This document shows, one piece after another, positions 1 through 64,000 of a DNA stretch of 64,000 nucleotides. The notes below the pieces were generated by a model. That model searched no databases. It had not been told where the DNA came from and saw only the letters and a program-made list of their open reading frames with translations. The stretch comes from Thermoplasmatales archaeon (GTDB taxonomy: Archaea; Thermoplasmatota; E2; DHVEG-1). The translations under genes were made by a program, and so were the position numbers. How positions within the stretch are numbered: the stretch's first letter is position 1; the number at the start of each line of letters is the position of its first letter. The stretch spans positions 32,302-96,301 of the forward strand of contig DAOVGR010000050.1 in the NCBI GenBank assembly GCA_030672305.1, read 5' to 3'.

Positions 1-30
1 CTGAAAGAAAATTACGAAGATTCATAATTA

Positions 31-975
31 CTACCGCTCTCTAGACGCACCAATTACAGTTTTTAAAGTTTGAAATCCTTCTTTTTCAATAGCATTTGCT
101 ACTTCTTCCTGTAGCTTTTTGTCAGGTGTAAGTGCAATTATACTACCACCTAGGCCACCACCCGTAAGTTTTGCACCTATTGCCCCTTGATCTCTTGCTA
201 GTTTAACAAGAAAATCAAGTTCTCTAGATGAAACCTCGATTTGTTGAAGAAGCTTATGATTTTCATTCATTAGTTTACCAAGTTCCCTGTAATCCTCAAT
301 TTTAAGAGCATTTCTAGCTAAATAAGCAATATTCTCTGCTCTATCAAATATTTCCTTGTATTTTTCAGGGTTTTTTTCTCTTCTCTTACGTACACCCGCA
401 ACAGCTGCAGCTGTATCGGCAACCTTACCAGTATTACCCATTACAATTTCAATAGGAGCAGGAATGGAGATTTTATCCATAACCTTATTTTCACCCTTCT
501 CAAACCAAATAAGACCACCAAATGTAGAAGCCGTATTATCTATTCCAGAAGGATTTCCATGATATCCTTTCTCACCTTCAAAAGCAATCTCATTAATCTC
601 TTCATCTGATATATTAAGACTAAAATGTTCAGAAATAGCTCTGGCAATTGCAACACAAGAAGCTGCGCTGGCACCGATTCCACTTGCGCAATATAATGTT
701 CCATCGAGTGTTATCTCTAATCCTTTTTTTGATAAATCTATACCCATTTTTTTCAAAATTCGATTTATTGAATCTTTTTGCTGATCAATTTTTTCTTCTT
801 TATAATTTGGAGTTGCTTTTCTATTGTCAATAAATGACCAACCAGACTTATCAATTGGATTTAGCTTTGCAACAGTATATTTTCCAATTGCAGAAACAAT
901 AGCTGGTACTCCATATACCACAAAATGTTCATTTAATAAAATAGCCTTACCAAAACCAATGCCCTCGCCCGACAT
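31..975 (-). CDS. mvk: Mevalonate kinase (GHMP kinase family)
   Basis: 314 aa. GHMP kinase ATP-binding Gly/Ser-rich loop GNPSGIDNTASTFGG and C-terminal GGGLGGS motif. Overall match to archaeal mevalonate kinase. Confidence 0.8.
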   Translation of the reverse strand: MSGEGIGFGKAILLNEHFVVYGVPAIVSAIGKYTVAKLNPIDKSGWSFIDNRKATPNYKEEKIDQQKDSINRILKKMGIDLSKKGLEITLDGTLYCASGIGASAASCVAIARAISEHFSLNISDEEINEIAFEGEKGYHGNPSGIDNTASTFGGLIWFEKGENKVMDKISIPAPIEIVMGNTGKVADTAAAVAGVRKRREKNPEKYKEIFDRAENIAYLARNALKIEDYRELGKLMNENHKLLQQIEVSSRELDFLVKLARDQGAIGAKLTGGGLGGSIIALTPDKKLQEEVANAIEKEGFQTLKTVIGASRER

Positions 976-1123
976 TTACATCACATAATATTTCACAGAT
1001 CATTTAGGTTGAAATACCATAATTATTAAATGTTTTTATTAATTGTGGTATAACAAATATATATTAGAAAATTATTTAATTCTTAACTAAATTAATAAAT
1101 TTCAATCAGGATGAAGAAATATA

Positions 1124-1759
1124 ATGAGGATAGATAATAATTCTGAAAAGATTTGTTCGATTTCTAAATATTCATTTAAGACCAAATTCAATATATCAAG
1201 GTTTAATTATTTCTGGAAAGCAATTGATTTTATAGCCTGTAAAATAAAGAGATTTGCTATATTATATGAAAATACCTTGTCCAAAGAATATGAAAAAGAA
1301 GGCGAACTGTTTAATATTTCTGAATCAAAAAATATTTTACACATTGGATGTGGTTCATATCCAGTTACAGCAATCAACCTTGCTAAATACAACGGTGGTA
1401 AGGTTGTCGCAATTGACATTGACCCAAGAGCAATAAAACTAGCCACCAAGGTAATTAATAATAAAAAATTGCAGGATAAAATATCTATTAATAAAGGAGA
1501 TGGAAGAAGTTATCCTATAAAAAAATTTGATGCAATTATCATATCAAGCTGTTCAATTCCAAAAATTGATATTTTAAATCATATTTTTAAAACAGCAAAC
1601 ATTAATAGTAAAATTATAGTTAGAGAAATATATGGAGCTAGGAAAGCAGTGGAGGACTGTATAAATCTCCATAAAAATATCGAGATTAAAAAAAGAATTG
1701 GAAATCATCCATTTCCAACATCTAGATGGGAATCGTTTTATTTAATAAAAAATAGTTAA
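1124..1759 (+). CDS. Small Rossmann-fold SAM-dependent methyltransferase-like protein; paralog of 4618-5250
   Basis: 211 aa. Gly-rich nucleotide-binding motif HIGCGSYPVTAINLA followed by an acidic strand VVAIDIDPRAIKLA, which is the methyltransferase motif I/II layout. Shares NISRF, IGCG and GDGxxYPI blocks with ORF 4618-5250. Confidence 0.55.
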   Translation: MRIDNNSEKICSISKYSFKTKFNISRFNYFWKAIDFIACKIKRFAILYENTLSKEYEKEGELFNISESKNILHIGCGSYPVTAINLAKYNGGKVVAIDIDPRAIKLATKVINNKKLQDKISINKGDGRSYPIKKFDAIIISSCSIPKIDILNHIFKTANINSKIIVREIYGARKAVEDCINLHKNIEIKKRIGNHPFPTSRWESFYLIKNS

Positions 1760-2763
1760 TTATTTTTTAACATCTTTTTAAAGTCCGTTAAATCTGTTTT
1801 TCTTGCTTCTGTTAAAGATACTAAAAAGCCTACAAAACCTGTAACTACATCTGTAATAATAAATCCTACAAGAGTAAACACCAGAACCACTTCTTCGCCT
1901 ACTCCAAAAAGTGTTGAAAAAATTATTATAGATGTTAATTCACGAAAACCTAAACCAGCAAAGGTTACAGGAATATAGCCTGCAATATTTGCAACTGGAT
2001 AAAGTAATAAAAAGCTTAGATATGGGATATTTGCTCCTAATGCATAAACAATGATGTATTCTTGAGAAAAAATAATTACCCAAGAAATTAAACCAAGGAA
2101 TAACGGAATAATTAAGCGATTTATTCTAGGAAAATCTTTATAGAATGTATCCGCAAATTTTGAGGATGGGTCTTTAAGTTTCTTTGGAATCAAGTATTTA
2201 ACAAAAAGGTGGAAGAATTTTTTCCCACGTTCTTTCTTAATAAAATAAATTATAATAAATGCTTGGAATGAAATTAAAATTGCAATTATGATAAGGAGTA
2301 TTCTTGTTATTTCAAGTTCTGAAAATTGATCAAGAATAATTAATAATCCCCCAACTATCATAGAATATATTGCAACTTGACGTACTGTTACTTCAATAAA
2401 TGTGTTAACAAACAGTTTACCATATGGTTCCCCGGTTTTTTCTTTCATATATGGAACTCTCATTAACTGTCCAATAAATCCAGGGGTCCAACTGGCATAG
2501 AAATATCCTATTAGAAAACACTTTAATGATTGGAAGTAGCTAATTTTGATTTTTTGCTCTTTTTGTATTAATCGCCATCCATAATTTCTAATCAGTACTC
2601 GTGGAATTGTTAGAGATAATGCTAGTACTATGAAAATTGGATTAATTATTAAGAATGCATTTATAATTTTTCCAACATCTAAATTAAGAATAATTATTAA
2701 TAGTACTATAATTCCTAATAATGGTAGAAATTTTTTTACCTGTTCGAAAATTTCTTTTTTCAA
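1756..2763 (-). CDS. Polytopic membrane protein, UPF0104 / lysyl-phosphatidylglycerol-synthase transmembrane (flippase-like) family
   Basis: 335 aa with 7-8 predicted TM helices. Conserved loop WRLIQKEQKIKISYFQSLKCFLIGYFYASWTPGFIG is typical of the MprF N-terminal flippase-like domain. Paralogous to 2924-3889 and to the N-terminal half of 6817-8397. Confidence 0.6.
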   Translation of the reverse strand: MKKEIFEQVKKFLPLLGIIVLLIIILNLDVGKIINAFLIINPIFIVLALSLTIPRVLIRNYGWRLIQKEQKIKISYFQSLKCFLIGYFYASWTPGFIGQLMRVPYMKEKTGEPYGKLFVNTFIEVTVRQVAIYSMIVGGLLIILDQFSELEITRILLIIIAILISFQAFIIIYFIKKERGKKFFHLFVKYLIPKKLKDPSSKFADTFYKDFPRINRLIIPLFLGLISWVIIFSQEYIIVYALGANIPYLSFLLLYPVANIAGYIPVTFAGLGFRELTSIIIFSTLFGVGEEVVLVFTLVGFIITDVVTGFVGFLVSLTEARKTDLTDFKKMLKNN

Positions 2764-2923
2764 TGAACATGGGGTATCTTATTATCTTTATTTATTGTTG
2801 TGGAAAAATGAAAATTCTTTATTTGCATCTTATAATTAAATCAAGCTTACCAGATACTTGGTTTTTTTTATTAACATCACAATGGAATATCTACTTTTTT
2901 AGGGGAAATTATTAATTGAATAA

Positions 2924-3889
2924 TTGTTACACCTTTCATATTTGATGGAAAAAAATAATCTTAAAAAAGTGGTAAAATTACTCCCTATTATTGGTGTTGC
3001 AATATTCATTTATATTATAAATGACATTGGAGTTGAAAAAATTGCAGACGCTTTTTTTTCAATCCCTATCCAATTTTTTATTCTTGCACTTCTAATTGTT
3101 TTTCTAAGAATATTTGTTTATACTTACAAGTGGAGTTATATCTGTAATAAAATGAAAATAAACATTAAATATTTTGATTTAGTAAAAATCTATTTGATTG
3201 GAGTATTTTATGGGAACCTTACACCTGGTGCACTTGGTTTACATTTAAGAATTTTTTACATGAGAAAAAAATCTAAAGCATCAATTGGAAAATGTCTCGC
3301 AAGCTCACTTATAGATATCGAATTAGCATTAATAACAGGTATTTTTATAGGATTAATTGGCACCATTTATCTCATTAATTTCTATCCTGGACTGTTACCG
3401 TTACTAATACTACTTCTTCTTATCCATGGTACTCTGCTAATTATTTTTATGAAAAAAAGTGGTGGAAGTAAATTTTTTAAGATTTTCATAAGACCTTTAA
3501 TACCTAATAAATATAGAGAAGGAATAGATCAATCAGTTGAATTATTTTATGAGGATATGCCCAGATTTAGAGAAATGCTAATTCCTATTTTATTTGATTT
3601 TATTACATGGGTAATAATTGGAACCCAAGTGTATATCATTGCACAAGCATTCTCTGTAGATATTCCTTATTTAATATTTTTGATGTTGCATACATTATCA
3701 GTTGTTGCATATGGTTTATTACCAATTTCAATAGGAGGATTAGGAGTTAGAGAAGGTATATTTGTGTTTTTATTATTACCATTTGGGGTGGCGGCAGAAG
3801 TTGCTTTTGTTATTTCATTATGTGGCTATATTGTAAAATTGATAATTCCTGCGTTATTTGGGATGTTTTTTTCATTTAAAGAGAAATAA
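2924..3889 (+). CDS. Polytopic membrane protein, UPF0104 / flippase-like family (paralog)
   Basis: 321 aa. Block YKWSYICNKMKINIKYFDLVKIYLIGVFYGNLTPGALG aligns with the same block in 1756-2763 and 6817-8397. Multiple TM helices. Confidence 0.6.
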   Translation: MLHLSYLMEKNNLKKVVKLLPIIGVAIFIYIINDIGVEKIADAFFSIPIQFFILALLIVFLRIFVYTYKWSYICNKMKINIKYFDLVKIYLIGVFYGNLTPGALGLHLRIFYMRKKSKASIGKCLASSLIDIELALITGIFIGLIGTIYLINFYPGLLPLLILLLLIHGTLLIIFMKKSGGSKFFKIFIRPLIPNKYREGIDQSVELFYEDMPRFREMLIPILFDFITWVIIGTQVYIIAQAFSVDIPYLIFLMLHTLSVVAYGLLPISIGGLGVREGIFVFLLLPFGVAAEVAFVISLCGYIVKLIIPALFGMFFSFKEK

Positions 3890-3923
3890 AGAGTTATTTT
3901 AAGAGAAAAATCTAGGTGATAAT

Positions 3924-4643
3924 GTGAAAGATGCTGATTTTATTAAATCTAAAAATGAAACAGATTCACATTATGAGTTAGTAAAAAAGTATTTTAGGAA
4001 AAGTGCTGAAGATAAGAAAAGATTTTACAGTTTTAAAAGTAAAGAGGAAATAGAAAAAGAGATAAAAAAACGAAGTATGTGGAAGATATACACATCAATA
4101 TTAGATGAAATTTTACAAAAAGATGCGGAAATCACAAGTGTTATTGATATTGCATGTGGAATGGGGAATTTTACCATGGAGCTTGCTAAACGTAATAATT
4201 ATAAAAGAATAGTAGGAGTTGATTTTCTAAAAGAAACCTTTAATATTGCTCGTAAAACAGAAAATATTTTTAGAAATATTTCCTTTCTGGAGGGAAATTT
4301 ATTAAATCTACCATTTACTGATAGGAGTTTTGATTTCACAATATGCTTAAACACTTTACATCACATATATAAGAATGATTTTTACAAAGCAGTCAATGAG
4401 CTAACAAGAATAACTAAACACTATCTTATGTTAGAAATAAGGAATAAAAATTACATTTTGATGCCTTGGATAAATAAAACTGTTTTACAAAAAGTATATA
4501 GAGATTTACCAATTTATTGTAGCTCAGTTTCAGATTTAAATGATTTAATAGAAAAAAATGGATTTAAACTTAAAATTATTAGACGAAATAGTTCATTAAC
4601 TTGGACAAGTTGGCGTCTTGTACTTGTTTATGAAAGAAATTAA
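3924..4643 (+). CDS. Class I SAM-dependent methyltransferase
   Basis: 239 aa. Motif I VIDIACGMGNFTMELA, motif II RIVGVDF, post-I acidic residue and motif IV FDFTICLNTLHH. Confidence 0.7.
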   Translation: MKDADFIKSKNETDSHYELVKKYFRKSAEDKKRFYSFKSKEEIEKEIKKRSMWKIYTSILDEILQKDAEITSVIDIACGMGNFTMELAKRNNYKRIVGVDFLKETFNIARKTENIFRNISFLEGNLLNLPFTDRSFDFTICLNTLHHIYKNDFYKAVNELTRITKHYLMLEIRNKNYILMPWINKTVLQKVYRDLPIYCSSVSDLNDLIEKNGFKLKIIRRNSSLTWTSWRLVLVYERN

Positions 4644-5250
4644 CAATGGAGGCTTCTTCTTGGAAGTAAATAAAAATAAAAATATTTCAAGATTCTTAAT
4701 TAACAGTCGAAGAATCCTATCATGCTATTATTATAATTTTTTAGAATTACTTGCTGTTAAAACTAAATTATTTCAAAAATTATTAATGGAATGGAGAAGA
4801 CCAGTTTTTCTTAATGAAATAAAAATGGCCAATATTAAAAAAAATGATAAGGTGCTACTTATTGGCTGTGGTATATTTCCATCTGAAACAATGCTAATTG
4901 CAGAGCAAACAGGAGTCGACGTAGTAGGTATTGATAACTCTCCTCAAGCTGTAAAAATAGCAAGAAAATATGTAAAGAAAAAAGGACTTTCAAAAAATAT
5001 AAAAATTGAATATGGGGATGGAAAAGATTACCCAATCAATGATTTTGATGTAATTTTTATAGCGATTAATGTTTGGCCAATTGATTTTGTGTTAAAACAT
5101 ATTTTAAAAAATATGAAATTAGATGGAAGAGTTATGTGTAAAAGTTTAAAAAACGATATTATAAATGTTATTGAAAAAGAAAAATTTGATATTGTTTCAA
5201 AATTAGAAAATCCACAAACACAATCGTTTTTATTAGTAAAGAAAAAGTAA
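4618..5250 (+). CDS. Small Rossmann-fold methyltransferase-like protein; paralog of 1124-1759
   Basis: 210 aa. Motifs VLLIGCGIFPSETMLIA, VVGIDNSPQAVKIA and YGDGKDYPI mirror those of ORF 1124-1759. The 5-prime end overlaps the preceding gene by 26 nt, so the true start may be an internal Met. Confidence 0.55.
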   Translation: MYLFMKEINNGGFFLEVNKNKNISRFLINSRRILSCYYYNFLELLAVKTKLFQKLLMEWRRPVFLNEIKMANIKKNDKVLLIGCGIFPSETMLIAEQTGVDVVGIDNSPQAVKIARKYVKKKGLSKNIKIEYGDGKDYPINDFDVIFIAINVWPIDFVLKHILKNMKLDGRVMCKSLKNDIINVIEKEKFDIVSKLENPQTQSFLLVKKK

Positions 5251-5258
5251 TTTATTTT

Positions 5259-6713
5259 CTAAAGCAAATGGATTAATTGGTTAATTCTTGCTTTCATTTT
5301 GTATAAATCTCTATTCTTGAATATTTTCAGCATCTGTGTAGTTATATATCTTGGTCTAAGATAAAATCTTTTCATAGCCTCTCTATAAAATTCATCGAGC
5401 TCGTCCCTTGTGAAATTTCCAAGACCCTTTCGTAAATCTGCGACAATTGTGTAACCATCTCTTACATTGATTTTTCCATTTTTAACTGCCTCATCCCATA
5501 TGTCTGAACCATATTTATATGTTAAAATTGTAAACAATGCAACATCAAGAGGGAGGGAACAAGCAAACTTAATTGTTTTTTCGATATGTTCTTTTGTCTC
5601 AATTGGAGCTCCTAATATAAAGGTCCCAACAGTGAAAAAATCCATTTCACTACTAAGATTGATTGCTTTTCTAATTTGATCGGTAGTCGCATTCTTATTG
5701 TAAAAATCTAAAACATCCTGATTTGCAGATTCCAATCCATAATATAGATGTTTTACACCTGCATTTTTCATCTTAGAGTAAAGCTTCCTATTTGCAGTAT
5801 CAACCCTTGCACCCTGTACATATATCTCAATATCAGTTCCAATTTTTATCAACTTATCAAGTATTTCATTAGCCCGTTGTTCATCTGCAAGAAAAGTATC
5901 ATCAACTATCATAACAGAATCATAAGATTCATTAATTTTTTTTATCTCATTTACAACATTTTCAACAGAGCGTTGTCTAAAGATCTTAAAACCTAATGTG
6001 TTTCGTGTACAGAATCGACAATTAAAGGGACATCCCCTACCTGTTATCATAGAAGTGAATCTTGGTTTAAAATTTGATTTACTTGTTTTTCCATACTCAT
6101 ATTTTTCAACAAGATGACGAGCAGGAAAAGGAATTGAATCAAGATTTTCAATTATTGTTGCTGGTTTTCCCTTTTTGATTACGTCATTTTTTCTATAATA
6201 GATACCATGTATTTCAGATAGTTTCTTTCTCCCTTCTATTGATTCTACAATTTCCTTAATTACTTGTTCGCCATCACCTTCTACACTTATGTCAGCAGAG
6301 GGTATTTCATTTAGAGATTTTTTTGGTTGTATACTACAATGGGGACCACCAATTATAATTGGAATATCAGATTCAATTTCCTTAATATATTTCGCTACCT
6401 TTGCTGATTCTTTATAAGCATATGTATATTTGCCTCCATGCATTGTTTCTTCATAAGATGATGAAAATACACTTATTCCAACAGCATCTGTTGTTGACAG
6501 CTCTTTATTAAGAGATTTTAACGGATAACTTTCAGCTAGAAAATCTATTAATTCAACAGTATGACCTGCATTTTCTAAAACACTTCCAAGATACAAAAGA
6601 CCTAGAGGGGGGTGATATGATGATATTTTTTGTGGTTTATCTATTTTTGATGTAAAAATATAGTCCGGCGGAATTTGTAATAACAAGAATTTCATTTGAT
6701 AAATCCAAATCAT
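5259..6713 (-). CDS. B12-binding-domain radical SAM enzyme (class B radical SAM family)
   Basis: 484 aa. N-terminal cobalamin-binding-like domain PLGLLYLGSVLENAGHTVELID then a radical SAM core with CxxxCxxC (GRGCPFNCRFC). Confidence 0.8.
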   Translation of the reverse strand: MIWIYQMKFLLLQIPPDYIFTSKIDKPQKISSYHPPLGLLYLGSVLENAGHTVELIDFLAESYPLKSLNKELSTTDAVGISVFSSSYEETMHGGKYTYAYKESAKVAKYIKEIESDIPIIIGGPHCSIQPKKSLNEIPSADISVEGDGEQVIKEIVESIEGRKKLSEIHGIYYRKNDVIKKGKPATIIENLDSIPFPARHLVEKYEYGKTSKSNFKPRFTSMITGRGCPFNCRFCTRNTLGFKIFRQRSVENVVNEIKKINESYDSVMIVDDTFLADEQRANEILDKLIKIGTDIEIYVQGARVDTANRKLYSKMKNAGVKHLYYGLESANQDVLDFYNKNATTDQIRKAINLSSEMDFFTVGTFILGAPIETKEHIEKTIKFACSLPLDVALFTILTYKYGSDIWDEAVKNGKINVRDGYTIVADLRKGLGNFTRDELDEFYREAMKRFYLRPRYITTQMLKIFKNRDLYKMKARINQLIHLL

Positions 6714-6816
6714 ATTAGTATTGATATATTATTTGAATAAATTTTTGTTAAAATTATTAATCTTATAACAATTAAACAATTTAGATAAATACCAAATGTA
6801 ATTTAACTTTGCACAT

Positions 6817-8397
6817 ATGGACTATAAAAAATTGTTACCAATCATTGGAATAATTATTCTATTATACATAATAGTAACTCTAGATTTACAGGAAATATAT
6901 ACAGTTTTTTCAAATATTCATCCAATATATTCTCTCATCTCATTTTTTGCTATTCTTCCCGTTGTCTTAATGACAAATATTCAATGGCAAATACTGCTAA
7001 GAAAACAACGGATTAAAGTTAGCTTTCTTTATTCATTAAAAAACATATTCATTGGTTATTTTTATGGATTTATTTCACCAGGTGGGATAGGTGCTTATAC
7101 CAGAGCTTTATATCTTGAACATGAAAGTAAAGCTCCTCTTGGAAAATGTCTATCCAATATAATTATTTTCAACACAATTGATTATCTATCACTACTTTTA
7201 CTTGGAGCAATTGGTGCAATTTTTCTTAGTAGTATATATCCCCATCTTTTTGCAGTCATCATTGCTGTTATTTTTGTTATTGTTACTCTGCTTCTATTTT
7301 TTCTTAAAAAAGAAAAATCTAAAAACATATTTTTAAAAATAATTCAAACAAGAATATTTAGTTCTGTTAAGGACAGACTAACAGAATCTCTGGATTCTTT
7401 TTATGAAGATTTACCTCGTTTTAAAGACGTACTAATACCATTTGGAATTTCAATTATAGGTTGGATTGTAAGATTTACAGAACTTTACTTTATTTCAAAA
7501 CTTTTCTTAATTGATGTATCTTTTATTTATTTTATACTAATAATTGCTGTAGCAAATGTAATTGCCTCAATTCCAATAACAATATATGGGCTTGGAACAA
7601 GAGAAGCCTCGTTAATTACTATGTTTTTATTTTTTAATGTAATTCCTGAGAAAGTATTAGGTCTTTCATTGTTTTGGTTTACAATAATTTGGTTTTCCCC
7701 TAGTATATTAGGAGCTATTATAACTTATATTGAAACAAAGAAGCTAAGTATGTCATTTTTGAATGAAAAAACTGTAGAAAAGTTTTCAAATTACATGAAA
7801 AGATATCCTGAGCTTTACAGAAATCTTACTGATGTTGTTAAGAAAAATATCCCAAATAAGATTACTAAGCCAATCATTGTGGATTTAGGTGTCGGACCCG
7901 GACTACTCTCACAAGAAATAATTAAGCAGACACCCAATGCAAAAATTATAGGTATTGATCCATCAGGTAAAATGCTTAATTTGGCAAATAAAAATGTAAA
8001 AAAAGATGTGTTTCAAGCAATGCTAGGAGCCTCTGAAAACATTCCACTTGAAAAAAACACTGTGGATATTATAGTAAGCAGATTCAGCCTTACATACTGG
8101 AAGAAACCAAGAGATAGTTTTAGAGAAATCAATAGAATTTTAAAACCGGGTGGTAAGCTGATATTAGAAGCATTGAATAATAAATTTTCAAAATGGAAAT
8201 TATTTGCTATAAAGACACATATGATTTTTAATTCAGCAGGATTAGATGTTATAAGATATCATTCTGAGGCATTTAAAACAGCATATAATATCCAGCAGGT
8301 TGAACATTTGTTAAAAAATTCTGGATTCAAAATAATTTATAAAGAAGCTAAGAAAAATGACTGGAAATATATTCTAGTTTCAGGAAAGGGGAAATAA
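6817..8397 (+). CDS. Fusion protein: N-terminal UPF0104/flippase-like membrane domain plus C-terminal class I SAM methyltransferase
   Basis: 526 aa. Residues 1-300 are polytopic with the conserved WQILLRKQRIKVSFLYSLKNIFIGYFYGFISPGGIG block. C-terminal residues carry methyltransferase motif I VDLGVGPGLLSQEI, IIGIDPS and ILKPGGKLILE. Confidence 0.65.
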   Translation: MDYKKLLPIIGIIILLYIIVTLDLQEIYTVFSNIHPIYSLISFFAILPVVLMTNIQWQILLRKQRIKVSFLYSLKNIFIGYFYGFISPGGIGAYTRALYLEHESKAPLGKCLSNIIIFNTIDYLSLLLLGAIGAIFLSSIYPHLFAVIIAVIFVIVTLLLFFLKKEKSKNIFLKIIQTRIFSSVKDRLTESLDSFYEDLPRFKDVLIPFGISIIGWIVRFTELYFISKLFLIDVSFIYFILIIAVANVIASIPITIYGLGTREASLITMFLFFNVIPEKVLGLSLFWFTIIWFSPSILGAIITYIETKKLSMSFLNEKTVEKFSNYMKRYPELYRNLTDVVKKNIPNKITKPIIVDLGVGPGLLSQEIIKQTPNAKIIGIDPSGKMLNLANKNVKKDVFQAMLGASENIPLEKNTVDIIVSRFSLTYWKKPRDSFREINRILKPGGKLILEALNNKFSKWKLFAIKTHMIFNSAGLDVIRYHSEAFKTAYNIQQVEHLLKNSGFKIIYKEAKKNDWKYILVSGKGK

Positions 8398-8452
8398 CAA
8401 CTTTTAAATACATATGAAAATAATATTTATTATATAATATGGGGAAGGTTAA

Positions 8453-9745
8453 ATGAATACCTATTATAAAAAAAATTTAGCGTTATTCTTAGTTTTATTA
8501 TTTCTCATATTATGCCTTTCACCAATTGTAAATAGCATTGAAATAACAGAATTAAAAAAGTTTGTATATGAATCTTCCGATGAAGTAATAGAACTTGATC
8601 TTCTTCGTGGAGAACATTATCTATACATTAATGCAACTAAAAATACAGACCAATTTAATGTAAAATACGCTTTTCCAGCTGAATTAAACTATCAATTTCC
8701 TATAATAATGGAAATATTGAATGATACTACAGCTGAAATTCTAGAATACAGAATAGAAAATGAAGCAAATGAGCCTAATAAAATTGTAAATTTCACGATT
8801 GGTACAATGGATAAAGATGATAGCGCTCTGATTCATTTTAATTTCTTTGTACTTGTTATTAATCAAGATTTTTCCAATCTACCAAAGAAGGTAAAGATTC
8901 CGAAAAAGGATGAACTTCCTCCTGAAACATTAAAGTGGCTTTCATCAACAAAAGCTGTACAAAAAAATAGAATACTTATAAGACTTAGGGCAAGACAAAT
9001 GAAAATTTTAACAAATAATGTTTTAAAAATAGCAAGAAGAATTGCCTTATTTTGTAGATTCCATAGATATCCTTTATTTTTTATCCAATATAAGTTTGGA
9101 TTATATAGATCTCAAGATGCTTTTACATCGCTTTTAATAAATGGAGAATGTCCAGGTAGATCACATCTAGGATGTGCATTATTTAGGGCCAATAATATTC
9201 CAGCTCGAGTATTATTGGCTAACCGGGATTATCCTTTCTGGTATGAAATGCATTATATGACAGAGTACTATCTTCCGGATTATGGATGGATATTAACTGA
9301 AGTACATAAAGGTAAAACACCGTATGAAACAAAATATCAGATTATTCTTAGGATATGTCATCCGGAGGATGAAAACAATACTCAAACAGATTTTATCAAT
9401 AAGAAAATGAAAGGTATCGAAAGATGGTTCTGGATTGATAATGAATTTATTATACCATATTATAAAGATCTAGTTGAGGGTAGTAGATGCTGTATGTTTA
9501 GAGAAAACGAGGTTTTTACAGATAATATTTCTGGAGAAGATGCAATTAATATTACAAGAAATGTTTTTCATAAATATGAATACTACCTTGGAATGAATTT
9601 AGCTGGCGATAACTTGGAATACTTTCAAAATGCAACCAATTACCAATTTCAAGCAATTAGCCAATTAAAGGGTTCAGATAATGTATCTGGTTACATAAAT
9701 TATCTAAACAAAGCAAATGAAGAATACGATGAAATAATAATTTAG
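8453..9745 (+). CDS. Secreted transglutaminase-like (papain-fold Cys-His-Asp) protein
   Basis: 430 aa with an N-terminal signal peptide. Catalytic-core-like block GECPGRSHLGCALFRANNIPARVL. His/acidic block HYMTEYYLPDYGWILTE matches the transglutaminase-like superfamily. Confidence 0.6.
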   Translation: MNTYYKKNLALFLVLLFLILCLSPIVNSIEITELKKFVYESSDEVIELDLLRGEHYLYINATKNTDQFNVKYAFPAELNYQFPIIMEILNDTTAEILEYRIENEANEPNKIVNFTIGTMDKDDSALIHFNFFVLVINQDFSNLPKKVKIPKKDELPPETLKWLSSTKAVQKNRILIRLRARQMKILTNNVLKIARRIALFCRFHRYPLFFIQYKFGLYRSQDAFTSLLINGECPGRSHLGCALFRANNIPARVLLANRDYPFWYEMHYMTEYYLPDYGWILTEVHKGKTPYETKYQIILRICHPEDENNTQTDFINKKMKGIERWFWIDNEFIIPYYKDLVEGSRCCMFRENEVFTDNISGEDAINITRNVFHKYEYYLGMNLAGDNLEYFQNATNYQFQAISQLKGSDNVSGYINYLNKANEEYDEIII

Positions 9746-9753
9746 AGGTTGGG

Positions 9754-10473
9754 ATGAGCAATAAAAAATCTTCTGGAAATATTAAGGGATTTTTTTTAAT
9801 TTCAATTATTCTATTATTTGTTTTTTCACTTGGTTTTTTTCCATTAATATTTGCTTGGAAAACCCTACTAATTTTTATATCATTTAACCAACTATGGCAT
9901 TTTTTAATATTACCATTTTTTATCTATATTGGGATAATTATCACGATTTTCTTTCAAGTCTTAATCTCAGGTATTGTAATTCATGTTTTTAACATCAAAT
10001 ATAAACCCGGTTTATTCAAGTATTCAATAAATGATAAAATGGCTTTTAGATGGATAGTTGTATGTGCATTATACACTCCAATAAGAAAAATACTTGAGAT
10101 TTTCCCAATGGGAATAAAAAATACATACTATAGATTTCTAGGGATGAAACTTGGAGAAAATAGTCTTGTCGGGGGAGTAATTAAAGACCCATGTTTAACT
10201 GATATTGGAGATAATGTGACAATGGGAGAATATGCAATTATCTATGGACATATTCATAACTATGAAAAAGGAACAATTACAATGGATAGTGTTAAAATCG
10301 GAAACAACTGTATTATTGGAGCCGGGTCTATTATCATGCCTGGAGCAATCCTTGAAGATGATGTGAAGCTTGCTGCTGGGGCAGTTGTTACGAAAGGTCA
10401 GATTTTGAAAAAAGGAAAAACCTATGGTGGTATTCCCGCAAAAGAGATAAAAAAGAGAAAAAAGAAACAGTAG
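9754..10473 (+). CDS. Membrane-anchored hexapeptide-repeat (LbH) acyl/acetyltransferase
   Basis: 239 aa. Two N-terminal TM helices then a left-handed beta-helix hexapeptide repeat region (IGDNVTMGEYAIIYGHIH...IGNNCIIGAGSIIMPGAILEDDVKLAAGAVV). Confidence 0.65.
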   Translation: MSNKKSSGNIKGFFLISIILLFVFSLGFFPLIFAWKTLLIFISFNQLWHFLILPFFIYIGIIITIFFQVLISGIVIHVFNIKYKPGLFKYSINDKMAFRWIVVCALYTPIRKILEIFPMGIKNTYYRFLGMKLGENSLVGGVIKDPCLTDIGDNVTMGEYAIIYGHIHNYEKGTITMDSVKIGNNCIIGAGSIIMPGAILEDDVKLAAGAVVTKGQILKKGKTYGGIPAKEIKKRKKKQ

Positions 10474-10509
10474 TTAATCTCTTTATAGAATATATTTATA
10501 CATATTTTA

Positions 10510-11073
10510 ATGAAAAACCAAATTAGAAAACAGCTTATTGATAAAAGAAAAAATCTATCCTCAACAGAAGTTTTAGAAAAGAGCAGAATAATTAAAAATA
10601 AACTTTTTAATATGAAAGATTTCAAACATGCATCAACAATTCTATTTTACATATCTTACGAAAATGAAGTATATACCCATGAAATGATAAAAGAACAATT
10701 ACAAAACAAAAAAACTATTGTTGTTCCAATAGCTGATATTAAAAAGAGATGTTTAATTTTATCAAAATTAGAAAATTGGAATGACCTTGCTGTTGGTGCT
10801 TATAATATTCTTGAACCTAAAAAGGAAAGAATAATAGAAGTTAATATTGAAAGTATAGGTTTGATAATTATACCAGGTGTAGGATTTGACATAAAAGGTC
10901 GTCGTATAGGTCATGGAAAAGGTTACTATGATAATCTCTTAAATAATTCTAAAAGAGCATTGCATATTGGTTTATCATTTGAATTTCAAATTGTAAATCT
11001 TATTCCTACTGAAAATCATGACATACCAGTAGATAAAATTGTGACTGAAAAAAGAATAATAGACTGTAAATAA
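10510..11073 (+). CDS. 5-formyltetrahydrofolate cyclo-ligase (MTHFS family)
   Basis: 187 aa. Signature IIIPGVGFDIKGRRIGHGKGYYDNLL at the C-terminal third. Confidence 0.75.
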   Translation: MKNQIRKQLIDKRKNLSSTEVLEKSRIIKNKLFNMKDFKHASTILFYISYENEVYTHEMIKEQLQNKKTIVVPIADIKKRCLILSKLENWNDLAVGAYNILEPKKERIIEVNIESIGLIIIPGVGFDIKGRRIGHGKGYYDNLLNNSKRALHIGLSFEFQIVNLIPTENHDIPVDKIVTEKRIIDCK

Positions 11074-11075
11074 GT

Positions 11076-12221
11076 CTATGTAACAATATCTTTCAATTTA
11101 TCTAACTCTATAGCTTTTTTAATCTCTATTGCTATTCTTTCACCATAGCTAATTGAATCACCATATAGATAACCTGAATGTGGTGTAAATCGTGTTAGAG
11201 GACTACCTGGTATTCTCATGGAAACATCAAAAACAACCATTTCCTCCTTTCCTCTATCAGCAGCAATTGCACCCTGAAGTGCAAATGGGCCAATAATTCC
11301 AGGAGGGTTTTCTCTTTTTGTTACCTTAACAAATTTTTCACCAAGTGTAAAGATCTTTTCAATAATTGATTCCTTAGTTGTTGCTGCTATATGTCCGGTT
11401 TCAATGATTTTTGGTTTCAAATATTTAAGAACTTCAAGTTGTTCATTTGCGGGAAGTCTGATAAGCCCATCAAGATTTGTCTGTCTTCTTGTATCAGTTC
11501 CCATAATCTCAAGTTCGTCATTAATTATTGAGTAGAAATAATTGAAATTGATTTGAGCGCCAATTATATATTCTTCAATAACTGCTTTGTCTAGTGCATC
11601 TTTTGTTATCATCTTCTTTGTAATCAGTTCTTCTGATTTTTTCGTATAATCTTTATAATCAATAGCGTAAAAGAAAGCTCGTTCATATCCTCGAATCGCT
11701 TCACTTACTTTTACAATAACAAGTCTGTCAATTTCTTTTGGAGATTTTACTATTTTTGGATATCGAATGCCTGCTTTTTCTAGTAAATAATATTGGTTTT
11801 TTGGAACGTCTCGTTCCTCAAGTTTTAACATTCCTCTAGACCCAAAAATCGGAACCATGAAATTGTTCTCAATGTCTGTAAAATCAAAATACACCCAGAA
11901 ATATCTGTTATGGATAAAGATTGTATTTTTTGCTCTTAATTCTTTTTGAATTTCAGGTTTAGTAATATCTGCAAATTTATCAAGAAGAATTGTTTCATCA
12001 ATGCATCCACGACCGTCTTTTCTGGTTTTATAATACTTTGTATAAGTATTTTCACGACCTTTTTGGCAAACAGCTAGTGTGTTAAAACCATGCTTTTTAG
12101 CACCACGACAAACATCAAGACCGGAATGACCACCTAAAACACCAATTGTGATATTTGATTTATCAAATGAATCTGCTAGCTTTTGAATATCTTTTCTTTC
12201 AATCATAATTAAGGCCTCCAC
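11076..12221 (-). CDS. purP: 5-formaminoimidazole-4-carboxamide ribonucleotide synthetase (archaeal PurP, ATP-grasp)
   Basis: 381 aa. Archaeal-specific PurP architecture and conserved blocks (ITIGVLGGHSGLDVCRGAK, GPFALQGAI). Confidence 0.8.
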   Translation of the reverse strand: MEALIMIERKDIQKLADSFDKSNITIGVLGGHSGLDVCRGAKKHGFNTLAVCQKGRENTYTKYYKTRKDGRGCIDETILLDKFADITKPEIQKELRAKNTIFIHNRYFWVYFDFTDIENNFMVPIFGSRGMLKLEERDVPKNQYYLLEKAGIRYPKIVKSPKEIDRLVIVKVSEAIRGYERAFFYAIDYKDYTKKSEELITKKMITKDALDKAVIEEYIIGAQINFNYFYSIINDELEIMGTDTRRQTNLDGLIRLPANEQLEVLKYLKPKIIETGHIAATTKESIIEKIFTLGEKFVKVTKRENPPGIIGPFALQGAIAADRGKEEMVVFDVSMRIPGSPLTRFTPHSGYLYGDSISYGERIAIEIKKAIELDKLKDIVT

Positions 12222-12231
12222 AAATATGTAA

Positions 12232-14109
12232 CTAATATTTGAACTTTGGTCTTATAGATAATTGAACTGGAAGCGGAATTCTTTGCTGGGGAAAACCGGA
12301 TGTGATTTCTTTGATTATATTATAGAGTTCATCTAACGTGTAAGCACGGTTTTCCTCACCAATTTCTTTAGTTCTAAAACGTGGTGTAAATGTTTTACTT
12401 TTACTTTCTTTTTCGCCAACAACAACTATTACAGGGATCCATTCTTTTTCTGCATCACGAATCTTACGACTAACACTTTGTTCACGATCGTCAATATCAG
12501 CTCTAACGTGAACATATTGTGATTCTTTATTAAAATCTTCAATGAAATTTTCACAAATTTTAATATAATCACTTTTAACAGGTATAAAACGGATTTGAGT
12601 AGGTGAAAGCCATACCGGTAGCATAGGTTTTTGACCTTTGCTAATTTTAATTGCCTCTTTTTCTAGCAAAGCATAAATTACTCTTTCAATAGCACCAGAA
12701 GGGCTACAATGAAGAATTAAGGGATGTTTTGGTTTTCCATCTTTATCTGTAAAATTAATATCATATCTTTCACCATTTTCTATATCAATTTGATCAGTGC
12801 TTAATGCTGATGCTTTTTCTGACATATCTACAAAATTGAATTCAAATTTTAAAATAAAGTAAAATATCCTTTCATCCCACAATTCTATTAAAATTGGTTT
12901 TCCATATTTCTTTACAAGATCTATTATGAAATCCTTATTTTTTTCATAAAAATCTTTTGTTGTTCTTAAGGCCATTTCTATATCAGCAGTATCTATTCCA
13001 ATATTGTTTAAAACACTAAGACTTAAATCAAATCTTATTTTGAACTCATTCATGGCCATATCTAAATCAGATGTAAAAGCATGAACATCAGGCATTGTAA
13101 AAGCTCTAAGTCTTCTTAAGCCTGTAAGCTCTCCAGATTGTTCTCTTCTAAAAGAGTACTTTGTTAATTCATAGATTTTCAGTGGTAAATCCTTGTAGCT
13201 AATAGTTGCATCATGTGCCATCAGAAATTGCCCAAAACAGGCAGCAAATCTCAAGAAAAAATTTCTCTTATCACTTTCAACCTGATATTGTCTAGCAGGA
13301 AATCTCTGTAAATATTTTGAAAGTGTAGGATGATCCATATCATACATAATTGGTGTTTCTACTTCTAAACCACCATATTCAACTACTCTTTGGGTTACGT
13401 ACTCCTCTATTAATTTTTTTATAAATCTGCCCTTTGGATAAAATCTCATGTTTCCTCCATCAGAGGCAGGTTCATAATCTGCAATTTCTAATTTTTGCAT
13501 TAATTTGACATGAGGTGGTTCTTGTTTTACGGCTCTTGATTTTTCCTTTTCATAAAATGAAAATTTCTTTAAATTTTCATGTTCTGTGAAATTAAATTCT
13601 CCAACATCATTTAGTTTACCATCCTCTGTCAATATATACCAATAAGAACTAAGTTTTCTTTCCTTTTTTAATGACTCTACTTCCGTTCCACCTGGAATAA
13701 TTTCTCTAGATAGTTCAGATAAAGGATGACCTTTACAAGAAATTTTAAAAGCTTTATACCAACCAAATGGGGAACGTTTTACATTGAAGTTTTTGTTTTT
13801 TAACTCATATTCAATTTCAATTAAAATTTCCTGGGCCTTTTTAGGGCTTGCAAGATCTGGAGAAAGATGAGCATAGGGGTATAGCATAATGTTTTTTACT
13901 TTAAGTTGCTCAGCTGTCTTTTCTATTTCAGCAGTTGCATCCAGTACTGCTTGTCTAGGTGACTTTTCATCTACTTTTTCAACAGCAGTAAAAGCAGTTA
14001 AAGCCTCTTCAAGTCTATCCTTTTTTTTATCTGTCTCTTCAGGTTTTTTTATTGCTTTATCCTTCACTTCGTATTCGATATAATCGCTATGAATAAGTAA
14101 CAGCTTCAT
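12232..14109 (-). CDS. thrS: Threonyl-tRNA synthetase, archaeal type with N-terminal editing domain
   Basis: 625 aa. Archaeal ThrRS N-terminal editing domain (MKLLLIHSDYIEYEV), class II aaRS core and C-terminal anticodon-binding domain. Confidence 0.9.
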   Translation of the reverse strand: MKLLLIHSDYIEYEVKDKAIKKPEETDKKKDRLEEALTAFTAVEKVDEKSPRQAVLDATAEIEKTAEQLKVKNIMLYPYAHLSPDLASPKKAQEILIEIEYELKNKNFNVKRSPFGWYKAFKISCKGHPLSELSREIIPGGTEVESLKKERKLSSYWYILTEDGKLNDVGEFNFTEHENLKKFSFYEKEKSRAVKQEPPHVKLMQKLEIADYEPASDGGNMRFYPKGRFIKKLIEEYVTQRVVEYGGLEVETPIMYDMDHPTLSKYLQRFPARQYQVESDKRNFFLRFAACFGQFLMAHDATISYKDLPLKIYELTKYSFRREQSGELTGLRRLRAFTMPDVHAFTSDLDMAMNEFKIRFDLSLSVLNNIGIDTADIEMALRTTKDFYEKNKDFIIDLVKKYGKPILIELWDERIFYFILKFEFNFVDMSEKASALSTDQIDIENGERYDINFTDKDGKPKHPLILHCSPSGAIERVIYALLEKEAIKISKGQKPMLPVWLSPTQIRFIPVKSDYIKICENFIEDFNKESQYVHVRADIDDREQSVSRKIRDAEKEWIPVIVVVGEKESKSKTFTPRFRTKEIGEENRAYTLDELYNIIKEITSGFPQQRIPLPVQLSIRPKFKY

Positions 14110-14383
14110 TGAATCAGACTCTGTAAAACAAGTAAATGTTCTTAAAGATAGTGATTAGAATAAAAATTAAATGGGGGAGGCGGCGGAGGTGTTAAACACC
14201 GCTTTTTAAAAAACTATATTGTTATTACTTGCAATCCCATCTCTCCGCCTGAATGTTTGAATGTATTAAACAATATAATAACATTTCGGAATAAACTCTA
14301 AAAAAATCTCTCCATATAAATAAGGAGTAAAAAAGGAAAATGTTTGAAAAATAAAAGTCTATCTCTTTAAAAAAATATGGATA

Positions 14384-14764
14384 TTATATCATTCTTTTGT
14401 ATGCTTCTGCATCAAGGAGTGTATTAAATTCCGATTCATCTATAATTTCTATTTCTACAAGCCAACCCTCATCATAAGGGCTTTCATTAATAGTTTCTGG
14501 AGCATCTTCAAGGCTCTGGTTAATATTTGCAACTTTTCCAGAAACAGGTGAATAAATCTCGGTAACAGACTTTACCGATTCAACAACACAAAGTTCTTCA
14601 CCTTTTTTAACTTCTTTACCGACTTGTGGTAGTTCAACAAAAACAATATCTGTTAGCTCAGACTGTGCGTGGTCAGTTATTCCAACCTTTGCGATTTTAT
14701 CATCGATCTTTAACCATTCATGACTGTCTGTATATTTTAAATTGCTTCTTACTTCATCTCCCAT
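14384..14764 (-). CDS. gcvH: Glycine cleavage system H protein
   Basis: 126 aa. Lipoyl-lysine motif ESVKSV in the conserved context. Confidence 0.85.
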   Translation of the reverse strand: MGDEVRSNLKYTDSHEWLKIDDKIAKVGITDHAQSELTDIVFVELPQVGKEVKKGEELCVVESVKSVTEIYSPVSGKVANINQSLEDAPETINESPYDEGWLVEIEIIDESEFNTLLDAEAYKRMI

Positions 14765-14806
14765 GTTATCAATTTATGGTATCTTAAAAGGTAATAAAAA
14801 TATTTT

Positions 14807-15913
14807 CTAATTTTGCTGAGCCCAATCCTTTGGTACAATAGGCGGTTTAACAACTTTTGCTTTTACGGGTTTATCTCTAATAATGATTTCAAGAATGCTA
14901 TCTTTTACTCTAAAATCAGGATGAACATACCCCATTGCAATACCAACATTAAGACATGGCGATAATGTTCCACTTGTAACTATCCCTACTTTTTTACCTT
15001 CTTTTTTAATTTCACAGTTAGGTCTTGGTATTCCTTTTTCAATGCATATTAGATTTGTAAGTCTTTCATAATCTCCCTTTTCTTTTTGTTTTAAAATGGC
15101 CTCTTTTCCAATGAAGTTATGATCCCAGTTAATTGTCCAGGACATGATAGCTTCAAGAGGTGTCCTACCTCCTTTGAATTCATTTCCTGCTAAAATAAAA
15201 CTTTTTTCAAGTCTTAATGTGTCTCTTGCTCCAAGGCCAATTGGTTTAATCCCATATTCCTTTCCAGCATCCAGGATTTTCCGAAAAACTTCTTCAGCTA
15301 AATTTGTTGGTGTAATTTGCAATTCAAAGCCAAGTTCACCAGTGTATCCAGTATGTGAAACAATACAGTTTATACCTCCAATATCCATGTATTGACAACC
15401 AAAAAAACCAACTGTTTTCAGATCTATGTCTGTTAGTTTTTGAAGTGCATCTCTAGATTTTGGACCTTGAATTGCTAAAATAACATAATCTTTTGAGACA
15501 TTTTCTGCTGTTGCACAAATTTTGTATTCCTCTGCCTTTTTATTAAGCCATTTAGTAACAGTTTCAGCCATACCTGCGTTTGGGATAATCATGTGTTTGT
15601 TCCCAAGATGCATAAAAATAGTGTCATCAATTACAGTCCCGTCTTCCCTAAGAACAGCAGTGTATTGACTCATGCAATCCCCAATTTTTGAAGCGTCTTC
15701 TACTGTTGTTAGACTGATAAGGTCTTCAGCATCATCGCCAGTAATCCATACATTACTCATATGGGAAACATCAAAAAGACCAACTGATTTTCTAACTGTA
15801 AGATGTTCATCTTTTATTGAATTATATTGAATAGGCATCTCAAAGCCTGCAAATTCTGTAAAACGTGCTCCCAATTTTTTATGGAGTGAATGAATAGGAG
15901 ATTTTATCAACAT
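14807..15913 (-). CDS. gcvT: Glycine cleavage system aminomethyltransferase T protein
   Basis: 368 aa. GcvT fold blocks (GLFDVSHM, GYTGELGFE). Adjacent to gcvH. Confidence 0.85.
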   Translation of the reverse strand: MLIKSPIHSLHKKLGARFTEFAGFEMPIQYNSIKDEHLTVRKSVGLFDVSHMSNVWITGDDAEDLISLTTVEDASKIGDCMSQYTAVLREDGTVIDDTIFMHLGNKHMIIPNAGMAETVTKWLNKKAEEYKICATAENVSKDYVILAIQGPKSRDALQKLTDIDLKTVGFFGCQYMDIGGINCIVSHTGYTGELGFELQITPTNLAEEVFRKILDAGKEYGIKPIGLGARDTLRLEKSFILAGNEFKGGRTPLEAIMSWTINWDHNFIGKEAILKQKEKGDYERLTNLICIEKGIPRPNCEIKKEGKKVGIVTSGTLSPCLNVGIAMGYVHPDFRVKDSILEIIIRDKPVKAKVVKPPIVPKDWAQQN

Positions 15914-15996
15914 GGGTATCTTCCAGGTGAATGTAATAACTATAGTTTAAGGATTTCGACAAAACATTTATCATACTTACCATATAACGTACAAAA

Positions 15997-16656
15997 ATGA
16001 AATTAACGGAAATTCCTGGTGTTTTCAAAGATAAAAATAAAATATTTACTGAAAATCCTAAATCATGTAAAGGAATAAAGGTTTATAATGAGAGATTGGT
16101 TAAATATAAAGGAAAAGTATTTCGATCATGGAATCCCTATAGAAGTAAACTTGCAACAGCAATACTGAATGGTCTTTCAATAAAAATAAATCCTAATTCA
16201 AATGTTTTATATCTAGGGGCAGCAACAGGTACTACCGTTAGCCATATATCAGATATTTTGAAGGAGGGTCTAGTTTATTCAGTGGAAAGTTCACCACTTG
16301 CAGTTAAAAAATTAATTCAAGTATGTGAAAAAAGAAAAAATATAATTCCAATTTTAGAGGATGCAAATCATCCAGATCGCTATAGTTTAATTGTCCCCAT
16401 TGTTGATATTGTATATCAGGACATTTCCCAAAGAAATCAAGCAGAAATTTTTATTGAAAATATCAAAAGATATCTTAAGAAAAACGGATTTGGGATTATA
16501 ATGGTAAAAGCTAGAAGTATAGACGTTTCTTTAGAACCAAAAAAAGCATTTGATCTTGTTTGTTCAAAACTTGAAGGTAGTGGTTTTAAAATCCTAAATA
16601 AAATAAATTTAAATCCTTATGAAAAGGATCATGCTGCAATTATGATTTCCTTGTAA
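15997..16656 (+). CDS. flpA: Fibrillarin-like rRNA/tRNA 2-prime-O-methyltransferase
   Basis: 219 aa. Near-collinear match to archaeal fibrillarin (RSWNPYRSKLA...VLYLGAATGTTVSHISDI...IIPILEDANHP...VDIVYQDISQRNQAEI...KDHAAIMI). Confidence 0.9.
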   Translation: MKLTEIPGVFKDKNKIFTENPKSCKGIKVYNERLVKYKGKVFRSWNPYRSKLATAILNGLSIKINPNSNVLYLGAATGTTVSHISDILKEGLVYSVESSPLAVKKLIQVCEKRKNIIPILEDANHPDRYSLIVPIVDIVYQDISQRNQAEIFIENIKRYLKKNGFGIIMVKARSIDVSLEPKKAFDLVCSKLEGSGFKILNKINLNPYEKDHAAIMISL

Positions 16657-16703
16657 TTTAATCGAAATAATCTTTAGATTCTATTATATTAAGAGAACAA
16701 AAT

Positions 16704-17408
16704 ATGAAAAAACCAACAGTTAAAATAATTATTGGGCTTACAAAATTTTTTCTACCCTTTATTATTGGAATTTTAGGCATACTTTCGTTGTATTTAATTG
16801 TTGATGAGGAAAGTGTAGGTAAGCTATTATTTCTAATGTTTGCATATTTTTTTCCTCCATTAGGTAAAGAGTCTGTCATTCCTATCGGAATTAGTGGTGG
16901 AGAAATAACTATTCCATTTATTAATCAATATATTGTTGTTCCAGCAATAAATCCATTAATCATGGCCCTAACGATAGCATTCGTTGATATTGTTGTTGCC
17001 TTGTTTTTACTGTGGAATTATGATCTTGCTAAAAAGATTCCATTAATCGGGAAATTTATGATAAAAGTTGAAAATATTGGAAGAAGTTCTTCAGACAAAT
17101 ATGCCTGGGTAAAACCTCTGAGATTCATAGGTATAATTCTTTTTGTTATGGTTCCTTTTCAGGGTTCTGGAGGTCTTGTTGCATCTATTCTTGGTAGGTT
17201 ATTTGGTATGAAACCTTTGAATACCTTTTTTGCCATAACAACAGGAGCAATTATCGGAACAATACTCATTGCGTATTTCGCTGATGCAATACTATCAGTT
17301 CTTGTTAAAAACTTCTTAATTGGACTTTTAATCATCATAATTATTGTTGTGATTAGCATCATGGTTCTGATGTACAAAAAGAATAATAATTTTCTAAAAA
17401 ACCATTAA
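16704..17408 (+). CDS. Polytopic membrane protein of unknown function (possibly COG2426-like small exporter)
   Basis: 234 aa with about 6 predicted TM helices and conserved FPPLGKESVIPIG loop. Product assignment is weak. Confidence 0.45.
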   Translation: MKKPTVKIIIGLTKFFLPFIIGILGILSLYLIVDEESVGKLLFLMFAYFFPPLGKESVIPIGISGGEITIPFINQYIVVPAINPLIMALTIAFVDIVVALFLLWNYDLAKKIPLIGKFMIKVENIGRSSSDKYAWVKPLRFIGIILFVMVPFQGSGGLVASILGRLFGMKPLNTFFAITTGAIIGTILIAYFADAILSVLVKNFLIGLLIIIIIVVISIMVLMYKKNNNFLKNH

Positions 17409-17534
17409 ATACTATTTCTGATAAGAGTTGTACAATAATATCTATATAAGGATAATCAGAAGGATATTAATATAATAATATACTATAAATAAGGAAATCT
17501 TTAATGTAATTTATGTGGGAGGCTATTCAGCCAT

Positions 17535-20500
17535 ATGTCGAAAAGACTAATTGTGTACATTATTCTATCTATTATTCTATTATCTATATTTATTCCATAT
17601 AATTCCACAGCAGAAGAAGCACCGTGGTGGAATAAAAATTGGTCTTTCAGACAAGAAATTATAATTCCGATAGATACAAGTGATGAATATGCTAAATATC
17701 AACCAATCGATATCCATATAAGTTTCAATAATACATGTTGGGCAAAAAAAGAAGATGAACATTCAATAAGAGTAATCTATCAGTACGGAGAAAGATTAAT
17801 TGAACTTGAATCTCAGATATATGATTTAGAATTTGATAACACTGAGCATCTTAATTCATGCAATCTTGTTTTTCTTATACCTGCGCAGGCAAATGGCGAA
17901 GAGAAATACTTTGTCTATTATGATGATGAGGCGAAATCTGGACCAGATTACCAAAAACATGTTGAAATTGGCGAATCTTATTATCAATACGAACCTATCC
18001 AAGGTCTAGGATTTGAATCATCATATTATAAAATCACAGAGGGAGAGGAAATTATTTATGCAGTCAATAAAGAAGGAACAGTCTTAGGTGACAAAATATC
18101 ACAGCAGGTCACAAGATTAAAGAAAGGTGCAAAAGACATTTTACCACATAATAGCGATCAAATTGCATCATTTGATTTTAATTATTGGTGGTTTAAGGAT
18201 GGAGATTGGTGTAGTATAAGTACATCAGACCGGTTTATTTCAAAACAATTATTTGTAAATGGAAATCTAATGGTTAAATTTGGAATAGTCAGTGAATCTG
18301 AAAATGCGCTTCTCAGATCAACAGTAATTTATAAATATTATTACTGTCCAACTGAGGATAAACGATTATACACTCATGTAAAGCATGAGGTCATAGGTTA
18401 TCCTCTTCCACGAGGCGAAGAAATTGATGTAGCCTATATCATACTTTCTTGTGGCGGGATAAAGAGTAGTATCATTGATGAGTTGGACTTTGGTGAGATA
18501 CCTCCATATTTGCATTTTTATAGTGATGAAGAAAGAGTAAAGTCACATAATTTTGATCAATATCCTGATTATAGTAATTGGCAAGCAATAATACATAAAT
18601 CTGATGATTATGATCTTGGAAGTTCTCCTTGGATATCTGTTGACTATGGTGAAACAGGTAAAGCGCATGGAATAATCTTAGATTCTACCAACATCTTAAA
18701 ATCTGGTACAGATGAGCGTGATGGAATTGAGCTGCAATTATATGAAGCAAAACAAATTCAGTATCCAGGATTAGAAGGAAGTTTTGCCCAGTTATACATT
18801 ATGAGAAATGCTTTTGAACAAGGTGAACCACAAGATGAAATTATTCCTGAGAATTATGTTGTTGAGTTTAATGCAGAATATTTCACAACTGAGAATGGCG
18901 GTTATCCAGTTGTAGAAAAAGAATCAAGTATTTATCAAAAGTTAATTAGCTATCAACCTGAAAATGATGATGTAGTAGATGAAGAGGAGGACGCAGAAAA
19001 ATATAATTTAATTGTGTATCCACATCTACCGCGATCATTACTATTTAAATTTAGGCTCTCCGCTTTACTTCTTAAAGCACCACAGATCACTGCTGAACTA
19101 GTACATAATGAGGAATCAATTGGATATGGAAAACCACATAGAGTGCCTATCACAGAACAGGCTAAAATTGATTGGAAGAATATCTCATTTTTCCGGAAAA
19201 TGACTTTTACAAATATTCCTTCAGGAAAATATGTTGTTAAGATATGGCTGGAGAATGCAATATTTAGCGATGAACGGGAGTTCATAGGTTATAAAATTGT
19301 TGAATTAAACAAAGATGCTGAAGCCCGAATATTTTGTAAACATCAAGGAAAAATCAGTATATCTGTAATAAATCAAGATAAAAATGGAATTGAAAATGTA
19401 GAAATATTTCTGCTAGACGATGATACAATAATTTCAGAAGTTGAAAGTGACAATAATGGAAAAGCGGTATTAAAAGCTCCTTGCGGTCTTGGTAGCAAGT
19501 ATACTTTAAATACAACCTATAAAGGATTTTTTATAGATAAGCAAAATATTAGATTGGGAAGATTAAGACAATTTATACCAAAGAGAGTTTCATTAAGCTT
19601 TGACACTCATGATTTAATGATAAATGTTTTTGATTCAGAAGGGAAAGCCCCTGAATTTAGTGTAGATCTTAGTCTAACCAGTGATGAAATGCAGGTTCCT
19701 GTTGTAATAAAACCAAATTCTACAACTGATGGAACATATAATTTCAAAGCACTTTTTCCAGCCTATTATTTTTTAAAAATAAACTATGAATTATTTGAAA
19801 TTATGGAAAAAATAAATATACCTGATTTATCTCTATTTGAAATTAAATTATATGATTTGAAAGCTTTTATCAAAGATGATTGGAATTTGCCACCAGAGGC
19901 ACCATTAGATGTTTCTCTTACAAGTGAAGATTTTGAAAAAACTGTTGTGTTAAATGCAAAGAAATTATCTTCTGAAGAGTATCTGTTTTCAAATATTTAT
20001 CCAGGAAACTACACAATAAAAGTAAGTTACAAGTCTTATAAAAGAGAGGAATCTATTAAGATTCCCTATAGAGGGGATGGAGAAACACAAATTGTTTTTT
20101 CTGCATTATTTAATATTACAACTAAGGTTCTTAATGCTCGTGGAGATCCTTTGAAAGATTCAAAGGTTCTATTTACTAGAGGAGAAAAAGAAATTGAAGG
20201 AATTTCTAATGATGATGGAAATGTTTTATTTTCTATTCCTCCAGGAAGTTATAATAGTCAGATATACTCAAATGGAGAATTGATTGCTCAAAGAAGGGTT
20301 GATGTGTTTTATGATAAGGATTACTCAATTGTAACTACAAATGAGCCTATTATTCCTTTTATAGTAATTGCTTTAGCAATACTTTTTCTTGCTTTTGCTG
20401 TAGTTTTTGCATATAAAAAGAAAAATATTCTTCTTTTCTTGAAAATATTAGCTATTGTTCTTGCAGTAATTGCTATTGTTTCTCCTTGGTGGACAATGCA

Positions 20501-20996
20501 AGGAAATACTTCTGATCCTCATTTAGAAACTTCAACAAAATTATTCATGATGCCTACAGAAATGACTACCTTAACTTCAAATAACAATTTAACTGCTGGA
20601 GAGGCATCAATACTTGATGAAAAATATACATTTGTTGTTGATCTTTTACCTTTGAGTATTATTGCTGGTATTTTGTGTTTATTGGTACCAATTATTTTAA
20701 AACGCTACATAAAAGGAAAACTTTCATTTTTGATTTTACTTCTTGTGTTAATTATTTTTATTGGCACAATTGTTATCTTTTCTTATGCAACGTCTGAGAT
20801 GGCAAATGCAACAGTTGGGAGTCTTTACGGAAGTGGTAATTTAGATATTAGCATTCCTGGAGAAAATAACTATGAAGTCATGTCATGCAGTTGGGGCCCT
20901 GATCTTAGTTTTTATCTATTTTTAAGCTCAATAATCATTTTAATAATAGTCCTTTGGTTGAACATTAAAAATAGAGATTATTTAATGTCTAAATAA
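17535..20996 (+). CDS. Large cell-surface protein: signal peptide, DUF2341-like N-terminal module, several carboxypeptidase-regulatory-like beta-sandwich repeats, C-terminal multi-TM anchor
   Basis: 1153 aa. N-terminal hydrophobic signal, WWNKNWSFRQEIIIPI motif and repeated Ig/transthyretin-like segments (e.g. NVEIFLLDDDTIISEVESDNNGKAVLKAPCG; VLFTRGEKEIEGISNDDGNVLFSIPPGSYNSQIY). The last 250 aa contain 5-6 hydrophobic helices. Confidence 0.6.
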   Translation: MSKRLIVYIILSIILLSIFIPYNSTAEEAPWWNKNWSFRQEIIIPIDTSDEYAKYQPIDIHISFNNTCWAKKEDEHSIRVIYQYGERLIELESQIYDLEFDNTEHLNSCNLVFLIPAQANGEEKYFVYYDDEAKSGPDYQKHVEIGESYYQYEPIQGLGFESSYYKITEGEEIIYAVNKEGTVLGDKISQQVTRLKKGAKDILPHNSDQIASFDFNYWWFKDGDWCSISTSDRFISKQLFVNGNLMVKFGIVSESENALLRSTVIYKYYYCPTEDKRLYTHVKHEVIGYPLPRGEEIDVAYIILSCGGIKSSIIDELDFGEIPPYLHFYSDEERVKSHNFDQYPDYSNWQAIIHKSDDYDLGSSPWISVDYGETGKAHGIILDSTNILKSGTDERDGIELQLYEAKQIQYPGLEGSFAQLYIMRNAFEQGEPQDEIIPENYVVEFNAEYFTTENGGYPVVEKESSIYQKLISYQPENDDVVDEEEDAEKYNLIVYPHLPRSLLFKFRLSALLLKAPQITAELVHNEESIGYGKPHRVPITEQAKIDWKNISFFRKMTFTNIPSGKYVVKIWLENAIFSDEREFIGYKIVELNKDAEARIFCKHQGKISISVINQDKNGIENVEIFLLDDDTIISEVESDNNGKAVLKAPCGLGSKYTLNTTYKGFFIDKQNIRLGRLRQFIPKRVSLSFDTHDLMINVFDSEGKAPEFSVDLSLTSDEMQVPVVIKPNSTTDGTYNFKALFPAYYFLKINYELFEIMEKINIPDLSLFEIKLYDLKAFIKDDWNLPPEAPLDVSLTSEDFEKTVVLNAKKLSSEEYLFSNIYPGNYTIKVSYKSYKREESIKIPYRGDGETQIVFSALFNITTKVLNARGDPLKDSKVLFTRGEKEIEGISNDDGNVLFSIPPGSYNSQIYSNGELIAQRRVDVFYDKDYSIVTTNEPIIPFIVIALAILFLAFAVVFAYKKKNILLFLKILAIVLAVIAIVSPWWTMQGNTSDPHLETSTKLFMMPTEMTTLTSNNNLTAGEASILDEKYTFVVDLLPLSIIAGILCLLVPIILKRYIKGKLSFLILLLVLIIFIGTIVIFSYATSEMANATVGSLYGSGNLDISIPGENNYEVMSCSWGPDLSFYLFLSSIIILIIVLWLNIKNRDYLMSK

Positions 20997-21054
20997 GAAG
21001 AAAAATATAAGTAGTTCTTCTAAATCTATAATTAAGCTATTTCAGGTATGAAGT

Positions 21055-21534
21055 ATGAGTAAGAGACCAAAAACAATATACATATTAGTTTTACTATGGA
21101 TTGCATTGAGTGGAATATTTGTCCTCTGGGGAATATATTCACTTATTATAGTTATACAAATACCTCAGTGGACTGAATTTGGAGCTTTACTTCCGCCTCT
21201 TCATTTCGGTTATTTAATTTCTACTATTGTATGGTTTGTATTTTCATCTCTTTTTGTAATATTTTCATATGCTACATTTAGAGCAGATGGTTGGGCTTGG
21301 TCAACAGGAATTATAATTTCTACAATATTTCTTATAATATTTGGTCTTATGCTTGGAGCATTTATGGTAAATGCATACCTATTTCTGGATTGGTTTTCTG
21401 TTGCAGGACTTATAACCGTTATACTTTCTTTTTTAACTGATATTGGTATTGTAATTTATCTTACAAGACCTATTACAAAACTATACTTTGCAAAAATAAA
21501 TTCAAAAAAATTAACAGAATTAACACAAGATTAA
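21055..21534 (+). CDS. Small integral membrane protein (4 TM), unknown function
   Basis: 159 aa and highly hydrophobic. Immediately downstream of the large surface protein. Confidence 0.45.
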   Translation: MSKRPKTIYILVLLWIALSGIFVLWGIYSLIIVIQIPQWTEFGALLPPLHFGYLISTIVWFVFSSLFVIFSYATFRADGWAWSTGIIISTIFLIIFGLMLGAFMVNAYLFLDWFSVAGLITVILSFLTDIGIVIYLTRPITKLYFAKINSKKLTELTQD

Positions 21535-21536
21535 AA

Positions 21537-22517
21537 TTATATTGAAACGTTTATTTCATGGAGCATTTTGTTAATAATATAATTAGGTGCATCTGTAAGC
21601 ATTTTCTTATAGTCTGATTGAGGAATAAGACTGGATCTACTTAACTCCACAGCATTTTTCATATGCCTTTGAATTTCCTTGATGTAAAGCTCTCTAATTT
21701 TATCCTTGTGTTTTGAAAACTTTCTTTTAATTTCCCAATTTCTTAAGGCCTTTAGTTTAGCTGCCTTATTATCAAGTTTGTTTAGTAATGGAATAATTAC
21801 ACTGTCTATCATTTCTCCCTTTGCAAGATCAACAAGATCATCAGCTAGTTGATATGCAAGACCAATCTCTCTTCCATAATCTGCAAATACCTTTAGGATG
21901 TCTCCTGTCATGTCTGCCTCAATTGCTCCTGCTTTACATGCTGAAGAAAATAATACAGCTGTTTTTAAATCAATTATTTTGTTGTATGCTGCAAAGATTT
22001 GAGATTTTGTTGACATCTCTTTTAAACCCAAAGCATTTTTATTGAAATCTACTTCGTCCATTTCACCGCTGACAACCTTGGTCCAGGATTCAACATAAAG
22101 GCTAGCAACTTCTTTTCCATGACTTAGTGCAATATCAAATCCTTTGACAAGCATTTTGTGACCGGTTAAAATTGCTTTTCCAATACCTTGCTTTACATGG
22201 ACAGCATCTTTTCCTCTTCGCGTTGTGTCCTTATCAATTATATCATCATGAACTAGTGATGCTCCATGAGCAAGCTCAATACTAACAGAACCTTCCAATG
22301 ATCTTTGATAAAGATTATTTGTTTCTCTACCGCGAGTACATGCTTTAAATGCAAGAGCTGCTAAAAGTGATCTTAATCTTTTTCCACCATTTAAAATTGA
22401 AACAATCTCGCCGTCTAAAATAGTTGTAGTAATCTTATTTTCGATGTCAAATTTTGTAGCATCGAAGAATTCATCTAGATGGGTATATTGCTTAACCATT
22501 AATAGCCTCCCACGCAT
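21537..22517 (-). CDS. trans-Polyprenyl diphosphate synthase (GGPP synthase family; product possibly longer than C20)
   Basis: 326 aa. First Asp-rich motif LVHDDIIDKDTTRRG and second Asp-rich motif YQLADDLVD. Confidence 0.85.
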   Translation of the reverse strand: MRGRLLMVKQYTHLDEFFDATKFDIENKITTTILDGEIVSILNGGKRLRSLLAALAFKACTRGRETNNLYQRSLEGSVSIELAHGASLVHDDIIDKDTTRRGKDAVHVKQGIGKAILTGHKMLVKGFDIALSHGKEVASLYVESWTKVVSGEMDEVDFNKNALGLKEMSTKSQIFAAYNKIIDLKTAVLFSSACKAGAIEADMTGDILKVFADYGREIGLAYQLADDLVDLAKGEMIDSVIIPLLNKLDNKAAKLKALRNWEIKRKFSKHKDKIRELYIKEIQRHMKNAVELSRSSLIPQSDYKKMLTDAPNYIINKMLHEINVSI

Positions 22518-22756
22518 TATTCGGATAACCCGAACGAGTCCGTGGTATTATATTTCTTCTATTATAATTGTTGCAATTTGTATATATATAATATTTTCGT
22601 TTGTTTATCCTATTGCTTAATATATTTATCGTTAACATATGTTAATCACTTTTAAGGTTTTAAATCTTTTGTTACTAACTTATAAATATTGACTAATGTT
22701 AACATCATACATATAGTTTATCTATTTTTCTATCATATTACATTGACATTTTAGAA

Positions 22757-23365
22757 CTATATACTATGTTTGAAAGATTTTGCAATTATATAAATCTCAG
22801 AACTGCTTTTTCTTGAGGCAGGTGGAGTAAATTTCTTAACACTTCCAAATTTATTTTTAATCTCATTCATAAATCTTGGTAATTCTTCACCTTCAAACAC
22901 CTTGCATAAGAATTTACCTCCAGACTTAAGAAAAGTAGAAGCAGTAATAAGTGCTTGCTCGCATAGGAATATACTTCTAGCATGATCTACCGAATAATTT
23001 CCAGAAATGTTTGGGGACATATCTGATAAAACAGCATCAGCCTTTTTTTCCTCCATTGATTGTATTAATTCTTGTAATGATGACTCTTTAGCAATATCTC
23101 CCTGTAAAAAAGTAATTCCTCTAATTGGCTGAATTGGTGATAGATCAATTCCTAGAACTGTTCCCTTTTCTCCTACAATTTCTTTTGCAACCTGGCTCCA
23201 ACCACCAGGAGCTGCACCAAGATCTATAACAATATTTCCTTGTTTTAAAATTCTAAACCTTTTCTGAATCTGTATTAACTTAAATGCAGATCGAGATCGA
23301 TAGCCATCACGCTTTGCCTCTTTGTAAAAATATTCATTCTTTCTTTCAGAATACCATCGAGTCAT
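22757..23365 (-). CDS. rlmE: Ribosomal RNA large subunit 2-prime-O-methyltransferase (FtsJ/RlmE family)
   Basis: 202 aa. FtsJ motifs RSRSAFKLIQI, VIDLGAAPGGWSQV and GDI. Confidence 0.85.
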   Translation of the reverse strand: MTRWYSERKNEYFYKEAKRDGYRSRSAFKLIQIQKRFRILKQGNIVIDLGAAPGGWSQVAKEIVGEKGTVLGIDLSPIQPIRGITFLQGDIAKESSLQELIQSMEEKKADAVLSDMSPNISGNYSVDHARSIFLCEQALITASTFLKSGGKFLCKVFEGEELPRFMNEIKNKFGSVKKFTPPASRKSSSEIYIIAKSFKHSI

Positions 23366-23370
23366 AAAAA

Positions 23371-24333
23371 TTATAGAATTATATCTATATCAAGTCTTTC
23401 AGCAAGTTCTTTGTATCTATTTCGAATTGTAACTTCAGTTACTCCAGCAACATCAGCAACTTCCCTTTGAGTTCTACGTTCACCACAAAGGATAGAGGCA
23501 ATATAAATTGAAGCAGCAGAAACACCAGTTGGTCCACGACCACTAGTAAGTTCTTTATCAGCTGCATCCTTTAAAATTTCAATAGCCTTTGATTGAACAT
23601 CACCGCTAAGTTTCAATTCACTACAGAATCTTGATATGTAATCCTGAGGTGAGGTTGGCATAAGTTTAAGTCCTAGTTCACGGGCAATAAAACGATATGT
23701 CCTACCAATTTCTTTTCTTGATACTCTTGAAGAACCAGCGATTTCATCCAGGGTTCTAGGCACATTACATTGCCTACAAGCAGCGTAAAGTGCGGCAGCG
23801 GAAACACCTTCAATGCTTCTTCCACGAATAAGGTTCTTTAATACTGCTTTTCTATAGATCATAGCAGCAGTTTCTCTTACATTTCTAGGTAGACCCATAC
23901 CAGATGCCATTCTGTCAAGTTCTGAAAGAGCAAAAGCTAAGTTTCTTTCAGTTGCATCACTAATTCTAATTCTTCGCTGCCATTTTCTTAAACGATATAG
24001 CTGAGCTCTATTTCTTGTTGGAATGGATTTTCCATAGGAATCTCGGTTTTTCCAACCTATCATTGTACTAAGACCTTTATCGTGAATTGTATATGTCATA
24101 GGAGCCCCAACACGAGCTCTTTTTTCACGTTGGTCAGAATCAAATGCTCGCCATTCAGGCCCATGATCAATAAAATCTTCATCTATAACAAGTCCACAAT
24201 CCTCGCAAACAAGTTCTGCTCTTGAATAATCCTTTGTTAAATGAGTACTACTACATTGTGGACATCTAGTAATTTCTTCTATACTTGGCTTTTCTCTTTT
24301 CTTTTTTGATGGATTTGGCATCATTTGGCGCAA
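23371..24333 (-). CDS. tfb: Transcription initiation factor IIB (TFB)
   Basis: 320 aa. N-terminal zinc ribbon CPQC...CEDC, B-finger/linker and two cyclin-fold repeats with the conserved HTH ([25 protein letters not shown]). Confidence 0.95.
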
Positions 24334-24390
24334 TCCCCCTTATTTCTTTTTTATACTTTGCGATATAGTTTTAAGTGACAATAAAGAACT

Positions 24391-24398
24391 TATATAAA
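24391..24398 (-). promoter_or_regulatory. Candidate TATA box of the tfb promoter
   Basis: Minus-strand TTTATATA about 58 nt upstream of the tfb start codon. Position and sequence only; not validated. Confidence 0.25.
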
Positions 24399-24892
24399 TA
24401 GTTTATGGTTAAAAAGGTATTGTCGAAAGGGGGTCTGTCTAAATAGACGATATACCCTGTCTAACGAGCAAAAACTAATTAGACAATAACAATAAGCCTT
24501 ATTAAACATATCATACGTAAAATTATATAAAATTTATGTCGCCAAAATTTTTCATAAAAATTGATAGAATGAGTTTTTTATCTATATTTCCATTATTGAA
24601 TATTGATTGGCATCCAGCAAAAGAACAATATGACATAAGAATATAAAAAAAATGATAATTTTATGAAAGTAATCTAACTAACTATAACCAAAGTCTTTGA
24701 TACTTATTGTCCCATAGTACAATCCCGCTTTGTATAAGCCCTCAATTTATGCTGGTTTTTTTTCCTTTTTTTTTCATTTTTTCTTTCTCCCATAAATGTA
24801 TTATTGTATCACGGTATCATGCAACATATATTCATGATTAATTGAAATTCTTATCTGTTCAAATTAAGAAAAAAGGATATTAGATCTTGTAA

Positions 24893-26266
24893 CTATTTTT
24901 TTAAAAAGGCTTTATACGCAAGATAAGAAGAATATATATCAACCTTACATGTAACTTCATATGGAGAATGCATACTCATTACGGGAGGTCCTAGATCAAT
25001 TACTTCCATACCAAGTCTTGAGAAGTATTTTGCAACAGTTCCACCACCACCAGTATCTACCCTTCCAAGTTCAGCGGCTTGCCAGGGAATTTTTTCTTTA
25101 TTAAGCAAGGTTCTAATTTCAAAAACATACTCTGCTGATGCATCATTTGCAGCATATTTACCACCATGACCAGTAAACTTAGACATAACAACTCCACATC
25201 CGAGAGTTGATGCATTTTTTAGTTCAAAAACTTCTGTATAGTTAGGCGTAACAGCAGCGTTGACATCTGCAGAAATAACCTTTGACTTAAGCATCACATC
25301 ATCAGGATCTATCTTTGGATCTAATTTCTTAATAATTGAACGTAAAAAGGTCGTTACCTGCGCAGTTGTGTTACCCTCACTTCCGATTTCTTCCTTATCA
25401 ACAAATAGCACAATAGCTGTGTATTCTGGGTTCTTCAAATCCATTATTGCTTTAAGAGAGGTGTAAGCACAAGCTCTGTCATCCTGACCATAAGCACCAA
25501 TTAGTGATCTATCAAAACCCATGTCCCTTGCCTTAAATGCAGGAACTGCTTCAAGTTCAGCAGAAATAAAATCTTCCTCAGTTATTCCATAGTCCTTATG
25601 TATTTTTTCTATAATTCCTGTCTTTATCTTTTCACTAATTTCACCTTTTACAGGTTGACTACCAACTGTAATATCCAAGCTTTCTCCAGTTATTGCATCA
25701 TCCAGTTTTTTTAAGGCCTGAACTTTATAAGCAAGATGAGGTAACAAATCAGGAACGGAAAATATTGGATCAGAATCGTCTTCACCAAGGGTGAATTCAA
25801 CTTTTTTACCATCTTTTTTTACAACAATACCATGTAATGATAAAGGAATAATAACCCAATGATATTTCTTTATTCCACCATAATAGTGAGTCTCAAAAAG
25901 AGCAACATTTGAAGAGGTATCTTCATAAAGTGGAATTTGTTTTAAATCAAGTCTAGGACAATCTATATGAGAAATAACAATACGAAGACCGCTACTGATA
26001 GGTTTTTTACCAGGAACAATTATCGCTGCTTCCTTTTCCCTGTTGATTTTAATTTTTTTCTTACCCAATTTAGCAATATCATTTATCTTCTGTATTGCTT
26101 CTCTTTCAGTTTTAGCTGAATCTAAAAATTTCTTATAATCTTCACAAAAATCAAATGCATTTTTTATTTTTGCTTTTGAAAATATCTCCCAAGCAGTTTT
26201 CTTTTTGTAAGCATATTTACTCTCTTTTTCTTTCTTTGAATCTTTCTTTGTACCTTTCTTTGCCAT
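24893..26266 (-). CDS. M18-family aminopeptidase (aspartyl aminopeptidase / aminopeptidase I family)
   Basis: 457 aa. M18 blocks SHIDCPRLDLK, GAYGQDDRACAY and SMHSPYE. Confidence 0.75.
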   Translation of the reverse strand: MAKKGTKKDSKKEKESKYAYKKKTAWEIFSKAKIKNAFDFCEDYKKFLDSAKTEREAIQKINDIAKLGKKKIKINREKEAAIIVPGKKPISSGLRIVISHIDCPRLDLKQIPLYEDTSSNVALFETHYYGGIKKYHWVIIPLSLHGIVVKKDGKKVEFTLGEDDSDPIFSVPDLLPHLAYKVQALKKLDDAITGESLDITVGSQPVKGEISEKIKTGIIEKIHKDYGITEEDFISAELEAVPAFKARDMGFDRSLIGAYGQDDRACAYTSLKAIMDLKNPEYTAIVLFVDKEEIGSEGNTTAQVTTFLRSIIKKLDPKIDPDDVMLKSKVISADVNAAVTPNYTEVFELKNASTLGCGVVMSKFTGHGGKYAANDASAEYVFEIRTLLNKEKIPWQAAELGRVDTGGGGTVAKYFSRLGMEVIDLGPPVMSMHSPYEVTCKVDIYSSYLAYKAFLKK

Positions 26267-26352
26267 TTGATATCCTCGAAAATAGGCATATGATATTCAA
26301 ATAAAAAGATAACTAAGTAAAATATTGGAAGAAAAAAGTGAATATTTTTTGT

Positions 26353-27243
26353 TTATCTTCTTATTACATAGACGAGAATTGCAACACCTGCAATAACAAT
26401 TATTACAATTAGTGCAACAAATAGAAGTATTGGTGAACCATCAGAATCATTATTTCCATTGGTAGAGTCAGAAGTAATAGTAATAGTTGTGATATTAAAA
26501 CCAATATTTTCATCATTATCAGTAACATAAAGTTCAACTTCATATTCACCAGGTTCTTCAAATGTAAATTTAGGATTTTGCTCAGTAGAATCTATTTCTA
26601 AATCATCATCAAAATGCCATTCCCAATCGTAAGGTTCTGTACCTCCAACAGCTTCACCATAAAATTGTATGGCTTCATCTACTTTTCCTTCAGTTGGACC
26701 ATCAATTGTAACATCGACTATAAGAATATTTGGATAAATATCTGTGTATTCATTCTCATCTCCAATCTTTCCCGTGTATACCATTATTGAATCATAATCT
26801 TCATCATCGCTAATTAGATCGAATTTAATAGTTAATTTTTTTGATCCAAATCCTGTAAGTGTGAAATCTATTTCCTCCTCACCTTCGTCTGTGATTACAG
26901 ATCCATATTCTTCTTCCAGTCCACCAAAATTAATATATAAAATTTGATATTCATTTTCTGAGGTAACTAATCCTATCGTAATAAAAACGCCTACTGTTTT
27001 CTGAATATTTCCTACAAATTCAATATCAATTGTAACTTGATTATCTTCCTTCTGATATGTAATCTCATCAAAATCTATATCAATAACACTTGGATCAGGT
27101 TTACCAGAACTATCAATAACATCACCAGAACCATCTGAAATTACTTTTGTTTCATCAGCTGCCATAACAGGACATGTTGCAGCAATTAAGAAACTGAAGA
27201 TTATTAAACCAACTATCAATATTTTTTTTATCATAACAATCAC
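26353..27243 (-). CDS. Acidic secreted PKD-domain protein with C-terminal single TM anchor
   Basis: 296 aa with a signal peptide. PKD domain (PYDWEWHFDDD...NPKFTFEEPGEYEVELYVTDNDENIGFN). C-terminal hydrophobic helix followed by RR. Confidence 0.6.
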   Translation of the reverse strand: MIVMIKKILIVGLIIFSFLIAATCPVMAADETKVISDGSGDVIDSSGKPDPSVIDIDFDEITYQKEDNQVTIDIEFVGNIQKTVGVFITIGLVTSENEYQILYINFGGLEEEYGSVITDEGEEEIDFTLTGFGSKKLTIKFDLISDDEDYDSIMVYTGKIGDENEYTDIYPNILIVDVTIDGPTEGKVDEAIQFYGEAVGGTEPYDWEWHFDDDLEIDSTEQNPKFTFEEPGEYEVELYVTDNDENIGFNITTITITSDSTNGNNDSDGSPILLFVALIVIIVIAGVAILVYVIRR

Positions 27244-27386
27244 TTTTTCAATTTGTATAGCAACCTGCTAAACAAGACCTTCTTTATAAAATTTGTTTTC
27301 CAAATATTGTAAATAAATCATTTAATTTAGACTCCGATCTAATATAAATGGTTAATACTGATTAAATTTCATTTTCTAAATAACAA

Positions 27387-27707
27387 CTATTTCAATTTCT
27401 TTTTAAGGCCTTGTACTGTTGTTGAAAAATCATCCAATGTAGATTCTAGAGTACCTAACACATCATGTATTCTATCCGTAATGACGGCTCCATGACGTGA
27501 AGGAGAAATTAAACCGTCTTTCTCAAGAGTTCTCAAAGAATATCTAATCATATGTTGTGGTTGTCCAGTCATTTGAGATAATTTTATAATTCCTATAGGG
27601 CCATGTTCTTGAACATTTTTTAAAACATCCAAATGTCTACTAAGTAGATCTAGCTCCTTTTCAGCTACACTAGTTATACTTCTCTTATTATTGACTGCCT
27701 CACCCAA
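27387..27707 (-). CDS. Winged helix-turn-helix DNA-binding protein (Lrp/AsnC-type HTH-like, no RAM domain)
   Basis: 106 aa. HTH block LDLLSRHLDVLKNVQEHGPIGIIKLSQMTGQPQHMIRYSLRTLEKDGLI. Confidence 0.55.
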   Translation of the reverse strand: MGEAVNNKRSITSVAEKELDLLSRHLDVLKNVQEHGPIGIIKLSQMTGQPQHMIRYSLRTLEKDGLISPSRHGAVITDRIHDVLGTLESTLDDFSTTVQGLKKKLK

Positions 27708-27845
27708 TAAAACACCTCCTGTTAAATGTTAACATAATACAGTACTAATATATATTTTTTACTAATACTTGGTTTAAAACAATAAAAAATAATAAAATTC
27801 AGGAAAAGAAAAAATATAAGACACATAATTGGCATTCAGTATTTC

Positions 27846-28094
27846 ATGGCTACAGGATTCGCACTTTTATCAATAAGCCCATTACACGAGAAAGAAGTGT
27901 TTAATGCTCTAAATAGTATCACTGAGATAGCTGAGGTTCATCCTCTATTTGGAGAATATGATATTCTTGTAAAAATAAGCTGCTCAGAAATAGACGAGAT
28001 TGGAGATATAGTAATTAAAAAAATTAGAGCTCTTAGAGGAATCGTTGATACTAAAACACTTATTGGAACAAGAAGTTTAGAAGGATTTCAATAA
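27846..28094 (+). CDS. Stand-alone Lrp/AsnC-type RAM (ligand-binding) domain protein
   Basis: 82 aa. beta-alpha-beta-beta-alpha-beta RAM pattern (FALLSISPLHEKEVFNALNSITEIAEVHPLFGEYDILVKI...VDTKTLIG). Confidence 0.65.
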   Translation: MATGFALLSISPLHEKEVFNALNSITEIAEVHPLFGEYDILVKISCSEIDEIGDIVIKKIRALRGIVDTKTLIGTRSLEGFQ

Positions 28095-28380
28095 ATTTAC
28101 TATTGTTTTCTCTGTTGCCGGGCGAGGTATCTAAATCTATTTTCGACCATAAAAACATGGGCAATAAATCTAATCTCGTATCTTTCTTCTTCGCTCGATA
28201 CTTGCCCTACAATCAACATTCATTTACCTTCCATTTAGCTCATGTTAATTGATAACATGAAACTCTATATTATTATATCTAATTCGTTAATATATATAGA
28301 TTTCTATTTTTTCAAAAATATTATATAATTAAAATTTAGTAATTGAATTTATATATTATGTAAATCAATATAAGATAACA

Positions 28381-30465
28381 ATGAAGAGAGTAATTATTTC
28401 ATTATTCACCATAATCTTATTGATAAATACAATAAGCCAAGTAACAAGTCAGAAAATAGAAAATAACCCCCTGCCATCATATAAAAATATAATATATGTG
28501 GACGACGACAATATTTATGGCCCATGGAACGGGACACAAGAACATCCCTATAGGTACATAAAAGATGGAATATTGAATTCAACAAATGGAGATTTAGTTT
28601 TCGTTTATAACGGAATTTACAATGAAATAATAAAAATAAATAGGTCTATAAGTTTGCAAGGAGAAAATAAAAGCTTAACTATAATCGATGGATTTTACAA
28701 TCAAGAAATAATTAATTTAGCCGAAGACAACATAAAGCTGATAAATTTTACAATCAGAAATTCAGGTGGTTATCCATATAATTCTGCAATAAAGATAAAT
28801 TCTAATAATTCCTTAATACAAAAATGTGAAATTTATAGAGCCAAAGTAGGGATTTTATTAAATAATGTAATTAACAATATAATAGATAATTGTACATTTC
28901 ATACAAACGGGCAAGGAATCCTATTTAATTCATCTGAGAGTAATATTATCACAGGTTGTGTTCTTTCGCATAATTCAATAGGTTTACATTTTGAAAAATC
29001 AAATTTCAACAATATTAGTTACTGCTATACCTATGAAAATGGTATATCATGCTATATTAATGATTCAAAAGAAATCGATATTTTTCATTGCAATATAAGT
29101 GATAATTCTGTTAATCTGGGAGGTATTTTCATTGAGAATTCTTTTAACATTACCATTGATAATTCAATATTTGGACATAACGGTGCAGGTATTAGTTTAT
29201 CATCTTCAAATGAAATTTCAATTATCAATTGCGATATTATTCAAAATACTCATTTTGCAATATCTATGCGTAAACCATCAATAAACATAGTTGTGGATAG
29301 TTGTGAGATAGTAAATAATTTTAGATACGGAATTTACATTGAAAAATTAAATTCATGTACAATTACAAATAATAACATCTATAACAATAAACTATTTGGA
29401 ATTTACTCAAGATTTACGAGATGTAGAGCACGATTAAACTGGTGGGGTTCATTACTTGGTCCAACATATATTGAAAGTATTTTTAGGGGGAGAATAACTG
29501 TTTTTTTAGGGAGAATAAGATGTTTTCCTTGGAATATTAAACCAATAAAAAATATTGGTGCGAATTGGAAAGAAAATGATCCTTACCTAACAAGAATAGA
29601 GCTATATAATCAGAATAATATTTTTAATTTTACGGGGAAAGATGTTGATGATGACGGATTGCCCGATTGGTGGGAGGAAAAATGGGGATATAGTCCATTT
29701 ATTTGGAATGAGCATGCACATCTTGATCCGGATAATGATGCATTAAATAATTTCGAAGAATGCTATACTGATAAGTATGGTTCAGATCCTTTCTATCAAG
29801 ATATATTTCTTGAGATAGACTGGATGGAATCAAACCATCTGGATATATCAAACAAACCATCTGAAAATCTTATAGAAGAAATAGTTACAATTTTTGAGCA
29901 ACATAGTATTGCTTTACATGTTGATATTGGTAATTTGGAGGGAGGTGAAGAAATTCCAATTTGTAACTCAGCATTTTCATATTCAAAATTACAGGATCTC
30001 TATTGGAAATACTTTCTGCAAAACGATTTAAACAATCCTCGCAAAGGAATATTTCACTATGGAATAATTTGTAATTATTGTCCTGATCTAAATTTTCCAT
30101 TTTTTGGATGGGATCATTTTGATTCATTCGCAATATCGGCAAAATGGTTAAAGGATTTAAATCCACTCACTAGTATAGACAATCTAATCGGTGGAGCACT
30201 TGTTCATCATCTTGGCCATACATTAGGATTAATTGCAGATAAATATGGAGGAATTGATAATACTGGATCTTCCCGTATATTTACAATACAATGGCTTAAA
30301 TATAGAAACTATGAAAGCTGTATGAACTATCGTTATAAATACAAAAAATTTTCATTTTCAGATGGTACTAATGGTCGCGGTGACTTTAACGACTGGGACA
30401 ATCTTGATTTTTCATTTTTTAAAGATACGAACTTTCAATATAGAAAGTTTTTAGATTTTCCATAA
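28381..30465 (+). CDS. Secreted beta-helix / metzincin-like protein, paralog 1 (HExxH degenerated to HHxxH)
   Basis: 694 aa with a signal peptide. N-terminal right-handed parallel beta-helix (NosD/pectate-lyase-like) opening block YVDDDNIYGPWNGTQEHPYRYIKDGILNSTNGDLVFVYNGIYNE. Ca-binding-like DVDDDGLPDWWEE and DPDNDALNNFEE. C-terminal zincin-like block ALVHHLGHTLGLIADKY and Met-turn-like SCMNYRY. Confidence 0.7.
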   Translation: MKRVIISLFTIILLINTISQVTSQKIENNPLPSYKNIIYVDDDNIYGPWNGTQEHPYRYIKDGILNSTNGDLVFVYNGIYNEIIKINRSISLQGENKSLTIIDGFYNQEIINLAEDNIKLINFTIRNSGGYPYNSAIKINSNNSLIQKCEIYRAKVGILLNNVINNIIDNCTFHTNGQGILFNSSESNIITGCVLSHNSIGLHFEKSNFNNISYCYTYENGISCYINDSKEIDIFHCNISDNSVNLGGIFIENSFNITIDNSIFGHNGAGISLSSSNEISIINCDIIQNTHFAISMRKPSINIVVDSCEIVNNFRYGIYIEKLNSCTITNNNIYNNKLFGIYSRFTRCRARLNWWGSLLGPTYIESIFRGRITVFLGRIRCFPWNIKPIKNIGANWKENDPYLTRIELYNQNNIFNFTGKDVDDDGLPDWWEEKWGYSPFIWNEHAHLDPDNDALNNFEECYTDKYGSDPFYQDIFLEIDWMESNHLDISNKPSENLIEEIVTIFEQHSIALHVDIGNLEGGEEIPICNSAFSYSKLQDLYWKYFLQNDLNNPRKGIFHYGIICNYCPDLNFPFFGWDHFDSFAISAKWLKDLNPLTSIDNLIGGALVHHLGHTLGLIADKYGGIDNTGSSRIFTIQWLKYRNYESCMNYRYKYKKFSFSDGTNGRGDFNDWDNLDFSFFKDTNFQYRKFLDFP

Positions 30466-30551
30466 TTATATATAGATAAAATTATATATTGATAGGATTA
30501 ACATAAATTGGAGGAAATAATCTGAATAAAAAATATCTTTGTGTATTTATT

Positions 30552-32597
30552 TTGATTATGCTCTTACCAACAACTTTAAGTCAATCAATAACGCCAAGTG
30601 AAATAATTATTTCTGCTAAAAATTCAAAAATTATATATGTTGATGATGACAACATAAATGGACCATGGAACGGGACGAGTGAGCATCCTTATAAAACAAT
30701 AAATGATGGAATTTTTAATGCATCAGAAGGAGATACAATATATGTTTTTAATGGGACGTATTTTGAGAATGTAACAATTGAAAAAAGATTAAATTTAATT
30801 GGTGAAAATAAAAACCTAACAATAGTTGATGGACAATATCAAAATTATGTGATTAATGTTATTGAAGATAGTGTTATTATTGAAAATTTTACCATCAGAA
30901 ATTCTGGAGGTTACAAAGAAAATGCTGGAATAAAACTTGATTCAAATAATAACACAATTAAAGAATGTAAATTTTATAGAACAAAGTCTGGAGTCTATAT
31001 ACATAATAGTAATAACAATCAAATCAAAGACTGCACATTTCACACAAATGGTGAAGGTATTTACATCAAATCATCAAATAATTGTAAAGTAGATGAGAGC
31101 AGCTTATACCACAATGGAATAAGTGTAAATATTCAAGATTCTTATGAAATTGAAATCAAAAATTCCTATGAACACACAAGTGGTTATGGTTTTTTAATTA
31201 ATAATTCATCAAATATTAATATGTCAAATTGTGCAGTTTATGATAACAACGATAATGGAGGTGGACTACTAATTACAAATAATAAGGATATCTGCATCTT
31301 CAACTGTAATATTGTTCATAATGGTCATGGTCTAAATCTTTATGACTGTACAAATATCGAGGTTTTAAATTCAGATTTTATTTGGAATACACATTTAGCA
31401 ATTAGGATCGGGAAAAATACATGTAATTTAAAAATAGAAAATTGTGAAATTACCAACGGTTTTAGATATGGAATTACTGCTGAAAAAAGTAGGTTTAAAC
31501 TTAGAAATAATAACATGCATGCAAATCTTTTTGGAATAAATATTAAGAAATCATTATGTGATGCTAGAAAAAACTGGTGGGGTTCAAGCTTAGGACCGGC
31601 ATTATTACATAGGAAAGAAAAAGATAGAATGTATTTTAAACTAGGATTTATCAGATTTTTCCCATGGCTAATACGTAAAAATGAAAATGCAGGATCAAAC
31701 TGGGAAATAGACTTTGATAAGTATAAAAATGAAATCAATTTGTATCGATTTAAACAAATTGAGCTATCTGGAAATGATAGTGATAATGATCTTGTACCAG
31801 ATTGGTGGGAGGAAAAATGGGGATATAACCCATTGATTTGGGATGACCATATTAACCTAGATCCTGATTTTGATGGATTAAATAATATCGAAGAATGTTA
31901 TACTGATAAGTGGAACTCTAGCCCAATTAAAAGAGATATCTTTATTGAATATGATTGGATTGAGTCCGTCACTTCAAATAAATCAGCAAATAAACCCACA
32001 AAGGAAAATTCTAATCAATTGATTGAGGTTTTTTCTGACCATGATATAACCCTTCATCTTGACAATGGAAGTCTAGGCGGTGGGGAGATGATTCCATTTA
32101 TTTCTGATTTTTCAATGTCTGATTTACGCGATATGTATTGGGATTATTTCCTTCATAATGATTTGAATAATCCAAGAAAGGGAATTTTTCATTGGTGTCT
32201 GGTAAGCGATTATGGCCCATATCCTGGTCTTCCGGGGTTTGCAGTTGTAGGTTGGGATCATCTTGACAGTTTTGAGATATCAGCACAGAGAATGAAAGAA
32301 GGACATCCTTTTAAAAGTAAAGGTTACATAATAGCAAGCATAACTATGCATGAACTAGGTCACAATCTTGGTTTATTTGTTGATGATCATATAGGAATTG
32401 ATAATGATATATCAACTATACCTTTTTTATTGGAGCTCTTAAAAATTAAACGTTACAAAAGCTGTATGAATTATTTGTATACTTATTGGATACTTGATTA
32501 CTCTGATGGTTCACATGCTATAAATGATTTTGATGATTGGGGAAACATCGATCTTTCATTTTTTAAAAACACTCATTTTGAATGGCCAAAAAATTAG
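30552..32597 (+). CDS. Secreted beta-helix / metzincin-like protein, paralog 2 (intact HExxH)
   Basis: 681 aa. Same architecture as 28381-30465 (YVDDDNINGPWNGTSEHPYKTINDGIFNASEGDTIYVFNGTY; DSDNDLVPDWWEE; DPDFDGLNNIEE). C-terminal HELGHNLGLFVDDH and SCMNYLY. Confidence 0.7.
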   Translation: MIMLLPTTLSQSITPSEIIISAKNSKIIYVDDDNINGPWNGTSEHPYKTINDGIFNASEGDTIYVFNGTYFENVTIEKRLNLIGENKNLTIVDGQYQNYVINVIEDSVIIENFTIRNSGGYKENAGIKLDSNNNTIKECKFYRTKSGVYIHNSNNNQIKDCTFHTNGEGIYIKSSNNCKVDESSLYHNGISVNIQDSYEIEIKNSYEHTSGYGFLINNSSNINMSNCAVYDNNDNGGGLLITNNKDICIFNCNIVHNGHGLNLYDCTNIEVLNSDFIWNTHLAIRIGKNTCNLKIENCEITNGFRYGITAEKSRFKLRNNNMHANLFGINIKKSLCDARKNWWGSSLGPALLHRKEKDRMYFKLGFIRFFPWLIRKNENAGSNWEIDFDKYKNEINLYRFKQIELSGNDSDNDLVPDWWEEKWGYNPLIWDDHINLDPDFDGLNNIEECYTDKWNSSPIKRDIFIEYDWIESVTSNKSANKPTKENSNQLIEVFSDHDITLHLDNGSLGGGEMIPFISDFSMSDLRDMYWDYFLHNDLNNPRKGIFHWCLVSDYGPYPGLPGFAVVGWDHLDSFEISAQRMKEGHPFKSKGYIIASITMHELGHNLGLFVDDHIGIDNDISTIPFLLELLKIKRYKSCMNYLYTYWILDYSDGSHAINDFDDWGNIDLSFFKNTHFEWPKN

Positions 32598-33718
32598 TCT
32601 TCCTTCCATTTTGTAAGAGCAAGCCCTATTATGAAAAATATCGCTGCAAAAATTAAAACAAAAATGGTATTAATAGTTGCATCTGCCGTTTCAAGTTTTA
32701 TCATACTATCACGCAAACCTTCATTTACGTAATACAATGGAAGAACTCTTGCAACTAATTGCAGGAACTCTGGCATCATATCCAATTCAAAAAATGTTCC
32801 AGCAAGAAACATCATTGGAAAAGTAACAGCTCCACCTGCCATGCCAGCAGATTCTTCATCTTTTACAAAACGACCAATCATCATCCCAAGGCCTGTGAAA
32901 AGAAAGCTTGTTGCAATTATGATTACTATCATCAATGCAGTAACATGTACATGAAGTCCATAAATTAAGACACCAACAGCAATAATAATCACAGTTGAAA
33001 GAAAAGATAAAAAGAGCTGAAAGAGCATTTTTGAAATAATCCATTCGGATCTTGTAATTGGTGTAGTCAATAATTTTCTAAGGATTCCATCTTTTCGATA
33101 TTTTGTATTTCTCTCAAGGCTTCCATAAATACACGTCTGCATTATTGTAAAACCAATCATACCTGGAATAAAAAAATCAATATATGAAAATTCTCCACTA
33201 ATTGTCGTAACATCCTGAAGACCAATAATTTCTCTACCACCAGAAACATTCATATTTGTGTTTATAACAAAATATGATATTATATCCCTGATCTGTTGAT
33301 TAGTGGTTTGTTCGCTTTGATCAAAATAGAACATTAAATTTGAAGTTTCAGTCGAATTAGGGTTTTGTTGGGACATAATTATTGCTTCACTAAAATCTTC
33401 AGGAATTACAAGTACCCTTTTAATGTCATTTTCATCCATATACGATTTAATATCTTCGTCTTTTGGTACATTTTTAATATTTATATAACCAGTAGATTCC
33501 AGTCCTTGGAGAAAACCTTCAGTTATACCAAATTCATCATCTTCATCTAAATTTTGGACATAAAGATCAAACTCTACCTCACCTATGCCAGAAAAGATTG
33601 CGCCAAAAATTAAAATAAGCATTACAGGAAAAGCAAGAGTCCAAAACAGTGTAGCTCTGCTACGAAAGAATGATTTCAAATCGGTTTTAAAGCCTGCGAT
33701 TAAAATTTCTGGTCTCAT
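32594..33718 (-). CDS. ABC-2 family transporter permease
   Basis: 374 aa. N-terminal TM then a large extracytoplasmic domain and a C-terminal 5-TM bundle typical of ABC-2 permeases. The 5-prime end overlaps or abuts the ATPase gene. Confidence 0.7.
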   Translation of the reverse strand: MRPEILIAGFKTDLKSFFRSRATLFWTLAFPVMLILIFGAIFSGIGEVEFDLYVQNLDEDDEFGITEGFLQGLESTGYINIKNVPKDEDIKSYMDENDIKRVLVIPEDFSEAIIMSQQNPNSTETSNLMFYFDQSEQTTNQQIRDIISYFVINTNMNVSGGREIIGLQDVTTISGEFSYIDFFIPGMIGFTIMQTCIYGSLERNTKYRKDGILRKLLTTPITRSEWIISKMLFQLFLSFLSTVIIIAVGVLIYGLHVHVTALMIVIIIATSFLFTGLGMMIGRFVKDEESAGMAGGAVTFPMMFLAGTFFELDMMPEFLQLVARVLPLYYVNEGLRDSMIKLETADATINTIFVLIFAAIFFIIGLALTKWKED

Positions 33719-34803
33719 TAGGATTCCTCCATCAGTTTAGAGCCAGTCAGATGTAAGAAAACCTCCTCAAGATTTGACCTGCGTATATCAATACTATCAT
33801 ACTCAGCGCATTCATGTCTAAGAATTGATAAAACCTCAAGAACTCGGTCCTTATTATCGATTTTTATTTGGATATCTCCATTTTGTCCCACACTTGCATT
33901 ATATTCTCTTTCATTTAATATGTCAACTACATCTTTTGTTGTGCAGTTCTTTATATGAAGAATGTTTTCTTTACCATACTTATTAATTAATTCAGCAAGT
34001 GACCCCTCAGCAATAATATTTCCCTTATGAATAATTGCAATATGATCTGCTAAATACTCTGCTTCTTCCATATAGTGAGTCGTTAAAAAAACTGTTTTTC
34101 CTTTATTGCGTAGACTTGCAATTACATCCCATACCTCTCTTCTTGCTTTTGGATCAAGACCTGTTGTTGGTTCATCAAGAAAAACAATTTCAGGATCATT
34201 AACCAGTGCAATTGCAACTCCTACACGTTGTTTCAAACCACCTGATAAATTCATATAGAGTTTATTTTCTTGATCCTTAAGGTCCATAGAACCAATAATT
34301 CCATCAATATTTGCTCTTTTTTTGTAAAGTTTGGAAAAAAATTCTAAAGTTTCTCTTACAGTAATTCTCTCAAAAGAATGGTACTCTTGCGGAAGTATTC
34401 CGATTTTTTCCTTTAATTTATCAAATGAGGAGCTAATATCTTCTCCAAGTAATTTTATAGATCCCGCTGTTGGTTGACGTATTGATTCAATCATTTCAAC
34501 AGTTGTCGTCTTTCCTGCGCCATTTGGACCCAAAAATGCAAATACTTCCCCTTTTTTAACAGAAAATGAAATAGAATTTACTGCAACAAGATCATCATAA
34601 ACTTTTTTAAGATTTATTGCTTCTATTGCTACATCATCCGATACAACAACTTTTTTAAAAGTGACCTTTCCTTTTTTTCCGCATTCAGGACAAGAAACAA
34701 GAGTAACTTCTCCAGGACTACCAACACTAGTAATAATATTACCACATTGCGGACATTTAACTTTTTTTTCAACCATAAATGTACCTTTTAATGAGCACCT
34801 CAA
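33718..34803 (-). CDS. ABC transporter ATP-binding protein with N-terminal double CxxC zinc-ribbon
   Basis: 361 aa. Walker A GPNGAGKTTT, signature LSGGLKQR and Walker B VFLDEPT. Residues 15-45 contain CPQCGN...CPECGKKG. Confidence 0.85.
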   Translation of the reverse strand: MRCSLKGTFMVEKKVKCPQCGNIITSVGSPGEVTLVSCPECGKKGKVTFKKVVVSDDVAIEAINLKKVYDDLVAVNSISFSVKKGEVFAFLGPNGAGKTTTVEMIESIRQPTAGSIKLLGEDISSSFDKLKEKIGILPQEYHSFERITVRETLEFFSKLYKKRANIDGIIGSMDLKDQENKLYMNLSGGLKQRVGVAIALVNDPEIVFLDEPTTGLDPKARREVWDVIASLRNKGKTVFLTTHYMEEAEYLADHIAIIHKGNIIAEGSLAELINKYGKENILHIKNCTTKDVVDILNEREYNASVGQNGDIQIKIDNKDRVLEVLSILRHECAEYDSIDIRRSNLEEVFLHLTGSKLMEES

Positions 34804-34824
34804 TATAAAAAGTGGTATTTATCT

Positions 34825-35532
34825 TTAAGGATTAAGTAATTGTTTATCTATTAAATTCAAATTTTGATTAAAATTATATATAATTGGAATTCCAGTGGGA
34901 ATTTCAACATTTGGTATTTCTTTTTCTGATATATTTTCTACATGCATAGTTATAGCTCGAAGACTATTACCATGAGCTGAAACAAGAACTGTTTTATCTT
35001 CTTTTAAATCCTTAAGGATATGTTTTTTGAAATAAGGAATTGCACGTTCACAAGTATTTTTTAAACTTTCACCGCCAGGTGGATTTACATCATAGCTACG
35101 CCGCCAAAGATGGACCTGCTCATTTCCATATTTTTCTCTTGTTTTTTGTTTATTTAATCCCTGAAGATCCCCATAATATCTCTCTGCTAAATCTACAGAC
35201 ATATAAATTGGAATTTCATTAGTAGGATCACCCGAATGATGCTCCCAATCGTGTATTTTTTTATCTTCGTGAAAAATAATAGGAGTGCGTTCATCATTAG
35301 AATTAATTAAAATATAATGAAGGGTTTGAATTGCCCGTAACATATGTGAAATATATACAGAATCAAACTTAACATCTTTTAGTTTCTCACCTGCAGAAAT
35401 TGCTTCTTCAATACCTTTTTTGGATAAAGGAACATCTATCCATCCTGTAAAACGATTTTCCAAATTCCATTGAGATTGTCCATGTCTTACCAATATTAAT
35501 TTAGACATAACACCAACTCCGCTATATGTCAT
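34825..35532 (-). CDS. gpmA: Histidine-phosphatase superfamily phosphoglycerate mutase (2,3-BPG-dependent type, GpmA-like)
   Basis: 235 aa. N-terminal LILVRHGQSQWNLENRFTGWIDVPLSKKGIEEA with the catalytic RHG. Confidence 0.8.
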   Translation of the reverse strand: MTYSGVGVMSKLILVRHGQSQWNLENRFTGWIDVPLSKKGIEEAISAGEKLKDVKFDSVYISHMLRAIQTLHYILINSNDERTPIIFHEDKKIHDWEHHSGDPTNEIPIYMSVDLAERYYGDLQGLNKQKTREKYGNEQVHLWRRSYDVNPPGGESLKNTCERAIPYFKKHILKDLKEDKTVLVSAHGNSLRAITMHVENISEKEIPNVEIPTGIPIIYNFNQNLNLIDKQLLNP

Positions 35533-37030
35533 ATAGATTGTAATATTTATTTTTTAAATAATTAACAAAAACTTTTGCATTTAATCCTTCACCACATGCG
35601 TTTTTTATTATTTCATCAGCAGTCATCATCCGTCCATATTTATGAACATTTTCTCTAAGCCAAATAATGATATTTCTAAAATCTCCCTTTTCAATATTAG
35701 ATAAAATACTTGGATTTTCATCTGTCAATTTTTTAAAAAGTTGAGATGAATAAATAGATCCAATAGCATAAGTTGGAAAATAACCAAAATTCCCACCGCT
35801 CCAATGCATATCTTGTAACACACCATCTTTGTCGTTCTTGGGAATAATTCCTAGTATCTCATCCATCTTATTATTCCATATCTCTGGTAATTCAGATACT
35901 TTTATCTTATCATCTATAAGAGAATTTTCAAGTTCAAAACGAAGAATTACATGTAAACAATATGTTAATTCATCTGCCTCTACTCTAATAAAAGAGGGTT
36001 TAACAGAATTAACATATCTATACCAAATATCAATATCCAAATCCTTAAGTTGATCTGGTGATTTTCTCTTAAAAATAGGATAAAAATAATTCCAAAAATG
36101 TTTGCTACGACAAATCATGTTTTCCCAAAAACGAGATTGCGATTCATGTAAGCCTAAAGAGGGGGAATCTGAAATTACAGTATATTTGAACTCATCTCTT
36201 GGCACTCCTAATTCATACAGGGCATGTCCTGCCTCATGAGCTGTTGAAAAAAACGAAAACAATGGATTTTTTCTTTCATAATTTGTTGTAATTCTAACAT
36301 CATTATAGCCCATAGAGGTAGTAAAAGGATGTGTAGACATATCTATTCGAGATTTATCTTTTGGTAGGAGCATAGTTTCAATAACAATATTACAGATTTC
36401 TCTTTGTTTTTCAATGGGAAATTTCAAATCTATTTCATGTTGTTTTTTAAAAAGCCTGCTTGTTTTAATTTTCTCAAGAATATCGATAATTTGGGTTTTA
36501 AGATATTTAAATTCCTTTTTTAATTTATCAACAGTCATACCCTCCTCATAATCATCAACAAGAGTGTTATATCTTGGACCTGGAAGATTAATATAACCGC
36601 AATATTCTTTCTCAAGTTCAACTATTTTTTCAAGGTAAGGAATAAATATTTTAAAATTACTCTTCTCCCTTGCTTCTTGCCATGCCGGATATGCAAGAGT
36701 TGTCGTCTTTACCATCCTTTCAACAAAACTGGACGGTATCATCCTTGCCTTTTCAACATCCTTTTTTAGTCTAGTTACAACTGCTTTATCTTTGGGGGGT
36801 AAATTTTCGAAATTTTTTGATTTCGATAAATTTTCAATGTGTTTCCAAAGCTTATCCGAAATAACCTTTTCGTGAGAAAGTCTTGAAATAAGAGCAGTTT
36901 GCTCGGATCTATCCGATGCACCCATTGGCGGCATATAAGTCATTTGATCCCATCCCAAAAGTGCAGCAATACCGCCAAAAGTGGATAGCTCTTTTTGTTC
37001 TTTATAGATAAAATCTAAGGGTTCTTTCAT
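35522..37030 (-). CDS. M32 carboxypeptidase (carboxypeptidase Taq family)
   Basis: 502 aa. HEAGHALYE zinc motif and the M32-specific HESQSRFWEN block. Confidence 0.85.
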   Translation of the reverse strand: MKEPLDFIYKEQKELSTFGGIAALLGWDQMTYMPPMGASDRSEQTALISRLSHEKVISDKLWKHIENLSKSKNFENLPPKDKAVVTRLKKDVEKARMIPSSFVERMVKTTTLAYPAWQEAREKSNFKIFIPYLEKIVELEKEYCGYINLPGPRYNTLVDDYEEGMTVDKLKKEFKYLKTQIIDILEKIKTSRLFKKQHEIDLKFPIEKQREICNIVIETMLLPKDKSRIDMSTHPFTTSMGYNDVRITTNYERKNPLFSFFSTAHEAGHALYELGVPRDEFKYTVISDSPSLGLHESQSRFWENMICRSKHFWNYFYPIFKRKSPDQLKDLDIDIWYRYVNSVKPSFIRVEADELTYCLHVILRFELENSLIDDKIKVSELPEIWNNKMDEILGIIPKNDKDGVLQDMHWSGGNFGYFPTYAIGSIYSSQLFKKLTDENPSILSNIEKGDFRNIIIWLRENVHKYGRMMTADEIIKNACGEGLNAKVFVNYLKNKYYNLYDI

Positions 37031-37044
37031 TTGCTCTCCTCAAT

Positions 37045-37830
37045 TTAGATGTCAATTTCAATTGGACAATGATCAGATCCCATAACATCTTGCATAATAA
37101 ATGCCTTTTTAAGATGCGGTAATAACTCCTTATTTACAAAGAAATAATCTATTCGCCAACCTACATTTCTTTCTCTAGCACGTGTTTTCATATCCCACCA
37201 GGTGTACTGATCTGGTTCTTTGTTAAAGTATCTAAACGTATCAATATATCCATGATCAATGAAGGTATCTATCCAAGCTCGTTCTATTGGCAAAAAACCC
37301 GAGATTTTTTCATTTTCTTTTGCTCTTGCAAGATCAATTTCTTTATGAGCTGTGTTAAAATCACCACATACCATTATGTTTTTGCCTTTCGTTTTTAGAT
37401 TATCAGCATATGCTAGAAACGTATCATAAAAATCTAATTTATAATTAAGCCTTTCCTGGTTTTTTTTACCATTTGGAAAATAGATATTAAACAAAATAAA
37501 AGAAGGAAATTCACAAATAAGGGTTCTACCCTCATTATCAAATTTATCTATTCCAAATCCCTTTTTAGAATCAATGGGTCGTTCTTTTGAAAATATTACC
37601 ACACCACTGTAGCCCTTTCTTTCAGCCGGATTCCAATAGACATTATATCCAGGCATGTTTCTCAGATAGGGAGGTACTTGTTCTGGTTGAGCCTTGATTT
37701 CTTGTAAACAAAGAATATCCGGAGATTCTTTTTTAAACCAATCATATAATCCTTTTTTTTCGGCTGCTCTAATACCATTAACATTCCATGATATTATTCT
37801 CATCGTAAATGGTATATTGAACAAGAACAT
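37045..37830 (-). CDS. xth: Exodeoxyribonuclease III / AP endonuclease (Xth family)
   Basis: 261 aa. [20 protein letters not shown] and C-terminal SDHCPI catalytic blocks. Confidence 0.85.
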
Positions 37831-37887
37831 AAGATTAATCTTTTATGGAAGTTACAGATATACAGCAGTAAAAAGATTGGTGATTTC

Positions 37888-38226
37888 ATGAAACATGTAC
37901 ATTATTCAGAAGTTGAATTAGAAGAACCAACTGAAGATGGAATAAAGGATATAAAAGTAAGATGGCTTATTTCAAAAAAAGATGGGGCAAAAAACTTTGC
38001 CATGCGTCTATTTGAGATAAAACCCAGCGGTTATACACCGCTGCATCAGCATGACTGGGAACATGAGGTATTTGTGCTAGAGGGAAAAGGTGTAACAAGA
38101 GAAAAAAACAATGAAAACTCCTTTAAACAAGGAGATGTATTTTTTGTTCCACCAATGGAATGGCATCAGTTTGTAAATACTAGCAATGATATGCTTAAGT
38201 TCTTATGCTTGATTCCCTATAAATAA
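37888..38226 (+). CDS. Cupin-domain protein
   Basis: 112 aa. Cupin motifs PLHQHDWEHEVFVLEGKG and GDVFFVPPMEWHQF. Confidence 0.65.
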   Translation: MKHVHYSEVELEEPTEDGIKDIKVRWLISKKDGAKNFAMRLFEIKPSGYTPLHQHDWEHEVFVLEGKGVTREKNNENSFKQGDVFFVPPMEWHQFVNTSNDMLKFLCLIPYK

Positions 38227-38271
38227 AGAAAAAATTTATTTTACAATAAGAGATTTGGTGAGGGAGATTTC

Positions 38272-39015
38272 ATGACTACACTTGGATATATTATCCTAAC
38301 TACATTTGGTATAGCACTTATTGCCTTCATCGGCATCTTTACTTTATCTTTAAAAGACAAAGTCTTGAACAAAATTTTATTGATTCTGGTAAGTCTCTCA
38401 GCTGGTGCATTAATGGGTGGTGCTTTTATTCATTTATTACCGGAATCAATTGAAAAAGGTGGAGATACAAATCCATTCATTTATGTTCTAATAGGTTTTA
38501 TTTTATTTTTTATAATAGAAAAAGTGTTGCATTGGCGACATTGCCATAAAGGAAAATGCGATGTTCATACATTTCATTACATGAACCTAATTGGTGACTC
38601 AATTCATAACTTCATTGATGGGCTAATAATTGCTGCCAGCTACATTGTATCAGTACCACTTGGACTAACTACAACAATTGCTATTGCTGCTCATGAAATC
38701 CCCCAGGAAATTGGTGATTTTGGAGTTCTAATATATGGAGGTTTTAATAAAAAGAAAGCTCTTGTTTTAAATTTCATTGTCGCTCTAACTATTGTTTTAG
38801 GTGGAGTTGTTGGATATTTTATATCTCAAAGTATAGAACAAGCAGTTGTCTTTTTAATACCATTTGCTGCAGGTGGTTTTATATATATTGCTGCTACAGA
38901 TTTAGTACCGGAAATAAAAAAGGAAACAAACGTTAAAAAATCTATGGCAACAATGTTAGTTTTTATTTGTGGGATATTACTTATGTGGTTGGTTAAGATA
39001 ATAGTCCACCATTAA
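38272..39015 (+). CDS. ZIP-family divalent metal transporter (ZupT-like)
   Basis: 247 aa with 8 TM helices. Conserved HNFIDGLIIAAS and HEIPQEIGDFGVL metal-binding helices. Confidence 0.8.
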   Translation: MTTLGYIILTTFGIALIAFIGIFTLSLKDKVLNKILLILVSLSAGALMGGAFIHLLPESIEKGGDTNPFIYVLIGFILFFIIEKVLHWRHCHKGKCDVHTFHYMNLIGDSIHNFIDGLIIAASYIVSVPLGLTTTIAIAAHEIPQEIGDFGVLIYGGFNKKKALVLNFIVALTIVLGGVVGYFISQSIEQAVVFLIPFAAGGFIYIAATDLVPEIKKETNVKKSMATMLVFICGILLMWLVKIIVHH

Positions 39016-39018
39016 AAA

Positions 39019-40557
39019 TTATGTCAAGGGTACATCCTTTCTTAAATCATCTCTCATTTTTTTTCCAGTTTGTTTCTCCCATTCTTTAATTGTAATTGAA
39101 TGTTTATTTCGGATTTTATCACCTATTCCAAGACCATTGTAAGAACAAAATGGAACAATACCTTCAAGAGTTGTATAATGAATTACACATCGCTCTAAAC
39201 GATCAACATTAAGGTTAAAAGCATCCTGGAACCACATTGATCCAACAAAGAGACTCTTGTAATGAAATCCTCGAAGTGAATCATAGCTTCCACCTATTGC
39301 TGCATCTTTCAAGAGTTTTTTTAGGTTAAAACCACTAGGTGCCTTATTATAATCCACAAATTTGTCAACTTTTGTTAAAAAAGCAGAAGCAACTCTAAGC
39401 TTTTTTAATGGCCCTCTAATTTTACTTTCTTTATCTACAAACTCAAGTAAACCTTCAACATCAATGAATCGTGTAATAGGCATAGGTTTTCCATTATCCA
39501 AAAATATATATGTTGCACCACCACAACCAGGATGAGCAGTAAACTCCACTTGGGTTTCTCCTTTCAATAGTTCGATTAGTTTTGAAATTGGATACACAAA
39601 TGGAACAGGATAAAAATCATCTTTAGATATTTGCCCATTAAATTCCTTTTCTATTGCATCCATCATTTTAACATAGTCAACTCGCTGCATTTCTCGCTTT
39701 TCATCTTTTATTTTTGTTATTCTACCGCAAAATGATACAGGTTGAAAATTTACACCTCTGATTATATCTATGTTATCGAGTGCAAATTTTACTATTTTTC
39801 CTGTCTCATGAAGATTTTTTCCTCCGATCAAAACAGGAACGAGTACTATTTTTAAGTTTACCTTTCTTAAATTATCAATTGCTTTTTTATTAAGATCTAT
39901 CCATGGATTGGTTTTTTTAGTCACACCATCAAAGCTCATATAGACGGTGTTTACCTTTGCTTCTTTTAGCTGCCGGCAATAATCAACACTATCAGCAAGT
40001 TTCAAACTATTAGTATTTACTTGAACATGAGAAAAACCGACTTCCTTAGCCATTTTTACAATATCTAAAAGATCCTTACGAATGGTTGGCTCCCCACCGG
40101 TTATCTGAATTGCTTTAGATCCCATTGGTCGTTCATTTCTTGCTTGAATCAGTAATTCTCTGATTTGTTCTAATGTTGGTTCATATACTCTACCAGATGC
40201 CCCAGCATTCATAAAACAATAGCTACATCTTAGATCACAGCGGTTTGTTACCAAAAGATTTGTAAGAACGCTTTGAGATTTATGCTCATCATATAATGCA
40301 GGTTCATCAAATATTTTAGTTTTAACATCTGGAGCTAAACTTCCTGTAACGATATATTTCATCCACTTTTTATAGAGATTTACATCACTAAAATAGATAT
40401 CTTTGAAAGATCCATGCTTCTTGCATTCTTTCGTTATATATACCTTTCCATCATCCTCAACAATAGCTGCATCTATTTTTTCGATTTTTCCCTCTTGATA
40501 ACAGGCTGGACAAACAGATGTAATTTTTTCTAATTCTCTCATATCCCTTCCATCCAT
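39019..40557 (-). CDS. Radical SAM enzyme with N-terminal zinc-ribbon; possibly tetraether lipid synthase (Tes / GDGT-MAS)-like
   Basis: 512 aa. CPACYQEG...CKKHG ribbon, radical SAM CxxxCxxC (NRCDLRCSYCF) and extra C-terminal Cys pair (CVIHYTTLEGIVPFCSYNG). Size and layout resemble the roughly 500-aa archaeal Tes/GDGT-MAS family. I cannot confirm the specific assignment without alignment. Confidence 0.7.
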   Translation of the reverse strand: MDGRDMRELEKITSVCPACYQEGKIEKIDAAIVEDDGKVYITKECKKHGSFKDIYFSDVNLYKKWMKYIVTGSLAPDVKTKIFDEPALYDEHKSQSVLTNLLVTNRCDLRCSYCFMNAGASGRVYEPTLEQIRELLIQARNERPMGSKAIQITGGEPTIRKDLLDIVKMAKEVGFSHVQVNTNSLKLADSVDYCRQLKEAKVNTVYMSFDGVTKKTNPWIDLNKKAIDNLRKVNLKIVLVPVLIGGKNLHETGKIVKFALDNIDIIRGVNFQPVSFCGRITKIKDEKREMQRVDYVKMMDAIEKEFNGQISKDDFYPVPFVYPISKLIELLKGETQVEFTAHPGCGGATYIFLDNGKPMPITRFIDVEGLLEFVDKESKIRGPLKKLRVASAFLTKVDKFVDYNKAPSGFNLKKLLKDAAIGGSYDSLRGFHYKSLFVGSMWFQDAFNLNVDRLERCVIHYTTLEGIVPFCSYNGLGIGDKIRNKHSITIKEWEKQTGKKMRDDLRKDVPLT

Positions 40558-40651
40558 TAAGTGGAATGATGAGCCTAAATGTGAAGTTCTATAAAGATTT
40601 AACTATTTAGAGGAGAAAATTTATAACATATTAGAGAATAACCGCAAACTT

Positions 40652-40885
40652 GTGTGTTTAGCTATACCTGGTAAAATTGTTGAAATAAATAAAGACAAAG
40701 AACATGCAGTAGTAGATTATGGGGATGGAACTAAACGTAAAGCTAATGTTACTCTTGTTAATGTAAAAATTGGTGATTATGTATTGGTTCATGCAGGTTT
40801 TGCAATAGAAGTTTTAAATGAAAAAGAAGCAAAAGAAACACTTGATCTTTTTAGAGAAATGCTTTCTGCAGAGGAGGACGTCTAG
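40652..40885 (+). CDS. hypC: [NiFe]-hydrogenase maturation chaperone HypC
   Basis: 77 aa. Begins with the invariant MCLAIP. Confidence 0.9.
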   Translation: MCLAIPGKIVEINKDKEHAVVDYGDGTKRKANVTLVNVKIGDYVLVHAGFAIEVLNEKEAKETLDLFREMLSAEEDV

Positions 40886-41967
40886 TGTTTTCTTTACGTG
40901 ATAAGAAACTTGCAGATGAAATTGTTTCGAAAATTAAGAAATTGGAGGTTAACTTAAAATTTATGCATGTATGTGGTACACATCAAGATACTCTTGTAAA
41001 AAATGGTTTAGATGTTCTACTAAAAGATTGTGGAATTGAGATTGGACAAGGTCCAGGTTGTCCGGTCTGTGTTACAACTCCTAAAGAAATCGAAGAAATG
41101 CTACTTCTTGCTAGAAAAGGTAAGACTGTTACAACTTTTGGAGATATGATAAATGTACCTGGTGAAACCCAATCTTTACGTAGCATTCGATCTGAAGGTT
41201 GTGATGTTAGAACTGTGTATGGTATTGAGGATGCCTTAGAAATTGCTAAAAATAACAAGGAAAAAGAAGTTGTTTTTATGGCTGTTGGTTTTGAAACAAC
41301 AGCACCTACTACTGCAACAGTAATACTTAATGAAAATCCACCAGATAATTTTTCAATTCTTTCTTGCCATCGTACAATACCTGAGGCATTAAAAGCAATC
41401 ATTGAAATGGGTGAAATAAAGATAGATGGACTTATTGAACCAGGTCATGTTTCCACAATTATTGGATCAAAACCTTATGAGTTCCTCTCAAAAGATTATA
41501 ATGTTCCTCAAGTAATAGCTGGATTTGAGCCAATTGATGTTTTAATGGGTGCATGGATGCTTGTTCAGCAAATAGAAAAGGATAAGGCTTTTGTTCAGAA
41601 TGAATACAAAAGAGTTGTCCATGAAGAAGGAAATGTTAAAGCTCAGCAGGCAATAAAAAAAGTCTTTGATTCAATAGATTTACAATGGCGAGGCTTTCCA
41701 ATTATTCCAAAATCAGGTCTTGTTTTAAATGACAAATTTGAGAGATATGATGCCCGTAAGAAATTTGAAGATGATCTAGAAGAATTAAAAGATAAGGAGT
41801 TTTTTGAGCATAAAGGTTGTCGATGTGGAGAATTGCTACGAGGATTAGCATCACCAAAAGACTGTCCTTTATTTGGTCAGGCATGTACACCGGAAACCCC
41901 AGTTGGCCCTTGTATGGTAAGTATTGAAGGCAGTTGTAATATTGAATACCGATATTCAGAAAAATAA
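40885..41967 (+). CDS. hypD: [NiFe]-hydrogenase maturation factor HypD
   Basis: 360 aa. CGTHQD, GPGCPVCV and C-terminal CxxC...CPVC-type Fe-S motifs. Confidence 0.9.
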   Translation: MFSLRDKKLADEIVSKIKKLEVNLKFMHVCGTHQDTLVKNGLDVLLKDCGIEIGQGPGCPVCVTTPKEIEEMLLLARKGKTVTTFGDMINVPGETQSLRSIRSEGCDVRTVYGIEDALEIAKNNKEKEVVFMAVGFETTAPTTATVILNENPPDNFSILSCHRTIPEALKAIIEMGEIKIDGLIEPGHVSTIIGSKPYEFLSKDYNVPQVIAGFEPIDVLMGAWMLVQQIEKDKAFVQNEYKRVVHEEGNVKAQQAIKKVFDSIDLQWRGFPIIPKSGLVLNDKFERYDARKKFEDDLEELKDKEFFEHKGCRCGELLRGLASPKDCPLFGQACTPETPVGPCMVSIEGSCNIEYRYSEK

Positions 41968-42666
41968 TTGGTAATCAGTATGAATTATAACGATGTTATA
42001 AATCAGTTAAAATCAATGAGTGAGCCTAAAAATGTTGAGGGAATGGCTCGTTATGGAATTAACCCAAAAAATAACCTTGGCATTTCTATTTACAAATTAA
42101 GACCTCTTGCAAAAAAGATAGGTAAGAATCACAATCTTTCTTTAAAACTATGGAATTCTGGTATTCATGACGCAAGATTACTAGCAGTGTTTGTTGAGAA
42201 CCCTTCACAAGTTACAGAGAAACAAATGGATTCATGGGCAAAAGATTTTGATTCTTGGGATGTATGTGACCAAGCATGTACTAGTCTTTTTGATTTAACA
42301 CCACATGCATGGAAAAAGGTATATGAATGGGCAAATCGAGATGAGGAATTTGTAAAGCGCGCAGCTTTTTCAATTATTGCAGGTCTTGCAGTTCATGATA
42401 AAAAAGCAGCTGATATAAAATTTGAAGAGTTATTTATAATTATTAAAAGAGAAGCAACAGACGGTCGTAACTATGTTAAAAAAGCTGTAAATTGGGCTTT
42501 GAGAAATATTGGCAAAAGAAATCTTGGATTAAATAAAAAAGCAATAAACACAGCAAAAGAAATCAAAAAAATAGATTCAAAATCAGCAAAATGGATTGCA
42601 AATGATGTTATTCGGGAGCTTACCAGTAGTAAAATTCAAGAAAGAATAAAAAATAAAATTAACTAA
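41968..42666 (+). CDS. DNA alkylation repair protein (AlkC/AlkD-like HEAT-repeat glycosylase family)
   Basis: 232 aa all-helical. Blocks EGMARYGINPKNNLGISIYKLRPLAKKIGKNHNLSLKLWNSGIHDARLLA and FDSWDVCDQ typical of the DNA_alkylation family. Its TAA stop codon lies inside the target duplication of the downstream IS. Confidence 0.7.
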   Translation: MVISMNYNDVINQLKSMSEPKNVEGMARYGINPKNNLGISIYKLRPLAKKIGKNHNLSLKLWNSGIHDARLLAVFVENPSQVTEKQMDSWAKDFDSWDVCDQACTSLFDLTPHAWKKVYEWANRDEEFVKRAAFSIIAGLAVHDKKAADIKFEELFIIIKREATDGRNYVKKAVNWALRNIGKRNLGLNKKAINTAKEIKKIDSKSAKWIANDVIRELTSSKIQERIKNKIN

Positions 42667-42685
42667 CTTGACTTTGTCAGATTAG
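42667..42685. repeat. IS left terminal inverted repeat
   Basis: cttgactttgtcagattag. Pairs with 44330-44348. Confidence 0.7.
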
Positions 42686-42874
42686 CAAAAATCAGTATGC
42701 ATATGCTAAATATTGCAGCCTCTGTTGCAATAATAAAATCAACATAAATCAGCTATTTTCTATGATTCTCTTCAAAATGCATCTGCTGGTGTATTCAGCA
42801 GATAAGAAACAATCTTTCTATTACTAACCTAAGAAGGTAAGAACTACCTCCGACAATATCTTGTTACTCACTTG

Positions 42875-44248
42875 TTATTTATTCCGCCGGTGATGCGAAT
42901 GGCGAGCAGACAACCGACGTTTATGTTTCTCAAGGATGAGTTGTATCAACTCTTCACTGGTTACATGCCTTTTTGGCATGATGACTTCAAAAATCTCTTT
43001 GACGTCCTGCACAGTTAAAAACTCAACTTTCTTCCCCAAATCTATGGATAGCACCATAAGATATAGCATTGCAAGAATAGTCATGGTCATATGATGATGC
43101 CAACCAGTCCAATTACGTACCTGATAATCTGCCAGTCCTGCGATGCCTTTTCCATCTTCAAATGTTCTTTCAATCCAATACCTGCTCCCAGACATTTGAC
43201 CTAAACGATTAATACATGTATCAACAGGAGCATTTGATAACTGATATTTAATTTCTTTACTCTTTGGATCCTTTCGGATGATCAACCAGCATTCATCTCC
43301 GGGGAGGCTATCATTTTCACTTGGAAATACACGCGGGCAGGCCATATCTGCCCATAACTCCCTTCGCTCGGTATCTCGGATAAACACATGATGCCACTCC
43401 TCGCCATCCAGTTGATCTTTAAGATCTCTCACCTTAATTGAATCTGCTCCTTCAATCACTTTCTCACGAGTAGGATTACGACCACGAACACCTTTTTTAC
43501 GTGACGGCACTCCTGTTATCGGACGCTCCAACCATACACCAAGGTTACAAGGAATATCAGCAATATACACCAAACCCTGTGCATCTATCTTGTTTCTCAA
43601 CCATGAGTCACGACCATAGAAACAATCTATCCCCACCCAGCCGAAAGGCACCTTGTTCTTCTTTTGTGCATGAAGAATCATCTCCCATGCAAGCTCTGTT
43701 TTTTTCTTAAAACGAACATACCATGGCACCCCGCATTTCCTCCGACGTACCTTATCCGGTATCCATTCCTTTGGAAGAAATAATCGTTCATCAATCAACG
43801 TCCTATAAGAGTCCTTGGTATATCCAAGGAAGATACCTACCTGACAATTCGCTATCTTTCCTAGTCGACCGCAATACTGTGGAGCCGCACCCACTGAATC
43901 AGTTCCTTGTTTAGGAAAACAACATTCATCAATATGTATTGAACCTTTATTTTTATCTCCAATAGCATCAATGACGTCACGTTGAATATGATTAATTACA
44001 GGTCGATGATTCCATGGTGAATTAGATACAAAATGTTGCAGGGATTGATTGTTACAATCAGGAACATCTTTTGCATATGAACACATGTTACCTCTACCTT
44101 TTCCAAGCAGCTTTCCCTGAATGTACTGGAATGATTGCTTTGCCATATTTCGGGTTTTTGTTAAAAAATACAAGGCATATCCATCATGGAAACATTTAAG
44201 CTTATCATGTGATCCATCTAAATCCTTTACGGATAATGAAAACTTCAT
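42875..44248 (-). CDS. IS701-family (IS4 superfamily) DDE transposase
   Basis: 457 aa. C-terminal signature SGSRYWIERTFEDGKGIAGLADYQVRNWTGWHHHMTMTILAMLYL. G+C visibly higher than flanking DNA. Confidence 0.85.
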   Translation of the reverse strand: MKFSLSVKDLDGSHDKLKCFHDGYALYFLTKTRNMAKQSFQYIQGKLLGKGRGNMCSYAKDVPDCNNQSLQHFVSNSPWNHRPVINHIQRDVIDAIGDKNKGSIHIDECCFPKQGTDSVGAAPQYCGRLGKIANCQVGIFLGYTKDSYRTLIDERLFLPKEWIPDKVRRRKCGVPWYVRFKKKTELAWEMILHAQKKNKVPFGWVGIDCFYGRDSWLRNKIDAQGLVYIADIPCNLGVWLERPITGVPSRKKGVRGRNPTREKVIEGADSIKVRDLKDQLDGEEWHHVFIRDTERRELWADMACPRVFPSENDSLPGDECWLIIRKDPKSKEIKYQLSNAPVDTCINRLGQMSGSRYWIERTFEDGKGIAGLADYQVRNWTGWHHHMTMTILAMLYLMVLSIDLGKKVEFLTVQDVKEIFEVIMPKRHVTSEELIQLILEKHKRRLSARHSHHRRNK

Positions 44249-44329
44249 TTATGCATCCCATCCACTGATGGGAAGGTAGATGGATGTTTAAAAAGGATAT
44301 TGTGTATTTTACCTTAATTGAAAAAAAAT

Positions 44330-44348
44330 CTAAAGTGACAAAGTCAAG
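44330..44348. repeat. IS right terminal inverted repeat
   Basis: ctaaagtgacaaagtcaag. Its reverse complement matches the left inverted repeat at 17 of 19 positions. Confidence 0.7.
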
Positions 44349-44358
44349 CTAATGTAAT

Positions 44359-44607
44359 TTATTTTGGCTTGTATTTATCCATTTTTTTATTTGCAATTTT
44401 GCTTGTTATTATATAATAAGTATATACTAAAACAAGCTCAATTGCAAAAATAATTAAAAACCAAACAAAAGTAGAACCAATCCTTAATAGATTATTTGTA
44501 TTTGTTATATCTAAACCAAAAGTTATAACAATAGAACCTAAGAATGGTATAAACATACCAACAATTACTATTATTAGTATCTGTATCAAATCCCTGTTTT
44601 TACCCAT
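44359..44607 (-). CDS. Small membrane protein (2 TM), unknown function
   Basis: 82 aa and hydrophobic. Lies between the IS and hypF. Coding status uncertain. Confidence 0.35.
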   Translation of the reverse strand: MGKNRDLIQILIIVIVGMFIPFLGSIVITFGLDITNTNNLLRIGSTFVWFLIIFAIELVLVYTYYIITSKIANKKMDKYKPK

Positions 44608-44653
44608 AACACATCAGCGATAAATAATTGATTTTTAAAAGTTACTTAATGAT

Positions 44654-46846
44654 TTAAGAATTCAGTTTATTCCCAATAATAGCATTTTGACCAATAGAAA
44701 TACCACCATCACCATTAGGAATCTGATTATGAACGGTTAACTTCAATCCTGCTTTTTCAACTTGTTTTTCTATCATCTCTACAATAGGAATATTGTAAGA
44801 TACCCCGCCTGTTAATCCAACGTTCTTAATACCTAAATTATCTGTATAATCAATAGCTATATTTGTAAGATCATCAAGAATAGTTTTAACAAACGAAAAA
44901 ACAAAATCTGCTTTTTCTTTTTCAGTTAGAGGTTTATTTATCATCTCATCAAGTTGTCTAAATAGATCAATAGTACCAACAACACCATTTTTTACTTCAC
45001 TGTTAAATGAATATTTAGATTCCCCAACAGAAAGATACTTCTCAAGCTTCATAGCAGGTTCACCATCATAAGTTCTCTTTGTACATATATTTAGATAACA
45101 GGAAAGAGTATCAAGTACACGTCCTAGACTGCATGATTGTGGTGATTTATCCATTAATTTACTAAGGATAGATGCTTCATCTCCTGTAAAGAATTTTTCA
45201 ATATCGAATTTTTTAAAAACGGCAAAAACAAGTCTTCGTGGATCACGGGTTGCCTGGTCACCACCAAGAAGAGGAATATATCCAAGATGACCAACACGAT
45301 CAAATTCTTCAAAATTTGAAATAAGAATTTCCCCACCCCAATAAGTTCCGTCGCTGCCATATCCAAGACCATCTAATGTTAAAACAACGCTTTCCTTAAT
45401 ATTTCTATCAACTAAAAGTGAAACAGCATGAGCCCAATGATGTTGAACTTCAAATAAAGGAACTGAAAATTCCTCAGAAAACTTCTTAGCTATCTTTCTT
45501 GAATCGTAACCTGGATGAAGATCCTGAACAATAGCATCAATCTTAGGCTTCTTCATTATAAGTTTTATAAGATAATTCAGGCTATCTTCTAAAAATTCAA
45601 GGGTTGAATAGTATTTTGAATTGCCAATATACTGAGTTGCATAAACACTTTTATTATGAGAAATTGCACCTGTAATGTTTTCACCAGCACCAACACTTAA
45701 AATTCGATTATTATATGAAACAGCAATAGGTTCTGGAACATAACCTCGTGATCTCCTAATAAAAAAGGTATTATCTTTCCACAACCTAACAACAGAATCA
45801 TCGACTCTATTTGGTATACTTCTATTATGTAAAAGGTAAATATCTGCATCTATAGAAAATGCTTCCTCATCTGTAGTAATCATTGCCTCTCCAGGAATAT
45901 TTGAAGAGGTCATTACAAGAGCATCTGATTTTAAATATGAAAAGAGAAGATGGTGCAAACCAGTATAGGGTAAAAATAATCCAATTGTGTTTAATCCAGG
46001 AGATACTTCTTCACAATTGATCTTATTTAAAAGAACAATAGGTCTGCTCTTAGAAAGTAATTTTTTTTTCTCATCTTCATTTATATTAGCGTATTTTTTT
46101 GCAGTTTCAAGGTCTCTAACCATCAAAGCAAAAGCTTTTTGTGGACGGCCATACCACCCTCTAAACCGACTAATTTGACTAAGATTACAGCACAGATGCA
46201 TTCCACCCCATGATTTTATAACGCCAATTTTACCAGCATCTATCTGATTTGCAAAACGCTTTATTGCATGTTTTTCTCCTAGATCTTTTTTCTTTTTGTC
46301 ATATAAATTATATTTCGGACCACATTTTGGGCAAGAAATCGTCTGAGCATGATAACGGCGATTTAAGGGATTTTTATATTCTTGTTGACAGTCCCTGCAT
46401 AACTTAAATACGTCCATGCTAGTTCTTTCTCTATCATATGGAACATCTTTTACTAGACTATAGCGGGCACCACAAACAGTACAATTAGTAAAAGGAAAAT
46501 GATAACGCCTATCTTTTTCATCCAAAAGCTCTTTCAAACAATCATTACAGATTCCAACATCAATAGGAATTAATGATTGTCTTTCGCCTTTTTCACTATG
46601 AAGAATTTTAAAATCGTCAAATGTTCTATTATCATTTTTTTCAATAATTTCTGTTATCTTTGCAATTGATGGTAGATGATCTTTTACTTGTTTGATAAAT
46701 TCATCTTTTTTTTTATCTATAACTACTTCTACCTCTGAGCCCTTGTTTAAAACATAACCATTTAGATTTAATTTTTTTGCAATGCGATAAATAGTTGGTC
46801 TAAAACCTACTCCTTGTACTACACCTTTAAAGATAAGTTTCATCAA
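44654..46846 (-). CDS. hypF: [NiFe]-hydrogenase maturation carbamoyltransferase HypF
   Basis: 730 aa. N-terminal acylphosphatase domain (VQGVGFRPTIYRIAKKL), two CxxC-x18-CxxC zinc fingers, then YrdC-like and Kae1-like domains. Confidence 0.9.
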   Translation of the reverse strand: MMKLIFKGVVQGVGFRPTIYRIAKKLNLNGYVLNKGSEVEVVIDKKKDEFIKQVKDHLPSIAKITEIIEKNDNRTFDDFKILHSEKGERQSLIPIDVGICNDCLKELLDEKDRRYHFPFTNCTVCGARYSLVKDVPYDRERTSMDVFKLCRDCQQEYKNPLNRRYHAQTISCPKCGPKYNLYDKKKKDLGEKHAIKRFANQIDAGKIGVIKSWGGMHLCCNLSQISRFRGWYGRPQKAFALMVRDLETAKKYANINEDEKKKLLSKSRPIVLLNKINCEEVSPGLNTIGLFLPYTGLHHLLFSYLKSDALVMTSSNIPGEAMITTDEEAFSIDADIYLLHNRSIPNRVDDSVVRLWKDNTFFIRRSRGYVPEPIAVSYNNRILSVGAGENITGAISHNKSVYATQYIGNSKYYSTLEFLEDSLNYLIKLIMKKPKIDAIVQDLHPGYDSRKIAKKFSEEFSVPLFEVQHHWAHAVSLLVDRNIKESVVLTLDGLGYGSDGTYWGGEILISNFEEFDRVGHLGYIPLLGGDQATRDPRRLVFAVFKKFDIEKFFTGDEASILSKLMDKSPQSCSLGRVLDTLSCYLNICTKRTYDGEPAMKLEKYLSVGESKYSFNSEVKNGVVGTIDLFRQLDEMINKPLTEKEKADFVFSFVKTILDDLTNIAIDYTDNLGIKNVGLTGGVSYNIPIVEMIEKQVEKAGLKLTVHNQIPNGDGGISIGQNAIIGNKLNS

Positions 46847-46853
46847 ATCTTAC

Positions 46854-47255
46854 CTATTCAACAATTAAATCCTTGGAATAAGGATCTGCATCAGCAAGTA
46901 AAAACTCATCACCCATGGTCAAACAATTTGTTGGACAAACATCATTACATTGACTGCAAAAACAACATCTAGCAAGAAATATCTTAATTTTTTTCTCCTT
47001 GGGTTTAAATTCAATAGCTTCACAAGGGCAGTACTTTATGCACAGTTGACATCCAGTACATTTTTCTTTGTCATATTTTATTTTTCCACGGAAGCCTTTA
47101 GGTGTTTGAATTGGTGGAACAATCTCTGCCTTACCTTCACCAACATCTGCTAAAAATTGAGTTGTATTTGAAGGTGCATATTTAGCAGGAAACTTATTTG
47201 TCCATGGTTTTTTAAACATTTGAACAAAAACTGATGGTAACATAGAAAATCTCAT
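46854..47255 (-). CDS. Group-4 [NiFe]-hydrogenase 2x[4Fe-4S] ferredoxin subunit (NuoI/EchF/MbhN-like)
   Basis: 133 aa. Two CxxCxxCxxxCP motifs (CTGCQLCIKYCP, CCFCSQCNDVCP). Confidence 0.8.
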   Translation of the reverse strand: MRFSMLPSVFVQMFKKPWTNKFPAKYAPSNTTQFLADVGEGKAEIVPPIQTPKGFRGKIKYDKEKCTGCQLCIKYCPCEAIEFKPKEKKIKIFLARCCFCSQCNDVCPTNCLTMGDEFLLADADPYSKDLIVE

Positions 47256-48487
47256 TTCATAAACCTCCTTGTCTTTTCAACACTCATTTTATGCAACTGT
47301 TCTTTAGTGAGTTCATATTTACTATTATTATTTACTATAGCAACTCTATTTGTACATGACATACAGGGATCTGTTGATGCTGCAACAATAGGAATATCAG
47401 CAATTTGTTCACCTTTTAACATTGGAATCCAGGGGAGTATATTGTTATATGTTGGTGCACGGACCTTCCAGGTGTAAGGATTTTCAGTTTGTCCATTAAA
47501 TTTAACATAATGGATAACCTCGCCACGTGGTGCCTCATGTCTACCAACTCCTTCTCCATTTACTTTTTTCAGCTGATTCATAAGTTTTGGAATTTTTGGT
47601 TCAGAAACAATTTCACCGGCAGGCATTTCATCGATACACTGTTCAACAAGATCAATTGATTGTTTAACTTCCAAAAGTCTTTGAATAATTCTATCATATA
47701 CATCTCCATTTATATTACCTGTTAAGACATCTGGAGTGATATAATCAATATCTAGATCACCATATGCAAAATAAGAGGTATCAACTCTAACATCCTTTTT
47801 TACACCAGATGCTCTGGTAGTTGGTCCTACTGCACAGAGTTTTAACGCATCTTTCTTTGTTAAAATCCCAGCACCCTGACTTCGCATTTTAATTGTCTTA
47901 TCATCAAGAAATATATGACGTAATTTCTCAAAATTATCTTTAAAGAATTGCAGATCTCTTTTAATTCTAGGAAGCATGTCTTTTGTGATATCCCTTCTAA
48001 TACCTCCTATCGTCATTATACCCTTTGTTATACGATTACCTGTTAAATATTCTGTAAGATCAAGTGCTTTTTCTCGAATCTGCCAGGTAAAATACAAAAC
48101 TGTATCAAAACCAATTTCATGTGCGGCAACACCAGCCCATAGAATATGAGAACAAATTCTCTCAAGCTCTCCTTGAATAACTCTAAGGTACTCTGCACGT
48201 TCTGGTACTTGAATATCAGCTGCAGCTTCGACAGCAAGGGAAAATGCGGCAGGATGACAATAAGAACAAATTCCACAAATTCTTTCAGCCAAATATAATA
48301 CCTGAATCGGATTTCTTTTTCTGGAAGCCCATTCAACACCTCTGTGAATATGACCGAGTTTTACATTAACATCTATAATCCTCTCTCCATCGATCTCAAA
48401 TTCAAAATATACAGGTTCTTTTAATGCAGGGTGAATAGGTCCAACTGGAATATGATATGATGTTTTTGTGGTAGCTGTTTGTTTCAT
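47252..48487 (-). CDS. Group-4 [NiFe]-hydrogenase large (catalytic) subunit (NuoD-like)
   Basis: 411 aa. N-terminal Ni-binding motif RICGICSYCH and C-terminal DPCMSCTNR, then about 27 aa of putative cleavable extension. IPVGPIHP block typical of group-4/NuoD-like enzymes. Confidence 0.9.
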   Translation of the reverse strand: MKQTATTKTSYHIPVGPIHPALKEPVYFEFEIDGERIIDVNVKLGHIHRGVEWASRKRNPIQVLYLAERICGICSYCHPAAFSLAVEAAADIQVPERAEYLRVIQGELERICSHILWAGVAAHEIGFDTVLYFTWQIREKALDLTEYLTGNRITKGIMTIGGIRRDITKDMLPRIKRDLQFFKDNFEKLRHIFLDDKTIKMRSQGAGILTKKDALKLCAVGPTTRASGVKKDVRVDTSYFAYGDLDIDYITPDVLTGNINGDVYDRIIQRLLEVKQSIDLVEQCIDEMPAGEIVSEPKIPKLMNQLKKVNGEGVGRHEAPRGEVIHYVKFNGQTENPYTWKVRAPTYNNILPWIPMLKGEQIADIPIVAASTDPCMSCTNRVAIVNNNSKYELTKEQLHKMSVEKTRRFMK

Positions 48488-49020
48488 TTTTTCACCTCAT
48501 GTAAATTCTTATATAATTTTTCAACGCCAGTTTCATCTCTACGCCATGGATAAACACCTTGAGGAAAATCATCAGGTAAAAAGCATCTTTTATCATCAGG
48601 AATTCCTTTAATCTTAACTCCAAGCATTTCCATTTTTTCACGTTCTGTAATAAGAGCTCCTGGGATTAAGTCACATATTGTTTCAATTTCGGGATTTGAT
48701 TTTGGTAACTCAACTGAAATATTAAAATTAATTTCTTCCATGCGAGTACCATAATTAACTGTAAAATGATAAATCAATTCTATGTTTTTACCAAGATCAT
48801 TACCTGATGTTACAGCAAGATGTGGAAATTGAAGATCACAAAGATGTTTAATTGCATCCTTAAAAACACTCTTATCAATCTTCATCCAAATATTAGCTGT
48901 CTGATTTTTCTTTATACCCGCAGGACGTTTCTTGATCTTGGCATCCTTGATTTTTGTTTTAAATTTATCTTTAAATGACTTAACAATTGCTTCAGGTGTT
49001 AACTTTTTATCTTTGGTCAT
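48484..49020 (-). CDS. Group-4 hydrogenase NuoC-like subunit (EchD/MbhK-like)
   Basis: 178 aa. Complex-I 30 kDa fold block ITEREKMEMLGVKIKG. Confidence 0.75.
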   Translation of the reverse strand: MTKDKKLTPEAIVKSFKDKFKTKIKDAKIKKRPAGIKKNQTANIWMKIDKSVFKDAIKHLCDLQFPHLAVTSGNDLGKNIELIYHFTVNYGTRMEEINFNISVELPKSNPEIETICDLIPGALITEREKMEMLGVKIKGIPDDKRCFLPDDFPQGVYPWRRDETGVEKLYKNLHEVKK

Positions 49021-49454
49021 TTCTTAGCCTCCAATGTTTCTAATTTGACCCATGCCTTTGCAACTGCATTAATTATTGCCTCAGGTCGCGGCGGACAACC
49101 AATTACATGAACATCAACAGGTAAAATTTTATTAACTGGACCAACAAGATTATAAGACTCATAAAAGACATCACCAGTATTACCACAATTACCTACGCAT
49201 ATAACTGCCTTCGGATCGGGCATCTGTGCATATACACGTTTAACCTTGTCCTCCATCTGTCTGGTCACTGGTCCAGTAACCAATAACACATCTGCATGAC
49301 GTGGTGTGCCAACAAGTCTTATACCAAAACGCTCAACATCATAGCGAGGACATAAAGCTGCTATAATTTCGATGTCACAACCATTACATGAACCAGAGTT
49401 GCAATGGTATACCCATAAAGCCCTTTTAAAAGACTTAGTAAGACCTTTTGCCAT
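49017..49454 (-). CDS. Group-4 [NiFe]-hydrogenase small subunit (NuoB-like, proximal [4Fe-4S])
   Basis: 145 aa. CNSGSCNGCDIE, VGNCGNTG and GCPP cysteine ligands. Confidence 0.85.
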   Translation of the reverse strand: MAKGLTKSFKRALWVYHCNSGSCNGCDIEIIAALCPRYDVERFGIRLVGTPRHADVLLVTGPVTRQMEDKVKRVYAQMPDPKAVICVGNCGNTGDVFYESYNLVGPVNKILPVDVHVIGCPPRPEAIINAVAKAWVKLETLEAKK

Positions 49455-49536
49455 AAAATAATGCCTCCATGAACCTAATAAGTTCTGTTTTTGGTAATCT
49501 TATATACTATTTAAAAATTTGTGGAAATAATAAATA

Positions 49537-50592
49537 TCAACATATTCTTGGAACAGGGTCTCCAATTGGCTTGTGTAGATTTCGTTTTCCTCCAACTGTT
49601 GTTTTAAGAACTACTCCTTTAATTTTATCTGTTGTTTCGCCAATAATTGCTGCATTCTTACCTAAGGGATGTTTCTTAATTGATGCAAGAACATCCTCTG
49701 CTCTTTCTTTAACAACAGCAAGAACGACCTTACCTTCATTACCAATTTCTAACGGATCGATACCAAGCATATCGCAGGCAGATCTAACACCTCGAGGTAT
49801 CGGAATGTTATCTTCCGCCAAGATTATTCCAATATTAGATTTATCGCAAAACTCGTTTACTGTATTTGAAAGACCGCCACGTGTCGGATCCTTTGCAGAA
49901 ACGATACCTCCAACCGATAATGCTTTTTCCATTAATCCATTAATCGCTGCAATATCAGATTTTATCTTAGTTTCAAAACCATAACCCTCTCTAAAAGACA
50001 TTAAGGCAATACCATGTTCACCAATATTTCCAGAAAGAATTATTATGTCGCCATTTTTTAGATTTGAATCAAGAAGCCATCTTTTATCAAAACTACGATA
50101 TCTCTTAACTTCCTTTATGTTATTATCAAGAATATTTGTTCTTTTTCCAATTCCACTTGTATTAATCATGAATTCTTGTATAGCACCTTTTTCAACAACC
50201 TTAGTGTCACCAGTAACAATTGGAACATTTGCATCACTTGAAACCTTGCTCATGCTATTGACAATCTTTTCAAATATTTCAATAGAGAGTCCTTCCTCAA
50301 CTATAAATCCAGCAGAAAGAGCAATAGGTTTAGCACCCATAACTGCTATATCATTAACAGTTCCTGCGACAGCAAGAGAGCCAAGATCTCCACCTGGGAA
50401 AATAATTGGTTGTACTGTATGAGAATCAGTAGTAAAAACAATATCATCAATTACTGCTGAATCATCAAGCATAGACAATGGTATCTCTGCAGATATTGAT
50501 GTTTTTCCAAAATATTTTAAAATCTTCTGTTTGATGAGTTTATCCATCAATTGTCCGCCAGCACCATCTGCAAGTTTTATTTTATCTACCAT
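49537..50592 (-). CDS. hypE: [NiFe]-hydrogenase maturation protein HypE
   Basis: 351 aa. PurM-like fold with the invariant C-terminal PRIC. Confidence 0.9.
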   Translation of the reverse strand: MVDKIKLADGAGGQLMDKLIKQKILKYFGKTSISAEIPLSMLDDSAVIDDIVFTTDSHTVQPIIFPGGDLGSLAVAGTVNDIAVMGAKPIALSAGFIVEEGLSIEIFEKIVNSMSKVSSDANVPIVTGDTKVVEKGAIQEFMINTSGIGKRTNILDNNIKEVKRYRSFDKRWLLDSNLKNGDIIILSGNIGEHGIALMSFREGYGFETKIKSDIAAINGLMEKALSVGGIVSAKDPTRGGLSNTVNEFCDKSNIGIILAEDNIPIPRGVRSACDMLGIDPLEIGNEGKVVLAVVKERAEDVLASIKKHPLGKNAAIIGETTDKIKGVVLKTTVGGKRNLHKPIGDPVPRIC

Positions 50593-50647
50593 TTTCTATT
50601 CATGCGATACATAAGCTTTATTTATAGTATATGGTTCCTGGTGGAGC

Positions 50648-50947
50648 ATGATCGCAGATATACTTACTTCTATTTTTGGTGAAAGTTATGCTTGGCAGGA
50701 CCTTGTAATTGCTGTGGTAAGCATCCTTTTTGGCTTTATTCTTATACCACAGCTAAAAGATGTCTGGTATGGTAAATCTATTCTTAATTTGTATACAGCC
50801 AGTTTAACAACAATAGGACTGTATGTGTTAGCAGTAACATTTTTTACTATGGGGTTTTGGATATCTTTCATAGCTGAATTATTTTCAGGGACAATATGGC
50901 TATTATTGTTTGTTCTTTCATTTAAAAATTATAGAAAAAGTATATGA
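50648..50947 (+). CDS. Small membrane protein (3 TM), unknown function
   Basis: 99 aa and hydrophobic. Coding status uncertain. Confidence 0.35.
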   Translation: MIADILTSIFGESYAWQDLVIAVVSILFGFILIPQLKDVWYGKSILNLYTASLTTIGLYVLAVTFFTMGFWISFIAELFSGTIWLLLFVLSFKNYRKSI

Positions 50948-50950
50948 TTT

Positions 50951-51820
50951 TTATTTGATAAATCGTTTTAATAAAACCCTATTGACTTGTTGATTACCTC
51001 TTCTAGTTATTTGATCTGGAGGAGTTATAACAGCATATTCTAATGCGTTTTTACATTCACATGTTCGTTTGTATTTAATCTTGGGTACCAATTTTTTAAT
51101 GATATTTGCCATGCTTTTATCATTTTTTTTCAGGTTTTCAACAACAGATGCAACTGTTACATCTTCTTCTCCTTCATACCAACAATCATAATCAGTAACA
51201 GTAAGTATTCCACATAAGCACATTTCAGCTTCCCTTGCAAGTTTTGCCTCAGTTGCAAGCGTCATTCCAATAACATCAACATTCCAGCTACGATACAAAT
51301 TTGATTCAGCTCTTGTTGAAAACTGAGGTCCTTCCATACAGATATAGGTTCCCATATGTACATCAACTCCTTGTTCTTTTACTGCTTTATACACTAAATC
51401 TGTAAAAGTTTTACAGAAAGGATCTGCAAATCCAGCATGAACAACAATACCTTCATCAAAAAACGTAGTTTCTCTTTTTGCTGTTCGATCAATTAATTGA
51501 TCGGCAATTACAAAATCACAAGGTTTGATTTCTTTTTTTAAGCTACCAACCGCTGCTGTTGAAATTAGGTATTCCACTCCGCATTCTTTCATAGCAAAAA
51601 TATTTGCTCTATAATTAACCTTATGAGGTGGAAACTGATGATTTTTACCATGCCGAGGAAGAAATACGACCTCAATACCTTCAATCTTACCTAATATAAT
51701 TTTATCAGAGGGTTTCCCAAAAGGAGTTTCCACATCTATTTCTTCAATGTCTTTAATTATACCTACATTGTATAGGCCACTTCCACCAATAATACCAATT
51801 TTAATAGACATAATAATCAA
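50951..51820 (-). CDS. mtnP: S-methyl-5-prime-thioadenosine phosphorylase
   Basis: 289 aa. PNP/MTAP family motifs IGIIGGSGL, FLPRHG and ATEAKLAREAEMC. Confidence 0.85.
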   Translation of the reverse strand: MIIMSIKIGIIGGSGLYNVGIIKDIEEIDVETPFGKPSDKIILGKIEGIEVVFLPRHGKNHQFPPHKVNYRANIFAMKECGVEYLISTAAVGSLKKEIKPCDFVIADQLIDRTAKRETTFFDEGIVVHAGFADPFCKTFTDLVYKAVKEQGVDVHMGTYICMEGPQFSTRAESNLYRSWNVDVIGMTLATEAKLAREAEMCLCGILTVTDYDCWYEGEEDVTVASVVENLKKNDKSMANIIKKLVPKIKYKRTCECKNALEYAVITPPDQITRRGNQQVNRVLLKRFIK

Positions 51821-51910
51821 CTACTTATCAAATTACTAAAAATGCTGAAGTATAAAAATAATAAAAAGTTTTTTGATTAAATCAAGATAACATTTGTTTG
51901 AGGATATTAA

Positions 51911-53536
51911 ATGGGTGTTGAAGTAAAGGGAAATATTGTTGATGTACAAAGACAAAGGATTTCTCCTGGTATCATTAAAATTGAAAAAGGAAAAATTACT
52001 GATATAATTAAGGTTGAATATGAATATAAAAATTATATAACTCCTGGTTTTGTAGATGCTCATGTTCACATCGAAAGCTCAATGCTTACTCCCTCAGAGT
52101 TTGCAAGAGTAGCAGCTATCCATGGAACAGTTGCAGTAGTTACAGATCCACATGAAATAGCAAATGTTCTTGGAATTGACGGAGTTTATTATATGCTCAA
52201 TGCTGCATCAAAAGTTCCATTTAAGTTCTATTTTGGTGCTCCCTCTTGTGTTCCTGCTTCCCCTTTTGAAACTAGTGGAGCAGTACTAAATCCTAAAGAT
52301 GTTAATAAACTTCTCAAAAATGATAATATAAAATTTCTAGCAGAAATGATGAACTATCCAGGTGTTATCAATAAAGATACTGAAGTAATGGAAAAAATCA
52401 ACTTGGCAAAAAAATATTCAAAGCCAATTGATGGTCATGCCCCTGGACTGAGCGGAGAAGATCTTCGTAAGTATGTAAAATGTGGGATTACAACTGATCA
52501 TGAATGTTTTACTTTAGAAGAAGGTCGCGAAAAGATAAAATTGGGCATGAAAGTATTACTTAGAGAAGGAACTGGTGCTCGTAACTTTGATGATCTTCAG
52601 CCTTTAATTGAAGAAAATACCGATAGCTGTATGTTATGTAGCGATGATAAACATCCTAATGATTTAATTAAAGGTCATATCAATCTTATTGTAAAGAGAG
52701 CAATTAAAAATGGAATAGATCCAATGAAGGTGTTAAGAGCAGCATCTTTTAATCCAATTGTACATTATAATTTGGAGGTTGGATTACTTCGTGTTGGTGA
52801 TCCAGCAGATTTTATTGTTGTTGATGATTTATATAAATTAGATATTTTAAAAACTTACATTAATGGTATTGAAGTAGCAAGAAATGGTACCACTCTTATT
52901 TCTAGTATTAAACCAGAGATTAAAAATAACTTTAATATCGATTTGAAAAAACCTAGTGATTTTATAGTAAAATCTATGGGGAACAGAATCAATGTTATCG
53001 TTGCTATCGATGGTCAGCTTATCACAGAAAGAGCAATAGAAAGTCCTTTGATTTCAAATGGTAATATTATATCTGATGTTGATAGAGATATTTTAAAAAT
53101 ATCTGTTATAAATCGATATAAAAACTCAAATCCTTCTGTAGGTTTTATAAAAAATTTTGGACTTAAAAAAGGTGCTATTGCATCCAGTGTTGCCCATGAC
53201 TCACATAACATAATTGCTGTAGGTGTTTCTGATGATGATATTTGTAAAGCTGTAAATCTTGTGATTGAAAATAAAGGAGGACTATGTGCGATTAGAGCTG
53301 GCAAAAAAGCTGTTCTACCTTTACCAATCGCAGGTATTATCAGTGATAGAAAATATGATTGGGTAGCAGATAAATATGTAGAAATTGAAGAAGCTGCAAA
53401 ATTGCTGGGTTCAAATCTTCAGGCTCCATTTATGACTTTATCTTTTATGGCCTTACTAGTCATTCCAAAACTAAAAATAACTGATAAGGGACTTTTTGAT
53501 TCAGAGAATTTTAGATTTATTGATCTTTATACGTAA
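51911..53536 (+). CDS. ade: Adenine deaminase
   Basis: 541 aa. Amidohydrolase with FVDAHVHIESSMLTPSEFARVAAIHGTVAVVTDPHEIANV, characteristic of adenine deaminase. Confidence 0.85.
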   Translation: MGVEVKGNIVDVQRQRISPGIIKIEKGKITDIIKVEYEYKNYITPGFVDAHVHIESSMLTPSEFARVAAIHGTVAVVTDPHEIANVLGIDGVYYMLNAASKVPFKFYFGAPSCVPASPFETSGAVLNPKDVNKLLKNDNIKFLAEMMNYPGVINKDTEVMEKINLAKKYSKPIDGHAPGLSGEDLRKYVKCGITTDHECFTLEEGREKIKLGMKVLLREGTGARNFDDLQPLIEENTDSCMLCSDDKHPNDLIKGHINLIVKRAIKNGIDPMKVLRAASFNPIVHYNLEVGLLRVGDPADFIVVDDLYKLDILKTYINGIEVARNGTTLISSIKPEIKNNFNIDLKKPSDFIVKSMGNRINVIVAIDGQLITERAIESPLISNGNIISDVDRDILKISVINRYKNSNPSVGFIKNFGLKKGAIASSVAHDSHNIIAVGVSDDDICKAVNLVIENKGGLCAIRAGKKAVLPLPIAGIISDRKYDWVADKYVEIEEAAKLLGSNLQAPFMTLSFMALLVIPKLKITDKGLFDSENFRFIDLYT

Positions 53537-53557
53537 ATTTTATCTATTTTTTATTGT

Positions 53558-54016
53558 TTGAACTTTTCTATGGAATACATTGTAATGTGCATAGGTAATA
53601 GAGAAGGTGGGGATGATGCAGTTGGACCATATATTGCAGATAGGTTGAAATTTGAAAAACTTGATAATATTGGAGTAATAGATTGCGGGACAGTCCCTGA
53701 AAATTATACATCTATTGTAAAGCGTAAAAAACCTAAGATTCTTGTTATTATTGACGCAGTTGAAATGGAGCTAAAACCAGGAGAAATAAGAATTGTTCCT
53801 AAAGAAAAAATTGGAGTTATGACAATTTCTACCCATGGGATTCCTATTTCAGTTCTAATAGGATACTTAGAACAATATGTTGAAAATATTATTTTTATTG
53901 GTATTCAACCAAAAGAAATGTCAGGTGAAATAATTACCATTGTTAAAGAAAGTGGAGATAAGTTAGTTGAGATACTAAAGAACAATAATTTAGAGAAAAT
54001 CAAAACTCTCCAATGA
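53558..54016 (+). CDS. hycI: Hydrogenase maturation endopeptidase (HycI/HybD family)
   Basis: 152 aa. GNREGGDDAVGPYIADRL, IIDAVE and HGIP metal-binding blocks. Confidence 0.8.
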   Translation: MNFSMEYIVMCIGNREGGDDAVGPYIADRLKFEKLDNIGVIDCGTVPENYTSIVKRKKPKILVIIDAVEMELKPGEIRIVPKEKIGVMTISTHGIPISVLIGYLEQYVENIIFIGIQPKEMSGEIITIVKESGDKLVEILKNNNLEKIKTLQ

Positions 54017-54096
54017 GAAAATAAGATTCTTATTTTACTAGTTCAGGTTTATGATAATATTATAAATTGATTTTTCATTTATTGAGATGATAATTT

Positions 54097-54618
54097 ATGG
54101 ACGTATTAATAAGAAATGAAAGAAAAAATGATTATGATCAAATTAGAAAAATCAATAATTTGGCCTTTGGACAAGAAAACGAAGGGATAATGATTGATGC
54201 TTTAAGAGAAACATCGGATTTTAATTATCTATTATCCCTTGTAGCAGAAATAAAAGGTAAGATTGTTGGTCATATCCTATTTTTTCCAATTAAGATAAAA
54301 AATAAAAATGAAGAATACACGGTTTTATCTCTTGCACCAATGGCCGTTCATCCAGAATACCAAAATAATGGCATTGGTATAAAATTGGTAAAAAAAGGTT
54401 TAGAAATCGCAAAAGAAACAGGTTTTGATGCTGTAATTGTTGTTGGACATCCAAAATATTATCCCCGTTTTGGATTTACACCTGCAAAAAATTGGAAAAT
54501 AAAACTTCCATTTGATGTTCCCGATGATGTATTTTTAGCATTGGAATTAATAGAAAATGCTTTGAAGAATATCAGTGGGACTGTTGATTTTCCAAAAGAA
54601 TTTTTTGATGCTATGTAA
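54097..54618 (+). CDS. GNAT-family N-acetyltransferase
   Basis: 173 aa. Acetyl-CoA binding block QNNGIGIKLVKKGLEIAKETGFDAVIVVG. Confidence 0.75.
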   Translation: MDVLIRNERKNDYDQIRKINNLAFGQENEGIMIDALRETSDFNYLLSLVAEIKGKIVGHILFFPIKIKNKNEEYTVLSLAPMAVHPEYQNNGIGIKLVKKGLEIAKETGFDAVIVVGHPKYYPRFGFTPAKNWKIKLPFDVPDDVFLALELIENALKNISGTVDFPKEFFDAM

Positions 54619-54672
54619 AGACGGGGTTTTTACAATAAGTATAGATGTCTAGTTAACGTAAAAATCCTATCA

Positions 54673-54870
54673 CTATGATAATATTTCTAGATTTTTTGCT
54701 ATTAATCCTTTCTTAGTATCTTCTTTTGTGTATTCGATTTTTTCTCCCTTACTTAAAAAAATTGACCAAAAAGGAATTTCACTTTTATGAATAAAGACGT
54801 CTTCACCGTCTTCACCTTTAATAAAGCCATATCCTTGTTTAATATTATACCATTTAACTTCTCCTTTCAT
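54673..54870 (-). CDS. Cold-shock domain protein (CspA-like)
   Basis: 65 aa. RNP1-like KGYGFI and RNP2-like VFIH motifs. Confidence 0.8.
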   Translation of the reverse strand: MKGEVKWYNIKQGYGFIKGEDGEDVFIHKSEIPFWSIFLSKGEKIEYTKEDTKKGLIAKNLEILS

Positions 54871-54920
54871 ATAGTTCTTATTCTCCTTAAAAAAAATAAA
54901 ATATTCTTTGGATATACAAT

Positions 54921-55097
54921 TTAAAATGATTTTATACAGTTTTTACAGATACTATTTGCTTCTGAATTTTCTTTTTTTATAAAATTTTCACAAGTATCGC
55001 TTTCAAAAACTGGAATCATTTTACTTTTACATCTTATAATTTTTTTATTTCTAATTTTAGTTTTATTATCTGATGACTTTTTTCTTCTTCTATTCAT
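54921..55097 (-). CDS. Unannotated small basic Cys-rich protein (58 aa)
   Basis: Minus-strand ORF below the 60-aa cutoff of the supplied track. Translation MNRRRKKSSDNKTKIRNKKIIRCKSKMIPVFESDTCENFIKKENSEANSICKNCIKSF. Four Cys including a terminal CxxC. Confidence 0.3.
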   Translation of the reverse strand: MNRRRKKSSDNKTKIRNKKIIRCKSKMIPVFESDTCENFIKKENSEANSICKNCIKSF

Positions 55098-55303
55098 GAT
55101 TAAATGCCTTCATTTGTTTATAATGATAAAAAAACAAATTCAAATAAAATCCATAACTCTATTTTAAAAGAGAAAGAATTCCAAATCTGTATTTTATTAT
55201 CTTTTAGAAAAGTAGATATTGTGTTTAAATAGTTTTGCATAAAAAATAAAAAGAAAGATTTTTTGTAAAAAATGATAATACCAATATTAATCTCATTTAT
55301 TTA

Positions 55304-55471
55304 CTAAAATCTTTTTGGCTTATGTTTCTGATAACAGTCCCTACAATAGACAGGTCTTGTTCCATCTGGTTTGAAAGGGACTTCAGTTGTTTTTCCACAA
55401 TCTGCACAAGTTACTTCATGCATTTCTCGAGGGCCTCTATTAAACCCTCGTCCTCTATTTTCTCTATACAT
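55304..55471 (-). CDS. Unannotated small zinc-ribbon protein (55 aa) with RG-rich N-terminus
   Basis: Minus-strand ORF. Translation MYRENRGRGFNRGPREMHEVTCADCGKTTEVPFKPDGTRPVYCRDCYQKHKPKRF. CxxC-x17-CxxC. The plus-strand ORFs 55322-55525 and 55371-55613 in the track overlap it and look spurious. Confidence 0.4.
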   Translation of the reverse strand: MYRENRGRGFNRGPREMHEVTCADCGKTTEVPFKPDGTRPVYCRDCYQKHKPKRF

Positions 55472-55634
55472 ATATCTTATTTTCCTTTATTATTTTTCAC
55501 AAAACAATGTGTATATAATATTTAAGAGTATCTCAAAACACAAGTTTTTTCAAAACTCAAGAATTCGTTACTTTAAGTTTAGCTCTTATATCAATGTGTT
55601 TATATCTTATTGATCTGTTTTATTTTTTAAAAAA

Positions 55635-55976
55635 TCAATTTTTTAGATTAATTTCTTCATCAAAATTTTTTACAGGTTCAACAATGACACCTTTAATTTT
55701 ACTTTTATCTAAATTTACACTCAGGTTATTGTCTATGTCTAAAAATGACCTATTTTGCTCTATTATAGTTCTTTTATCAGGTTTATATTGAGATTTTTTT
55801 AATGCCTTTTCCTCTCTTAACATCAAAATTAGAATAATCAGTCCAACTAATGAGATAATCCAAATAATAATAAGGGCAAATAAATCAAAGTATTGTTCAC
55901 CAAATTTATTAATATTTATTAGAACTGATTTACTATCGCTAAAAAATGCTATAAATGTTCTATAGGTCATAAGCAT
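55635..55976 (-). CDS. Single-pass membrane protein, unknown function
   Basis: 113 aa with one central hydrophobic helix. Confidence 0.35.
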   Translation of the reverse strand: MLMTYRTFIAFFSDSKSVLININKFGEQYFDLFALIIIWIISLVGLIILILMLREEKALKKSQYKPDKRTIIEQNRSFLDIDNNLSVNLDKSKIKGVIVEPVKNFDEEINLKN

Positions 55977-56143
55977 TAAACAATTTAATCCAATGATGTA
56001 ACCAGGGACTATTAATAATTTATACTTAATTCTATCTTCCTCCTCAGAATATTGAAGGTTGAATAATAAAATAAAATATAAATGTTACTAATTAAATATT
56101 AAAATTAATAAAAATTAAAATAAAAAATAAAAGAGAGAAAAAA

Positions 56144-57967
56144 TTATTTACTTTTTTTGTTTTCTTCTTCTTTTTTCTCTTTTTGTGGTTTTGAAAGTAT
56201 CATGAAAAGTAACAGCAGCAATAATCCAATTATCAGGATAATAATTATGATGATATTGCTTTCTTCGGGAGTATCTTGTTCGTCTAATGTAATTGTTATA
56301 TCAATTTTTGCTATTGTATCATTATCATATGCTGACACATTTATAATGTAATCTCCAGGTTCAATCCACTTATGACTAATATTAAATAAGTCCCCAGACT
56401 TAAGAAAGATACTATCATCTATATTTCCATCGCCCCAATCAACTGTATATTTGATTTCGTCGTTATCTTCATCAGTTGAAACAATAGAAAAGAGATATTC
56501 AATGTTTACAAATCCCTCAATTGGACCGCTGACATTTGGTTCTGACGGTGGATGATTTGCTTGAATAATAACAGCAGTTGTTACATCAGTATTGGTTGCA
56601 CCCTTGTTATCTGTTACTTTTAATATTATTGTGTAATCACCTGGACTTGAAAAATTGTGTATAATATTTTCACCTAAGGCAGTTGTTCCATCACCGAAAT
56701 TCCAGCCCCATTCAGCAATATAACCATCATAATCATAACTTAATGTTGCATCAAAGTCTATTTCCTCATTTACAAAGCCTATGTATAATTCACCAGCGGA
56801 TAAATCTGCAACTGGGGGTTTATTTGATTTTATAACAGGTAAGCTTGTTACACCACCGCCTCCACTACTACCTCCATTTTTTTTCTTTTCTTCAAAAATT
56901 TCAAAATGTGCTGTTACATTTTTGTTTTCAGTCATATTTATTGTTGCTGGATTGCTGTTTCCACTTAGATTTCCGCTCCAATGGTCAAATGTACTACCTT
57001 CCGAAGCAATTGCTGTCAGATTTACAATATCACCAAAATGATATGGACCATAGGTATTGATTTCAACAACTCCGTCTCCATCAATATTTACAATAAGTGT
57101 GTATAATGGTTCTGGTTCTGAAAAAACTGCAATTACATTCTTGTCATTATCCATTATTATAGATATAGGATTTTCTTTACCTGATATATCTCCCGCCCAA
57201 TGATCAAAATTCCAACTTTCGTTTAGTAGTGCAGTAAGATTTATGATCGATCCATAAGTATAATATGAAAAATCAGGGTCAATAGCAACACTGCCATTTC
57301 CTAGTATATCGATAGCCAAAACGTATTGATCTTGAATAAAATTAGCAGTAACTGATTTATTACTATCCATTAAAACACTTTCAGGATTTATACCAGAATT
57401 TAGATCACCAGTCCAATTGTTAAAGCTCCAACCCAAATCAGCTACAGCAGAAATATTAACAATTTTACCATATGAATAATATGCTTTATCGGGATCTTTT
57501 ATTACTGATCCGTTACCATTGATATTTATTGCAAGTGTAAAATTTGCATCACTTACTGAAAAATAAGCAATCCTACCTGAATTAGTTGACCATTCCCAAC
57601 CGCATTTTAAAATTCCGAGCTGAATATTCCAAATCCCCATCTTTGCCGATTCATTCAAGAAAAAAGATCCGTAAACAACATATTGTGATTCATTTGAACA
57701 GTATACAACATTACCATCGGGATCTCTGATTCTTAATTTTAAAAGATAATTATATCCATAAGCTTCTCCCATACCATAGACGATTTCACCTTTGAAAAAG
57801 GAATCCTTTAACGTTTCATAATCATCTTCAAATGTTCCAATAGTATAGTGACATGCACTAACTGGAATTGCTGTTATTGTCAATATCGATATCAAACTAA
57901 ATATTGCTAGTATTGATACAAATTTTCTAGAGATTTTTTTTCTATTTTTTATATCCATTTTTCCCAC
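56144..57967 (-). CDS. Cell-surface protein with three divergent InlB B-repeat-like modules, two PKD domains and a C-terminal TM anchor
   Basis: 607 aa with a signal peptide. Three roughly 70-aa repeats (GNGSVIKDPDKAYYSYGKIVNISAVADLGWSFNNWTGDL...VTANF). PKD motifs WNFGDGT and VDWGDGN. C-terminal hydrophobic stretch plus Lys/Glu-rich tail. Confidence 0.65.
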   Translation of the reverse strand: MGKMDIKNRKKISRKFVSILAIFSLISILTITAIPVSACHYTIGTFEDDYETLKDSFFKGEIVYGMGEAYGYNYLLKLRIRDPDGNVVYCSNESQYVVYGSFFLNESAKMGIWNIQLGILKCGWEWSTNSGRIAYFSVSDANFTLAININGNGSVIKDPDKAYYSYGKIVNISAVADLGWSFNNWTGDLNSGINPESVLMDSNKSVTANFIQDQYVLAIDILGNGSVAIDPDFSYYTYGSIINLTALLNESWNFDHWAGDISGKENPISIIMDNDKNVIAVFSEPEPLYTLIVNIDGDGVVEINTYGPYHFGDIVNLTAIASEGSTFDHWSGNLSGNSNPATINMTENKNVTAHFEIFEEKKKNGGSSGGGGVTSLPVIKSNKPPVADLSAGELYIGFVNEEIDFDATLSYDYDGYIAEWGWNFGDGTTALGENIIHNFSSPGDYTIILKVTDNKGATNTDVTTAVIIQANHPPSEPNVSGPIEGFVNIEYLFSIVSTDEDNDEIKYTVDWGDGNIDDSIFLKSGDLFNISHKWIEPGDYIINVSAYDNDTIAKIDITITLDEQDTPEESNIIIIIILIIGLLLLLLFMILSKPQKEKKEEENKKSK

Positions 57968-58206
57968 CTATTGATACCAAGTTTTGTAAGTTCGCTTATT
58001 AACGTGTTTTTGTACAACTGTTACCAGGTTCCTTTACAGTAGTTGTCTAAAAAATCTCTAAACTTAATTATAGCAAAAAAAATAGAATTATAGGTTTATT
58101 ATATATAAATAAAATAATTTTATATTGAATAAAAAGGAGGTGTGAAATACAATCTGAGTAAAAAAATTTAAAAGCTAACTATTACAAATTTATAGAAAAT
58201 ATCATC

Positions 58207-59136
58207 TTAGTATGGATATTGTTTACCTAAAGACTCAGTTGAACTTAATGCAGCAATCGCCCCTTCAGCACAAGCAGTTACAACCTGTCTTAAACCACCA
58301 GTTATATCACCTGCTGCATAAACTCCTTTTACATTTGTTCTTTGCTGTTTATCAACTATTACAAAACCTCTTTTATCTAGTTTAACACCTAGTTCTTTTG
58401 CTAAGATATTTATTGGATCTTCTCCAATTGAAACAAAAACTCCATCAATAACAAGTTTTGATTTTTCACCAGAATTTACATTATGAATCTCAAGAAATTC
58501 AACCTTTTGATTACCCTGAACTGATTCTACATGAGTATTGAAGATGATTTTCACACCTTTTTCTATTGCTTCATTCTTATAGGCATTCTCAGCACGTAAC
58601 TGGTCACGTCTATGAATTACAGATACTTCCTCACAACCAATTTGTTTTAGAAATATTGATTCAATAAGAGCAGTGTTGCCACCACCAATAACAGCTACCT
58701 TTTTTCCCTTAAAAAAGAATCCATCACAGGTTGCACAATATGAAACTCCTTTTCCTGTTAGCTCTTTTTCACCAGGGGCATTAAGTTTTTTATAATCTGT
58801 GCCTGTACAAAGAATAATTGCTTTTACATCATATGTTTTTTTATCTGTTATAATATTGAATTTGTCTTTTAATTTTTCAATTTTTTTTACTTCCTCATTA
58901 AAATGAATATCTGCATACTTACTAGCATGCTGCTTCAGCTTTTCCATTAAATCGATACCAGAAATGGATTCATAACCAGGATAGTTTTCAATCTTTGGCG
59001 AAACGTTAGCTAAACCGCCTCCCATCCCTTTTTCAAATACTACGGTTTTAATGCCAGAACGGACTGCATAAATACCAGCTGTATATCCTGCAGATCCTCC
59101 TCCAATTATTGCTAATTCATATTCCATGTTAATCAA
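58207..59136 (-). CDS. trxB: Thioredoxin reductase (low-Mr TrxB-like FAD/NAD(P) oxidoreductase)
   Basis: 309 aa. FAD motif AIIGGGSAGYTAG, redox-active CATC and NAD(P) motif VAVIGGGNTA. Confidence 0.85.
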   Translation of the reverse strand: MINMEYELAIIGGGSAGYTAGIYAVRSGIKTVVFEKGMGGGLANVSPKIENYPGYESISGIDLMEKLKQHASKYADIHFNEEVKKIEKLKDKFNIITDKKTYDVKAIILCTGTDYKKLNAPGEKELTGKGVSYCATCDGFFFKGKKVAVIGGGNTALIESIFLKQIGCEEVSVIHRRDQLRAENAYKNEAIEKGVKIIFNTHVESVQGNQKVEFLEIHNVNSGEKSKLVIDGVFVSIGEDPINILAKELGVKLDKRGFVIVDKQQRTNVKGVYAAGDITGGLRQVVTACAEGAIAALSSTESLGKQYPY

Positions 59137-59590
59137 TAATTACATTATCCTTTAAAACTTTGTATGCTTCTTCTGGTGATTCTATATTTTGTAACATTTT
59201 TTCAAATGGGCATAAACCATCGCCACTTCTATTTTTTATAAAAGGCAACATTTCATCAGCTTGACAAAGTATTCCGCCAATAATTAGAATAGCAATTGCT
59301 GTTTTTGTTGCCTGAGGAGAATAAACACCTTTAACATTAGAATATCTACAAAGAAAGGCTGAAGCTTTCCCAAGAATTCTATCTCCAACAACCGTTCCTT
59401 CCATTTCATCTCCTAGTTCATTAATTATCTTCATTATCGGTTTTATCCCATCTCCTTTTTTATGATTTAAAATTTTATCATCTCGAATTACTACAATGGA
59501 ATAATCTTCAGATGACAATGTTTCACGAGCAAGATTCATATCATTAATAATTTCATCAGTTACATTCATCAAATGCCTCTCACGGCACAT
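59129..59590 (-). CDS. Conserved hypothetical protein between nrdG and trxB
   Basis: 153 aa with no clear motif. Translationally overlaps both neighbours (ATGA-type overlaps), so it is likely co-transcribed. Confidence 0.5.
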   Translation of the reverse strand: MCRERHLMNVTDEIINDMNLARETLSSEDYSIVVIRDDKILNHKKGDGIKPIMKIINELGDEMEGTVVGDRILGKASAFLCRYSNVKGVYSPQATKTAIAILIIGGILCQADEMLPFIKNRSGDGLCPFEKMLQNIESPEEAYKVLKDNVIID

Positions 59591-60261
59591 ATATCAAAAT
59601 GTGATTTAATCTCTTCTAAAGTATCCGCTAATTCTTTTTTAGTGTATGGTGTAAAATCTTCAAGTTTAGCTGAAATCAGTGGTGAATTTGGTTTAAATTG
59701 TTGTAGATAGAACTTTTTTGATCCATTAAGCCATTTAGCAATATCTATGATATCATCTTTTGTTAGTAATTTAGGGACAAAAGTTGTTCTAAACTCATAA
59801 TCTATTTTAGAATTTTGTAATAAATTAATTGATTCTTCGATTTTTTTTATGTTTACTTTTACGTTAGTTAGTTTTTCATATTTCTTTTTAGAGGCTTTAA
59901 TATCCATTGCAACATAATCAATGAGATTTTTATCAATAAGCTCCTTTAATTTTTCAGGGTACATGCCGTTTGTATCAATTTTTATTAGATAAGACATTTT
60001 TTTTACTTTTTCACAAAAATCAGAAATATCTTTCTGCATAAGAGGTTCTCCACCTGAAATTACTAAACCTTCTAGCATTCCCTTTCTTTTTTCAAGAAAA
60101 GACATAACCTCTTTTTCAGACACAGGTTGTACATTTCCAATAACTATTTCTTTATTATAACAAAATGGACATCTAAAGTTACATCCGACTGTCCAAATTA
60201 TTGCACTAATAACATCTGGGTAGTCCAACAGCGATGTTTTTTGAATTCCTCCAATCTTCAT
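59569..60261 (-). CDS. nrdG: Anaerobic ribonucleoside-triphosphate reductase activating protein (radical SAM)
   Basis: 230 aa. N-terminal CNFRCPFCYN cluster motif typical of NrdG/PflA-type activases. Directly downstream of nrdD. Confidence 0.85.
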   Translation of the reverse strand: MKIGGIQKTSLLDYPDVISAIIWTVGCNFRCPFCYNKEIVIGNVQPVSEKEVMSFLEKRKGMLEGLVISGGEPLMQKDISDFCEKVKKMSYLIKIDTNGMYPEKLKELIDKNLIDYVAMDIKASKKKYEKLTNVKVNIKKIEESINLLQNSKIDYEFRTTFVPKLLTKDDIIDIAKWLNGSKKFYLQQFKPNSPLISAKLEDFTPYTKKELADTLEEIKSHFDICAVRGI

Positions 60262-62408
60262 TTAGTAACCATAACTTTCTTTTCCATCATGTTGAACATT
60301 TTTCTGTCATTATATTCTTGTTGTTTCCCAAGGTTCCATTGACTAACTGGACGTAGGTATCCAACAACTCTTGAATATACCTCACATGGTATGGTTTTAT
60401 TTTGCCCTCGACAAGTCGGACATGTCTGATGCTCACCAGAAATATATCCATGCTCAGGGCAGACACTAAATGTAGGTGTCAAGGTATAATATGGAAGTGT
60501 ATAATTTTGCGCTACTTTTCTAATAAGTTTTTTTGCAGCCTTTGATGATGGACTTTCTTCACCAAGAAAGATATGTAATACTGTCCCTCCAGTATATTTG
60601 GATTGTAAGGTATCTTGAAGATCTAATGCTTCAAATACATCACTCGTGTAACCAACTGGTAGCTGAGTTGAGTTTGTATAATATGGTTCAACGCCTTTGC
60701 CTCCATTTCCACCATTATATTTTTCTTGATTATAGATTCTAATATCTGGATATTGCTTCTTATCAACACGACTTAGTCGATACGATGCACCCTCTGCAGG
60801 TGTTGCCTCAAGATTGAAGATATCTCCAGTTTCCTCCTGGTAATTAGCGATTTTATCACGCATATAATCAAGGACTTTTTCTGCAAAGGCTTTACCATCC
60901 TTGTCACCTACACTTTTATTCATAAAATTAAGAAGTGCATCATTCATTCCTATAAGACCAATAGTTGAAAAATGATTTTTCCAGTATTCACCAAAGGTTT
61001 TCTTAACATCTTGAAGATAAAACCGTGAATAGGGATGCAGACCACTATGTGTTAGATTTTCAATGATTTCTCTTTTAATCTCAAGACTTTGCTTAGCAAG
61101 TTCCATAACTTGATCTAGTCTTTGGAAAAAATCATTGTCATCCTTTGCAAGATATCCTATTTGAGGGAGATTTATTGTTACTACACCAATAGATCCGGTT
61201 TTAGGATTGGCACCAAATAAACCACCTCCCCTCTTACGAAGTTCCCTATTTGAGAGTCTAAGTCTACAACACATACTCCTTGCATCTTCTGGTTTCATAT
61301 CACTGTTAATAAAATTAGAAAAGTATGGAATCCCATACTTTGCAGTCATTTCCCAAATAGGATCAAGTCCATCGTTATTCCAGTTGAAATCCTTTGTAAT
61401 ATTATATGTTGGAATTGGAAATGTGAATGGTCTTCCTTTAGCATCACCTTCACACATGATATCTGCAAATGCATGATTTACCATGTCCATCTCATCTGTA
61501 AAATCACTGTAGTTATCATCTTTCAGATTTCCACCAATAATAGCGGGTTCATCGACCATATAACTAGGTACAGTGAGATCAAGTGTGATATTTGTAAATG
61601 GACTTTGGAATCCTACTCTTGTTGGAACGTTCATGTTGAATAAAAATTTCTGCATTTCCTGTTTTACTTGTTCATATTTTAGATTATCATATCTAATAAA
61701 TGGAGCAAGTAGGGTATCAAAATTTGATAGTGCTTGGGCCCCCGCCGCTTCCCCCTGAAGCGTATATAGATAGTTTACAATTTGCATCATGGCTGTTCCA
61801 AAGTGTTTTGCTGGTTTACTTTCAATTTTTCCTGATACTCCTCTAAAACCAAGAAGAAGTATATCTTTCAGATCCCAACCTACACAATAGGCTCCAAGAG
61901 TACCAAGATCATGGATATGTAAATTTCCTTGAGAATGAGCTTCTCCAATATCTGGTGGATAAATCTTATTCAACCAATAATGAGATACAATATTTTCTGT
62001 TGCATATACATTCAGACCTTGAAGAGAGTAACTCATGTTACTATTTTCATTGACCTTCCAGTCCATCATACTGAGATATCCATCGACCACGTCAATATCC
62101 TTTAGAAGCCCACCAATTTCGCGAATATCCTGATGTTGTTTTCTATAAAGAATATAAGCTTTTGCTGTCTTTGCATGACCTTCTTCAATAAGAGTTTTTT
62201 CTACGGTATCTTGTACCTGTTCAACTGTTGGTATTTCACCTTTCTTTAGTTCCTTATTAATTCTTTCAAGTACTTTATCTGTGAGTTCACCTGCTTTCCT
62301 GTAATCTTTTCCACCTACAGCCTGAGCTGCCTTCCAAATAGCATTTGTTATTTTTATTGGATTAAAATCAGAAGTTTTCCCGTCTCTTTTACTTATTTTT
62401 CTTATCAT
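60258..62408 (-). CDS. nrdD: Anaerobic (class III) ribonucleoside-triphosphate reductase
   Basis: 716 aa. N-terminal ATP-cone, C-terminal Zn ribbon CPEHG...CPTC and glycyl-radical motif RVVGYLRP. Confidence 0.85.
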   Translation of the reverse strand: MIRKISKRDGKTSDFNPIKITNAIWKAAQAVGGKDYRKAGELTDKVLERINKELKKGEIPTVEQVQDTVEKTLIEEGHAKTAKAYILYRKQHQDIREIGGLLKDIDVVDGYLSMMDWKVNENSNMSYSLQGLNVYATENIVSHYWLNKIYPPDIGEAHSQGNLHIHDLGTLGAYCVGWDLKDILLLGFRGVSGKIESKPAKHFGTAMMQIVNYLYTLQGEAAGAQALSNFDTLLAPFIRYDNLKYEQVKQEMQKFLFNMNVPTRVGFQSPFTNITLDLTVPSYMVDEPAIIGGNLKDDNYSDFTDEMDMVNHAFADIMCEGDAKGRPFTFPIPTYNITKDFNWNNDGLDPIWEMTAKYGIPYFSNFINSDMKPEDARSMCCRLRLSNRELRKRGGGLFGANPKTGSIGVVTINLPQIGYLAKDDNDFFQRLDQVMELAKQSLEIKREIIENLTHSGLHPYSRFYLQDVKKTFGEYWKNHFSTIGLIGMNDALLNFMNKSVGDKDGKAFAEKVLDYMRDKIANYQEETGDIFNLEATPAEGASYRLSRVDKKQYPDIRIYNQEKYNGGNGGKGVEPYYTNSTQLPVGYTSDVFEALDLQDTLQSKYTGGTVLHIFLGEESPSSKAAKKLIRKVAQNYTLPYYTLTPTFSVCPEHGYISGEHQTCPTCRGQNKTIPCEVYSRVVGYLRPVSQWNLGKQQEYNDRKMFNMMEKKVMVTK

Positions 62409-62875
62409 TTTTTTACATCTCCTGTGGTTTGATTAATTAAATTTTTAACTTCCTTTTCAAAACTGGATAAATCGGTAAATGACCTATAAACAGAAGCAAA
62501 CCTGATATAGGCCACATGGTCAACTTCTTTTAATTTATTCATTACATATTCTCCAATTAATTTGCTTTCAATTTCTTCTTTTCCAATTCGTCTTATTTTT
62601 TCTTCGATTGAGACAATTATCTCTTCTATTTTTTCAGAACCAATTGGGCGTTTTTCTAAGGCTTTCATTATTCCATTTTTAATTTTATTCCTATCAAATT
62701 TCTCTAAACGTCCATCTTTCTTTTTAACATATATAGGGGTTAATTCAATGTATTCATAAGTAGTGAAACGCTTATTGCATTTGAGACACTCCCGTCTTCT
62801 TCTAATCGATAACGTCCCTGTATCGCGGGAGTCCGTTACTTTTGTCTCAATATGGTGACAGTAAGGGCATTCCAT
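62405..62875 (-). CDS. nrdR: Transcriptional repressor NrdR (zinc ribbon plus ATP-cone)
   Basis: 156 aa. MECPYCHH...CLKCNKRFTTYE zinc ribbon followed by an ATP-cone. Confidence 0.85.
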   Translation of the reverse strand: MECPYCHHIETKVTDSRDTGTLSIRRRRECLKCNKRFTTYEYIELTPIYVKKKDGRLEKFDRNKIKNGIMKALEKRPIGSEKIEEIIVSIEEKIRRIGKEEIESKLIGEYVMNKLKEVDHVAYIRFASVYRSFTDLSSFEKEVKNLINQTTGDVKK

Positions 62876-62900
62876 CCAACTCTCTCCAGTGGGCCATCAA

Positions 62901-62916
62901 ATACAATATATTGTAT
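62901..62916. promoter_or_regulatory. Candidate NrdR box 1 (perfect 16-bp palindrome)
   Basis: ATACAATATATTGTAT, 26 bp upstream of the nrdR start. Resembles the NrdR-box consensus acaCwAtATaTwGtgt. Confidence 0.5.
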
Positions 62917-62931
62917 CTAAAAAATAATATA

Positions 62932-62947
62932 CTACATTATATTGTAT
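62932..62947. promoter_or_regulatory. Candidate NrdR box 2 (imperfect palindrome)
   Basis: CTACATTATATTGTAT with core tacaTtatatTgta. Centre-to-centre spacing to box 1 is 31 bp, the spacing characteristic of tandem NrdR boxes. Confidence 0.45.
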
Positions 62948-63095
62948 GTTTATGAGATATTTAAACTTTTTGATTTTTCCCTATTTTTAACATAAAATAA
63001 CCACTAATTTTTACATAACTTACTTACAGGATTAATAATTAATGTTATAAATCTTATAAAAATAAAAGCTAGATTTTATTAAATAGAAAAAAACG

Positions 63096-63725
63096 TTAAA
63101 TTATGAGTATTTTTGAGGTGCCTACTGCTTTTTTAACCAAGTTATCAACATCAATTTTGTTTTCTTCCTCTAAGATTTTTTCTAATTTTGCCATTGTTGA
63201 TGGTTTATTTGGAACAGCATTACAACCATCTGATGGTAAAATAGAAAGCTCATAGGTGCCAATTTCTTTTGCAATTTTTACTACATCATCCTTGTCAAAT
63301 CCGATTAGAGGTCTTAAAATTGGGATTTTTACAACATCATCAACTACTCTAATATTTTGAAGAGTTTGAGAAGCAACCTGACCAAGAGAGTCCCCCATAA
63401 TAATCGCATCAGCAGATTCCTTTTCGGCAATTTTTTCAGCATATCTTAGTAAAGTTCGTTTACAAAAAACACATGTATATTTATTGTTACAATTTTGTTT
63501 AAATGTAGTAAGACTATCACCATGGAAAATCACATAAGTCTTCACAGAACAAGAAATAATTTTTTTGAGATGGCGAGCAAGATGTGTAAAATTTTCAATT
63601 TCTCTTTGATCTGTAAAAGGCCTTATATCTCCATGAACTAGTATAATTTCATCTGCTTTTTTTGAAAGTAAATAAGTAGCAACCGGAGAATCAATACCAC
63701 TAGAAATAAGAGATACAAATTTCAT
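63096..63725 (-). CDS. ThiI-like PP-loop ATPase (tRNA sulfurtransferase family, no THUMP domain)
   Basis: 209 aa. PP-loop SSGIDSPVA at the N-terminus and Cys pair CVFCKRT. Start codon overlaps the stop of the upstream cutA (ATGA). Confidence 0.65.
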   Translation of the reverse strand: MKFVSLISSGIDSPVATYLLSKKADEIILVHGDIRPFTDQREIENFTHLARHLKKIISCSVKTYVIFHGDSLTTFKQNCNNKYTCVFCKRTLLRYAEKIAEKESADAIIMGDSLGQVASQTLQNIRVVDDVVKIPILRPLIGFDKDDVVKIAKEIGTYELSILPSDGCNAVPNKPSTMAKLEKILEEENKIDVDNLVKKAVGTSKILII

Positions 63726-64000
63726 GATGTTTCATTAGAGATATAATCTAGGTATTCTATAAGACCACCTATTATTGGTATTACTATAATGTCAGGTAAT
63801 TCATAAGAATGAAGAGATTTTATTCTTGTAATTGTCTTATCGATATTCTCATCACTAGTTTTAGCGATAAAAATACATTCCTCATCTTCTTCTATTTTTC
63901 CTTCCCATCTATAAACAGACTCAATGCTTGGAATGATATTTACACATGCAACTAATTTTTCTTCAACTAAGGTATGTGCAATTCTTCTTGCATCTTCAAT
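63722..64000 (-). CDS. cutA: Divalent-cation tolerance protein CutA (partial; N-terminus beyond window end)
   Basis: Minus-strand frame open to the window edge. It translates to IEDARRIAHTLVEEKLVACVNIIPSIESVYRWEGKIEEDEECIFIAKTSDENIDKTITRIKSLHSYELPDIIVIPIIGGLIEYLDYISNETS, which matches the CutA1 family. Not in the supplied ORF track because it has no in-window start. Confidence 0.7.
   Translation of the reverse strand: MEDARRIAHTLVEEKLVACVNIIPSIESVYRWEGKIEEDEECIFIAKTSDENIDKTITRIKSLHSYELPDIIVIPIIGGLIEYLDYISNETS

Follow-up and report, generated by a model that had tools for sequence, protein, structure and literature searches.

A 64,000-nucleotide stretch of archaeal DNA, hereafter the window, carries a gene module that is real and specific to MBG-D/Thermoprofundales-type Thermoplasmatota. 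Its probable role is to make a new kind of modified membrane head group, possibly one that binds metals, and to display it. The host is an archaeon of this type, and besides the module the window encodes Tes, the tetraether lipid synthase (561 bits vs a cut-off of 450), together with a polyprenyl synthase and mevalonate kinase. All nine module genes listed by an earlier sequence-only reading were found where it had placed them, and the Pfam/NCBIfam domain calls stand. That reading did not recognize a described system, and our targeted literature search likewise returned no description of such a module. The nine genes and their two boundary genes are as follows:

31..975, minus strand: mevalonate kinase, left boundary (TIGR00549, 250 bits vs cut-off 163)
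1124..1759, plus strand: sMT1, short (211 aa) NAS/CntL-like protein, predicted 3-amino-3-carboxypropyl transferase (Pfam NAS, 28.2 vs cut-off 27.1)
1756..2763, minus strand: FL1, stand-alone PplT/UPF0104 (MprF-flippase-like) polytopic membrane protein (PF03706, 131 bits; TIGR00374, 95.5 bits)
2924..3889, plus strand: FL2, second stand-alone PplT/UPF0104 paralog (PF03706, 132.8 bits)
3924..4643, plus strand: MT, stand-alone class I SAM methyltransferase, cassette B (Methyltransf_25, 68.7 bits; Methyltransf_11, 62.9 bits)
4618..5250, plus strand: sMT2, second short NAS/CntL-like paralog, cassette B, probably starting at the ATG at 4630 (CntL best NCBIfam match, 44 bits)
5259..6713, minus strand: cobalamin-binding (class B) radical SAM enzyme, B12-rSAM, cassette B (B12-binding, 58.6 bits; Radical_SAM, 93.4 bits)
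6817..8397, plus strand: FL3-MT, fusion of PplT/UPF0104 and class I SAM methyltransferase (PF03706, 141.8 bits; Methyltransf_11, 73.3 bits)
8453..9745, plus strand: transglutaminase-like (papain-fold) protein, secreted or N-terminally anchored (Transglut_core, 33.3 bits vs cut-off 23)
9754..10473, plus strand: hexapeptide acyltransferase, membrane-anchored left-handed beta-helix (Hexapep, 44.6 bits)
10510..11073, plus strand: 5-formyltetrahydrofolate cyclo-ligase, right boundary (TIGR02727, 166 bits vs cut-off 85)

Three PplT/UPF0104 genes lie inside 7 kb of the locus; in a published survey, more than two copies occurred in only 1.6% of genomes having any. All three products match PF03706 (LPG_synthase_TM) at 131–142 bits against a cut-off of 33.4 (E-values of 8e-38 for FL1, 2e-38 for FL2 and 4e-41 for the N-terminal 300 aa of FL3) and the TIGR00374 'flippase-like domain' at 83–96 bits against 43.2. 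They are 31–34% identical in pairwise comparisons (FL1–FL2 34%, FL1–FL3 31%), and the block W..I/L...K.KI....F..L/VK..LIG.FY....PG..G is readable in each, bearing out the proposal of three flippase-like paralogs with a common block, one of them methyltransferase-fused. FL2 matched HpnL weakly (43 bits vs a cut-off of 196). FL3-MT, the anchor gene of the core, combines a flippase-like domain (residues ~1–310) with a C-terminal methyltransferase (~335–526) in an architecture common to more than 300 full-length homologs; its Lys/Arg-rich loops and tail, in a crude hydropathy reading, suggest that the methyltransferase domain is cytoplasmic. Where MprF joins a synthase domain to its flippase, FL3-MT joins a methyltransferase to a flippase-like domain. 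The characterised PplT partners MprF, GpgSDF and AglD all work on lipid-linked head groups. FL1 is an accessory paralog, with orthologs at L001, L003–L007, L017, L051, L054, L056 and L058–L060 in our numbered locus set, and FL2 shows the weakest conservation of any part of the locus, with orthologs at only two loci besides the window (L001 and L003).

The paralogous small Rossmann proteins sMT1 and sMT2 (32% identity, E 6e-24) both exceed generic Pfam methyltransferase cut-offs. They are, however, best assigned to a short nicotianamine-synthase (NAS)/CntL-like family. The best NCBIfam match of sMT1 is CntL, at 59.5 bits and well under its cut-off of 350; the Pfam NAS threshold is passed marginally by sMT1 and failed by sMT2 (20.8), and PF03059 NAS is the sole precomputed Pfam match in some family members. 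Searching PDB sequences with the sMT family profile returned CntL at 62 bits (E 5e-16), MtNAS at 40 bits (E 3e-9) and the top true methyltransferase at 35 bits (E 8e-8), and Foldseek ranked MtNAS first for the small-protein family (TM 0.71 over ~210 columns). The sMT1 motif ILHIGCGSYPVT is similar to CntL LLVGSGAYPMT. NAS catalysis requires one Glu and one Tyr (PMC10248798); candidate catalytic residues in the family alignment are an acidic residue at position 35 (37/37), E59 (35/37) and a conserved Tyr/Phe56, and sMT2 was included in the A2/A5 family alignments. Because the best specific relatives of sMT1 and sMT2 are NAS and CntL, the four methyltransferase domains first counted shrink to two clear ones, the FL3-MT C-terminus and the gene at 3924–4643. 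The NAS/CntL family transfers the aminocarboxypropyl group of SAM, and stepwise methylation by four enzymes is therefore not the best account of the chemistry.

Both remaining members of cassette B were correctly called: MT, as a canonical class I methyltransferase, by its Methyltransf_25 match, and B12-rSAM by its two domains and the motif CPFNCRFC (C228-x3-C232-x2-C235). Against the PDB, MT matched generic methyltransferases only; it accompanies sMT2 and B12-rSAM at L053–L056 and L058–L060, and is 28% identical to a methyltransferase adjoining a NAS-like gene at L137. HpnJ was the best NCBIfam match of B12-rSAM, but the score of 180 bits falls well short of the 578 cut-off, and we therefore do not regard the enzyme as an HpnJ ortholog. 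By sequence, its closest PDB entries were 9ccb (E 2.6e-15), an unnamed radical SAM core protein, and TokK, and its homologs occur in 80 metagenome loci at 41–75% identity; the subfamily is uncharacterised, and C-methylation as its reaction is a guess. Orthologs of B12-rSAM adjoin sMT2 (L053–L060) and lie directly beside, and divergent to, 5-formyltetrahydrofolate cyclo-ligase (L052, L053, L055, L056, L059, L060, L100, L103 and L123), a conserved neighbour whose membership in the module is uncertain. Distant B12-rSAM paralogs (41–56% identity) and weaker sMT2-like genes adjoin each other and DGGGPS-like UbiA prenyltransferases, in contexts that also hold GT28-like glycosyltransferases and PaaK-like adenylating enzymes.

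The transglutaminase-like and membrane-anchored hexapeptide genes that had been read as following immediately are indeed present, with Transglut_core and Hexapep matches and hydrophobic N-termini. The N-terminus of the transglutaminase-like protein is a hydrophobic stretch, either a signal or an anchor; the protein has a beta-sandwich in its N-terminal part and a helical bundle at its C-terminal end, and its AF2 model (pLDDT 87.6) has one good fold match, the uncharacterised putative cysteine protease 3ISR (E 6e-13). In 13 of 17 orthologs, Asn takes the place of the canonical nucleophile (C233 in the window protein), and C241 is invariant. In the hexapeptide protein, three N-terminal hydrophobic segments precede the Hexapep repeats; among NCBIfam models the Pls/PosA membrane C-terminal domain matches best (63.9 bits vs a cut-off of 423), with maltose O-acetyltransferase next. 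Its profile aligns to MAT/LacA, with YGHIH falling over the MAT 'ATHP' segment, which carries the catalytic histidine. The topology is ambiguous: with three segments, the catalytic domain would face outward, on the side that lacks access to acyl-CoA.

Among 49 related genome loci, 21 carry the FL-MT unit as a fusion and a further 10 carry it as neighbouring FL and MT genes. The transglutaminase-like gene adjoins this unit in 20 of these 31 loci, the hexapeptide acyltransferase gene does so in 21, and 13 have a NAS-like gene, an sMT1 ortholog, no more than 4 kb away, despite rearrangements that yield three distinct gene orders. At L028, L036 and L043 the NAS-like gene sits between the split FL and MT genes, and at L051 a NAS-like gene whose product is 28% identical to sMT1 lies between an FL1-like gene and the fusion gene. 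About ten loci (for example L025, L026, L029 and L046) have no NAS-like gene within 10 kb of the FL-MT/transglutaminase/hexapeptide core, and nine fusion genes (L010–L019) stand alone. The adjacency is not accidental, given three PplT/UPF0104 genes within 7 kb and a neighbourhood repeated across dozens of related loci. Neither outcome that the sequence-only reading had named as refuting it came about: the paralogs do match the flippase-like family, and homologs of these genes lie together time and again in other genomes. The proposal of one module thus holds for recurrent co-location but not for a fixed unit: FL2 is rare, the window-type B12-rSAM is missing from most core loci, and cassette B is separable, being also found without the fusion, transglutaminase and hexapeptide genes between its flanks.

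Pairing of NAS-like and PplT genes recurs in unrelated Feo operons. L134 and L146 share the order NAS-like, PplT, NAS-like+FeoA, FeoB; their NAS-like proteins are only 42% identical to each other and 26–34% identical to sMT1/sMT2, and their PplT proteins are only remotely similar to FL1–3. Kindred arrangements occur at L132/L133, L147 (FeoA-FeoB-NAS-like) and L138 (Fur); among distant members of the sMT family as a whole, the neighbours are FeoA/FeoB, a Fur regulator or UbiA prenyltransferases. The window module itself contains no metal-related genes. This metal link of the sMT relatives was absent from the sequence-only reading.

Modification and translocation of a membrane lipid or envelope component, as first suggested, is still the best general reading; we revise its chemistry of stepwise methylation. 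Tentatively, and at somewhat less than even odds, we infer a route in which the head group of a membrane-anchored isoprenoid lipid undergoes SAM-dependent aminocarboxypropylation and methylation as well as acylation and is then flipped outward, with SAM used in up to three ways on a molecule afterwards displayed on the outer face. At the cytoplasmic face, sMT1 and sMT2 would take the 3-amino-3-carboxypropyl group from SAM and attach it to an amine in the polar head group of an ether-linked isoprenoid lipid, either archaeol or GDGT. The class I methyltransferases, one of them flippase-fused, would methylate the product and the membrane-tethered hexapeptide transferase would acylate it, while B12-rSAM might add an optional change, possibly C-methylation. 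Two of these tailoring enzymes are membrane-tied, the methyltransferase through its PplT fusion and the acyltransferase through its hydrophobic N-terminal segments. A lipid acceptor is favoured by the prenyltransferase neighbours of B12-rSAM paralogs and sMT2-like genes and by Tes, the polyprenyl synthase and mevalonate kinase in the window. The PplT/MprF-type proteins would then move the head group, by now complete and zwitterionic, into the outer leaflet, where the secreted transglutaminase-like protein would bind or process it. A head group of this kind would be similar to nicotianamine and for that reason may chelate metal ions.

A soluble metallophore, for which we see a real if minor chance, would have the NAS-like enzymes combine SAM with an amino acid into a chelator of the nicotianamine or opine type, tailored by the methyltransferases, acyltransferase and B12-rSAM and released by PplT proteins acting as exporters rather than lipid flippases. 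To our knowledge, characterised NAS/CntL enzymes all act on soluble amino acids, none on lipids, and all produce soluble chelators; relatives of the sMT proteins are FeoA-fused, FeoB-adjacent or Fur-adjacent, and the two NAS-like genes plus PplT at L134/L146 would form a full make-and-export set. Yet every PplT/UPF0104 cargo found, characterised or proposed, is lipid-linked, with no soluble one known; neither a CntM-type opine dehydrogenase domain among the nine proteins nor an MFS/EamA exporter or uptake transporter appears in the module; the methyltransferase–membrane protein fusion and the acyltransferase anchor would be needless for a soluble product; and prenyltransferases occur in Type II contexts. 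Decoration of a surface glycan is improbable in our judgement. Here the flippase-like proteins would move sugars carried on dolichyl phosphate, the role that has been suggested for the C-terminal domain of AglD, with the SAM enzymes and acyltransferase decorating the lipid-linked glycan for S-layer or envelope glycoproteins and the transglutaminase-like protein acting on the envelope. Genomic context ties archaeal UPF0104 (arCOG00899) to N-glycosylation and AglD has the domain, archaeal N-glycan sugars can be methylated and acetylated on the lipid carrier, and some FL-only loci have an NAD-dependent sugar epimerase-type gene nearby. However, glycosyltransferase, oligosaccharyltransferase and sugar-nucleotide genes are absent from the window module and from the conserved core of the ~20 loci that have it, NAS-like chemistry is not known for glycan decoration, and the Feo/Fur contexts of relatives do not suit this route.

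Much the same low probability attaches to the literal earlier proposal that four Rossmann methyltransferases and a B12-rSAM methylase methylate a lipid stepwise, giving for example N-methylated head groups, methylated GDGT chains or butanetriol/pentanetriol backbones. The small proteins do pass generic methyltransferase cut-offs, Tes is encoded in the window, and the B12-rSAM enzymes Gmm, Cgm and Pgm methylate archaeal lipids (bioRxiv 10.1101/2025.10.20.683597). Nevertheless, the sMT profile is eight orders of magnitude nearer CntL than any methyltransferase, relatives of the small proteins occupy Feo/Fur contexts, B12-rSAM is missing from most core loci, and its best NCBIfam matches all fall far under cut-off, leaving kinship to Gmm/Cgm unsupported. 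Least credible, and very improbable, is that the genes share no function and owe their adjacency to synteny inherited within one archaeal order, in the interval from mevalonate kinase to ThrRS/PurP. Most full-set loci do come from a single lineage with identical housekeeping flanks, and cassette B and the core are found apart; but the association outlasts rearrangement, strand inversion and FL/MT fusion or fission, persists outside those flanks at L025–L030, L043 and L046, and is echoed by the NAS-like and PplT pairing in two operons (L134/L146) without MBG-D housekeeping flanks. The mevalonate kinase noted beside the locus is present, but its flank is kept only among MBG-D-type loci, and such synteny inside one order is no independent evidence; we use the gene as a left boundary marker outside the module count. 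Carriers of the module are uncultured archaea from sediment.

Open reading frame mapping of the window returned the same gene coordinates as the sequence-only reading and placed the module between a mevalonate kinase gene and a 5-formyl-THF cyclo-ligase gene, with intergenic spacing that ranges from a 4-nt overlap to a 160-nt gap.

Genes of the module and its two boundaries (window positions, strand in brackets).
31-975: mevalonate kinase, one boundary of the locus
1124-1759 (+): sMT1, small Rossmann protein
1756-2763 (-): FL1, stand-alone flippase-like protein, PF03706/TIGR00374
2924-3889 (+): FL2, stand-alone flippase-like protein, PF03706/TIGR00374
3924-4643 (+): MT, free class I SAM methyltransferase
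4618-5250 (+): sMT2, small Rossmann protein
5259-6713 (-): B12-rSAM, cobalamin-binding radical SAM protein with a CxxxCxxC motif
6817-8397 (+): FL-MT, a fusion whose N-terminal 300 residues are flippase-like (FL3; PF03706/TIGR00374) and whose C-terminus is a class I SAM methyltransferase
8453-9745: transglutaminase-like protein, N-terminal hydrophobic leader and transglutaminase core
9754-10473: hexapeptide protein, hydrophobic N-terminal segments and hexapeptide repeats
10510-11073: 5-formyl-THF cyclo-ligase, the other boundary, with PurP and ThrRS next

The window has a G+C content of ~30%, and FL-MT shares 82% identity with a protein from 'Thermoplasmatales archaeon SG8-52-3', a name that we take to denote the MBG-D/Thermoprofundales kind. 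These archaea are among the most abundant in marine sediments and are uncultured; we know of no description of their polar lipids. The window also encodes a polyprenyl diphosphate synthase and, at 39019-40557 (-), a radical SAM protein that contains an HMPTM zinc ribbon and scored 561 bits against the model of tetraether lipid synthase Tes (cut-off 450), so the host is predicted to make membrane-spanning GDGT lipids. Scans of the window for tRNAs and Rfam families gave no matches.

All three proposed UPF0104 paralogs matched the family far above curated cut-offs: FL1, FL2 and FL3 scored 131, 133 and 142 bits over the full length of PF03706 (cut-off 33.4) and 95.5, 82.6 and 91.7 bits against TIGR00374 (cut-off 43.2). 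Their mutual identity is 31-34%, and the sequence block that they had been said to share can be read in each. By sequence, FL1-3 are thus members of the PplT/UPF0104 family and predicted lipid flippases. The four methyltransferase domains of the sequence-only reading fared unevenly. Two stood, since MT scored 68.7 and 62.9 bits against Methyltransf_25/11 and the FL-MT C-terminus, with the SAM motif VDLGVGPG, 73.3 and 64.7 bits against Methyltransf_11/25, all above cut-off; PDB searches with both domains found generic relatives only. The other two, sMT1 and sMT2, resemble nicotianamine synthase (NAS) and CntL more closely than they do methyltransferases, in profile searches as well as in fold.

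The best NCBIfam match of both small proteins is CntL, the staphylopine enzyme, at 59.5 bits for sMT1 and 44.2 bits for sMT2 against an equivalog cut-off of 350 (NF033601), and with Pfam NAS (PF03059, cut-off 27.1) sMT1 passes marginally at 28.2 bits and sMT2 falls below at 20.8. A profile of 18 family members searched against the PDB ranked CntL (E 5e-16) and MtNAS (3e-9) ahead of the best real methyltransferase (8e-8), and the motif ILHIGCGSYPLT aligned with LLVGSGAYPMT of CntL. In precomputed Pfam annotation many relatives bear PF03059, for some as the sole match. An AlphaFold model of a small Rossmann protein (pLDDT 89.9) had MtNAS as its top Foldseek match, whose whole-chain TM-score of 0.71 was also the highest; such a fold comparison of a model leaves the choice between NAS and methyltransferase undecided when taken alone. 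NAS catalysis needs a Glu and a Tyr (PMC10248798), the reference pairs being E81/Y107 in MtNAS and E77/Y106 in AtNAS1. Candidate counterparts in the family are position 35, which is always acidic (D/E), E59, which 35 of 37 sequences have, and position 56, where Tyr or Phe occurs (Phe in the sMT2 clade). We consider it probable that sMT1 and sMT2 catalyze aminocarboxypropyl transfer from SAM, for which methylthioadenosine would be the released product.

Both likenesses to and departures from the reference enzymes are evident. MtNAS makes thermonicotianamine, and CntL serves staphylopine, pseudopaline and yersinopine; sMT1 and sMT2 share with them the GxGxxPxT motif after strand 1, and relatives of sMT1 and sMT2 occur in metal-homeostasis contexts (FeoA/FeoB, Fur). 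However, sMT1 and sMT2 lack 60-90 N-terminal residues in comparison with these enzymes, and their partner, unlike that in CntL systems, is a lipid-flippase-like protein. Among the nine module proteins we found no CntM opine dehydrogenase and no exporter or importer domain of a Cnt-type opine metallophore operon; a ZIP transporter lies 28 kb from the module.

An exhaustive HMMER search with the small Rossmann family recovered 929 cluster representatives at E <=1e-10, of which 102 pass the stricter E <=1e-30, each standing for one 50%-identity protein cluster and nearly all 180-220 residues long. Where source databases name the roughly 1000 representatives at the looser threshold, they call them 'methyltransferase' or 'precorrin-6B methylase'; these proteins may instead be aminocarboxypropyl transferases. 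Two family members, P0500 and P0440, are fused to FeoA. At one locus (L134, 747-4774), overlapping genes encode a NAS-like protein of 186 aa, a PplT protein of 321 aa, a NAS-like+FeoA fusion and FeoB, and the same four-gene order recurs at L146 (6001-10220), where the first protein is only 42% identical. NAS-like and PplT proteins are thus paired well outside the MBG-D module. Related arrangements are (2xNAS-like+FeoA)-FeoB at L132 (8001-11603) and L133, and FeoA-FeoB-NAS-like at L147 (1148-3769); these Feo-type operons lie on unrelated metagenomic contigs of 44-62% G+C, and the literature searched held no description of such a ferrous-iron-linked NAS-like/PplT/FeoA/FeoB arrangement. A 250-aa NAS-family protein (P0491) is encoded divergently from a Fur regulator gene (L138 5575-6753, L139 537-1715). 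In a second recurrent setting, found at metagenome loci L061, L062, L076, L078 and L092 and at L137, L141 and L144, the NAS-like gene is clustered with isoprenoid-linked neighbors: DGGGPS-like UbiA prenyltransferases, one or two PaaK/F390-synthetase-like adenylating enzymes per cluster, GT28-like glycosyltransferases, several paralogs of the window B12-rSAM (41-56% identity), and a ~435-aa family with no Pfam match and 38-52% identity between loci. The NAS-like family thus has links to prenyl-lipid genes as well as to metal uptake.

The module neighborhood itself is conserved, a point that the sequence-only reading had put forward as a check: the flippase-like/methyltransferase unit recurs beside partner genes across related genome loci. 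Searching one genome per species with an FL-MT alignment yielded 49 archaeal loci, mapped by tblastn and HMMs built from the window proteins. All genome matches were Thermoplasmatota metagenome-assembled genomes; related sequences were metagenome-derived throughout, and partner counts refer to the local neighborhood. Flippase-like and methyltransferase parts were both present at 31 of the 49 loci, fused at 21 and split into adjoining genes at 10. This unit was adjoined by a transglutaminase-like gene at 20 of the 31 loci and by a hexapeptide gene at 21, and a small Rossmann gene lay within 4 kb at 13, with three further examples on short 'FL-only' contigs. The small Rossmann gene shifts position by lineage, being upstream and co-directional or downstream on the opposite strand, and sits between the split flippase-like and methyltransferase genes in L028, L036 and L043; housekeeping flanks differ in L025-L030, L043 and L046. 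Orthologs of FL1 were found in about a dozen loci and those of FL2 only in L001 and L003, and nine fusion genes (L010-L019) had no partner genes nearby.

A second scan, in which metagenomes were searched with the window B12-rSAM protein, revealed a fixed gene arrangement around its close orthologs (64-75% identity), in the order cyclo-ligase (-), rSAM (+), sMT2 (-), MT (-), sMT1 (-), sometimes FL1, and mevalonate kinase. The fusion, transglutaminase-like and hexapeptide genes are usually missing inside this arrangement (L053, L055, L056, L058-L060), and L054 has them all. The window thus joins two units. One is a core made up of the fusion gene and the genes for the transglutaminase-like and hexapeptide proteins, which a small Rossmann gene usually and FL1 often accompanies; the other is a cassette of rSAM, sMT2 and the free methyltransferase.

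The surroundings of these loci also vary in other ways. In L002 and L017 the position of the window rSAM, between a distant B12-rSAM and the fusion gene, is held by an ATP-grasp protein (~410 aa) together with a different B12-rSAM, which is 28-30% identical to the window's. In seven loci (L027, L031-L033, L035, L037, L038) a flippase-like gene without methyltransferase is followed by a secreted ~1000-aa protein (cluster c13), whose motif 'NGWCGE...DHVWRE' recalls a transglutaminase core; hhalign (E 0.72) and Pfam, where an Ig domain was the sole match, do not back this assignment, and we treat it as a tentative lead. Upstream of it are genuine Transglut_core genes (c23) together with a gene for a LuxE-like acyl-protein synthetase. 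The MBG-D-type loci L001-L022 have a conserved gene run (c16, c14, c10, c11, c6) upstream of mevalonate kinase, including a UbiD-like decarboxylase recognized by eye from one sequence, and this run may represent the archaeal mevalonate pathway (phosphomevalonate dehydratase, anhydromevalonate-phosphate decarboxylase). Secreted peptidases are common near related loci: c1 and c5 in L001-L046, read by eye from one sequence each as papain-like (C1) and as an HELGH zincin, and d4 in L118-L131, Pfam-confirmed as a C10 peptidase with an inhibitor_I69 prodomain. A protein-degrading lifestyle has been proposed for MBG-D-type archaea, with which these frequent neighbors agree.

The B12-rSAM protein has the domain content of class B enzymes, with an N-terminal B12-binding domain (58.6 bits against PF02310, cut-off 32.1) and a radical SAM core (93.4 against PF04055, 29.5), and five homologs all keep the cluster cysteines C228, C232 and C235. 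Compared with named equivalogs (HpnJ, HpnR, BchE and others), all 25 listed family matches fell below cut-off, the best being HpnJ at 180 bits against 578; TokK was among the best PDB sequence matches, and the relatives were generic only. We considered a butanetriol/pentanetriol backbone or GDGT-chain methylase and set it aside, the rSAM being accessory and matched to no named model; the literature searched names no gene for a backbone methylase, and the idea survives only within the pure-methylation alternative discussed below. Characterized archaeal lipid B12-rSAMs include Grs, Gmm, Cgm/Pgm and Ted, and Methanosarcina acetivorans and Thermococcus kodakarensis have served as hosts for archaeal lipid enzymes (bioRxiv 10.1101/2025.10.20.683597).

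The transglutaminase-like protein matches Transglut_core at 33.3 bits (cut-off 23), and its AF2 model has a papain-fold core set between a beta-sandwich at the N-terminus and a helical bundle at the C-terminus, for which the only good fold match was 3ISR, an uncharacterized structural-genomics protein (E 6e-13), with animal transglutaminases weak; its profile found no matches among PDB sequences. The window protein has C233 and H267 with Glu in place of the triad Asp, and 13 of 17 orthologs have Asn where the Cys would be, with His and Asp kept. The protein may bind rather than catalyze, or may use another residue.

The hexapeptide protein scored 44.6 bits against Hexapep (cut-off 27) and did not reach equivalog cut-offs. 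Its best NCBIfam match (E 9e-18) is to the C-terminal membrane-embedded LbH domains of the epsilon-poly-L-lysine synthetase Pls/PosA and spans both its hydrophobic region and its beta-helix; unlike Pls/PosA, however, it is a single 239-aa unit without adenylation or thiolation domains, and it scores 64 bits where the cut-off is 423. Its alignment to maltose/galactoside O-acetyltransferases is about as good (profile E 3e-13), with invariant H166 in YGHIH over the 'ATHP' segment of MAT, which presumably holds the catalytic histidine. Hydropathy and positive-inside analysis was too crude to set its topology.

In the sources consulted, the PplT partners that have been characterized or proposed act on lipid-linked groups built at the cytoplasmic face, with aminoacyl-PG as cargo for MprF, GlcN-PG for GpgSDF (PMC12713373) and Dol-P-hexose for AglD; the flipping activity of GpgF itself is still unverified (PMC12713373). 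The logic of the module is that of MprF or of the synthase-deacetylase-flippase operons, yet its domain content places it outside both. MprF likewise joins a PF03706/PplT domain covalently to a cytoplasmic lipid-head-group-modifying enzyme, and its product, which acquires amine character, ends up in the outer leaflet, for which we propose a counterpart here. The fused enzyme of the module is nevertheless a class I SAM methyltransferase instead of a tRNA-dependent DUF2156 synthase, in a host with ether lipids and predicted tetraethers. MprF membership was rejected because no DUF2156 aminoacyl-PG synthase domain is present in the module and because, against NF033480 (bifunc_MprF, cut-off 600), FL1 scored 21 and FL2 16 bits and FL-MT gave no match at E 0.01 or better. 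GpgSDF of P. aeruginosa (GlcN-PG) and HexSDF of C. difficile also combine cytoplasmic head-group tailoring enzymes with a stand-alone UPF0104 protein (PMC12713373), whereas the module lacks a glycosyltransferase or deacetylase, is predicted to rely on SAM-based chemistry, and adds three flippase-like paralogs, a secreted transglutaminase-like protein and a membrane acyltransferase.

AglD, the archaeal Dol-P-hexose synthase, is like FL-MT an archaeal fusion of a cytoplasmic enzyme with a PplT domain (C-terminal UPF0104), and its predicted role is the flipping of a lipid-linked group destined for extracellular use; its GT2 glycosyltransferase is N-terminal, in contrast to the C-terminal methyltransferase of FL-MT, and no glycosylation genes adjoin the module. 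Hopanoid hpnJ/hpnL offers a further parallel, in that a pathway for a lipid head group pairs a B12-rSAM with a membrane protein of UPF0104 type, and HpnL weakly matches FL2 and FL3 (37-43 bits, cut-off 196). We rejected this analogy, as HpnJ and HpnL scores are far below cut-off and the module is without glycosyltransferase or deacetylase; archaea, to our knowledge, do not make hopanoids. Methyltransferase-PplT fusions are a rare architecture listed without study in a preprint, and a paper on iron starvation in Haloferax does no more than name a UPF0104 protein among those induced.

The fusion of a methyltransferase to a PplT domain and the membrane tethering of the acyltransferase argue for a membrane-bound substrate. 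We tentatively favor a SAM-tailored ether-lipid head group exposed by PplT proteins, a model that we hold to be possible and from which the observed gene content, homologies and co-location should be kept apart, every chemical step being one that we infer. NAS-like enzymes would modify an amine of the head group with one or two aminocarboxypropyl groups; the methyltransferases and the acyltransferase, and in some genomes the B12-rSAM, would tailor it; the PplT proteins would expose it on the outer face, where the secreted transglutaminase-like protein would meet it. Such a head group would resemble nicotianamine and could thus bind metals, which fits the Feo and Fur contexts. In the betaine-lipid (DGTS) pathway of BtaA/BtaB, a lipid receives an aminocarboxypropyl group from SAM and is then N-methylated by a class I methyltransferase. 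The resemblance to the chemistry proposed here is one of functional logic only: BtaA belongs to DUF3419 and alkylates a hydroxyl group, the pathway has no flippase, and a Pfam scan of the module proteins found no DUF3419-type domain at E 0.01 or better.

A soluble metallophore exported by PplT would agree with known NAS biology, but cargo of that type has never been seen for PplT and the membrane tethering would be left unexplained; we consider this unlikely. Decoration of a Dol-P-glycan or S-layer, which would accord with earlier predictions for archaeal UPF0104 proteins, is improbable in a module that has no glycosylation genes. The sequence-only reading had proposed stepwise methylation followed by translocation, and pure methylation is now about as improbable, weakened by the NAS/CntL affinity of sMT1 and sMT2 and by the contexts of their relatives. 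That the genes share mere synteny and no function is very improbable and is contradicted by three observations: the loci are rearranged, FL and MT parts have undergone fusion and fission, and the Feo operons are independent.

The tailored and exposed ether-lipid head group admits a bolder extension, which we think rather unlikely: NAS-like/PplT pairs would make membrane-anchored, nicotianamine-like 'chelating lipids', that is, aminocarboxypropylated aminolipid head groups on the outer leaflet. In some prokaryotes these would deliver Fe(II) to FeoB through the operons of NAS-like, PplT, NAS-like/FeoA and FeoB genes, and the MBG-D version would be elaborated by methylation, acylation and B12-rSAM chemistry on ether or tetraether lipids. 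The literature searched contained no paper on the module or on NAS-like/PplT pairing and no relevant report linking NAS or aminocarboxypropyl groups with archaeal membrane lipids. We read the module as head-group modification coupled to a PplT flippase; confirmed membrane-anchored chelators would make it more than that. For the poorly understood PplT/UPF0104 family, SAM-dependent alkyl transfer would join aminoacylation and glycosylation as partner chemistry, and in the Feo-type operons either nicotianamine-type chelators would be displayed on membranes or PplT would export them, either being new for both families. The predicted head-group mass shifts of +101.048, +14.016 and +42.011 Da are searchable in sediment lipidomes, and lipids so shifted might provide a lineage-specific biomarker.

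Elsewhere in the window, two large paralogous right-handed beta-helix (NosD-like) proteins are encoded at 28381-34803, followed on the opposite strand by an ABC-2 permease and ATPase, and a 1153-aa protein at 17535-20996 (+) has CarboxypepD_reg and Y_Y_Y as its sole domain matches. An IS701-family transposase at 42875-44248 (-), which scored 309 bits against a cut-off of 150, is inserted between the hydrogenase maturation genes hypD (40885-41967) and hypF (44654-46846).

Follow-up and report, generated by a model that had tools for sequence, protein, structure and literature searches.

Two adjacent genes of an uncultured, sediment-dwelling Thermoplasmatales archaeon, located in the 64,000-nucleotide stretch of DNA analyzed herein (the window), encode proteins that join a beta-helix, a pair of DxDxDG loops, and a C-terminal domain carrying protease-like motifs. 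This arrangement raises the question of whether the products are extracellular peptidases, and whether both copies do the same job. The explanation that we favor, to which we assign a probability of about 0.75 as a whole, is that ORF A and ORF B, from a Thermoprofundales (MBG-D)-like member of Thermoplasmatota, are paralogous genes that have diverged, and that each specifies a multidomain protein of ~76 kDa that would be exported and that is predicted by structure modeling to end in a metzincin-fold domain with an atypical zinc motif.

Gene structures and export signals

28381-30465, + strand: ORF A, HH-type paralogue; 694 aa from an ATG start; signal peptide, beta-helix, TSP3-like pair, and metzincin-fold domain with HHLGH
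28381-28452, + strand: predicted signal peptide of ORF A (MKRVIISLFTIILLINTISQVTSQ), its sole hydrophobic segment; putative cleavage site
30510-30514, + strand: GGAGG, a ribosome-binding-like site
30522-32597, + strand: ORF B, HE-type paralogue; 691 aa from a probable CTG start, or 681 aa from TTG 30552
30522-30587, + strand: predicted signal peptide of ORF B, (M)NKKYLCVFILIMLLPTTLSQS

The initial annotation had described two tandem paralogous reading frames, and these are indeed present on the plus strand at 28381-30465 and 30552-32597, with all of its quoted motifs found verbatim. The two proteins share 47% identity and 65% similarity across their full lengths. There is no third family copy in the window, and the pattern H[EH]xxHxxG...SxMxY occurs exactly twice in its six-frame translation, in ORF A and in ORF B.

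The public gene call for ORF B is a 679-aa protein beginning at ATG 30558 (P0265 is 100% identical at this length). Translation from TTG 30552 yields a truncated hydrophobic start, and a normal signal peptide is obtained only from the in-frame CTG at 30522. Because this codon supplies a full signal peptide that aligns with that of ORF A in tblastn, follows the GGAGG element by 7 nt, and is kept together with that element in the syntenic loci L001 and L002, the rare CTG codon is probably the true start, a point that the initial annotation missed. Signal peptides were assigned by eye and by hydropathy, which reveals a single N-terminal hydrophobic segment in each protein and neither a second such segment nor a C-terminal anchor. 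The AF2 model of ORF A begins with a helix (residues 2-18) followed by a low-confidence stretch (21-30), and signal-like N-termini are seen throughout the family. Sec-type signal peptides of this kind would direct both proteins out of the cell.

A metzincin-fold domain with an unusual zinc motif

29794-30462, + strand: metzincin-fold domain of ORF A, HH type; 51% identical to the modeled ORF B domain, with the same secondary structure
30205-30261, + strand: putative zinc-site segment of ORF A, HHLGHTLGLIADKYGGIDN; HHLGHTLGL at aa 609-617, with H609, H610 (replacing Glu), H613, G616, and D626
30316-30330, + strand: Met-turn SCMNY of ORF A (aa 646-650), with S646, M648, and Y650
31929-32594, + strand: metzincin-fold domain of ORF B (aa 460-681), putatively catalytic
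32349-32405, + strand: putative zinc-site segment of ORF B, HELGHNLGLFVDDHIGIDN; HELGHNLGL at aa 600-608, with H600, E601, H604, G607, and the putative third ligand D617
32460-32474, + strand: Met-turn SCMNY of ORF B (aa 637-641), with S637, M639, and Y641

Metzincins are defined by the motif HEXXHXXGXXH/D together with a Met-turn; the Glu serves as general base, and some families possess a tyrosine switch (PMC6949598). The last 275 aa give no Pfam or NCBIfam match above cut-off. The full-length ORF A model is of high confidence (pLDDT 91.0, pTM 0.89), and the ORF B domain model has an upper subdomain of five strands plus helices, a long active-site helix (186-201 in model numbering) that carries H196 and H200 and is followed by a turn at G203, and a lower subdomain that is mostly irregular and holds the Met-turn. 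This organization corresponds to the metzincin fold. Unlike canonical metzincins, which have a long C-terminal helix after the Met-turn, the ORF B model has no clear helix of this type there, and instead contains two 4-residue helices.

The motifs are strongly conserved. Among 78 diverse members, H196, G199, S233, and Y237 (model numbering) are invariant, and H200, G203, M235, and N236 are retained in at least 90%. In the alignment of 113 full-length homologues (ORF A numbering), H609, G624, D626, S646, and Y650 are invariant and H613 is present in 111. The Met of the S-x-M-N-Y turn is found in 74 of the 78 and 104 of the 113 sequences (M648 in the latter set), and is otherwise Leu. ORF B displays HExxHxxG with the Glu on the active-site helix (HELGHNLG, aa 600-607), whereas ORF A reads HHLGHTLG, with His in place of Glu. 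The initial annotation had proposed a zincin HExxH helix and a metzincin SxMxY turn in this region, an assignment borne out by the modeled fold and the conserved motifs. It overlooked that HHLGH of ORF A lacks the catalytic Glu, so that the copies are not equivalent, and that the canonical third-ligand position (position 11 of HExxHxxGxxH/D) is occupied by Val in ORF B and Ala in ORF A; its spacing of ~30 residues from the His motif to SCMNY is corrected to 37.

What, then, might serve as the third metal ligand? A loop of 9 residues separates HExxHxxG from a near-invariant G-x-D-N. Of 288 standard-length members, 270 have this element 20 residues ahead of the Ser of the Met-turn. In PIPGH[DN] variants the Asp of this element is replaced by His, and members with a 9-residue deletion, which have no loop, carry the canonical HELGHQLGLPH. 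Because His replaces Asp only in variants without the loop, Asp617 of ORF B and Asp626 of ORF A are probably third zinc ligands that retain ligand function at a noncanonical spacing. In ORF B, zinc would thus be held by His600, His604, and, beyond the inserted loop, Asp617; Glu601 would act as general base, Met639 would form the Met-turn beneath the metal, and Tyr641 would occupy the site of the astacin/serralysin “tyrosine switch.” ORF B is therefore predicted, on this model, to be an active extracellular metalloendopeptidase.

Adamalysins/reprolysin-ADAM proteins (M12B) resemble the domain at TM ~0.5 and 12-18% identity (ADAM-8 4dd8, atrolysin C 1dth, TM-1 4j4m). However, ORF A and ORF B lack HExxHxxGxxHD, having Val or Ala at position 11, carry SxMNY with its Tyr rather than a CIM-type Met-turn, and separate His from Met by 39 rather than ~24 residues. 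M12B membership was rejected given the missing position-11 His and a Reprolysin_3 match of only 13.2 bits (E 0.13) versus a cut-off of 22.4. In serralysins, the distance between the first His and the Met is close to 39 residues, and the S-x-M-x-Y turn of the present family, with its invariant Tyr, has the form seen in astacins and serralysins, whose Tyr is a zinc-binding switch; the zinc motifs of those two families have His at position 11, where ORF B has Val and ORF A has Ala. A likely Asp ligand would recall snapalysin (M7) and other Asp-ligand zincins, for which HEXXHXXGXXD is the quoted motif (PMC3890501). Archaemetzincin (AmzA; 2x7m, 3lmc, 3zvs) has the consensus HEXXHXXGXXHCX4CXMX17CXXC (PMC3427221), and membership was rejected since this four-Cys pattern is absent from both proteins. 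Moreover, solved archaemetzincin chains comprise 158-191 residues, whereas ORF A and ORF B are predicted to be secreted and carry, in addition, a beta-helix and a TSP3 unit.

29641-29775, + strand: double TSP3-type DxDxDG loop unit of ORF A (DVDDDGLPDWWEEKWGY ... DPDNDALNNFEECYTDK); motifs at aa 421-437 and 449-465
31776-31910, + strand: double TSP3-type DxDxDG unit of ORF B (DSDNDLVPDWWEEKWGY ... DPDFDGLNNIEECYTDK); motifs at aa 409-425 and 437-453

This unit was likened in the initial annotation to thrombospondin type 3 calcium sites, and the comparison holds. Each double repeat of a TSP3_bac protein aligns with the 52-residue linker at 40-52% identity (BLASTP, E 2e-10), which shows homology of the linker to the bacterial repeat unit DxDxDG...PDxWE / DPDxDGLxNxxE, and the family profile matches giant repeat proteins called TSP3_bac by Pfam on the linker segment only. 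The 22-residue Pfam model of these repeats (PF18884) reported no match on either protein in hmmscan. Acidic residues are shared with the bacterial loops: D421, D423, D425, E432, D451, D453, and E460 of ORF A are invariant among the 113 full-length homologues, and ORF B is acidic at loop positions 1, 3, 5, and 12 (D409/D411/D413/E420 and D437/D439/D441/E448), residues that vary little or not at all. A helix follows each loop in the ORF B model (H13-18 and H41-50; pLDDT ~98). Unlike long TSP3 arrays, each protein has a single double unit, whose loops presumably bind calcium. In ORF B, modeling predicts that this double unit packs against the catalytic domain, the two together forming one unit modeled with confidence.

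HH and HE paralogues

ORF B carries every catalytic residue, and ORF A belongs to an HHxxH clade that lacks the general-base Glu. The HH sequences form a single clade in a neighbor-joining tree, with ORF A inside it. The Glu position is His in 25 of 113 full-length sequences, and in the HH clade it is always His (25/25). Relative to orthologues in L001 and L002, dN/dS is 0.18 and 0.15 for ORF A and 0.13 and 0.14 for ORF B; the C-terminal part is the most constrained portion of both genes (0.09-0.13; 0.11-0.13 for the ORF A domain). Among the residues diagnostic of HH versus HE forms, positions 567 and 571 adjoin a cleft-forming strand and 653 lies directly past the Met-turn. Adjacency was counted at 80 of 481 loci, which are phylogenetically nonindependent and represent ~5 distinct arrangements: nine of the 80 are multicopy, all nine bring together a single HH gene and an HE gene, and no HE-HE or HH-HH adjacency occurs among the 80. 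These data indicate that the HH clade is old, maintained by purifying selection, and often found beside an HExxH gene, and they lend some comparative support to the earlier suggestion that the tandem is a functional pair.

Replacement of this Glu in studied metzincins strongly reduces activity. ORF A retains the putative metal ligands together with the Met-turn and its Tyr, whereas its general-base Glu is replaced by His610. Its catalysis is predicted to be impaired or altered, and the protein might serve as a binding or regulatory partner. Alternatively, both proteins could be active peptidases of different specificity, with His610 acting as general base or tuning pH optimum or metal preference. 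The strong purifying selection on the ORF A domain would fit a site that still performs chemistry, the HH clade keeps its whole active-site framework (both His, Gly, Asp626, Ser646, Met648, and Tyr650) invariant or nearly so, and the uniform choice of His does not resemble random loss. However, Glu is the general base/acid by clan definition (PMC6949598), and T, Q, or S occupies this position in seven further long-type members, a pattern more suggestive of repeated catalytic loss. We therefore consider activity of both copies unlikely, and favor a peptidase (ORF B) accompanied by an impaired or altered relative (ORF A). A literature search found no publication on an HHxxH metalloprotease.

The beta-helix, genome context, and significance

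28489-29595, + strand: right-handed parallel beta-helix of ORF A (aa 37-~350) plus C-terminal cap with NWWGS (29437-29451)
30630-31763, + strand: right-handed parallel beta-helix of ORF B plus cap (NWWGS at 31572-31586); PF13229 E 4.7e-36, PF05048 E 3.2e-19

The beta-helix opens with the block YVDDDNI(Y/N)GPWNGT.EHPY (aa 39-57 in ORF A, 29-47 in ORF B) and reaches the Pfam gathering scores of Beta_helix (PF13229) and NosD (PF05048). The nearest relatives of the ORF B beta-helix all share the ~690-aa architecture. Like NosD and AlgE4, both proteins have a right-handed parallel beta-helix; unlike them, they add a peptidase or peptidase-like domain. A rigid helix of ~13 coils could provide a stalk or a platform for binding glycans or surfaces.

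It might be argued that the main function resides here, as a polysaccharide lyase, epimerase, hydrolase, or glycan-binding adhesin, with the metzincin-like domain as an accessory binding module, in which case the proteins would be carbohydrate-active or surface-structural rather than proteases. Structurally, the beta-helix is closest to NosD and then to AlgE4 epimerase, alginate/pectate lyases, glucanases, and phage depolymerases; homologues are publicly labeled “pectinesterase family” or “parallel beta-helix repeat protein”; and ORF B weakly matches Pectinesterase (PF01095). However, this match (24.2 bits versus a gathering score of 27, with none for ORF A) and those to RHGA fall below Pfam thresholds, and the pectinesterase assignment was discarded. 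The conserved residues form a stacked H-N-G/Cys ladder, as is usual for this kind of repeat, and no catalytic constellation was identified in the beta-helix. Furthermore, the strongest constraint in both genes falls on the C-terminal domain, for which ORF B has the full catalytic set, and this domain is the constant element of the family because it is also found in ~480-aa proteins without a beta-helix. A primarily carbohydrate-directed role is accordingly quite improbable.

The proteins could also resemble NosD in partnering, outside the cytoplasm, with the neighboring ABC-2 transporter, docking on it as NosD does on NosFY and processing or handing over cargo. In nos clusters, nosDFY genes are co-oriented. 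Here, family genes are convergent to ABC-2, and the order RAM gene, family gene(s), ABC-2 is confined to one orthologous chromosomal locus; elsewhere, family genes, among them many of the HH type and every short-type gene, lack an ABC-2 neighbor. NosD proper, the N2O reductase maturation protein, was ruled out as an identity, as the two ORFs score 63 and 76 bits against NosD_copper_fam (TIGR04247) versus a cut-off of 300. Such a partnership is very improbable. Finally, the window apparently comes from a metagenome-assembled genome (MAG), and nothing else favors the notion that one gene was collapsed or duplicated by faulty assembly or binning, which is virtually excluded by the 47% identity of the copies, by purifying selection on both, and by the recurrence of the HH-then-HE tandem with its flanking genes in two independent MAGs (91% and 81% nucleotide identity).

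Relatives of ORF A and ORF B, predicted to be exported peptidases or peptidase-like proteins, occur at 481 places in species-representative genomes, so far only in Thermoplasmatota MAGs. The initial annotation gave no sign of this breadth: the family is not rare but has hundreds of members, with signal peptides, several paralogues per genome, and the full catalytic set in most. Its view that the domain combination is uncharacterized stands, since public names of homologues mention the beta-helix only and a literature search found no publication on the family. Neither these names nor Pfam/NCBIfam matches give any member a peptidase annotation.

Marine Benthic Group D (Thermoprofundales) and its relatives within Thermoplasmatota rank among the most abundant archaea of sediments and are argued to live on detrital protein, and their extracellular peptidase inventories have been built from MEROPS and Pfam matches (PMC6461988, PMC9123169). 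Lacking peptidase annotation, the family would therefore not be counted in such censuses. The sequences suggest a metzincin-fold endopeptidase joined to a beta-helix and to a TSP3 unit. It would constitute a second archaeal metzincin lineage beside archaemetzincin, distinguished by a loop insertion ahead of the putative Asp ligand, and its long-lived HHxxH sister clade would offer a natural test of a metzincin without a general base. More speculatively, and with considerable doubt, the HExxH and HHxxH forms may be obligately paired as protease and pseudoprotease, or His may replace Glu as general base in the HH form, and together with the beta-helix and calcium clamp they may represent a major uncounted system for extracellular protein degradation in benthic Thermoplasmatota, one that MEROPS/Pfam censuses would miss.

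A tandem pair of predicted exported proteins

The window has a G+C content of about 30% and encodes TFIIB, and for these reasons we consider it archaeal. The initial annotation described two tandem paralogs that combine a beta-helix, thrombospondin-type-3 (TSP3)-type motifs and a metzincin-like domain. Both same-strand ORFs are present at the coordinates it stated, and every motif it quoted occurs verbatim in one or the other protein. Its interpretation is supported, with refinements that concern the zinc site, ORF A and a start codon. The two genes are as follows.

28381..30465, + strand: ORF A, 694 aa
30552..32597, + strand: ORF B, 681 aa, on the same strand as ORF A

The proteins share 47% identity and 65% similarity in an end-to-end alignment. 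In a six-frame translation of the window, the pattern H[EH]xxHxxG...SxMxY is matched by ORF A and ORF B only, and the window carries no third copy of the pair.

The N-terminus of ORF A reads MKRVIISLFTIILLINTISQVTSQ, and the structural model of this protein places a helix at residues 2-18 followed by a disordered segment at 21-30, as would be expected for a signal peptide. ORF B as listed begins within a hydrophobic stretch, and its frame extends upstream without interruption as far as a stop codon at 30504. An in-frame CTG at 30522, located 7 nt after a GGAGG sequence (30510-30514), yields (M)NKKYLCVFILIMLLPTTLSQS. This CTG is aligned with ORF A residue 2 by tblastn, and the arrangement of CTG and GGAGG upstream of ORF B is kept in both syntenic relatives (loci L001 and L002). 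Thus, CTG 30522 is probably the true start of ORF B, and the public gene call (P0265, 679 aa), which starts at ATG 30558, probably cuts off the predicted signal peptide. Each protein has one hydrophobic segment, which is N-terminal, and neither carries a C-terminal anchor.

Two antisense ORFs lie on the - strand, one at 29885-30166 (93 aa) within ORF A and the other at 31340-31738 (132 aa) within ORF B. Their translations are low-complexity and hydrophobic, and they are most likely spurious ORFs in AT-rich DNA. A sigma-70 promoter scan, which is not meaningful for an archaeon, returned fewer sites than were found in shuffled sequences. An alignment of the regions upstream of the two genes gave no useful signal in such AT-rich sequence.

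Domain architecture and a proposed displaced zinc ligand

In both proteins, residues ~50-345 match the Beta_helix (PF13229) and NosD (PF05048) families well over the Pfam gathering scores, while the NCBIfam model for NosD proper and the Pectinesterase model score under their respective cut-offs. A full-length model of ORF A, built with 113 full-length homologs as input (pLDDT 91.0, pTM 0.89), contains about 13 beta-helix coils at residues 37-349, and its C-terminal part is built like that of ORF B. Conserved Cys residues at ORF A positions 149, 171, 193, 215 and 237 (window ~28825-29091) are exactly 22 residues apart, a spacing that corresponds to successive coils and forms a cysteine ladder within the helix.

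Together, the two D-rich motifs of the linker make up a single double unit of the bacterial TSP3 type. When the family alignment was used for a library-wide profile search, giant proteins were matched on the linker segment only, 10-40 times each, and their repeats carry the Pfam label TSP3_bac. Against each of these repeats, the linker of ORF B shows 40-52% identity (E 2e-10). Both DxDxDG loops have acidic residues at positions 1, 3, 5 and 12 and are followed by a helix. The loops are predicted to bind calcium. An AlphaFold2 model of ORF B places the unit at a pLDDT of about 98, as one rigid body with the catalytic domain. Glu448 (E44 of the model), which is invariant, was considered as a zymogen “switch” ligand and set aside, because the residue occupies position 12 in the second DxDxDG loop and is more simply explained as a calcium ligand. 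Cys461, which directly follows the second calcium loop, is conserved in 113/113 long-type (beta-helix-bearing, ~690-aa) proteins and is replaced by Tyr or Trp in shorter homologs. No partner Cys was identified for it; a disulfide with C647, the Met-turn Cys, is ruled out because position 647 varies (C/I/S/V) while 461 is fixed.

The last 275 residues of both proteins match no Pfam or NCBIfam family. Sub-threshold matches to Matrixin and Reprolysin_3 were obtained for the C-terminal region of ORF B only, and the library-wide profile listing, dominated by TSP3 repeat proteins, contains no bridge from the catalytic domain to a named peptidase family. The AlphaFold2 model of ORF B residues 405-681, based on an alignment of 78 relatives, has a mean pLDDT of 95.7 and a pTM of 0.92. 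The modeled structure supports a firm assignment to the metzincin-type fold, and the domain lies outside every solved family.

Metzincins are defined by the motif HEXXHXXGXXH/D on and after the active-site helix, in which the two His residues and the final His/Asp are zinc ligands and the Glu is the general base (PMC6949598). A Met-turn lies beneath the metal, and in some families a Tyr two residues past the Met acts as a “tyrosine switch” (PMC6949598). In the ORF B model, H196 and H200 (H600 and H604 of the protein) are one turn apart on helix 186-201, which is ended by G203, and S233-x-M235-N-Y237 is placed in the irregular lower subdomain. Among the 78 diverse relatives, H196, G199, S233 and Y237 are invariant, and H200, G203, M235 and N236 are at least 90% conserved.

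At the canonical third-ligand position, which is variable across the family, ORF B has Val and ORF A has Ala. In place of this ligand is a G-x-D-N element 9 residues past the Gly, which is present in 270/288 standard-length members, always 20 residues ahead of the Met-turn Ser. Its Asp is invariant in 113/113 full-length proteins. PIPGH[DN] variants have His in the Asp column, and members that lack the 9-residue loop carry the textbook sequence HELGHQLGLPH. These sequence patterns suggest that a loop insertion in this family separates the Gly turn from the third ligand, which in most members would be Asp (D617 in ORF B, D626 in ORF A).

Loss of the general-base Glu and possible pairing of family members

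ORF A carries HHLGH, such that the general-base Glu is replaced by His. Among 113 full-length homologs, the catalytic position (ORF A 610) is E in 81 and H in 25. The seven long-type proteins remaining in this alignment have T, Q or S there, and this distribution indicates that the general base has been lost more than once in the family.

In a neighbor-joining tree, the HH sequences group into a single clade whose sister is the long HE clade. Comparisons with the L001 and L002 orthologs give dN/dS values of 0.18 and 0.15 for ORF A; for ORF B, the values are 0.13 and 0.14. The C-terminal part is most constrained (0.09-0.13). Positions that distinguish HH from HE proteins include 567 (C/G) and 571 (N/G), just before the strand expected to form the upper rim of the cleft, and 653 (K/T), just after the Met-turn. 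By sequence comparison, the HHLGH of ORF A is a conserved feature of a clade. This conservation and the low dN/dS indicate that selection keeps the HH protein in a role still dependent on the architecture of the site. By analogy with the clan mechanism, it should be a poor hydrolase. We favor a binding or regulatory role for ORF A, and keep as a rival explanation that it is an altered enzyme. Our literature search found no relevant description of an HHxxH metalloprotease.

The proposal in the initial annotation that the tandem paralogs form a functional pair gains support from other loci. Several paralogs occur per genome, and among the best 80 of 481 loci, nine carry more than one family gene. 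In each of the nine, one HH gene is accompanied by a long- or short-type HE gene, although only about five arrangements are independent. No HE-HE or HH-HH adjacency occurs among the 80 loci.

Distribution, genomic neighborhood and classification

A scan of one genome per species recovered 481 stretches encoding relatives, of which the 80 best all come from Thermoplasmata/Thermoplasmatota MAGs. The nearest is an uncultured Thermoplasmatales MAG, which is syntenic and matches over 12.8 kb at 91% nucleotide identity, followed by Thermoplasmatales archaeon SG8-52-3 (81% nucleotide identity, syntenic), which has been treated as a Thermoprofundales (MBG-D) genome (PMC6461988). The HH-then-HE tandem is common to these two genomes and the locus studied here. 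A partial homolog with 57% identity (P0038) is labeled Candidatus Asgardarchaeum californiense in NCBI, and points either to a rare member outside Thermoplasmatota or to a binning error.

The closest relatives of the beta-helix domain are all ~690-aa proteins built like ORF A and ORF B. The catalytic domain is also found in forms with C-terminal PKD domains and in ~480-540-aa proteins with a different N-terminal region. These short-type proteins (e.g., at loci L058, L062, L067 and L078; P0061 and P0087) have the same TSP3 unit and catalytic domain, and their N-terminal region of ~150-200 aa has no Pfam match and often opens with DFDPLVD after the signal peptide.

The following genes elsewhere in the window were also noted.

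17535-20996, + strand: 1153-aa ORF with CarboxypepD_reg-like and Y_Y_Y domains; its product is probably also a large secreted or surface protein
24893-26266, - strand: M18 aminopeptidase, two genes upstream of the pair
26353-27243, - strand: 296-aa protein with a signal-like N-terminus, a PKD domain and a hydrophobic anchor at the C-terminus
27387-27707, - strand: small winged-helix protein, CggR_N/HTH_24-like, upstream of ORF A
27846-28094, + strand: stand-alone Lrp/AsnC ligand-binding (RAM) domain protein, upstream of ORF A
32594-34803, - strand: ABC-2 permease (374 aa) and ABC ATPase (361 aa), convergent to ORF B

The order M18 aminopeptidase, PKD protein, winged-helix protein, RAM protein, family gene(s) and convergent ABC-2 permease and ATPase recurs in about 31 loci, all representing a single orthologous locus, and does not accompany family genes to other loci. 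At least 15 related loci keep the M18 gene in synteny, and together with the predicted endopeptidase ORF B it may give the neighborhood a peptide-degradation flavor. Weaker homologs of the PKD protein occupy the same position in related loci. The RAM gene is directly upstream at 26/80 loci, and the winged-helix and RAM proteins could regulate the pair.

The permease ORF and ORF B overlap by 4 nt, and the ATPase has an N-terminal CxxC...CxxC zinc-ribbon-like extension. The beta-helix has NosD, of the NosDFY transporter, as its closest structural relative, and this makes the transporter adjacency suggestive. As a family-wide link, however, the adjacency is rejected, given that it is specific to one orthologous locus.

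Homologs are named in public records as “hypothetical protein,” “right-handed parallel beta-helix repeat-containing protein,” “pectinesterase family protein” or “nitrous oxidase accessory protein,” and their peptidase domain is unannotated. We found no literature description of the family or of a beta-helix-metzincin fusion. A zincin-like archaeal domain reported elsewhere (PMC13607799) differs from the catalytic domain here in that it has a different fold and is dimer-completed.

The best explanation for these observations is that ORF A and ORF B belong to a widespread, unannotated Thermoplasmatota family. The two would be a pair of exported beta-helix/TSP3/metzincin proteins, of which ORF B would be catalytically complete and ORF A would lack the general base, with activity, metal binding, export and partnership all predicted from sequences and models. 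The pair is not a new kind of system. Rather, we regard the family to which it belongs as a new family of metzincins whose zinc motif and architecture are atypical.

Follow-up and report, generated by a model that had tools for sequence, protein, structure and literature searches.

Two genes lie in tandem on the forward strand of the window (the whole 64,000-nt stretch that was analysed, to which all positions refer), paralog 1 from 28381 to 30465 and then paralog 2 up to 32597, as read directly from the DNA. The ORF and translation of paralog 1, the HH-type gene, give 694 aa (28381–30465), and paralog 2, the HE-type gene, has 691 aa when read from a CTG at 30522 (30522–32597), a start taken from the reading and from orthologous loci; the ORF listing begins it at a TTG at 30552. 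The AT-rich spacer between them is 56 nt long (30466–30521) and carries GGAGG at 30510–30514, and the same GGAGG-N7-CTG arrangement recurs before paralog 2 at two orthologous loci, L003 and L027. The paralogs have a full-length identity of 47% and a common plan, consisting of a hydrophobic leader, a right-handed beta-helix, acidic TSP3-like repeats and a C-terminal domain of ~220 aa that bears the motif discussed below. Gene conversion between the tandem copies was rejected as the source of their similarity, possibly with the exception of a short TSP3 stretch. The window has a GC content of ~30% and is archaeal, as it carries a gene for TFIIB; this gene is a neighbour of the pair, along with genes for M18 and M32 peptidases and for an ABC-2 transporter. 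No tRNA and no Rfam family was detected when the window was scanned for them.

Paralog 1 starts with a putative signal peptide, MKRVIISLFTIILLINTISQVTSQ (28381–28452), judged by eye from the translation. The parallel beta-helix that comes next (NosD-like/pectin-lyase-like, aa ~62–343, 28564–29409) matched Pfam PF13229 and PF05048 above their gathering scores (Beta_helix 1.1e-23, NosD 4.6e-16), and paralog 2 matched Beta_helix at 4.7e-36, with NosD also above threshold. This likeness to NosD concerns the N-terminal domain only, and NosD proper was ruled out by TIGR04247, which scored 63 bits for paralog 1 and 76 bits for paralog 2 against a cut-off of 300 bits; no nos genes were found among the neighbours of the pair. 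The TSP3-like acidic repeats, of the Ca-binding kind, which in paralog 1 run from DVDDDGLPDWWEEKWGY to DPDNDALNNFEE (aa 421–471, 29641–29793), were recognised by their nearly invariant D/E/N columns and follow the pattern D-x-D-x-DG-x-PDWWE...DPDxDGLNNxEE in the paralogs. Some family members match the Pfam model TSP3_bac, and the repeats weakly resemble the motif of the Ca site in two binary toxins, Vip1 and C2-II.

The C-terminal domain of paralog 1 (aa 472–694, 29794–30462) was assigned a metzincin fold by AlphaFold2 modelling and Foldseek. When the isolated C-domains were compared with Pfam and NCBIfam, only sub-threshold Matrixin and Reprolysin_3 matches were obtained; for Reprolysin_3, paralog 2 reached 13.1 bits against a cut-off of 22.4 bits and paralog 1 gave no match. 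Weak Reprolysin_3/5 matches were seen in only 4 of 65 family members, a few distant members weakly matched Pfam DUF4953 (Met-zincin), and searching the PDB by sequence, whether the query was a single sequence or a profile, brought up no more than weak matches to adamalysins (E 0.005–0.03). The AlphaFold2 models of both C-domains, built from an alignment of 65 sequences, had pLDDT values of 94.6 for paralog 1 and 95.8 for paralog 2, and both have the predicted strand and helix order of a metzincin catalytic domain, with a five-strand sheet, an active-site helix and a C-terminal helix. Against the PDB, the top Foldseek matches were the adamalysin 1yp1 for paralog 1 (E 2.6e-3, prob 1.00) and 1kuf for paralog 2 (E 2.7e-4, prob 1.00), snake-venom adamalysins coming first, followed by fragilysin, ADAM33, ulilysin and PAPP-A, so that the top matches were all metzincins. 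By pLDDT, secondary-structure order and Foldseek, both models thus have the fold of the metzincin clan MA(M), and both paralogs carry its Met-turn in the form SCMNY. The domains do not belong to the M12B adamalysin/reprolysin family, the Pfam matches being below the gathering score and positions 11–12 of the motif reading V-D and A-D in paralogs 2 and 1, respectively, instead of H-D. Since there was no Pfam or NCBIfam match at threshold and the models are metzincin-like, the C-domain family is, judged by predicted structure, an uncatalogued family of the metzincin clan that is structurally closest to M12B but outside of it.

The archaeal domains share with the snake-venom/reprolysin enzymes and fragilysin the five-stranded sheet, the active-site helix HExxHxxG and the Met-turn, with target-normalised TM values of 0.44–0.60. 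However, the loop from the Gly to the probable third ligand is ~7 residues longer in the archaeal family (HExxHxxG-x9-D), an additional acidic repeat module lies N-terminally, and the Met-turn is of the S-x-M-x-Y type. Met-turns of that type, with an invariant Tyr, are typical of astacins and serralysins. An exhaustive profile search retrieved 324 representatives of the family at E<=1e-30; separately, many weaker profile matches covered only the TSP3-like repeats of giant proteins. Almost all related loci come from uncultured Thermoplasmatota and Thermoplasmatales MAGs, the closest being CAZHIY010000005 (L003) and Thermoplasmatales archaeon SG8-52-3 (L027), and our literature searches turned up no paper that deals with this archaeal family or with metalloproteases of the HHxxH type.

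The motif of paralog 2 is a canonical HExxHxxG, HELGHNLGL (32349–32375), in the context SITM-HELGHNLGL-FVDDHIGIDN, with KSCMNYLYT further on (Met-turn SCMNY at 32460–32474). Paralog 1 has HHLGHTLGL (30205–30231) in the context GGALV-HHLGHTLGL-IADKYGGIDN, followed later by ESCMNYRYK; the zinc ligands His609 and His613 are kept, as is Gly616, and His610 takes the place of the general-base Glu, H609 and H610 being encoded by CAT CAT (30205–30210). These motifs had been read in the same way in the initial annotation, and exactly so, as had the Met-turn SCMNY, which is present in both paralogs despite the replacement of the Glu in one. In paralog 1 the turn lies at 30316–30330 (S-C-M648-N-Y650) and, together with the derived Lys653, spans 30316–30339. 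The two His, the Gly, and the Met and Tyr of SCMNY are therefore all retained in paralog 1; over 65 family members the S and Y of the turn are invariant and its M and N at least 90% conserved.

The third metal ligand is less obvious. Compared with the HExxHxxGxxH/D consensus, paralog 2 has HELGHNLG with Val at the canonical third-ligand position 11, and paralog 1 has HHLGHTLG, without the Glu, and with Ala at that position. The Asp at position 12 from the first His (Asp620 in paralog 1, 30238–30240), which had been proposed as a possible third ligand, is indeed found in both paralogs but is conserved in the close clades only; other family members have S, T, N, W, H or G in its place, and it is probably not the ligand. 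More likely, the alignment suggests, this role falls to the position-18 Asp in the G-x-D-N segment, D626 in the G-I-D-N of paralog 1 (30250–30261) and its equivalent in the GIDN of paralog 2 (32394–32405), brought to the site by a loop insertion of ~7 residues. Across the family this Asp is conserved to at least 90%, the 'PIPGH' members have a His instead, and in short-loop members, which carry a canonical HELGHQLGLPH, its counterpart is the His at position 11. With H609, H613, D626, the Met-turn and the Tyr all kept, paralog 1 probably still holds a metal ion.

The residue at column 610 was compared in a combined alignment of 138 C-domains. It is E in all 88 sequences outside one lineage and, within that lineage, H in 45 and Q in 5; among the 64 representatives at 50% identity that have the domain, 58 are HE, 4 HH and 2 HQ. 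The E-to-H change is thus fixed in one paralog lineage (H or Q in 50/50 inside, E in 88/88 outside), and free interchange of HHxxH and HExxH, which had been considered as a sign that the position is not catalytic, was not seen among the 138 C-domains. The His of the lineage is encoded by CAT in some orthologues and by CAC in others, and the Q by CAA; the step from GAA to CAT takes two nucleotide changes. The occurrence of HHxGH in 45 homologues from other assemblies, with both His codons, therefore reflects neither chance nor the sequencing error that had also been envisaged at this codon, and the CAT/CAC variation indicates that selection acts on the amino acid.

In the full-length phylogeny, with the three long-branch HQLGS sequences pruned, the HH group together with one HQLGH sequence is monophyletic in 288–299 of 300 NJ bootstraps, and this support (96–99%) survives the removal of the four signature columns described below along with the whole motif region. 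On the strength of that value after pruning of the three HQLGS taxa, the sequence data point to a robust HH clade. When the HQLGS sequences are included, monophyly of HH and HQ drops to 15–42% for full-length sequences and 10–69% for the C-domain (NJ, depending on the columns used), with no conflicting split above 1%; they behave as rogue long branches which still have the other signature residues of the clade. That HQLGS belongs to the HH lineage is, in consequence, a parsimony argument from the shared N/S-P-K signature. Further loss can be followed within the lineage, as HQLGH (L011), as HQLGS (L023, P0003, P0014, P0020, P0096 and P0109) and as replacement of Gly616 by Lys or Arg in some members; P0014, an HQLGS sequence, also reads GNYN where others have GNDN and has thus lost the Asp of GxDN.

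Selection on the two copies was estimated as NG86 dN/dS by comparing the window, L003 and L027, three genomes that have the tandem pair in common. In the C-domain the HH copy gave 0.084–0.107 and the HE copy 0.092–0.116, and in the N-terminal domain the values were 0.19–0.24 and 0.16–0.17, respectively. The comparison of dN/dS between the copies that the initial annotation had suggested therefore reveals strong purifying selection on both, at ~0.1 in the C-domains. There is also no rate acceleration, the mean outgroup distance of the catalytic domain being 1.047 for the HH-type and 1.028 for the HE-type. Given the equal dN/dS and equal outgroup distance, the HH domain is as constrained as its presumably active sister and is not decaying.

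The replacement of the Glu did not occur in isolation. At a threshold of >=80% on each side, the clade can be told from its HExxH relatives by just three columns, 571 (G to N), 610 (E to H) and 653 (T to K): column 571 is G in 100% of the E-types and N in 94% of the HH/HQ clade, and column 653 is K in 100% of the HH/HQ clade and T in 85% of the close E-types. By inspection, Pro573 is fixed in the clade as well, which reads N-F-P-F against G-F-[A/S/T/V]-F in the HExxH relatives. The states of the four residues co-occur without exception, as HNPK, QNPK or QSPK in the clade versus E-G-x-x elsewhere. Residues 571–574 (30091–30102) form the edge strand, the fourth strand of the paralog 1 model (E160–163), which we take to be the antiparallel strand of the upper rim, on which metzincins dock the backbone of their substrates, and K653 is three residues past the Met-turn Tyr, in a segment that presumably walls the S1' pocket as it usually does in metzincins. 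If the model is correct, N571, P573 and K653 would therefore lie at the substrate cleft.

HH-type genes are frequently accompanied by HExxH relatives. An HH-type gene followed directly by an HE-type gene is the arrangement found in the window and again at L003 and L027, and on the complete chromosome CP070798 the two types are ~19 kb apart (L004 and L021). Short HECGH proteins are encoded upstream of the HH-type gene at L010 and L030, HELGH and HEMGH proteins on its flanks at L016, an HETGH protein nearby at L009 and an HELGH fragment upstream at L001. Of the 19 HH/HQ loci, 8 (the window and 7 others) have a further HExxH member of the family next to them, versus none of the 15 loci with HE genes only (Fisher p = 0.0045), a locus-level statistic that is inflated because related genomes are counted separately; with these collapsed to 5 independent arrangements the p-value is 0.043. 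The association is no more than suggestive.

Taken from sequence, the paralog 1 lineage has the attributes of a pseudopeptidase, in that the Glu is substituted, the fold and the Met-turn appear to be kept, and the substitution is fixed under selection. We lean, by a little, towards paralog 1 being a metal-retaining pseudo-peptidase, or at most a crippled peptidase, or a binding module. The catalytic Glu has given way to His610, and Asn571, Pro573 and Lys653 have been acquired, four changes inherited together in one lineage; this would leave a domain without efficient peptide hydrolysis that could serve as a ligand- or substrate-binding module instead and probably acts alongside the active HExxH members, like paralog 2, that are often encoded adjacently. 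The HQLGH branch, and the HQLGS branch in which a zinc ligand is lost, are what would be expected if catalysis is no longer selected. However, His in 45 of 50 members, the near-strict retention of the metal ligands, and the new Lys and Asn-Pro look less like simple loss than like a specific new site that has been selected, which speaks against a pseudo-peptidase.

His is able to act as a general base, and in matrilysin, a metzincin, mutants of the Glu reportedly keep measurable residual activity. Paralog 1 could still be a hydrolase in which His610 is the general base or proton shuttle, while Lys653 and Asn571/Pro573 retune the cleft for another substrate (e.g. anionic or non-peptide) or pH optimum. 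We regard this as rather unlikely, even though the metal ligands, Met-turn and Tyr are strictly retained, His610 is kept across synonymous codon changes with three more cleft residues fixed along with it, and constraint on the HH copy equals that on the HE copy. Among the 50 members of the clade, 5 have Gln instead of His, and the HQLGS branch has lost a zinc ligand as well, which would hardly be expected if a catalytic His were essential. The edge strand contains Pro573, and a Pro in that strand of metzincins removes a backbone NH that normally docks substrates. In addition, the same HHLGH and HQLGH motifs are found in ADAMs that are classed as inactive (PMC11266112).

A wider proposal, which we hold to be unlikely on present evidence, is that the HHxxH lineage represents, instead of a dead enzyme, a rebuilt metzincin site, with His610, Lys653 and Asn571/Pro573 arranged round the retained metal, that acquired a new chemistry or ligand specificity and that, in Thermoplasmatota of sediments, always works together with active metzincins encoded in the same genome as their obligate partner. 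If true, it would give a prokaryotic, selected pair of pseudo- or neo-enzyme and enzyme in extracellular protein degradation.

The altered metal site, in which His610 would be an extra ligand or change the metal preference, so that the site is closed, coordinatively saturated or occupied by a metal other than zinc and has a structural role or one in metal binding, appears improbable. Three His within five residues, Asp626 and Tyr650 are all conserved, and the charge shifts by ~+2 net (E to H, T to K), as such a site might lead one to expect. However, Gln stands in for His in some members, and the geometry of the helix is unfavourable: residue i+1 of an alpha-helix points ~100 degrees off the face of the i/i+4 ligands, therefore direct coordination by His610 would need distortion. 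Finally, a sequencing error in the codon or a decaying, neutrally drifting duplicate has next to no probability and was rejected on dN/dS, lineage fixation and codon variation, for although the HH-type gene is split by an apparent frameshift at L001 and L030, the HE-type loci L032 and L038 are split too, which suggests assembly noise, and paralog 1 has an intact ORF of 694 codons, a dN/dS of about 0.1 and a substitution that requires two nucleotide changes and is the same in 45 sequences from independent assemblies.

The reading of paralog 1 as a metal-retaining pseudo-peptidase or binding module has precedents in animals. In a 2024 review on inactive homologues of metallopeptidases, two human proteins with a retained Met-turn are classed as pseudopeptidases, namely ADAM29, HHLGHNLGMNHD (HHLGH; PMC11266112), whose inactivity was assigned there from sequence, and ADAM7, HQLGHNLGMQHD (HQLGH; PMC11266112 Table 2). 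The likeness to paralog 1 and its relatives comprises the metzincin fold, the identical HHLGH or HQLGH in place of HExGH, and the retained His ligands and Met-turn; among known structures adamalysins also come closest to the domains of both paralogs, at a sequence identity of just 12–18%. Unlike ADAM29 and ADAM7, the paralogs have no HD dipeptide at positions 11–12, they combine a beta-helix with TSP3-like repeats instead of disintegrin, Cys-rich or TM modules, and they are archaeal and, given the putative signal peptide, secreted. As E-to-H/Q arose independently in the archaeal lineage, the resemblance is one of convergence. The initial annotation had seen here either an active enzyme paired with a pseudo-enzyme or an altered metal site, and this is borne out in part. 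Fixation of E-to-H in one lineage, purifying selection, the HExxH neighbours and the precedent of ADAM29 and ADAM7 all fit a pseudo-enzyme with an enzyme as its partner, but the position-12 Asp is probably not the third ligand.

To our knowledge, pseudo-proteases have been described extensively in animals (ADAMs, iRhoms) but seldom in archaea. The HHxxH lineage is a variant of an already known phenomenon, with a function that is deduced from its residues. It offers a microbial system for learning what a Glu-to-His metzincin site does, and has a bearing on extracellular protein processing by benthic Thermoplasmatota. The archaeal metzincin family as a whole, with about 300 strong representatives and no Pfam model, contains a natural series from active-type HExxH through HHxxH/HQxxH that retain the metal site to the ligand-lost HQxxS, with purifying selection throughout.

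Translation of paralog 2, the downstream gene of the tandem pair and the one that keeps an intact HELGH motif, appears to begin at a non-canonical codon. The window sequence carries a GGAGG motif at 30510-30514, and a CTG follows 7 nt downstream, at 30522. A plausible signal peptide, MNKKYLCVFILIMLLPTTLSQS, is obtained only if translation starts at this CTG. When the start region (window 30507-30560) was read alongside those of the two orthologous loci that share the HH-then-HE pair, L003 (~6897-6990) and L027 (~5869-5990), the context GGAGGAAAT[A/T]ATCTGAATAAAAAA around the CTG was found to be kept in both, whereas the TTG and ATG codons downstream of it in the window are not conserved there. 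Taken together, the signal peptide, the conserved context and the unconserved downstream codons suggest a conserved CTG start for paralog 2. The arrangement ahead of paralog 1, the HH-type gene, is in contrast with this Shine-Dalgarno and CTG combination, since inspection of window 28340-28381 revealed no Shine-Dalgarno sequence and a TATA-like, AT-rich element, TTTATATATT, that precedes the ATG of this gene by ~25-33 nt. Judging from these sequence features, a leaderless archaeal transcript would fit paralog 1.

In both paralogs, a TSP3-like module (29641-29793 in paralog 1 and 31780-31930 in paralog 2) lies N-terminal to the protease-like domain, with the acidic pattern D-x-D-x-DG-x-PD-WWE / DPDxDGLNNxEE. 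In the binary toxins Vip1Ac and C2-II, the Ca-binding segment shows a weak match to this module, and a search profile that includes the module recovers thousands of giant multi-repeat proteins. Between the paralogs, nucleotide identity over aa 428-468 of paralog 1 reaches 81% (72% at third positions), against 46-68% (30-62% at third positions) in the remaining stretches; either codon constraint or a local gene conversion could account for the high identity of this TSP3-like stretch.

Among the related sequences, an HQLGS sub-lineage (locus L023 and proteins P0003, P0014, P0020, P0096 and P0109) has lost the general base together with the second of the zinc-ligand His residues. In one member GNDN is also replaced by GNYN, and SSMNY occurs in some. 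The sub-lineage retains the N/S-P-K signature (residues 571, 573 and 653), and its members form long branches of unstable placement in trees. The HH-type gene of two other related loci, L001 (1429-2764) and L030 (1389-3453), is broken into two overlapping ORFs by an apparent frameshift, which could be either an assembly error or a true pseudogenisation. Truncated ORFs likewise occur at some HE-type loci (L032 and L038).

Peptide-catabolism genes are abundant around the tandem pair (window 23371-28094 and 32594-37830). The neighbourhood includes, on the reverse strand, an M18 aminopeptidase (24893-26266), a PKD-domain protein (26353-27243), an ABC-2 permease together with an ATPase (32594-34803) and an M32 carboxypeptidase Taq (35522-37030). 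Immediately ahead of paralog 1 lie a small wHTH protein (27387-27707, reverse strand) and a stand-alone Lrp/AsnC ligand-binding domain of 82 aa (27846-28094, forward strand).

Follow-up and report, generated by a model that had tools for sequence, protein, structure and literature searches.

An intact, unnamed IS701-family insertion sequence at the 3' end of an alkD-like gene in a Thermoplasmatales archaeon

The IS701 family was set apart from the IS4 family by the absence of the tyrosine in the YREK signature and by a conserved target duplication of exactly 4 bp (PMC2266710; De Palmenaer, Siguier, Mahillon 2008). For the 27 elements of the family covered in 2008, a length of 1400-1550 bp was typical, and the consensus ---YACT-Y--YR was given for the ends, with the remark that it does not represent the whole family (PMC2266710). 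Cut-and-paste transposition is described for IS4 relatives (PMC2266710), and copy-and-paste transposition has been reported for ISDge5, an IS701-family element with 5-bp duplications (PMC8533066).

A 64,000-nt stretch of DNA from a Thermoplasmatales archaeon, referred to here as the window, was analysed for an element of this type. With a probability of about 0.93, we read it as a complete and apparently autonomous IS701-family insertion sequence (IS), from a clade that is common among sediment archaea with A+T-rich genomes (Thermoplasmatota and relatives), which inserted at a YTAR tetranucleotide between two convergent transcription units. Direct support for this comes from its ends, the target duplication, the protein family, the intact catalytic triad, the purifying selection on the clade, the YTAR flanks of relatives elsewhere and the empty orthologous sites.

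Reading of the sequence and a script placed the element at positions 42667-44348 (1682 bp), in such a way that the boundaries and the length given by the first-pass annotation were confirmed to the base. The 4-bp direct repeat CTAA reported there is present at both flanks, with the left copy of the target-site duplication at 42663-42666 and the right copy at 44349-44352. The element starts with the inverted repeat (IR) distal to the transposase start, CTTGACTTTGTCAGATTAG (42667-42685, + strand), a 19-mer that also ends the related copies at loci L003 and L010. It is followed, all on the - strand, by 189 bp of non-coding DNA 3' of the transposase stop (42686-42874), the transposase gene of 457 aa plus stop (42875-44248), a leader of 81 bp between the IR and the transposase ATG (44249-44329), and the transposase-proximal IR (44330-44348), which reads CTTGACTTTGTCACTTTAG as its reverse complement. 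The repeats are identical at 17 of their 19 positions, as had been claimed and as the sequence read confirms. By convention, with the transposase read from left to right, the proximal repeat is IRL and the distal one IRR, so the repeat previously called left was correctly located but is the right IR.

When a degenerate IR pattern was searched in the 64-kb window with up to 3 mismatches, only two sites were detected, corresponding to both ends of the element (0.37 were expected by chance), and the same pair was the top inverted repeat (I1) in a repeat search. The longer IRs proposed by that search (36 nt, 81%) were rejected, since relatives share only the inner 19 bp; the extension reflects the A+T-rich, partly palindromic target region. 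The transposase-proximal IR of the relatives is CACATTAG. Close relatives across the clade have in common that their two ends differ (C/G) at position 14, and only the window copy has a T at position 15 of its transposase-proximal IR.

The 81-bp leader presumably holds the element's own promoter, and an A+T-rich TTTTTAAA is found around 35-40 bp upstream of the transposase ATG. A sigma-70 promoter and terminator scan, whose model is unsuited to an archaeon, gave no more hits than in shuffled sequences, and neither Rfam families nor tRNAs were detected in the window. At the other side of the gene, the 189-bp 3' region contains no ORF longer than 21 aa and no significant structure (fold z-score of -1.8). 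It is also poorly conserved among relatives, many of which align only from element position 199. On these grounds, together with the lack of Rfam matches, a conserved RNA or a small gene in this region was rejected.

The single ORF of the element matches the NCBIfam model NF033540 "IS701 family transposase" with 308.8 bits (cutoff 150), with residues 37-399 aligned to profile positions 19-361 of 363. Only IS701 models of NCBIfam match this protein, and Pfam PF13546 (DDE_5) is matched with an E-value of 9e-50 (170 bits). In an alignment of 23 sequences, with homologues down to around 25% identity, conserved acidic residues occupy the positions of D107, D208 and E361 in 18 of the 22 other sequences, and the remaining four are from actinomycetes. 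The C1 region reads S354-G-S-R357-Y-W-I-E361-RTFEDG-K368, that is, R-x3-E-x6-K with S replacing the Y of YREK; a tyrosine at this position is absent in all aligned relatives, and an invariant GWHHHMTM block follows the motif. There is one ORF and no programmed frameshift, and relatives of 454-461 aa are matched over 100% of the length of the ORF. The dN/dS values between the window transposase and five relatives were 0.11-0.14, so the lineage encodes a protein under purifying selection; these values measure the IS lineage and not the window copy. The HMM score, the triad, the R-x3-E-x6-K without tyrosine and the 4-bp duplication support the earlier description of an IS701-family DDE transposase with its C-terminal signature.

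Assignment to a neighbouring family (IS4, ISH3, IS1634 or IS5) was also considered. YTAR-type 4-bp targets are known for IS5, and the lengths of the element (1682 bp) and of its relatives (1653-1695 bp) are above the IS701 range published in 2008, which is descriptive rather than defining. Against this, NCBIfam matches only IS701 models, the main one at twice its cutoff, and the missing YREK tyrosine and the duplication of exactly 4 bp are the definition of IS701. The end sequence CTTGACTTTGTCA fits ---YACT-Y--YR at 6 of the 7 specified positions, with G for Y at position 4, in a consensus that is not family-wide. Any family other than IS701 is thus hardly credible.

Relatives were found in large numbers. 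A scan of GTDB species genomes gave 243 stretches encoding relatives, the closest of them at 67-89% aa identity, and in a collection of 15 billion proteins 2686 homologues were detected at E <= 1e-30, with a best match of 88% aa among cluster representatives and of 90.6% among cluster members. At the DNA level, the closest relatives are 85-87.5% identical. They are labelled "SRSO17 transposase" at JGI and "IS701 family transposase" at NCBI. In ISfinder naming, a new IS is one with less than around 95% aa identity to any named IS and, given the maximum of 90.6%, the element would get a name of its own under this rule.

Both ends could be located in around 30 related copies at 67-90% aa identity, with CTTGACTTTGTCA at each end and at most 2 mismatches, in such a way that the search for other copies with the same inverted repeats, proposed in the first-pass annotation, yielded related copies sharing the ends at many sites. 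Scan relatives at 52-89% aa identity have CTTGACTTTGTCA at both ends and measure 1653-1695 bp, with one of 1468 bp. The 4 bases outside the ends of the around 30 copies are almost always TTAA, TTAG or CTAA (YTAR). Identical 4-bp flanks, all TTAA or TTAG, were found at ten loci (L003, L011, L012, L015, L017, L090, L095, L096, L097 and L100), and locus L041 has GTAA on both sides. The hosts of relatives with real flanks are MAGs assigned to Thermoplasmatota, Thermoplasmatales, "Methanobacteriota" and Euryarchaeota, and related copies are also present in metagenomes.

Several of the related sequences depart from this pattern. Three contigs under bacterial names contain little beyond the IS: L002 (1549 bp, a Kosmotogaceae MAG), L013 (1676 bp, Hyphomonadaceae) and L005 (2830 bp, Ignavibacteriaceae). 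Because every copy with real flanks in this set is archaeal, the probable explanation is that a multi-copy repeat was misbinned, and not cross-domain transfer. At L089-L093 and L098-L104, identical IS copies have unequal flanks (for example TTAA/TTAG), a given flank being found with more than one partner; these are probably short-read, repeat-induced assembly chimeras, or possibly the outcome of recombination between copies. An internally deleted relative at L019 (3001-4112), in which only element positions 198-897 and 1371-1682 align and whose flanks are TTAG and TTAT, is a decayed copy. The homologues from Streptomyces, Kitasatospora, Streptacidiphilus and Spongiactinospora (L054-L081), at 22-26% aa identity, keep the PKRG..SVGV, NCQ and GWHHHMTM blocks and, in the aligned sequences, lack two of the three triad residues (the first D and the E); they may be derivatives of transposases that are inactive or have been domesticated. 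Beside the related IS of L097, a NifU-like gene (2749-4572) shows intein and LAGLIDADG matches and is fused to a PTPS domain.

The order of ORFs around the element confirmed its location between hypCD and hypF. Upstream lie hypC (40652-40885), hypD (40885-41967) and an alkD-like DNA alkylation repair gene on the + strand (41980-42666; 228 aa from ATG; PF08713, E-value 6e-35). On the other side, and convergent with alkD, are a conserved 82-aa ORF (44359-44607, - strand), whose stop is 6 bp from the target site, and hypF (44654-46846, - strand). The names of these neighbours follow the Pfam labels of orthologues. The alkD protein has a 100% match on a 111-kb NCBI contig and many orthologues at 85-90% identity, such as that of Thermoplasmatales archaeon SG8-52-3. 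The first start codon of its ORF is a TTG at 41968, and the ATG chosen by gene callers follows four codons later; the 228-aa form from this ATG is the only one on record, and an exact-protein look-up of the TTG-start form gave no match. Just upstream of hypC, a radical SAM protein of 512 aa is encoded on the - strand (39019-40557); its orthologues carry PF23545 (Zn_ribbon_HMPTM) and Radical_SAM, and it adjoins the hyp genes in L086 and L087. Within the 82-aa ORF there is a 31-nt inverted repeat (I2, 44385-44453; 77% complementary, with a 7-nt spacer), which may simply be A+T-rich sequence.

The insertion went into the 6 bp that separate alkD from the convergent 82-aa ORF, and neither gene is damaged. 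The alkD-like gene stops at the TAA within the left CTAA (42664-42666), and the length of its orthologues (228-229 aa) is kept, with a C-terminus unaltered by the insertion, so the statement that the left copy supplies this stop without truncation of the gene holds. It had also been proposed that the duplication regenerates the stop codon. The stop is indeed intact, but any target duplication would do the same, as the CTAA existed before: duplication leaves the original CTAA beside alkD, and alkD is therefore unchanged. A duplication that includes the stop codon of a real flanking gene was found in 3 of around 16 distinct sites (the window, a 114-codon ORF in L003 and a 186-aa gene in L096). 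In the window as reconstructed without the insertion, a YTAR context is found at the end of 20 of 55 genes, and stop codons make up 9.5% of the gene-sparing YTAR sites, giving a binomial P of around 0.19 for 3 of around 16. Specific targeting of stop codons was therefore rejected; the preference for certain targets, combined with selection against insertions that disrupt genes where 90% of the genome is coding, suffices to explain the landing on a stop codon.

In order to follow the comparison with empty sites suggested in the first-pass annotation, orthologous loci were inspected, and four of them (L083; L084, in the complete 1.82-Mb sequence CP070712.1; L086; L087) showed the arrangement hypC-hypD-alkD / 82-aa ORF-hypF without the element and collinear with the window. 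In these four loci the convergent stops of alkD and the 82-aa gene are 1-5 bp apart, the latter gene also has 82 aa, and a ferredoxin-like gene and the large subunit of a [NiFe] hydrogenase lie downstream of hypF. When positions 42667-44352 (1686 bp) were removed from the window, the alignment was gap-free at the junction against the four loci, and without any gap at all against L083. From this alignment, the insertion postdates the split from these four lineages and added exactly the element plus one CTAA. The reconstructed empty-site junction reads ...AAAATTAACTAATGTAATTTATTTT..., and a 28-nt string across it, representing the strain-level empty allele, had 0 matches in metagenome contigs.

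The same collinearity bears on a possibility that the first-pass annotation had named as a refutation, a larger composite transposon or genomic island of which the element would be one end or an inner segment; nothing was found in favour of it. The four orthologous loci are collinear on both sides and differ from the window only by the 1682 bp plus the 4 bp of one CTAA, which excludes a larger composite; besides, no second copy or IR is present within the 64 kb, and in around 30 relatives the same pair of ends is separated by 1.65-1.70 kb. We see practically no room for such a composite. Regarding the possibility that the insertion is an assembly artefact, with a repeat contig misjoined into a scaffold, the source appears to be a metagenome-assembled genome, and many related copies lie on short contigs with unequal, chimera-like flanks. 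Nevertheless, a wrong join would not give identical CTAA flanks nor exact collinearity after removal, and both junctions were assembled independently, with sequences identical to the window, in the Logan contigs L001 (alkD-IS junction) and L082 (junction between the IS and the 82-aa ORF) from run SRR26080966, which makes an artefact very improbable.

These two contigs break inside the element, L001 463 nt in (around 43129) and L082 147 nt in (around 44202), which suggests branching of the assembly graph caused by related copies in the sample and gives a faint hint of further copies. With respect to additional copies, relatives with the same ends were found but not the exact element, the closest relative being at 90.6% aa; no second copy was found in the 64-kb window, the exact transposase protein gave no match in an exact-protein look-up and is on record (as P0241) on one 111-kb NCBI contig only, and a 24-nt string specific to the end of the window copy had no exact match in the JGI metagenome collection. 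A fixed, immobile IS701-family copy, a molecular fossil with an open ORF, would agree with this single copy and with its private IR variant, whose substitution in the transposase-proximal IR reduces the match to 17/19, several close relatives having 18/19. We regard a fossil as unlikely, though deserving of some weight, since the ORF is full length with an intact DDE triad, the 4-bp duplication has no mismatch, purifying selection acts on the clade (at the level of the lineage and not of the window copy), and the breaks of the Logan contigs inside the element from both sides are those expected with related copies in the sample.

Mobility of the element is supported indirectly, by the empty orthologous sites and by the many insertion sites of relatives. 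A mechanism for the insertion can be proposed by analogy with the family, in which the chemistry may be cut-and-paste or copy-and-paste and present-day activity of the window copy is putative. The DDE transposase would presumably bind the 19-bp terminal inverted repeats, and the element would be joined to a YTAR tetranucleotide opened by cuts staggered by 4 bp; repair of the stagger would then have duplicated the CTAA. The target would have been the CTAA that contains the alkD stop, in the 6-bp gap between the transcription units of alkD and of the 82-aa gene and hypF. As a target in the gap between convergent units leaves neither gene altered, the insertion was probably neutral, and as it lies downstream of both units no gene should be separated from its promoter. 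Since hypF, the 82-aa gene and the transposase are all read in one direction, transcription may run on from the hypF unit into the transposase and further, as antisense RNA, into alkD.

The base composition of the element was also compared with that of its surroundings. The G+C content is 0.393 for the element, 0.408 for the transposase ORF and 0.310 for the rest of the window, and the excess is found at silent sites, with a GC3 of 0.341 in the transposase against 0.193 +/- 0.023 in 42 host ORFs (z = 6.3). The excess noticed in the first-pass annotation is thus real, but the recent acquisition from a donor of higher G+C proposed there is not supported. All of the around 30 related copies are richer in G+C than their flanks (0.37-0.46 against 0.22-0.43), and those with a host label and real flanking DNA are all in comparably A+T-rich genomes. 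Since every relative shows the same offset in A+T-rich hosts, it is a property of the IS lineage, and points neither to a date nor to a donor. A joint proposal, in which the silent-site excess would be maintained in the clade, either through host-rare codons that throttle transposase translation or as a signature of constant horizontal flux between hosts, and in which co-directional transcription of hypF and the 82-aa gene could drive the transposase and send antisense RNA into alkD, is improbable.

The element is therefore best taken as an ordinary and intact IS701-family IS, an unnamed member of a known family, of little importance beyond annotation, and the hydrogenase-maturation cluster is intact despite its insertion. 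What it documents is an unnamed clade of the IS701 family that is abundant among uncultured sediment archaea, has ends of the form CTTGACTTTGTCA... and inserts at YTAR. The defined ends and target are useful for the annotation of MAGs and for explaining contig breaks, and the clade helps to flag probable binning errors, as in the three IS-only or nearly IS-only contigs under bacterial MAGs.

Compared with known systems, the element resembles the IS701 family, the group with 4-bp duplications that has IS701 and ISRso17 as types, in its single-ORF DDE transposase above the HMM cutoff, its R-x3-E-x6-K without tyrosine, and its duplication of exactly 4 bp with conserved sequence. It differs in its length (1682 bp against 1400-1550 bp), in the G at end position 4 and in its hosts, which wherever real flanking DNA is available are uncultured sediment archaea. 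ISDge5 of Deinococcus geothermalis, in the same family, has been seen to transpose experimentally, showing that IS701-family members are mobile in vivo (PMC8533066); its duplications are variable 5-bp sequences (CACCA, TCTTC) and its ends, CTCAGGAGTTGCACCT, are unrelated (PMC8533066), whereas the clade described here has 4-bp YTAR duplications. The IS4 family proper (IS10, IS50, IS231), from which IS701 was split, shares a related DDE fold and a similar IS organisation, but has the full YREK and duplications of 8-13 bp (PMC2266710), neither of which is present in this element.
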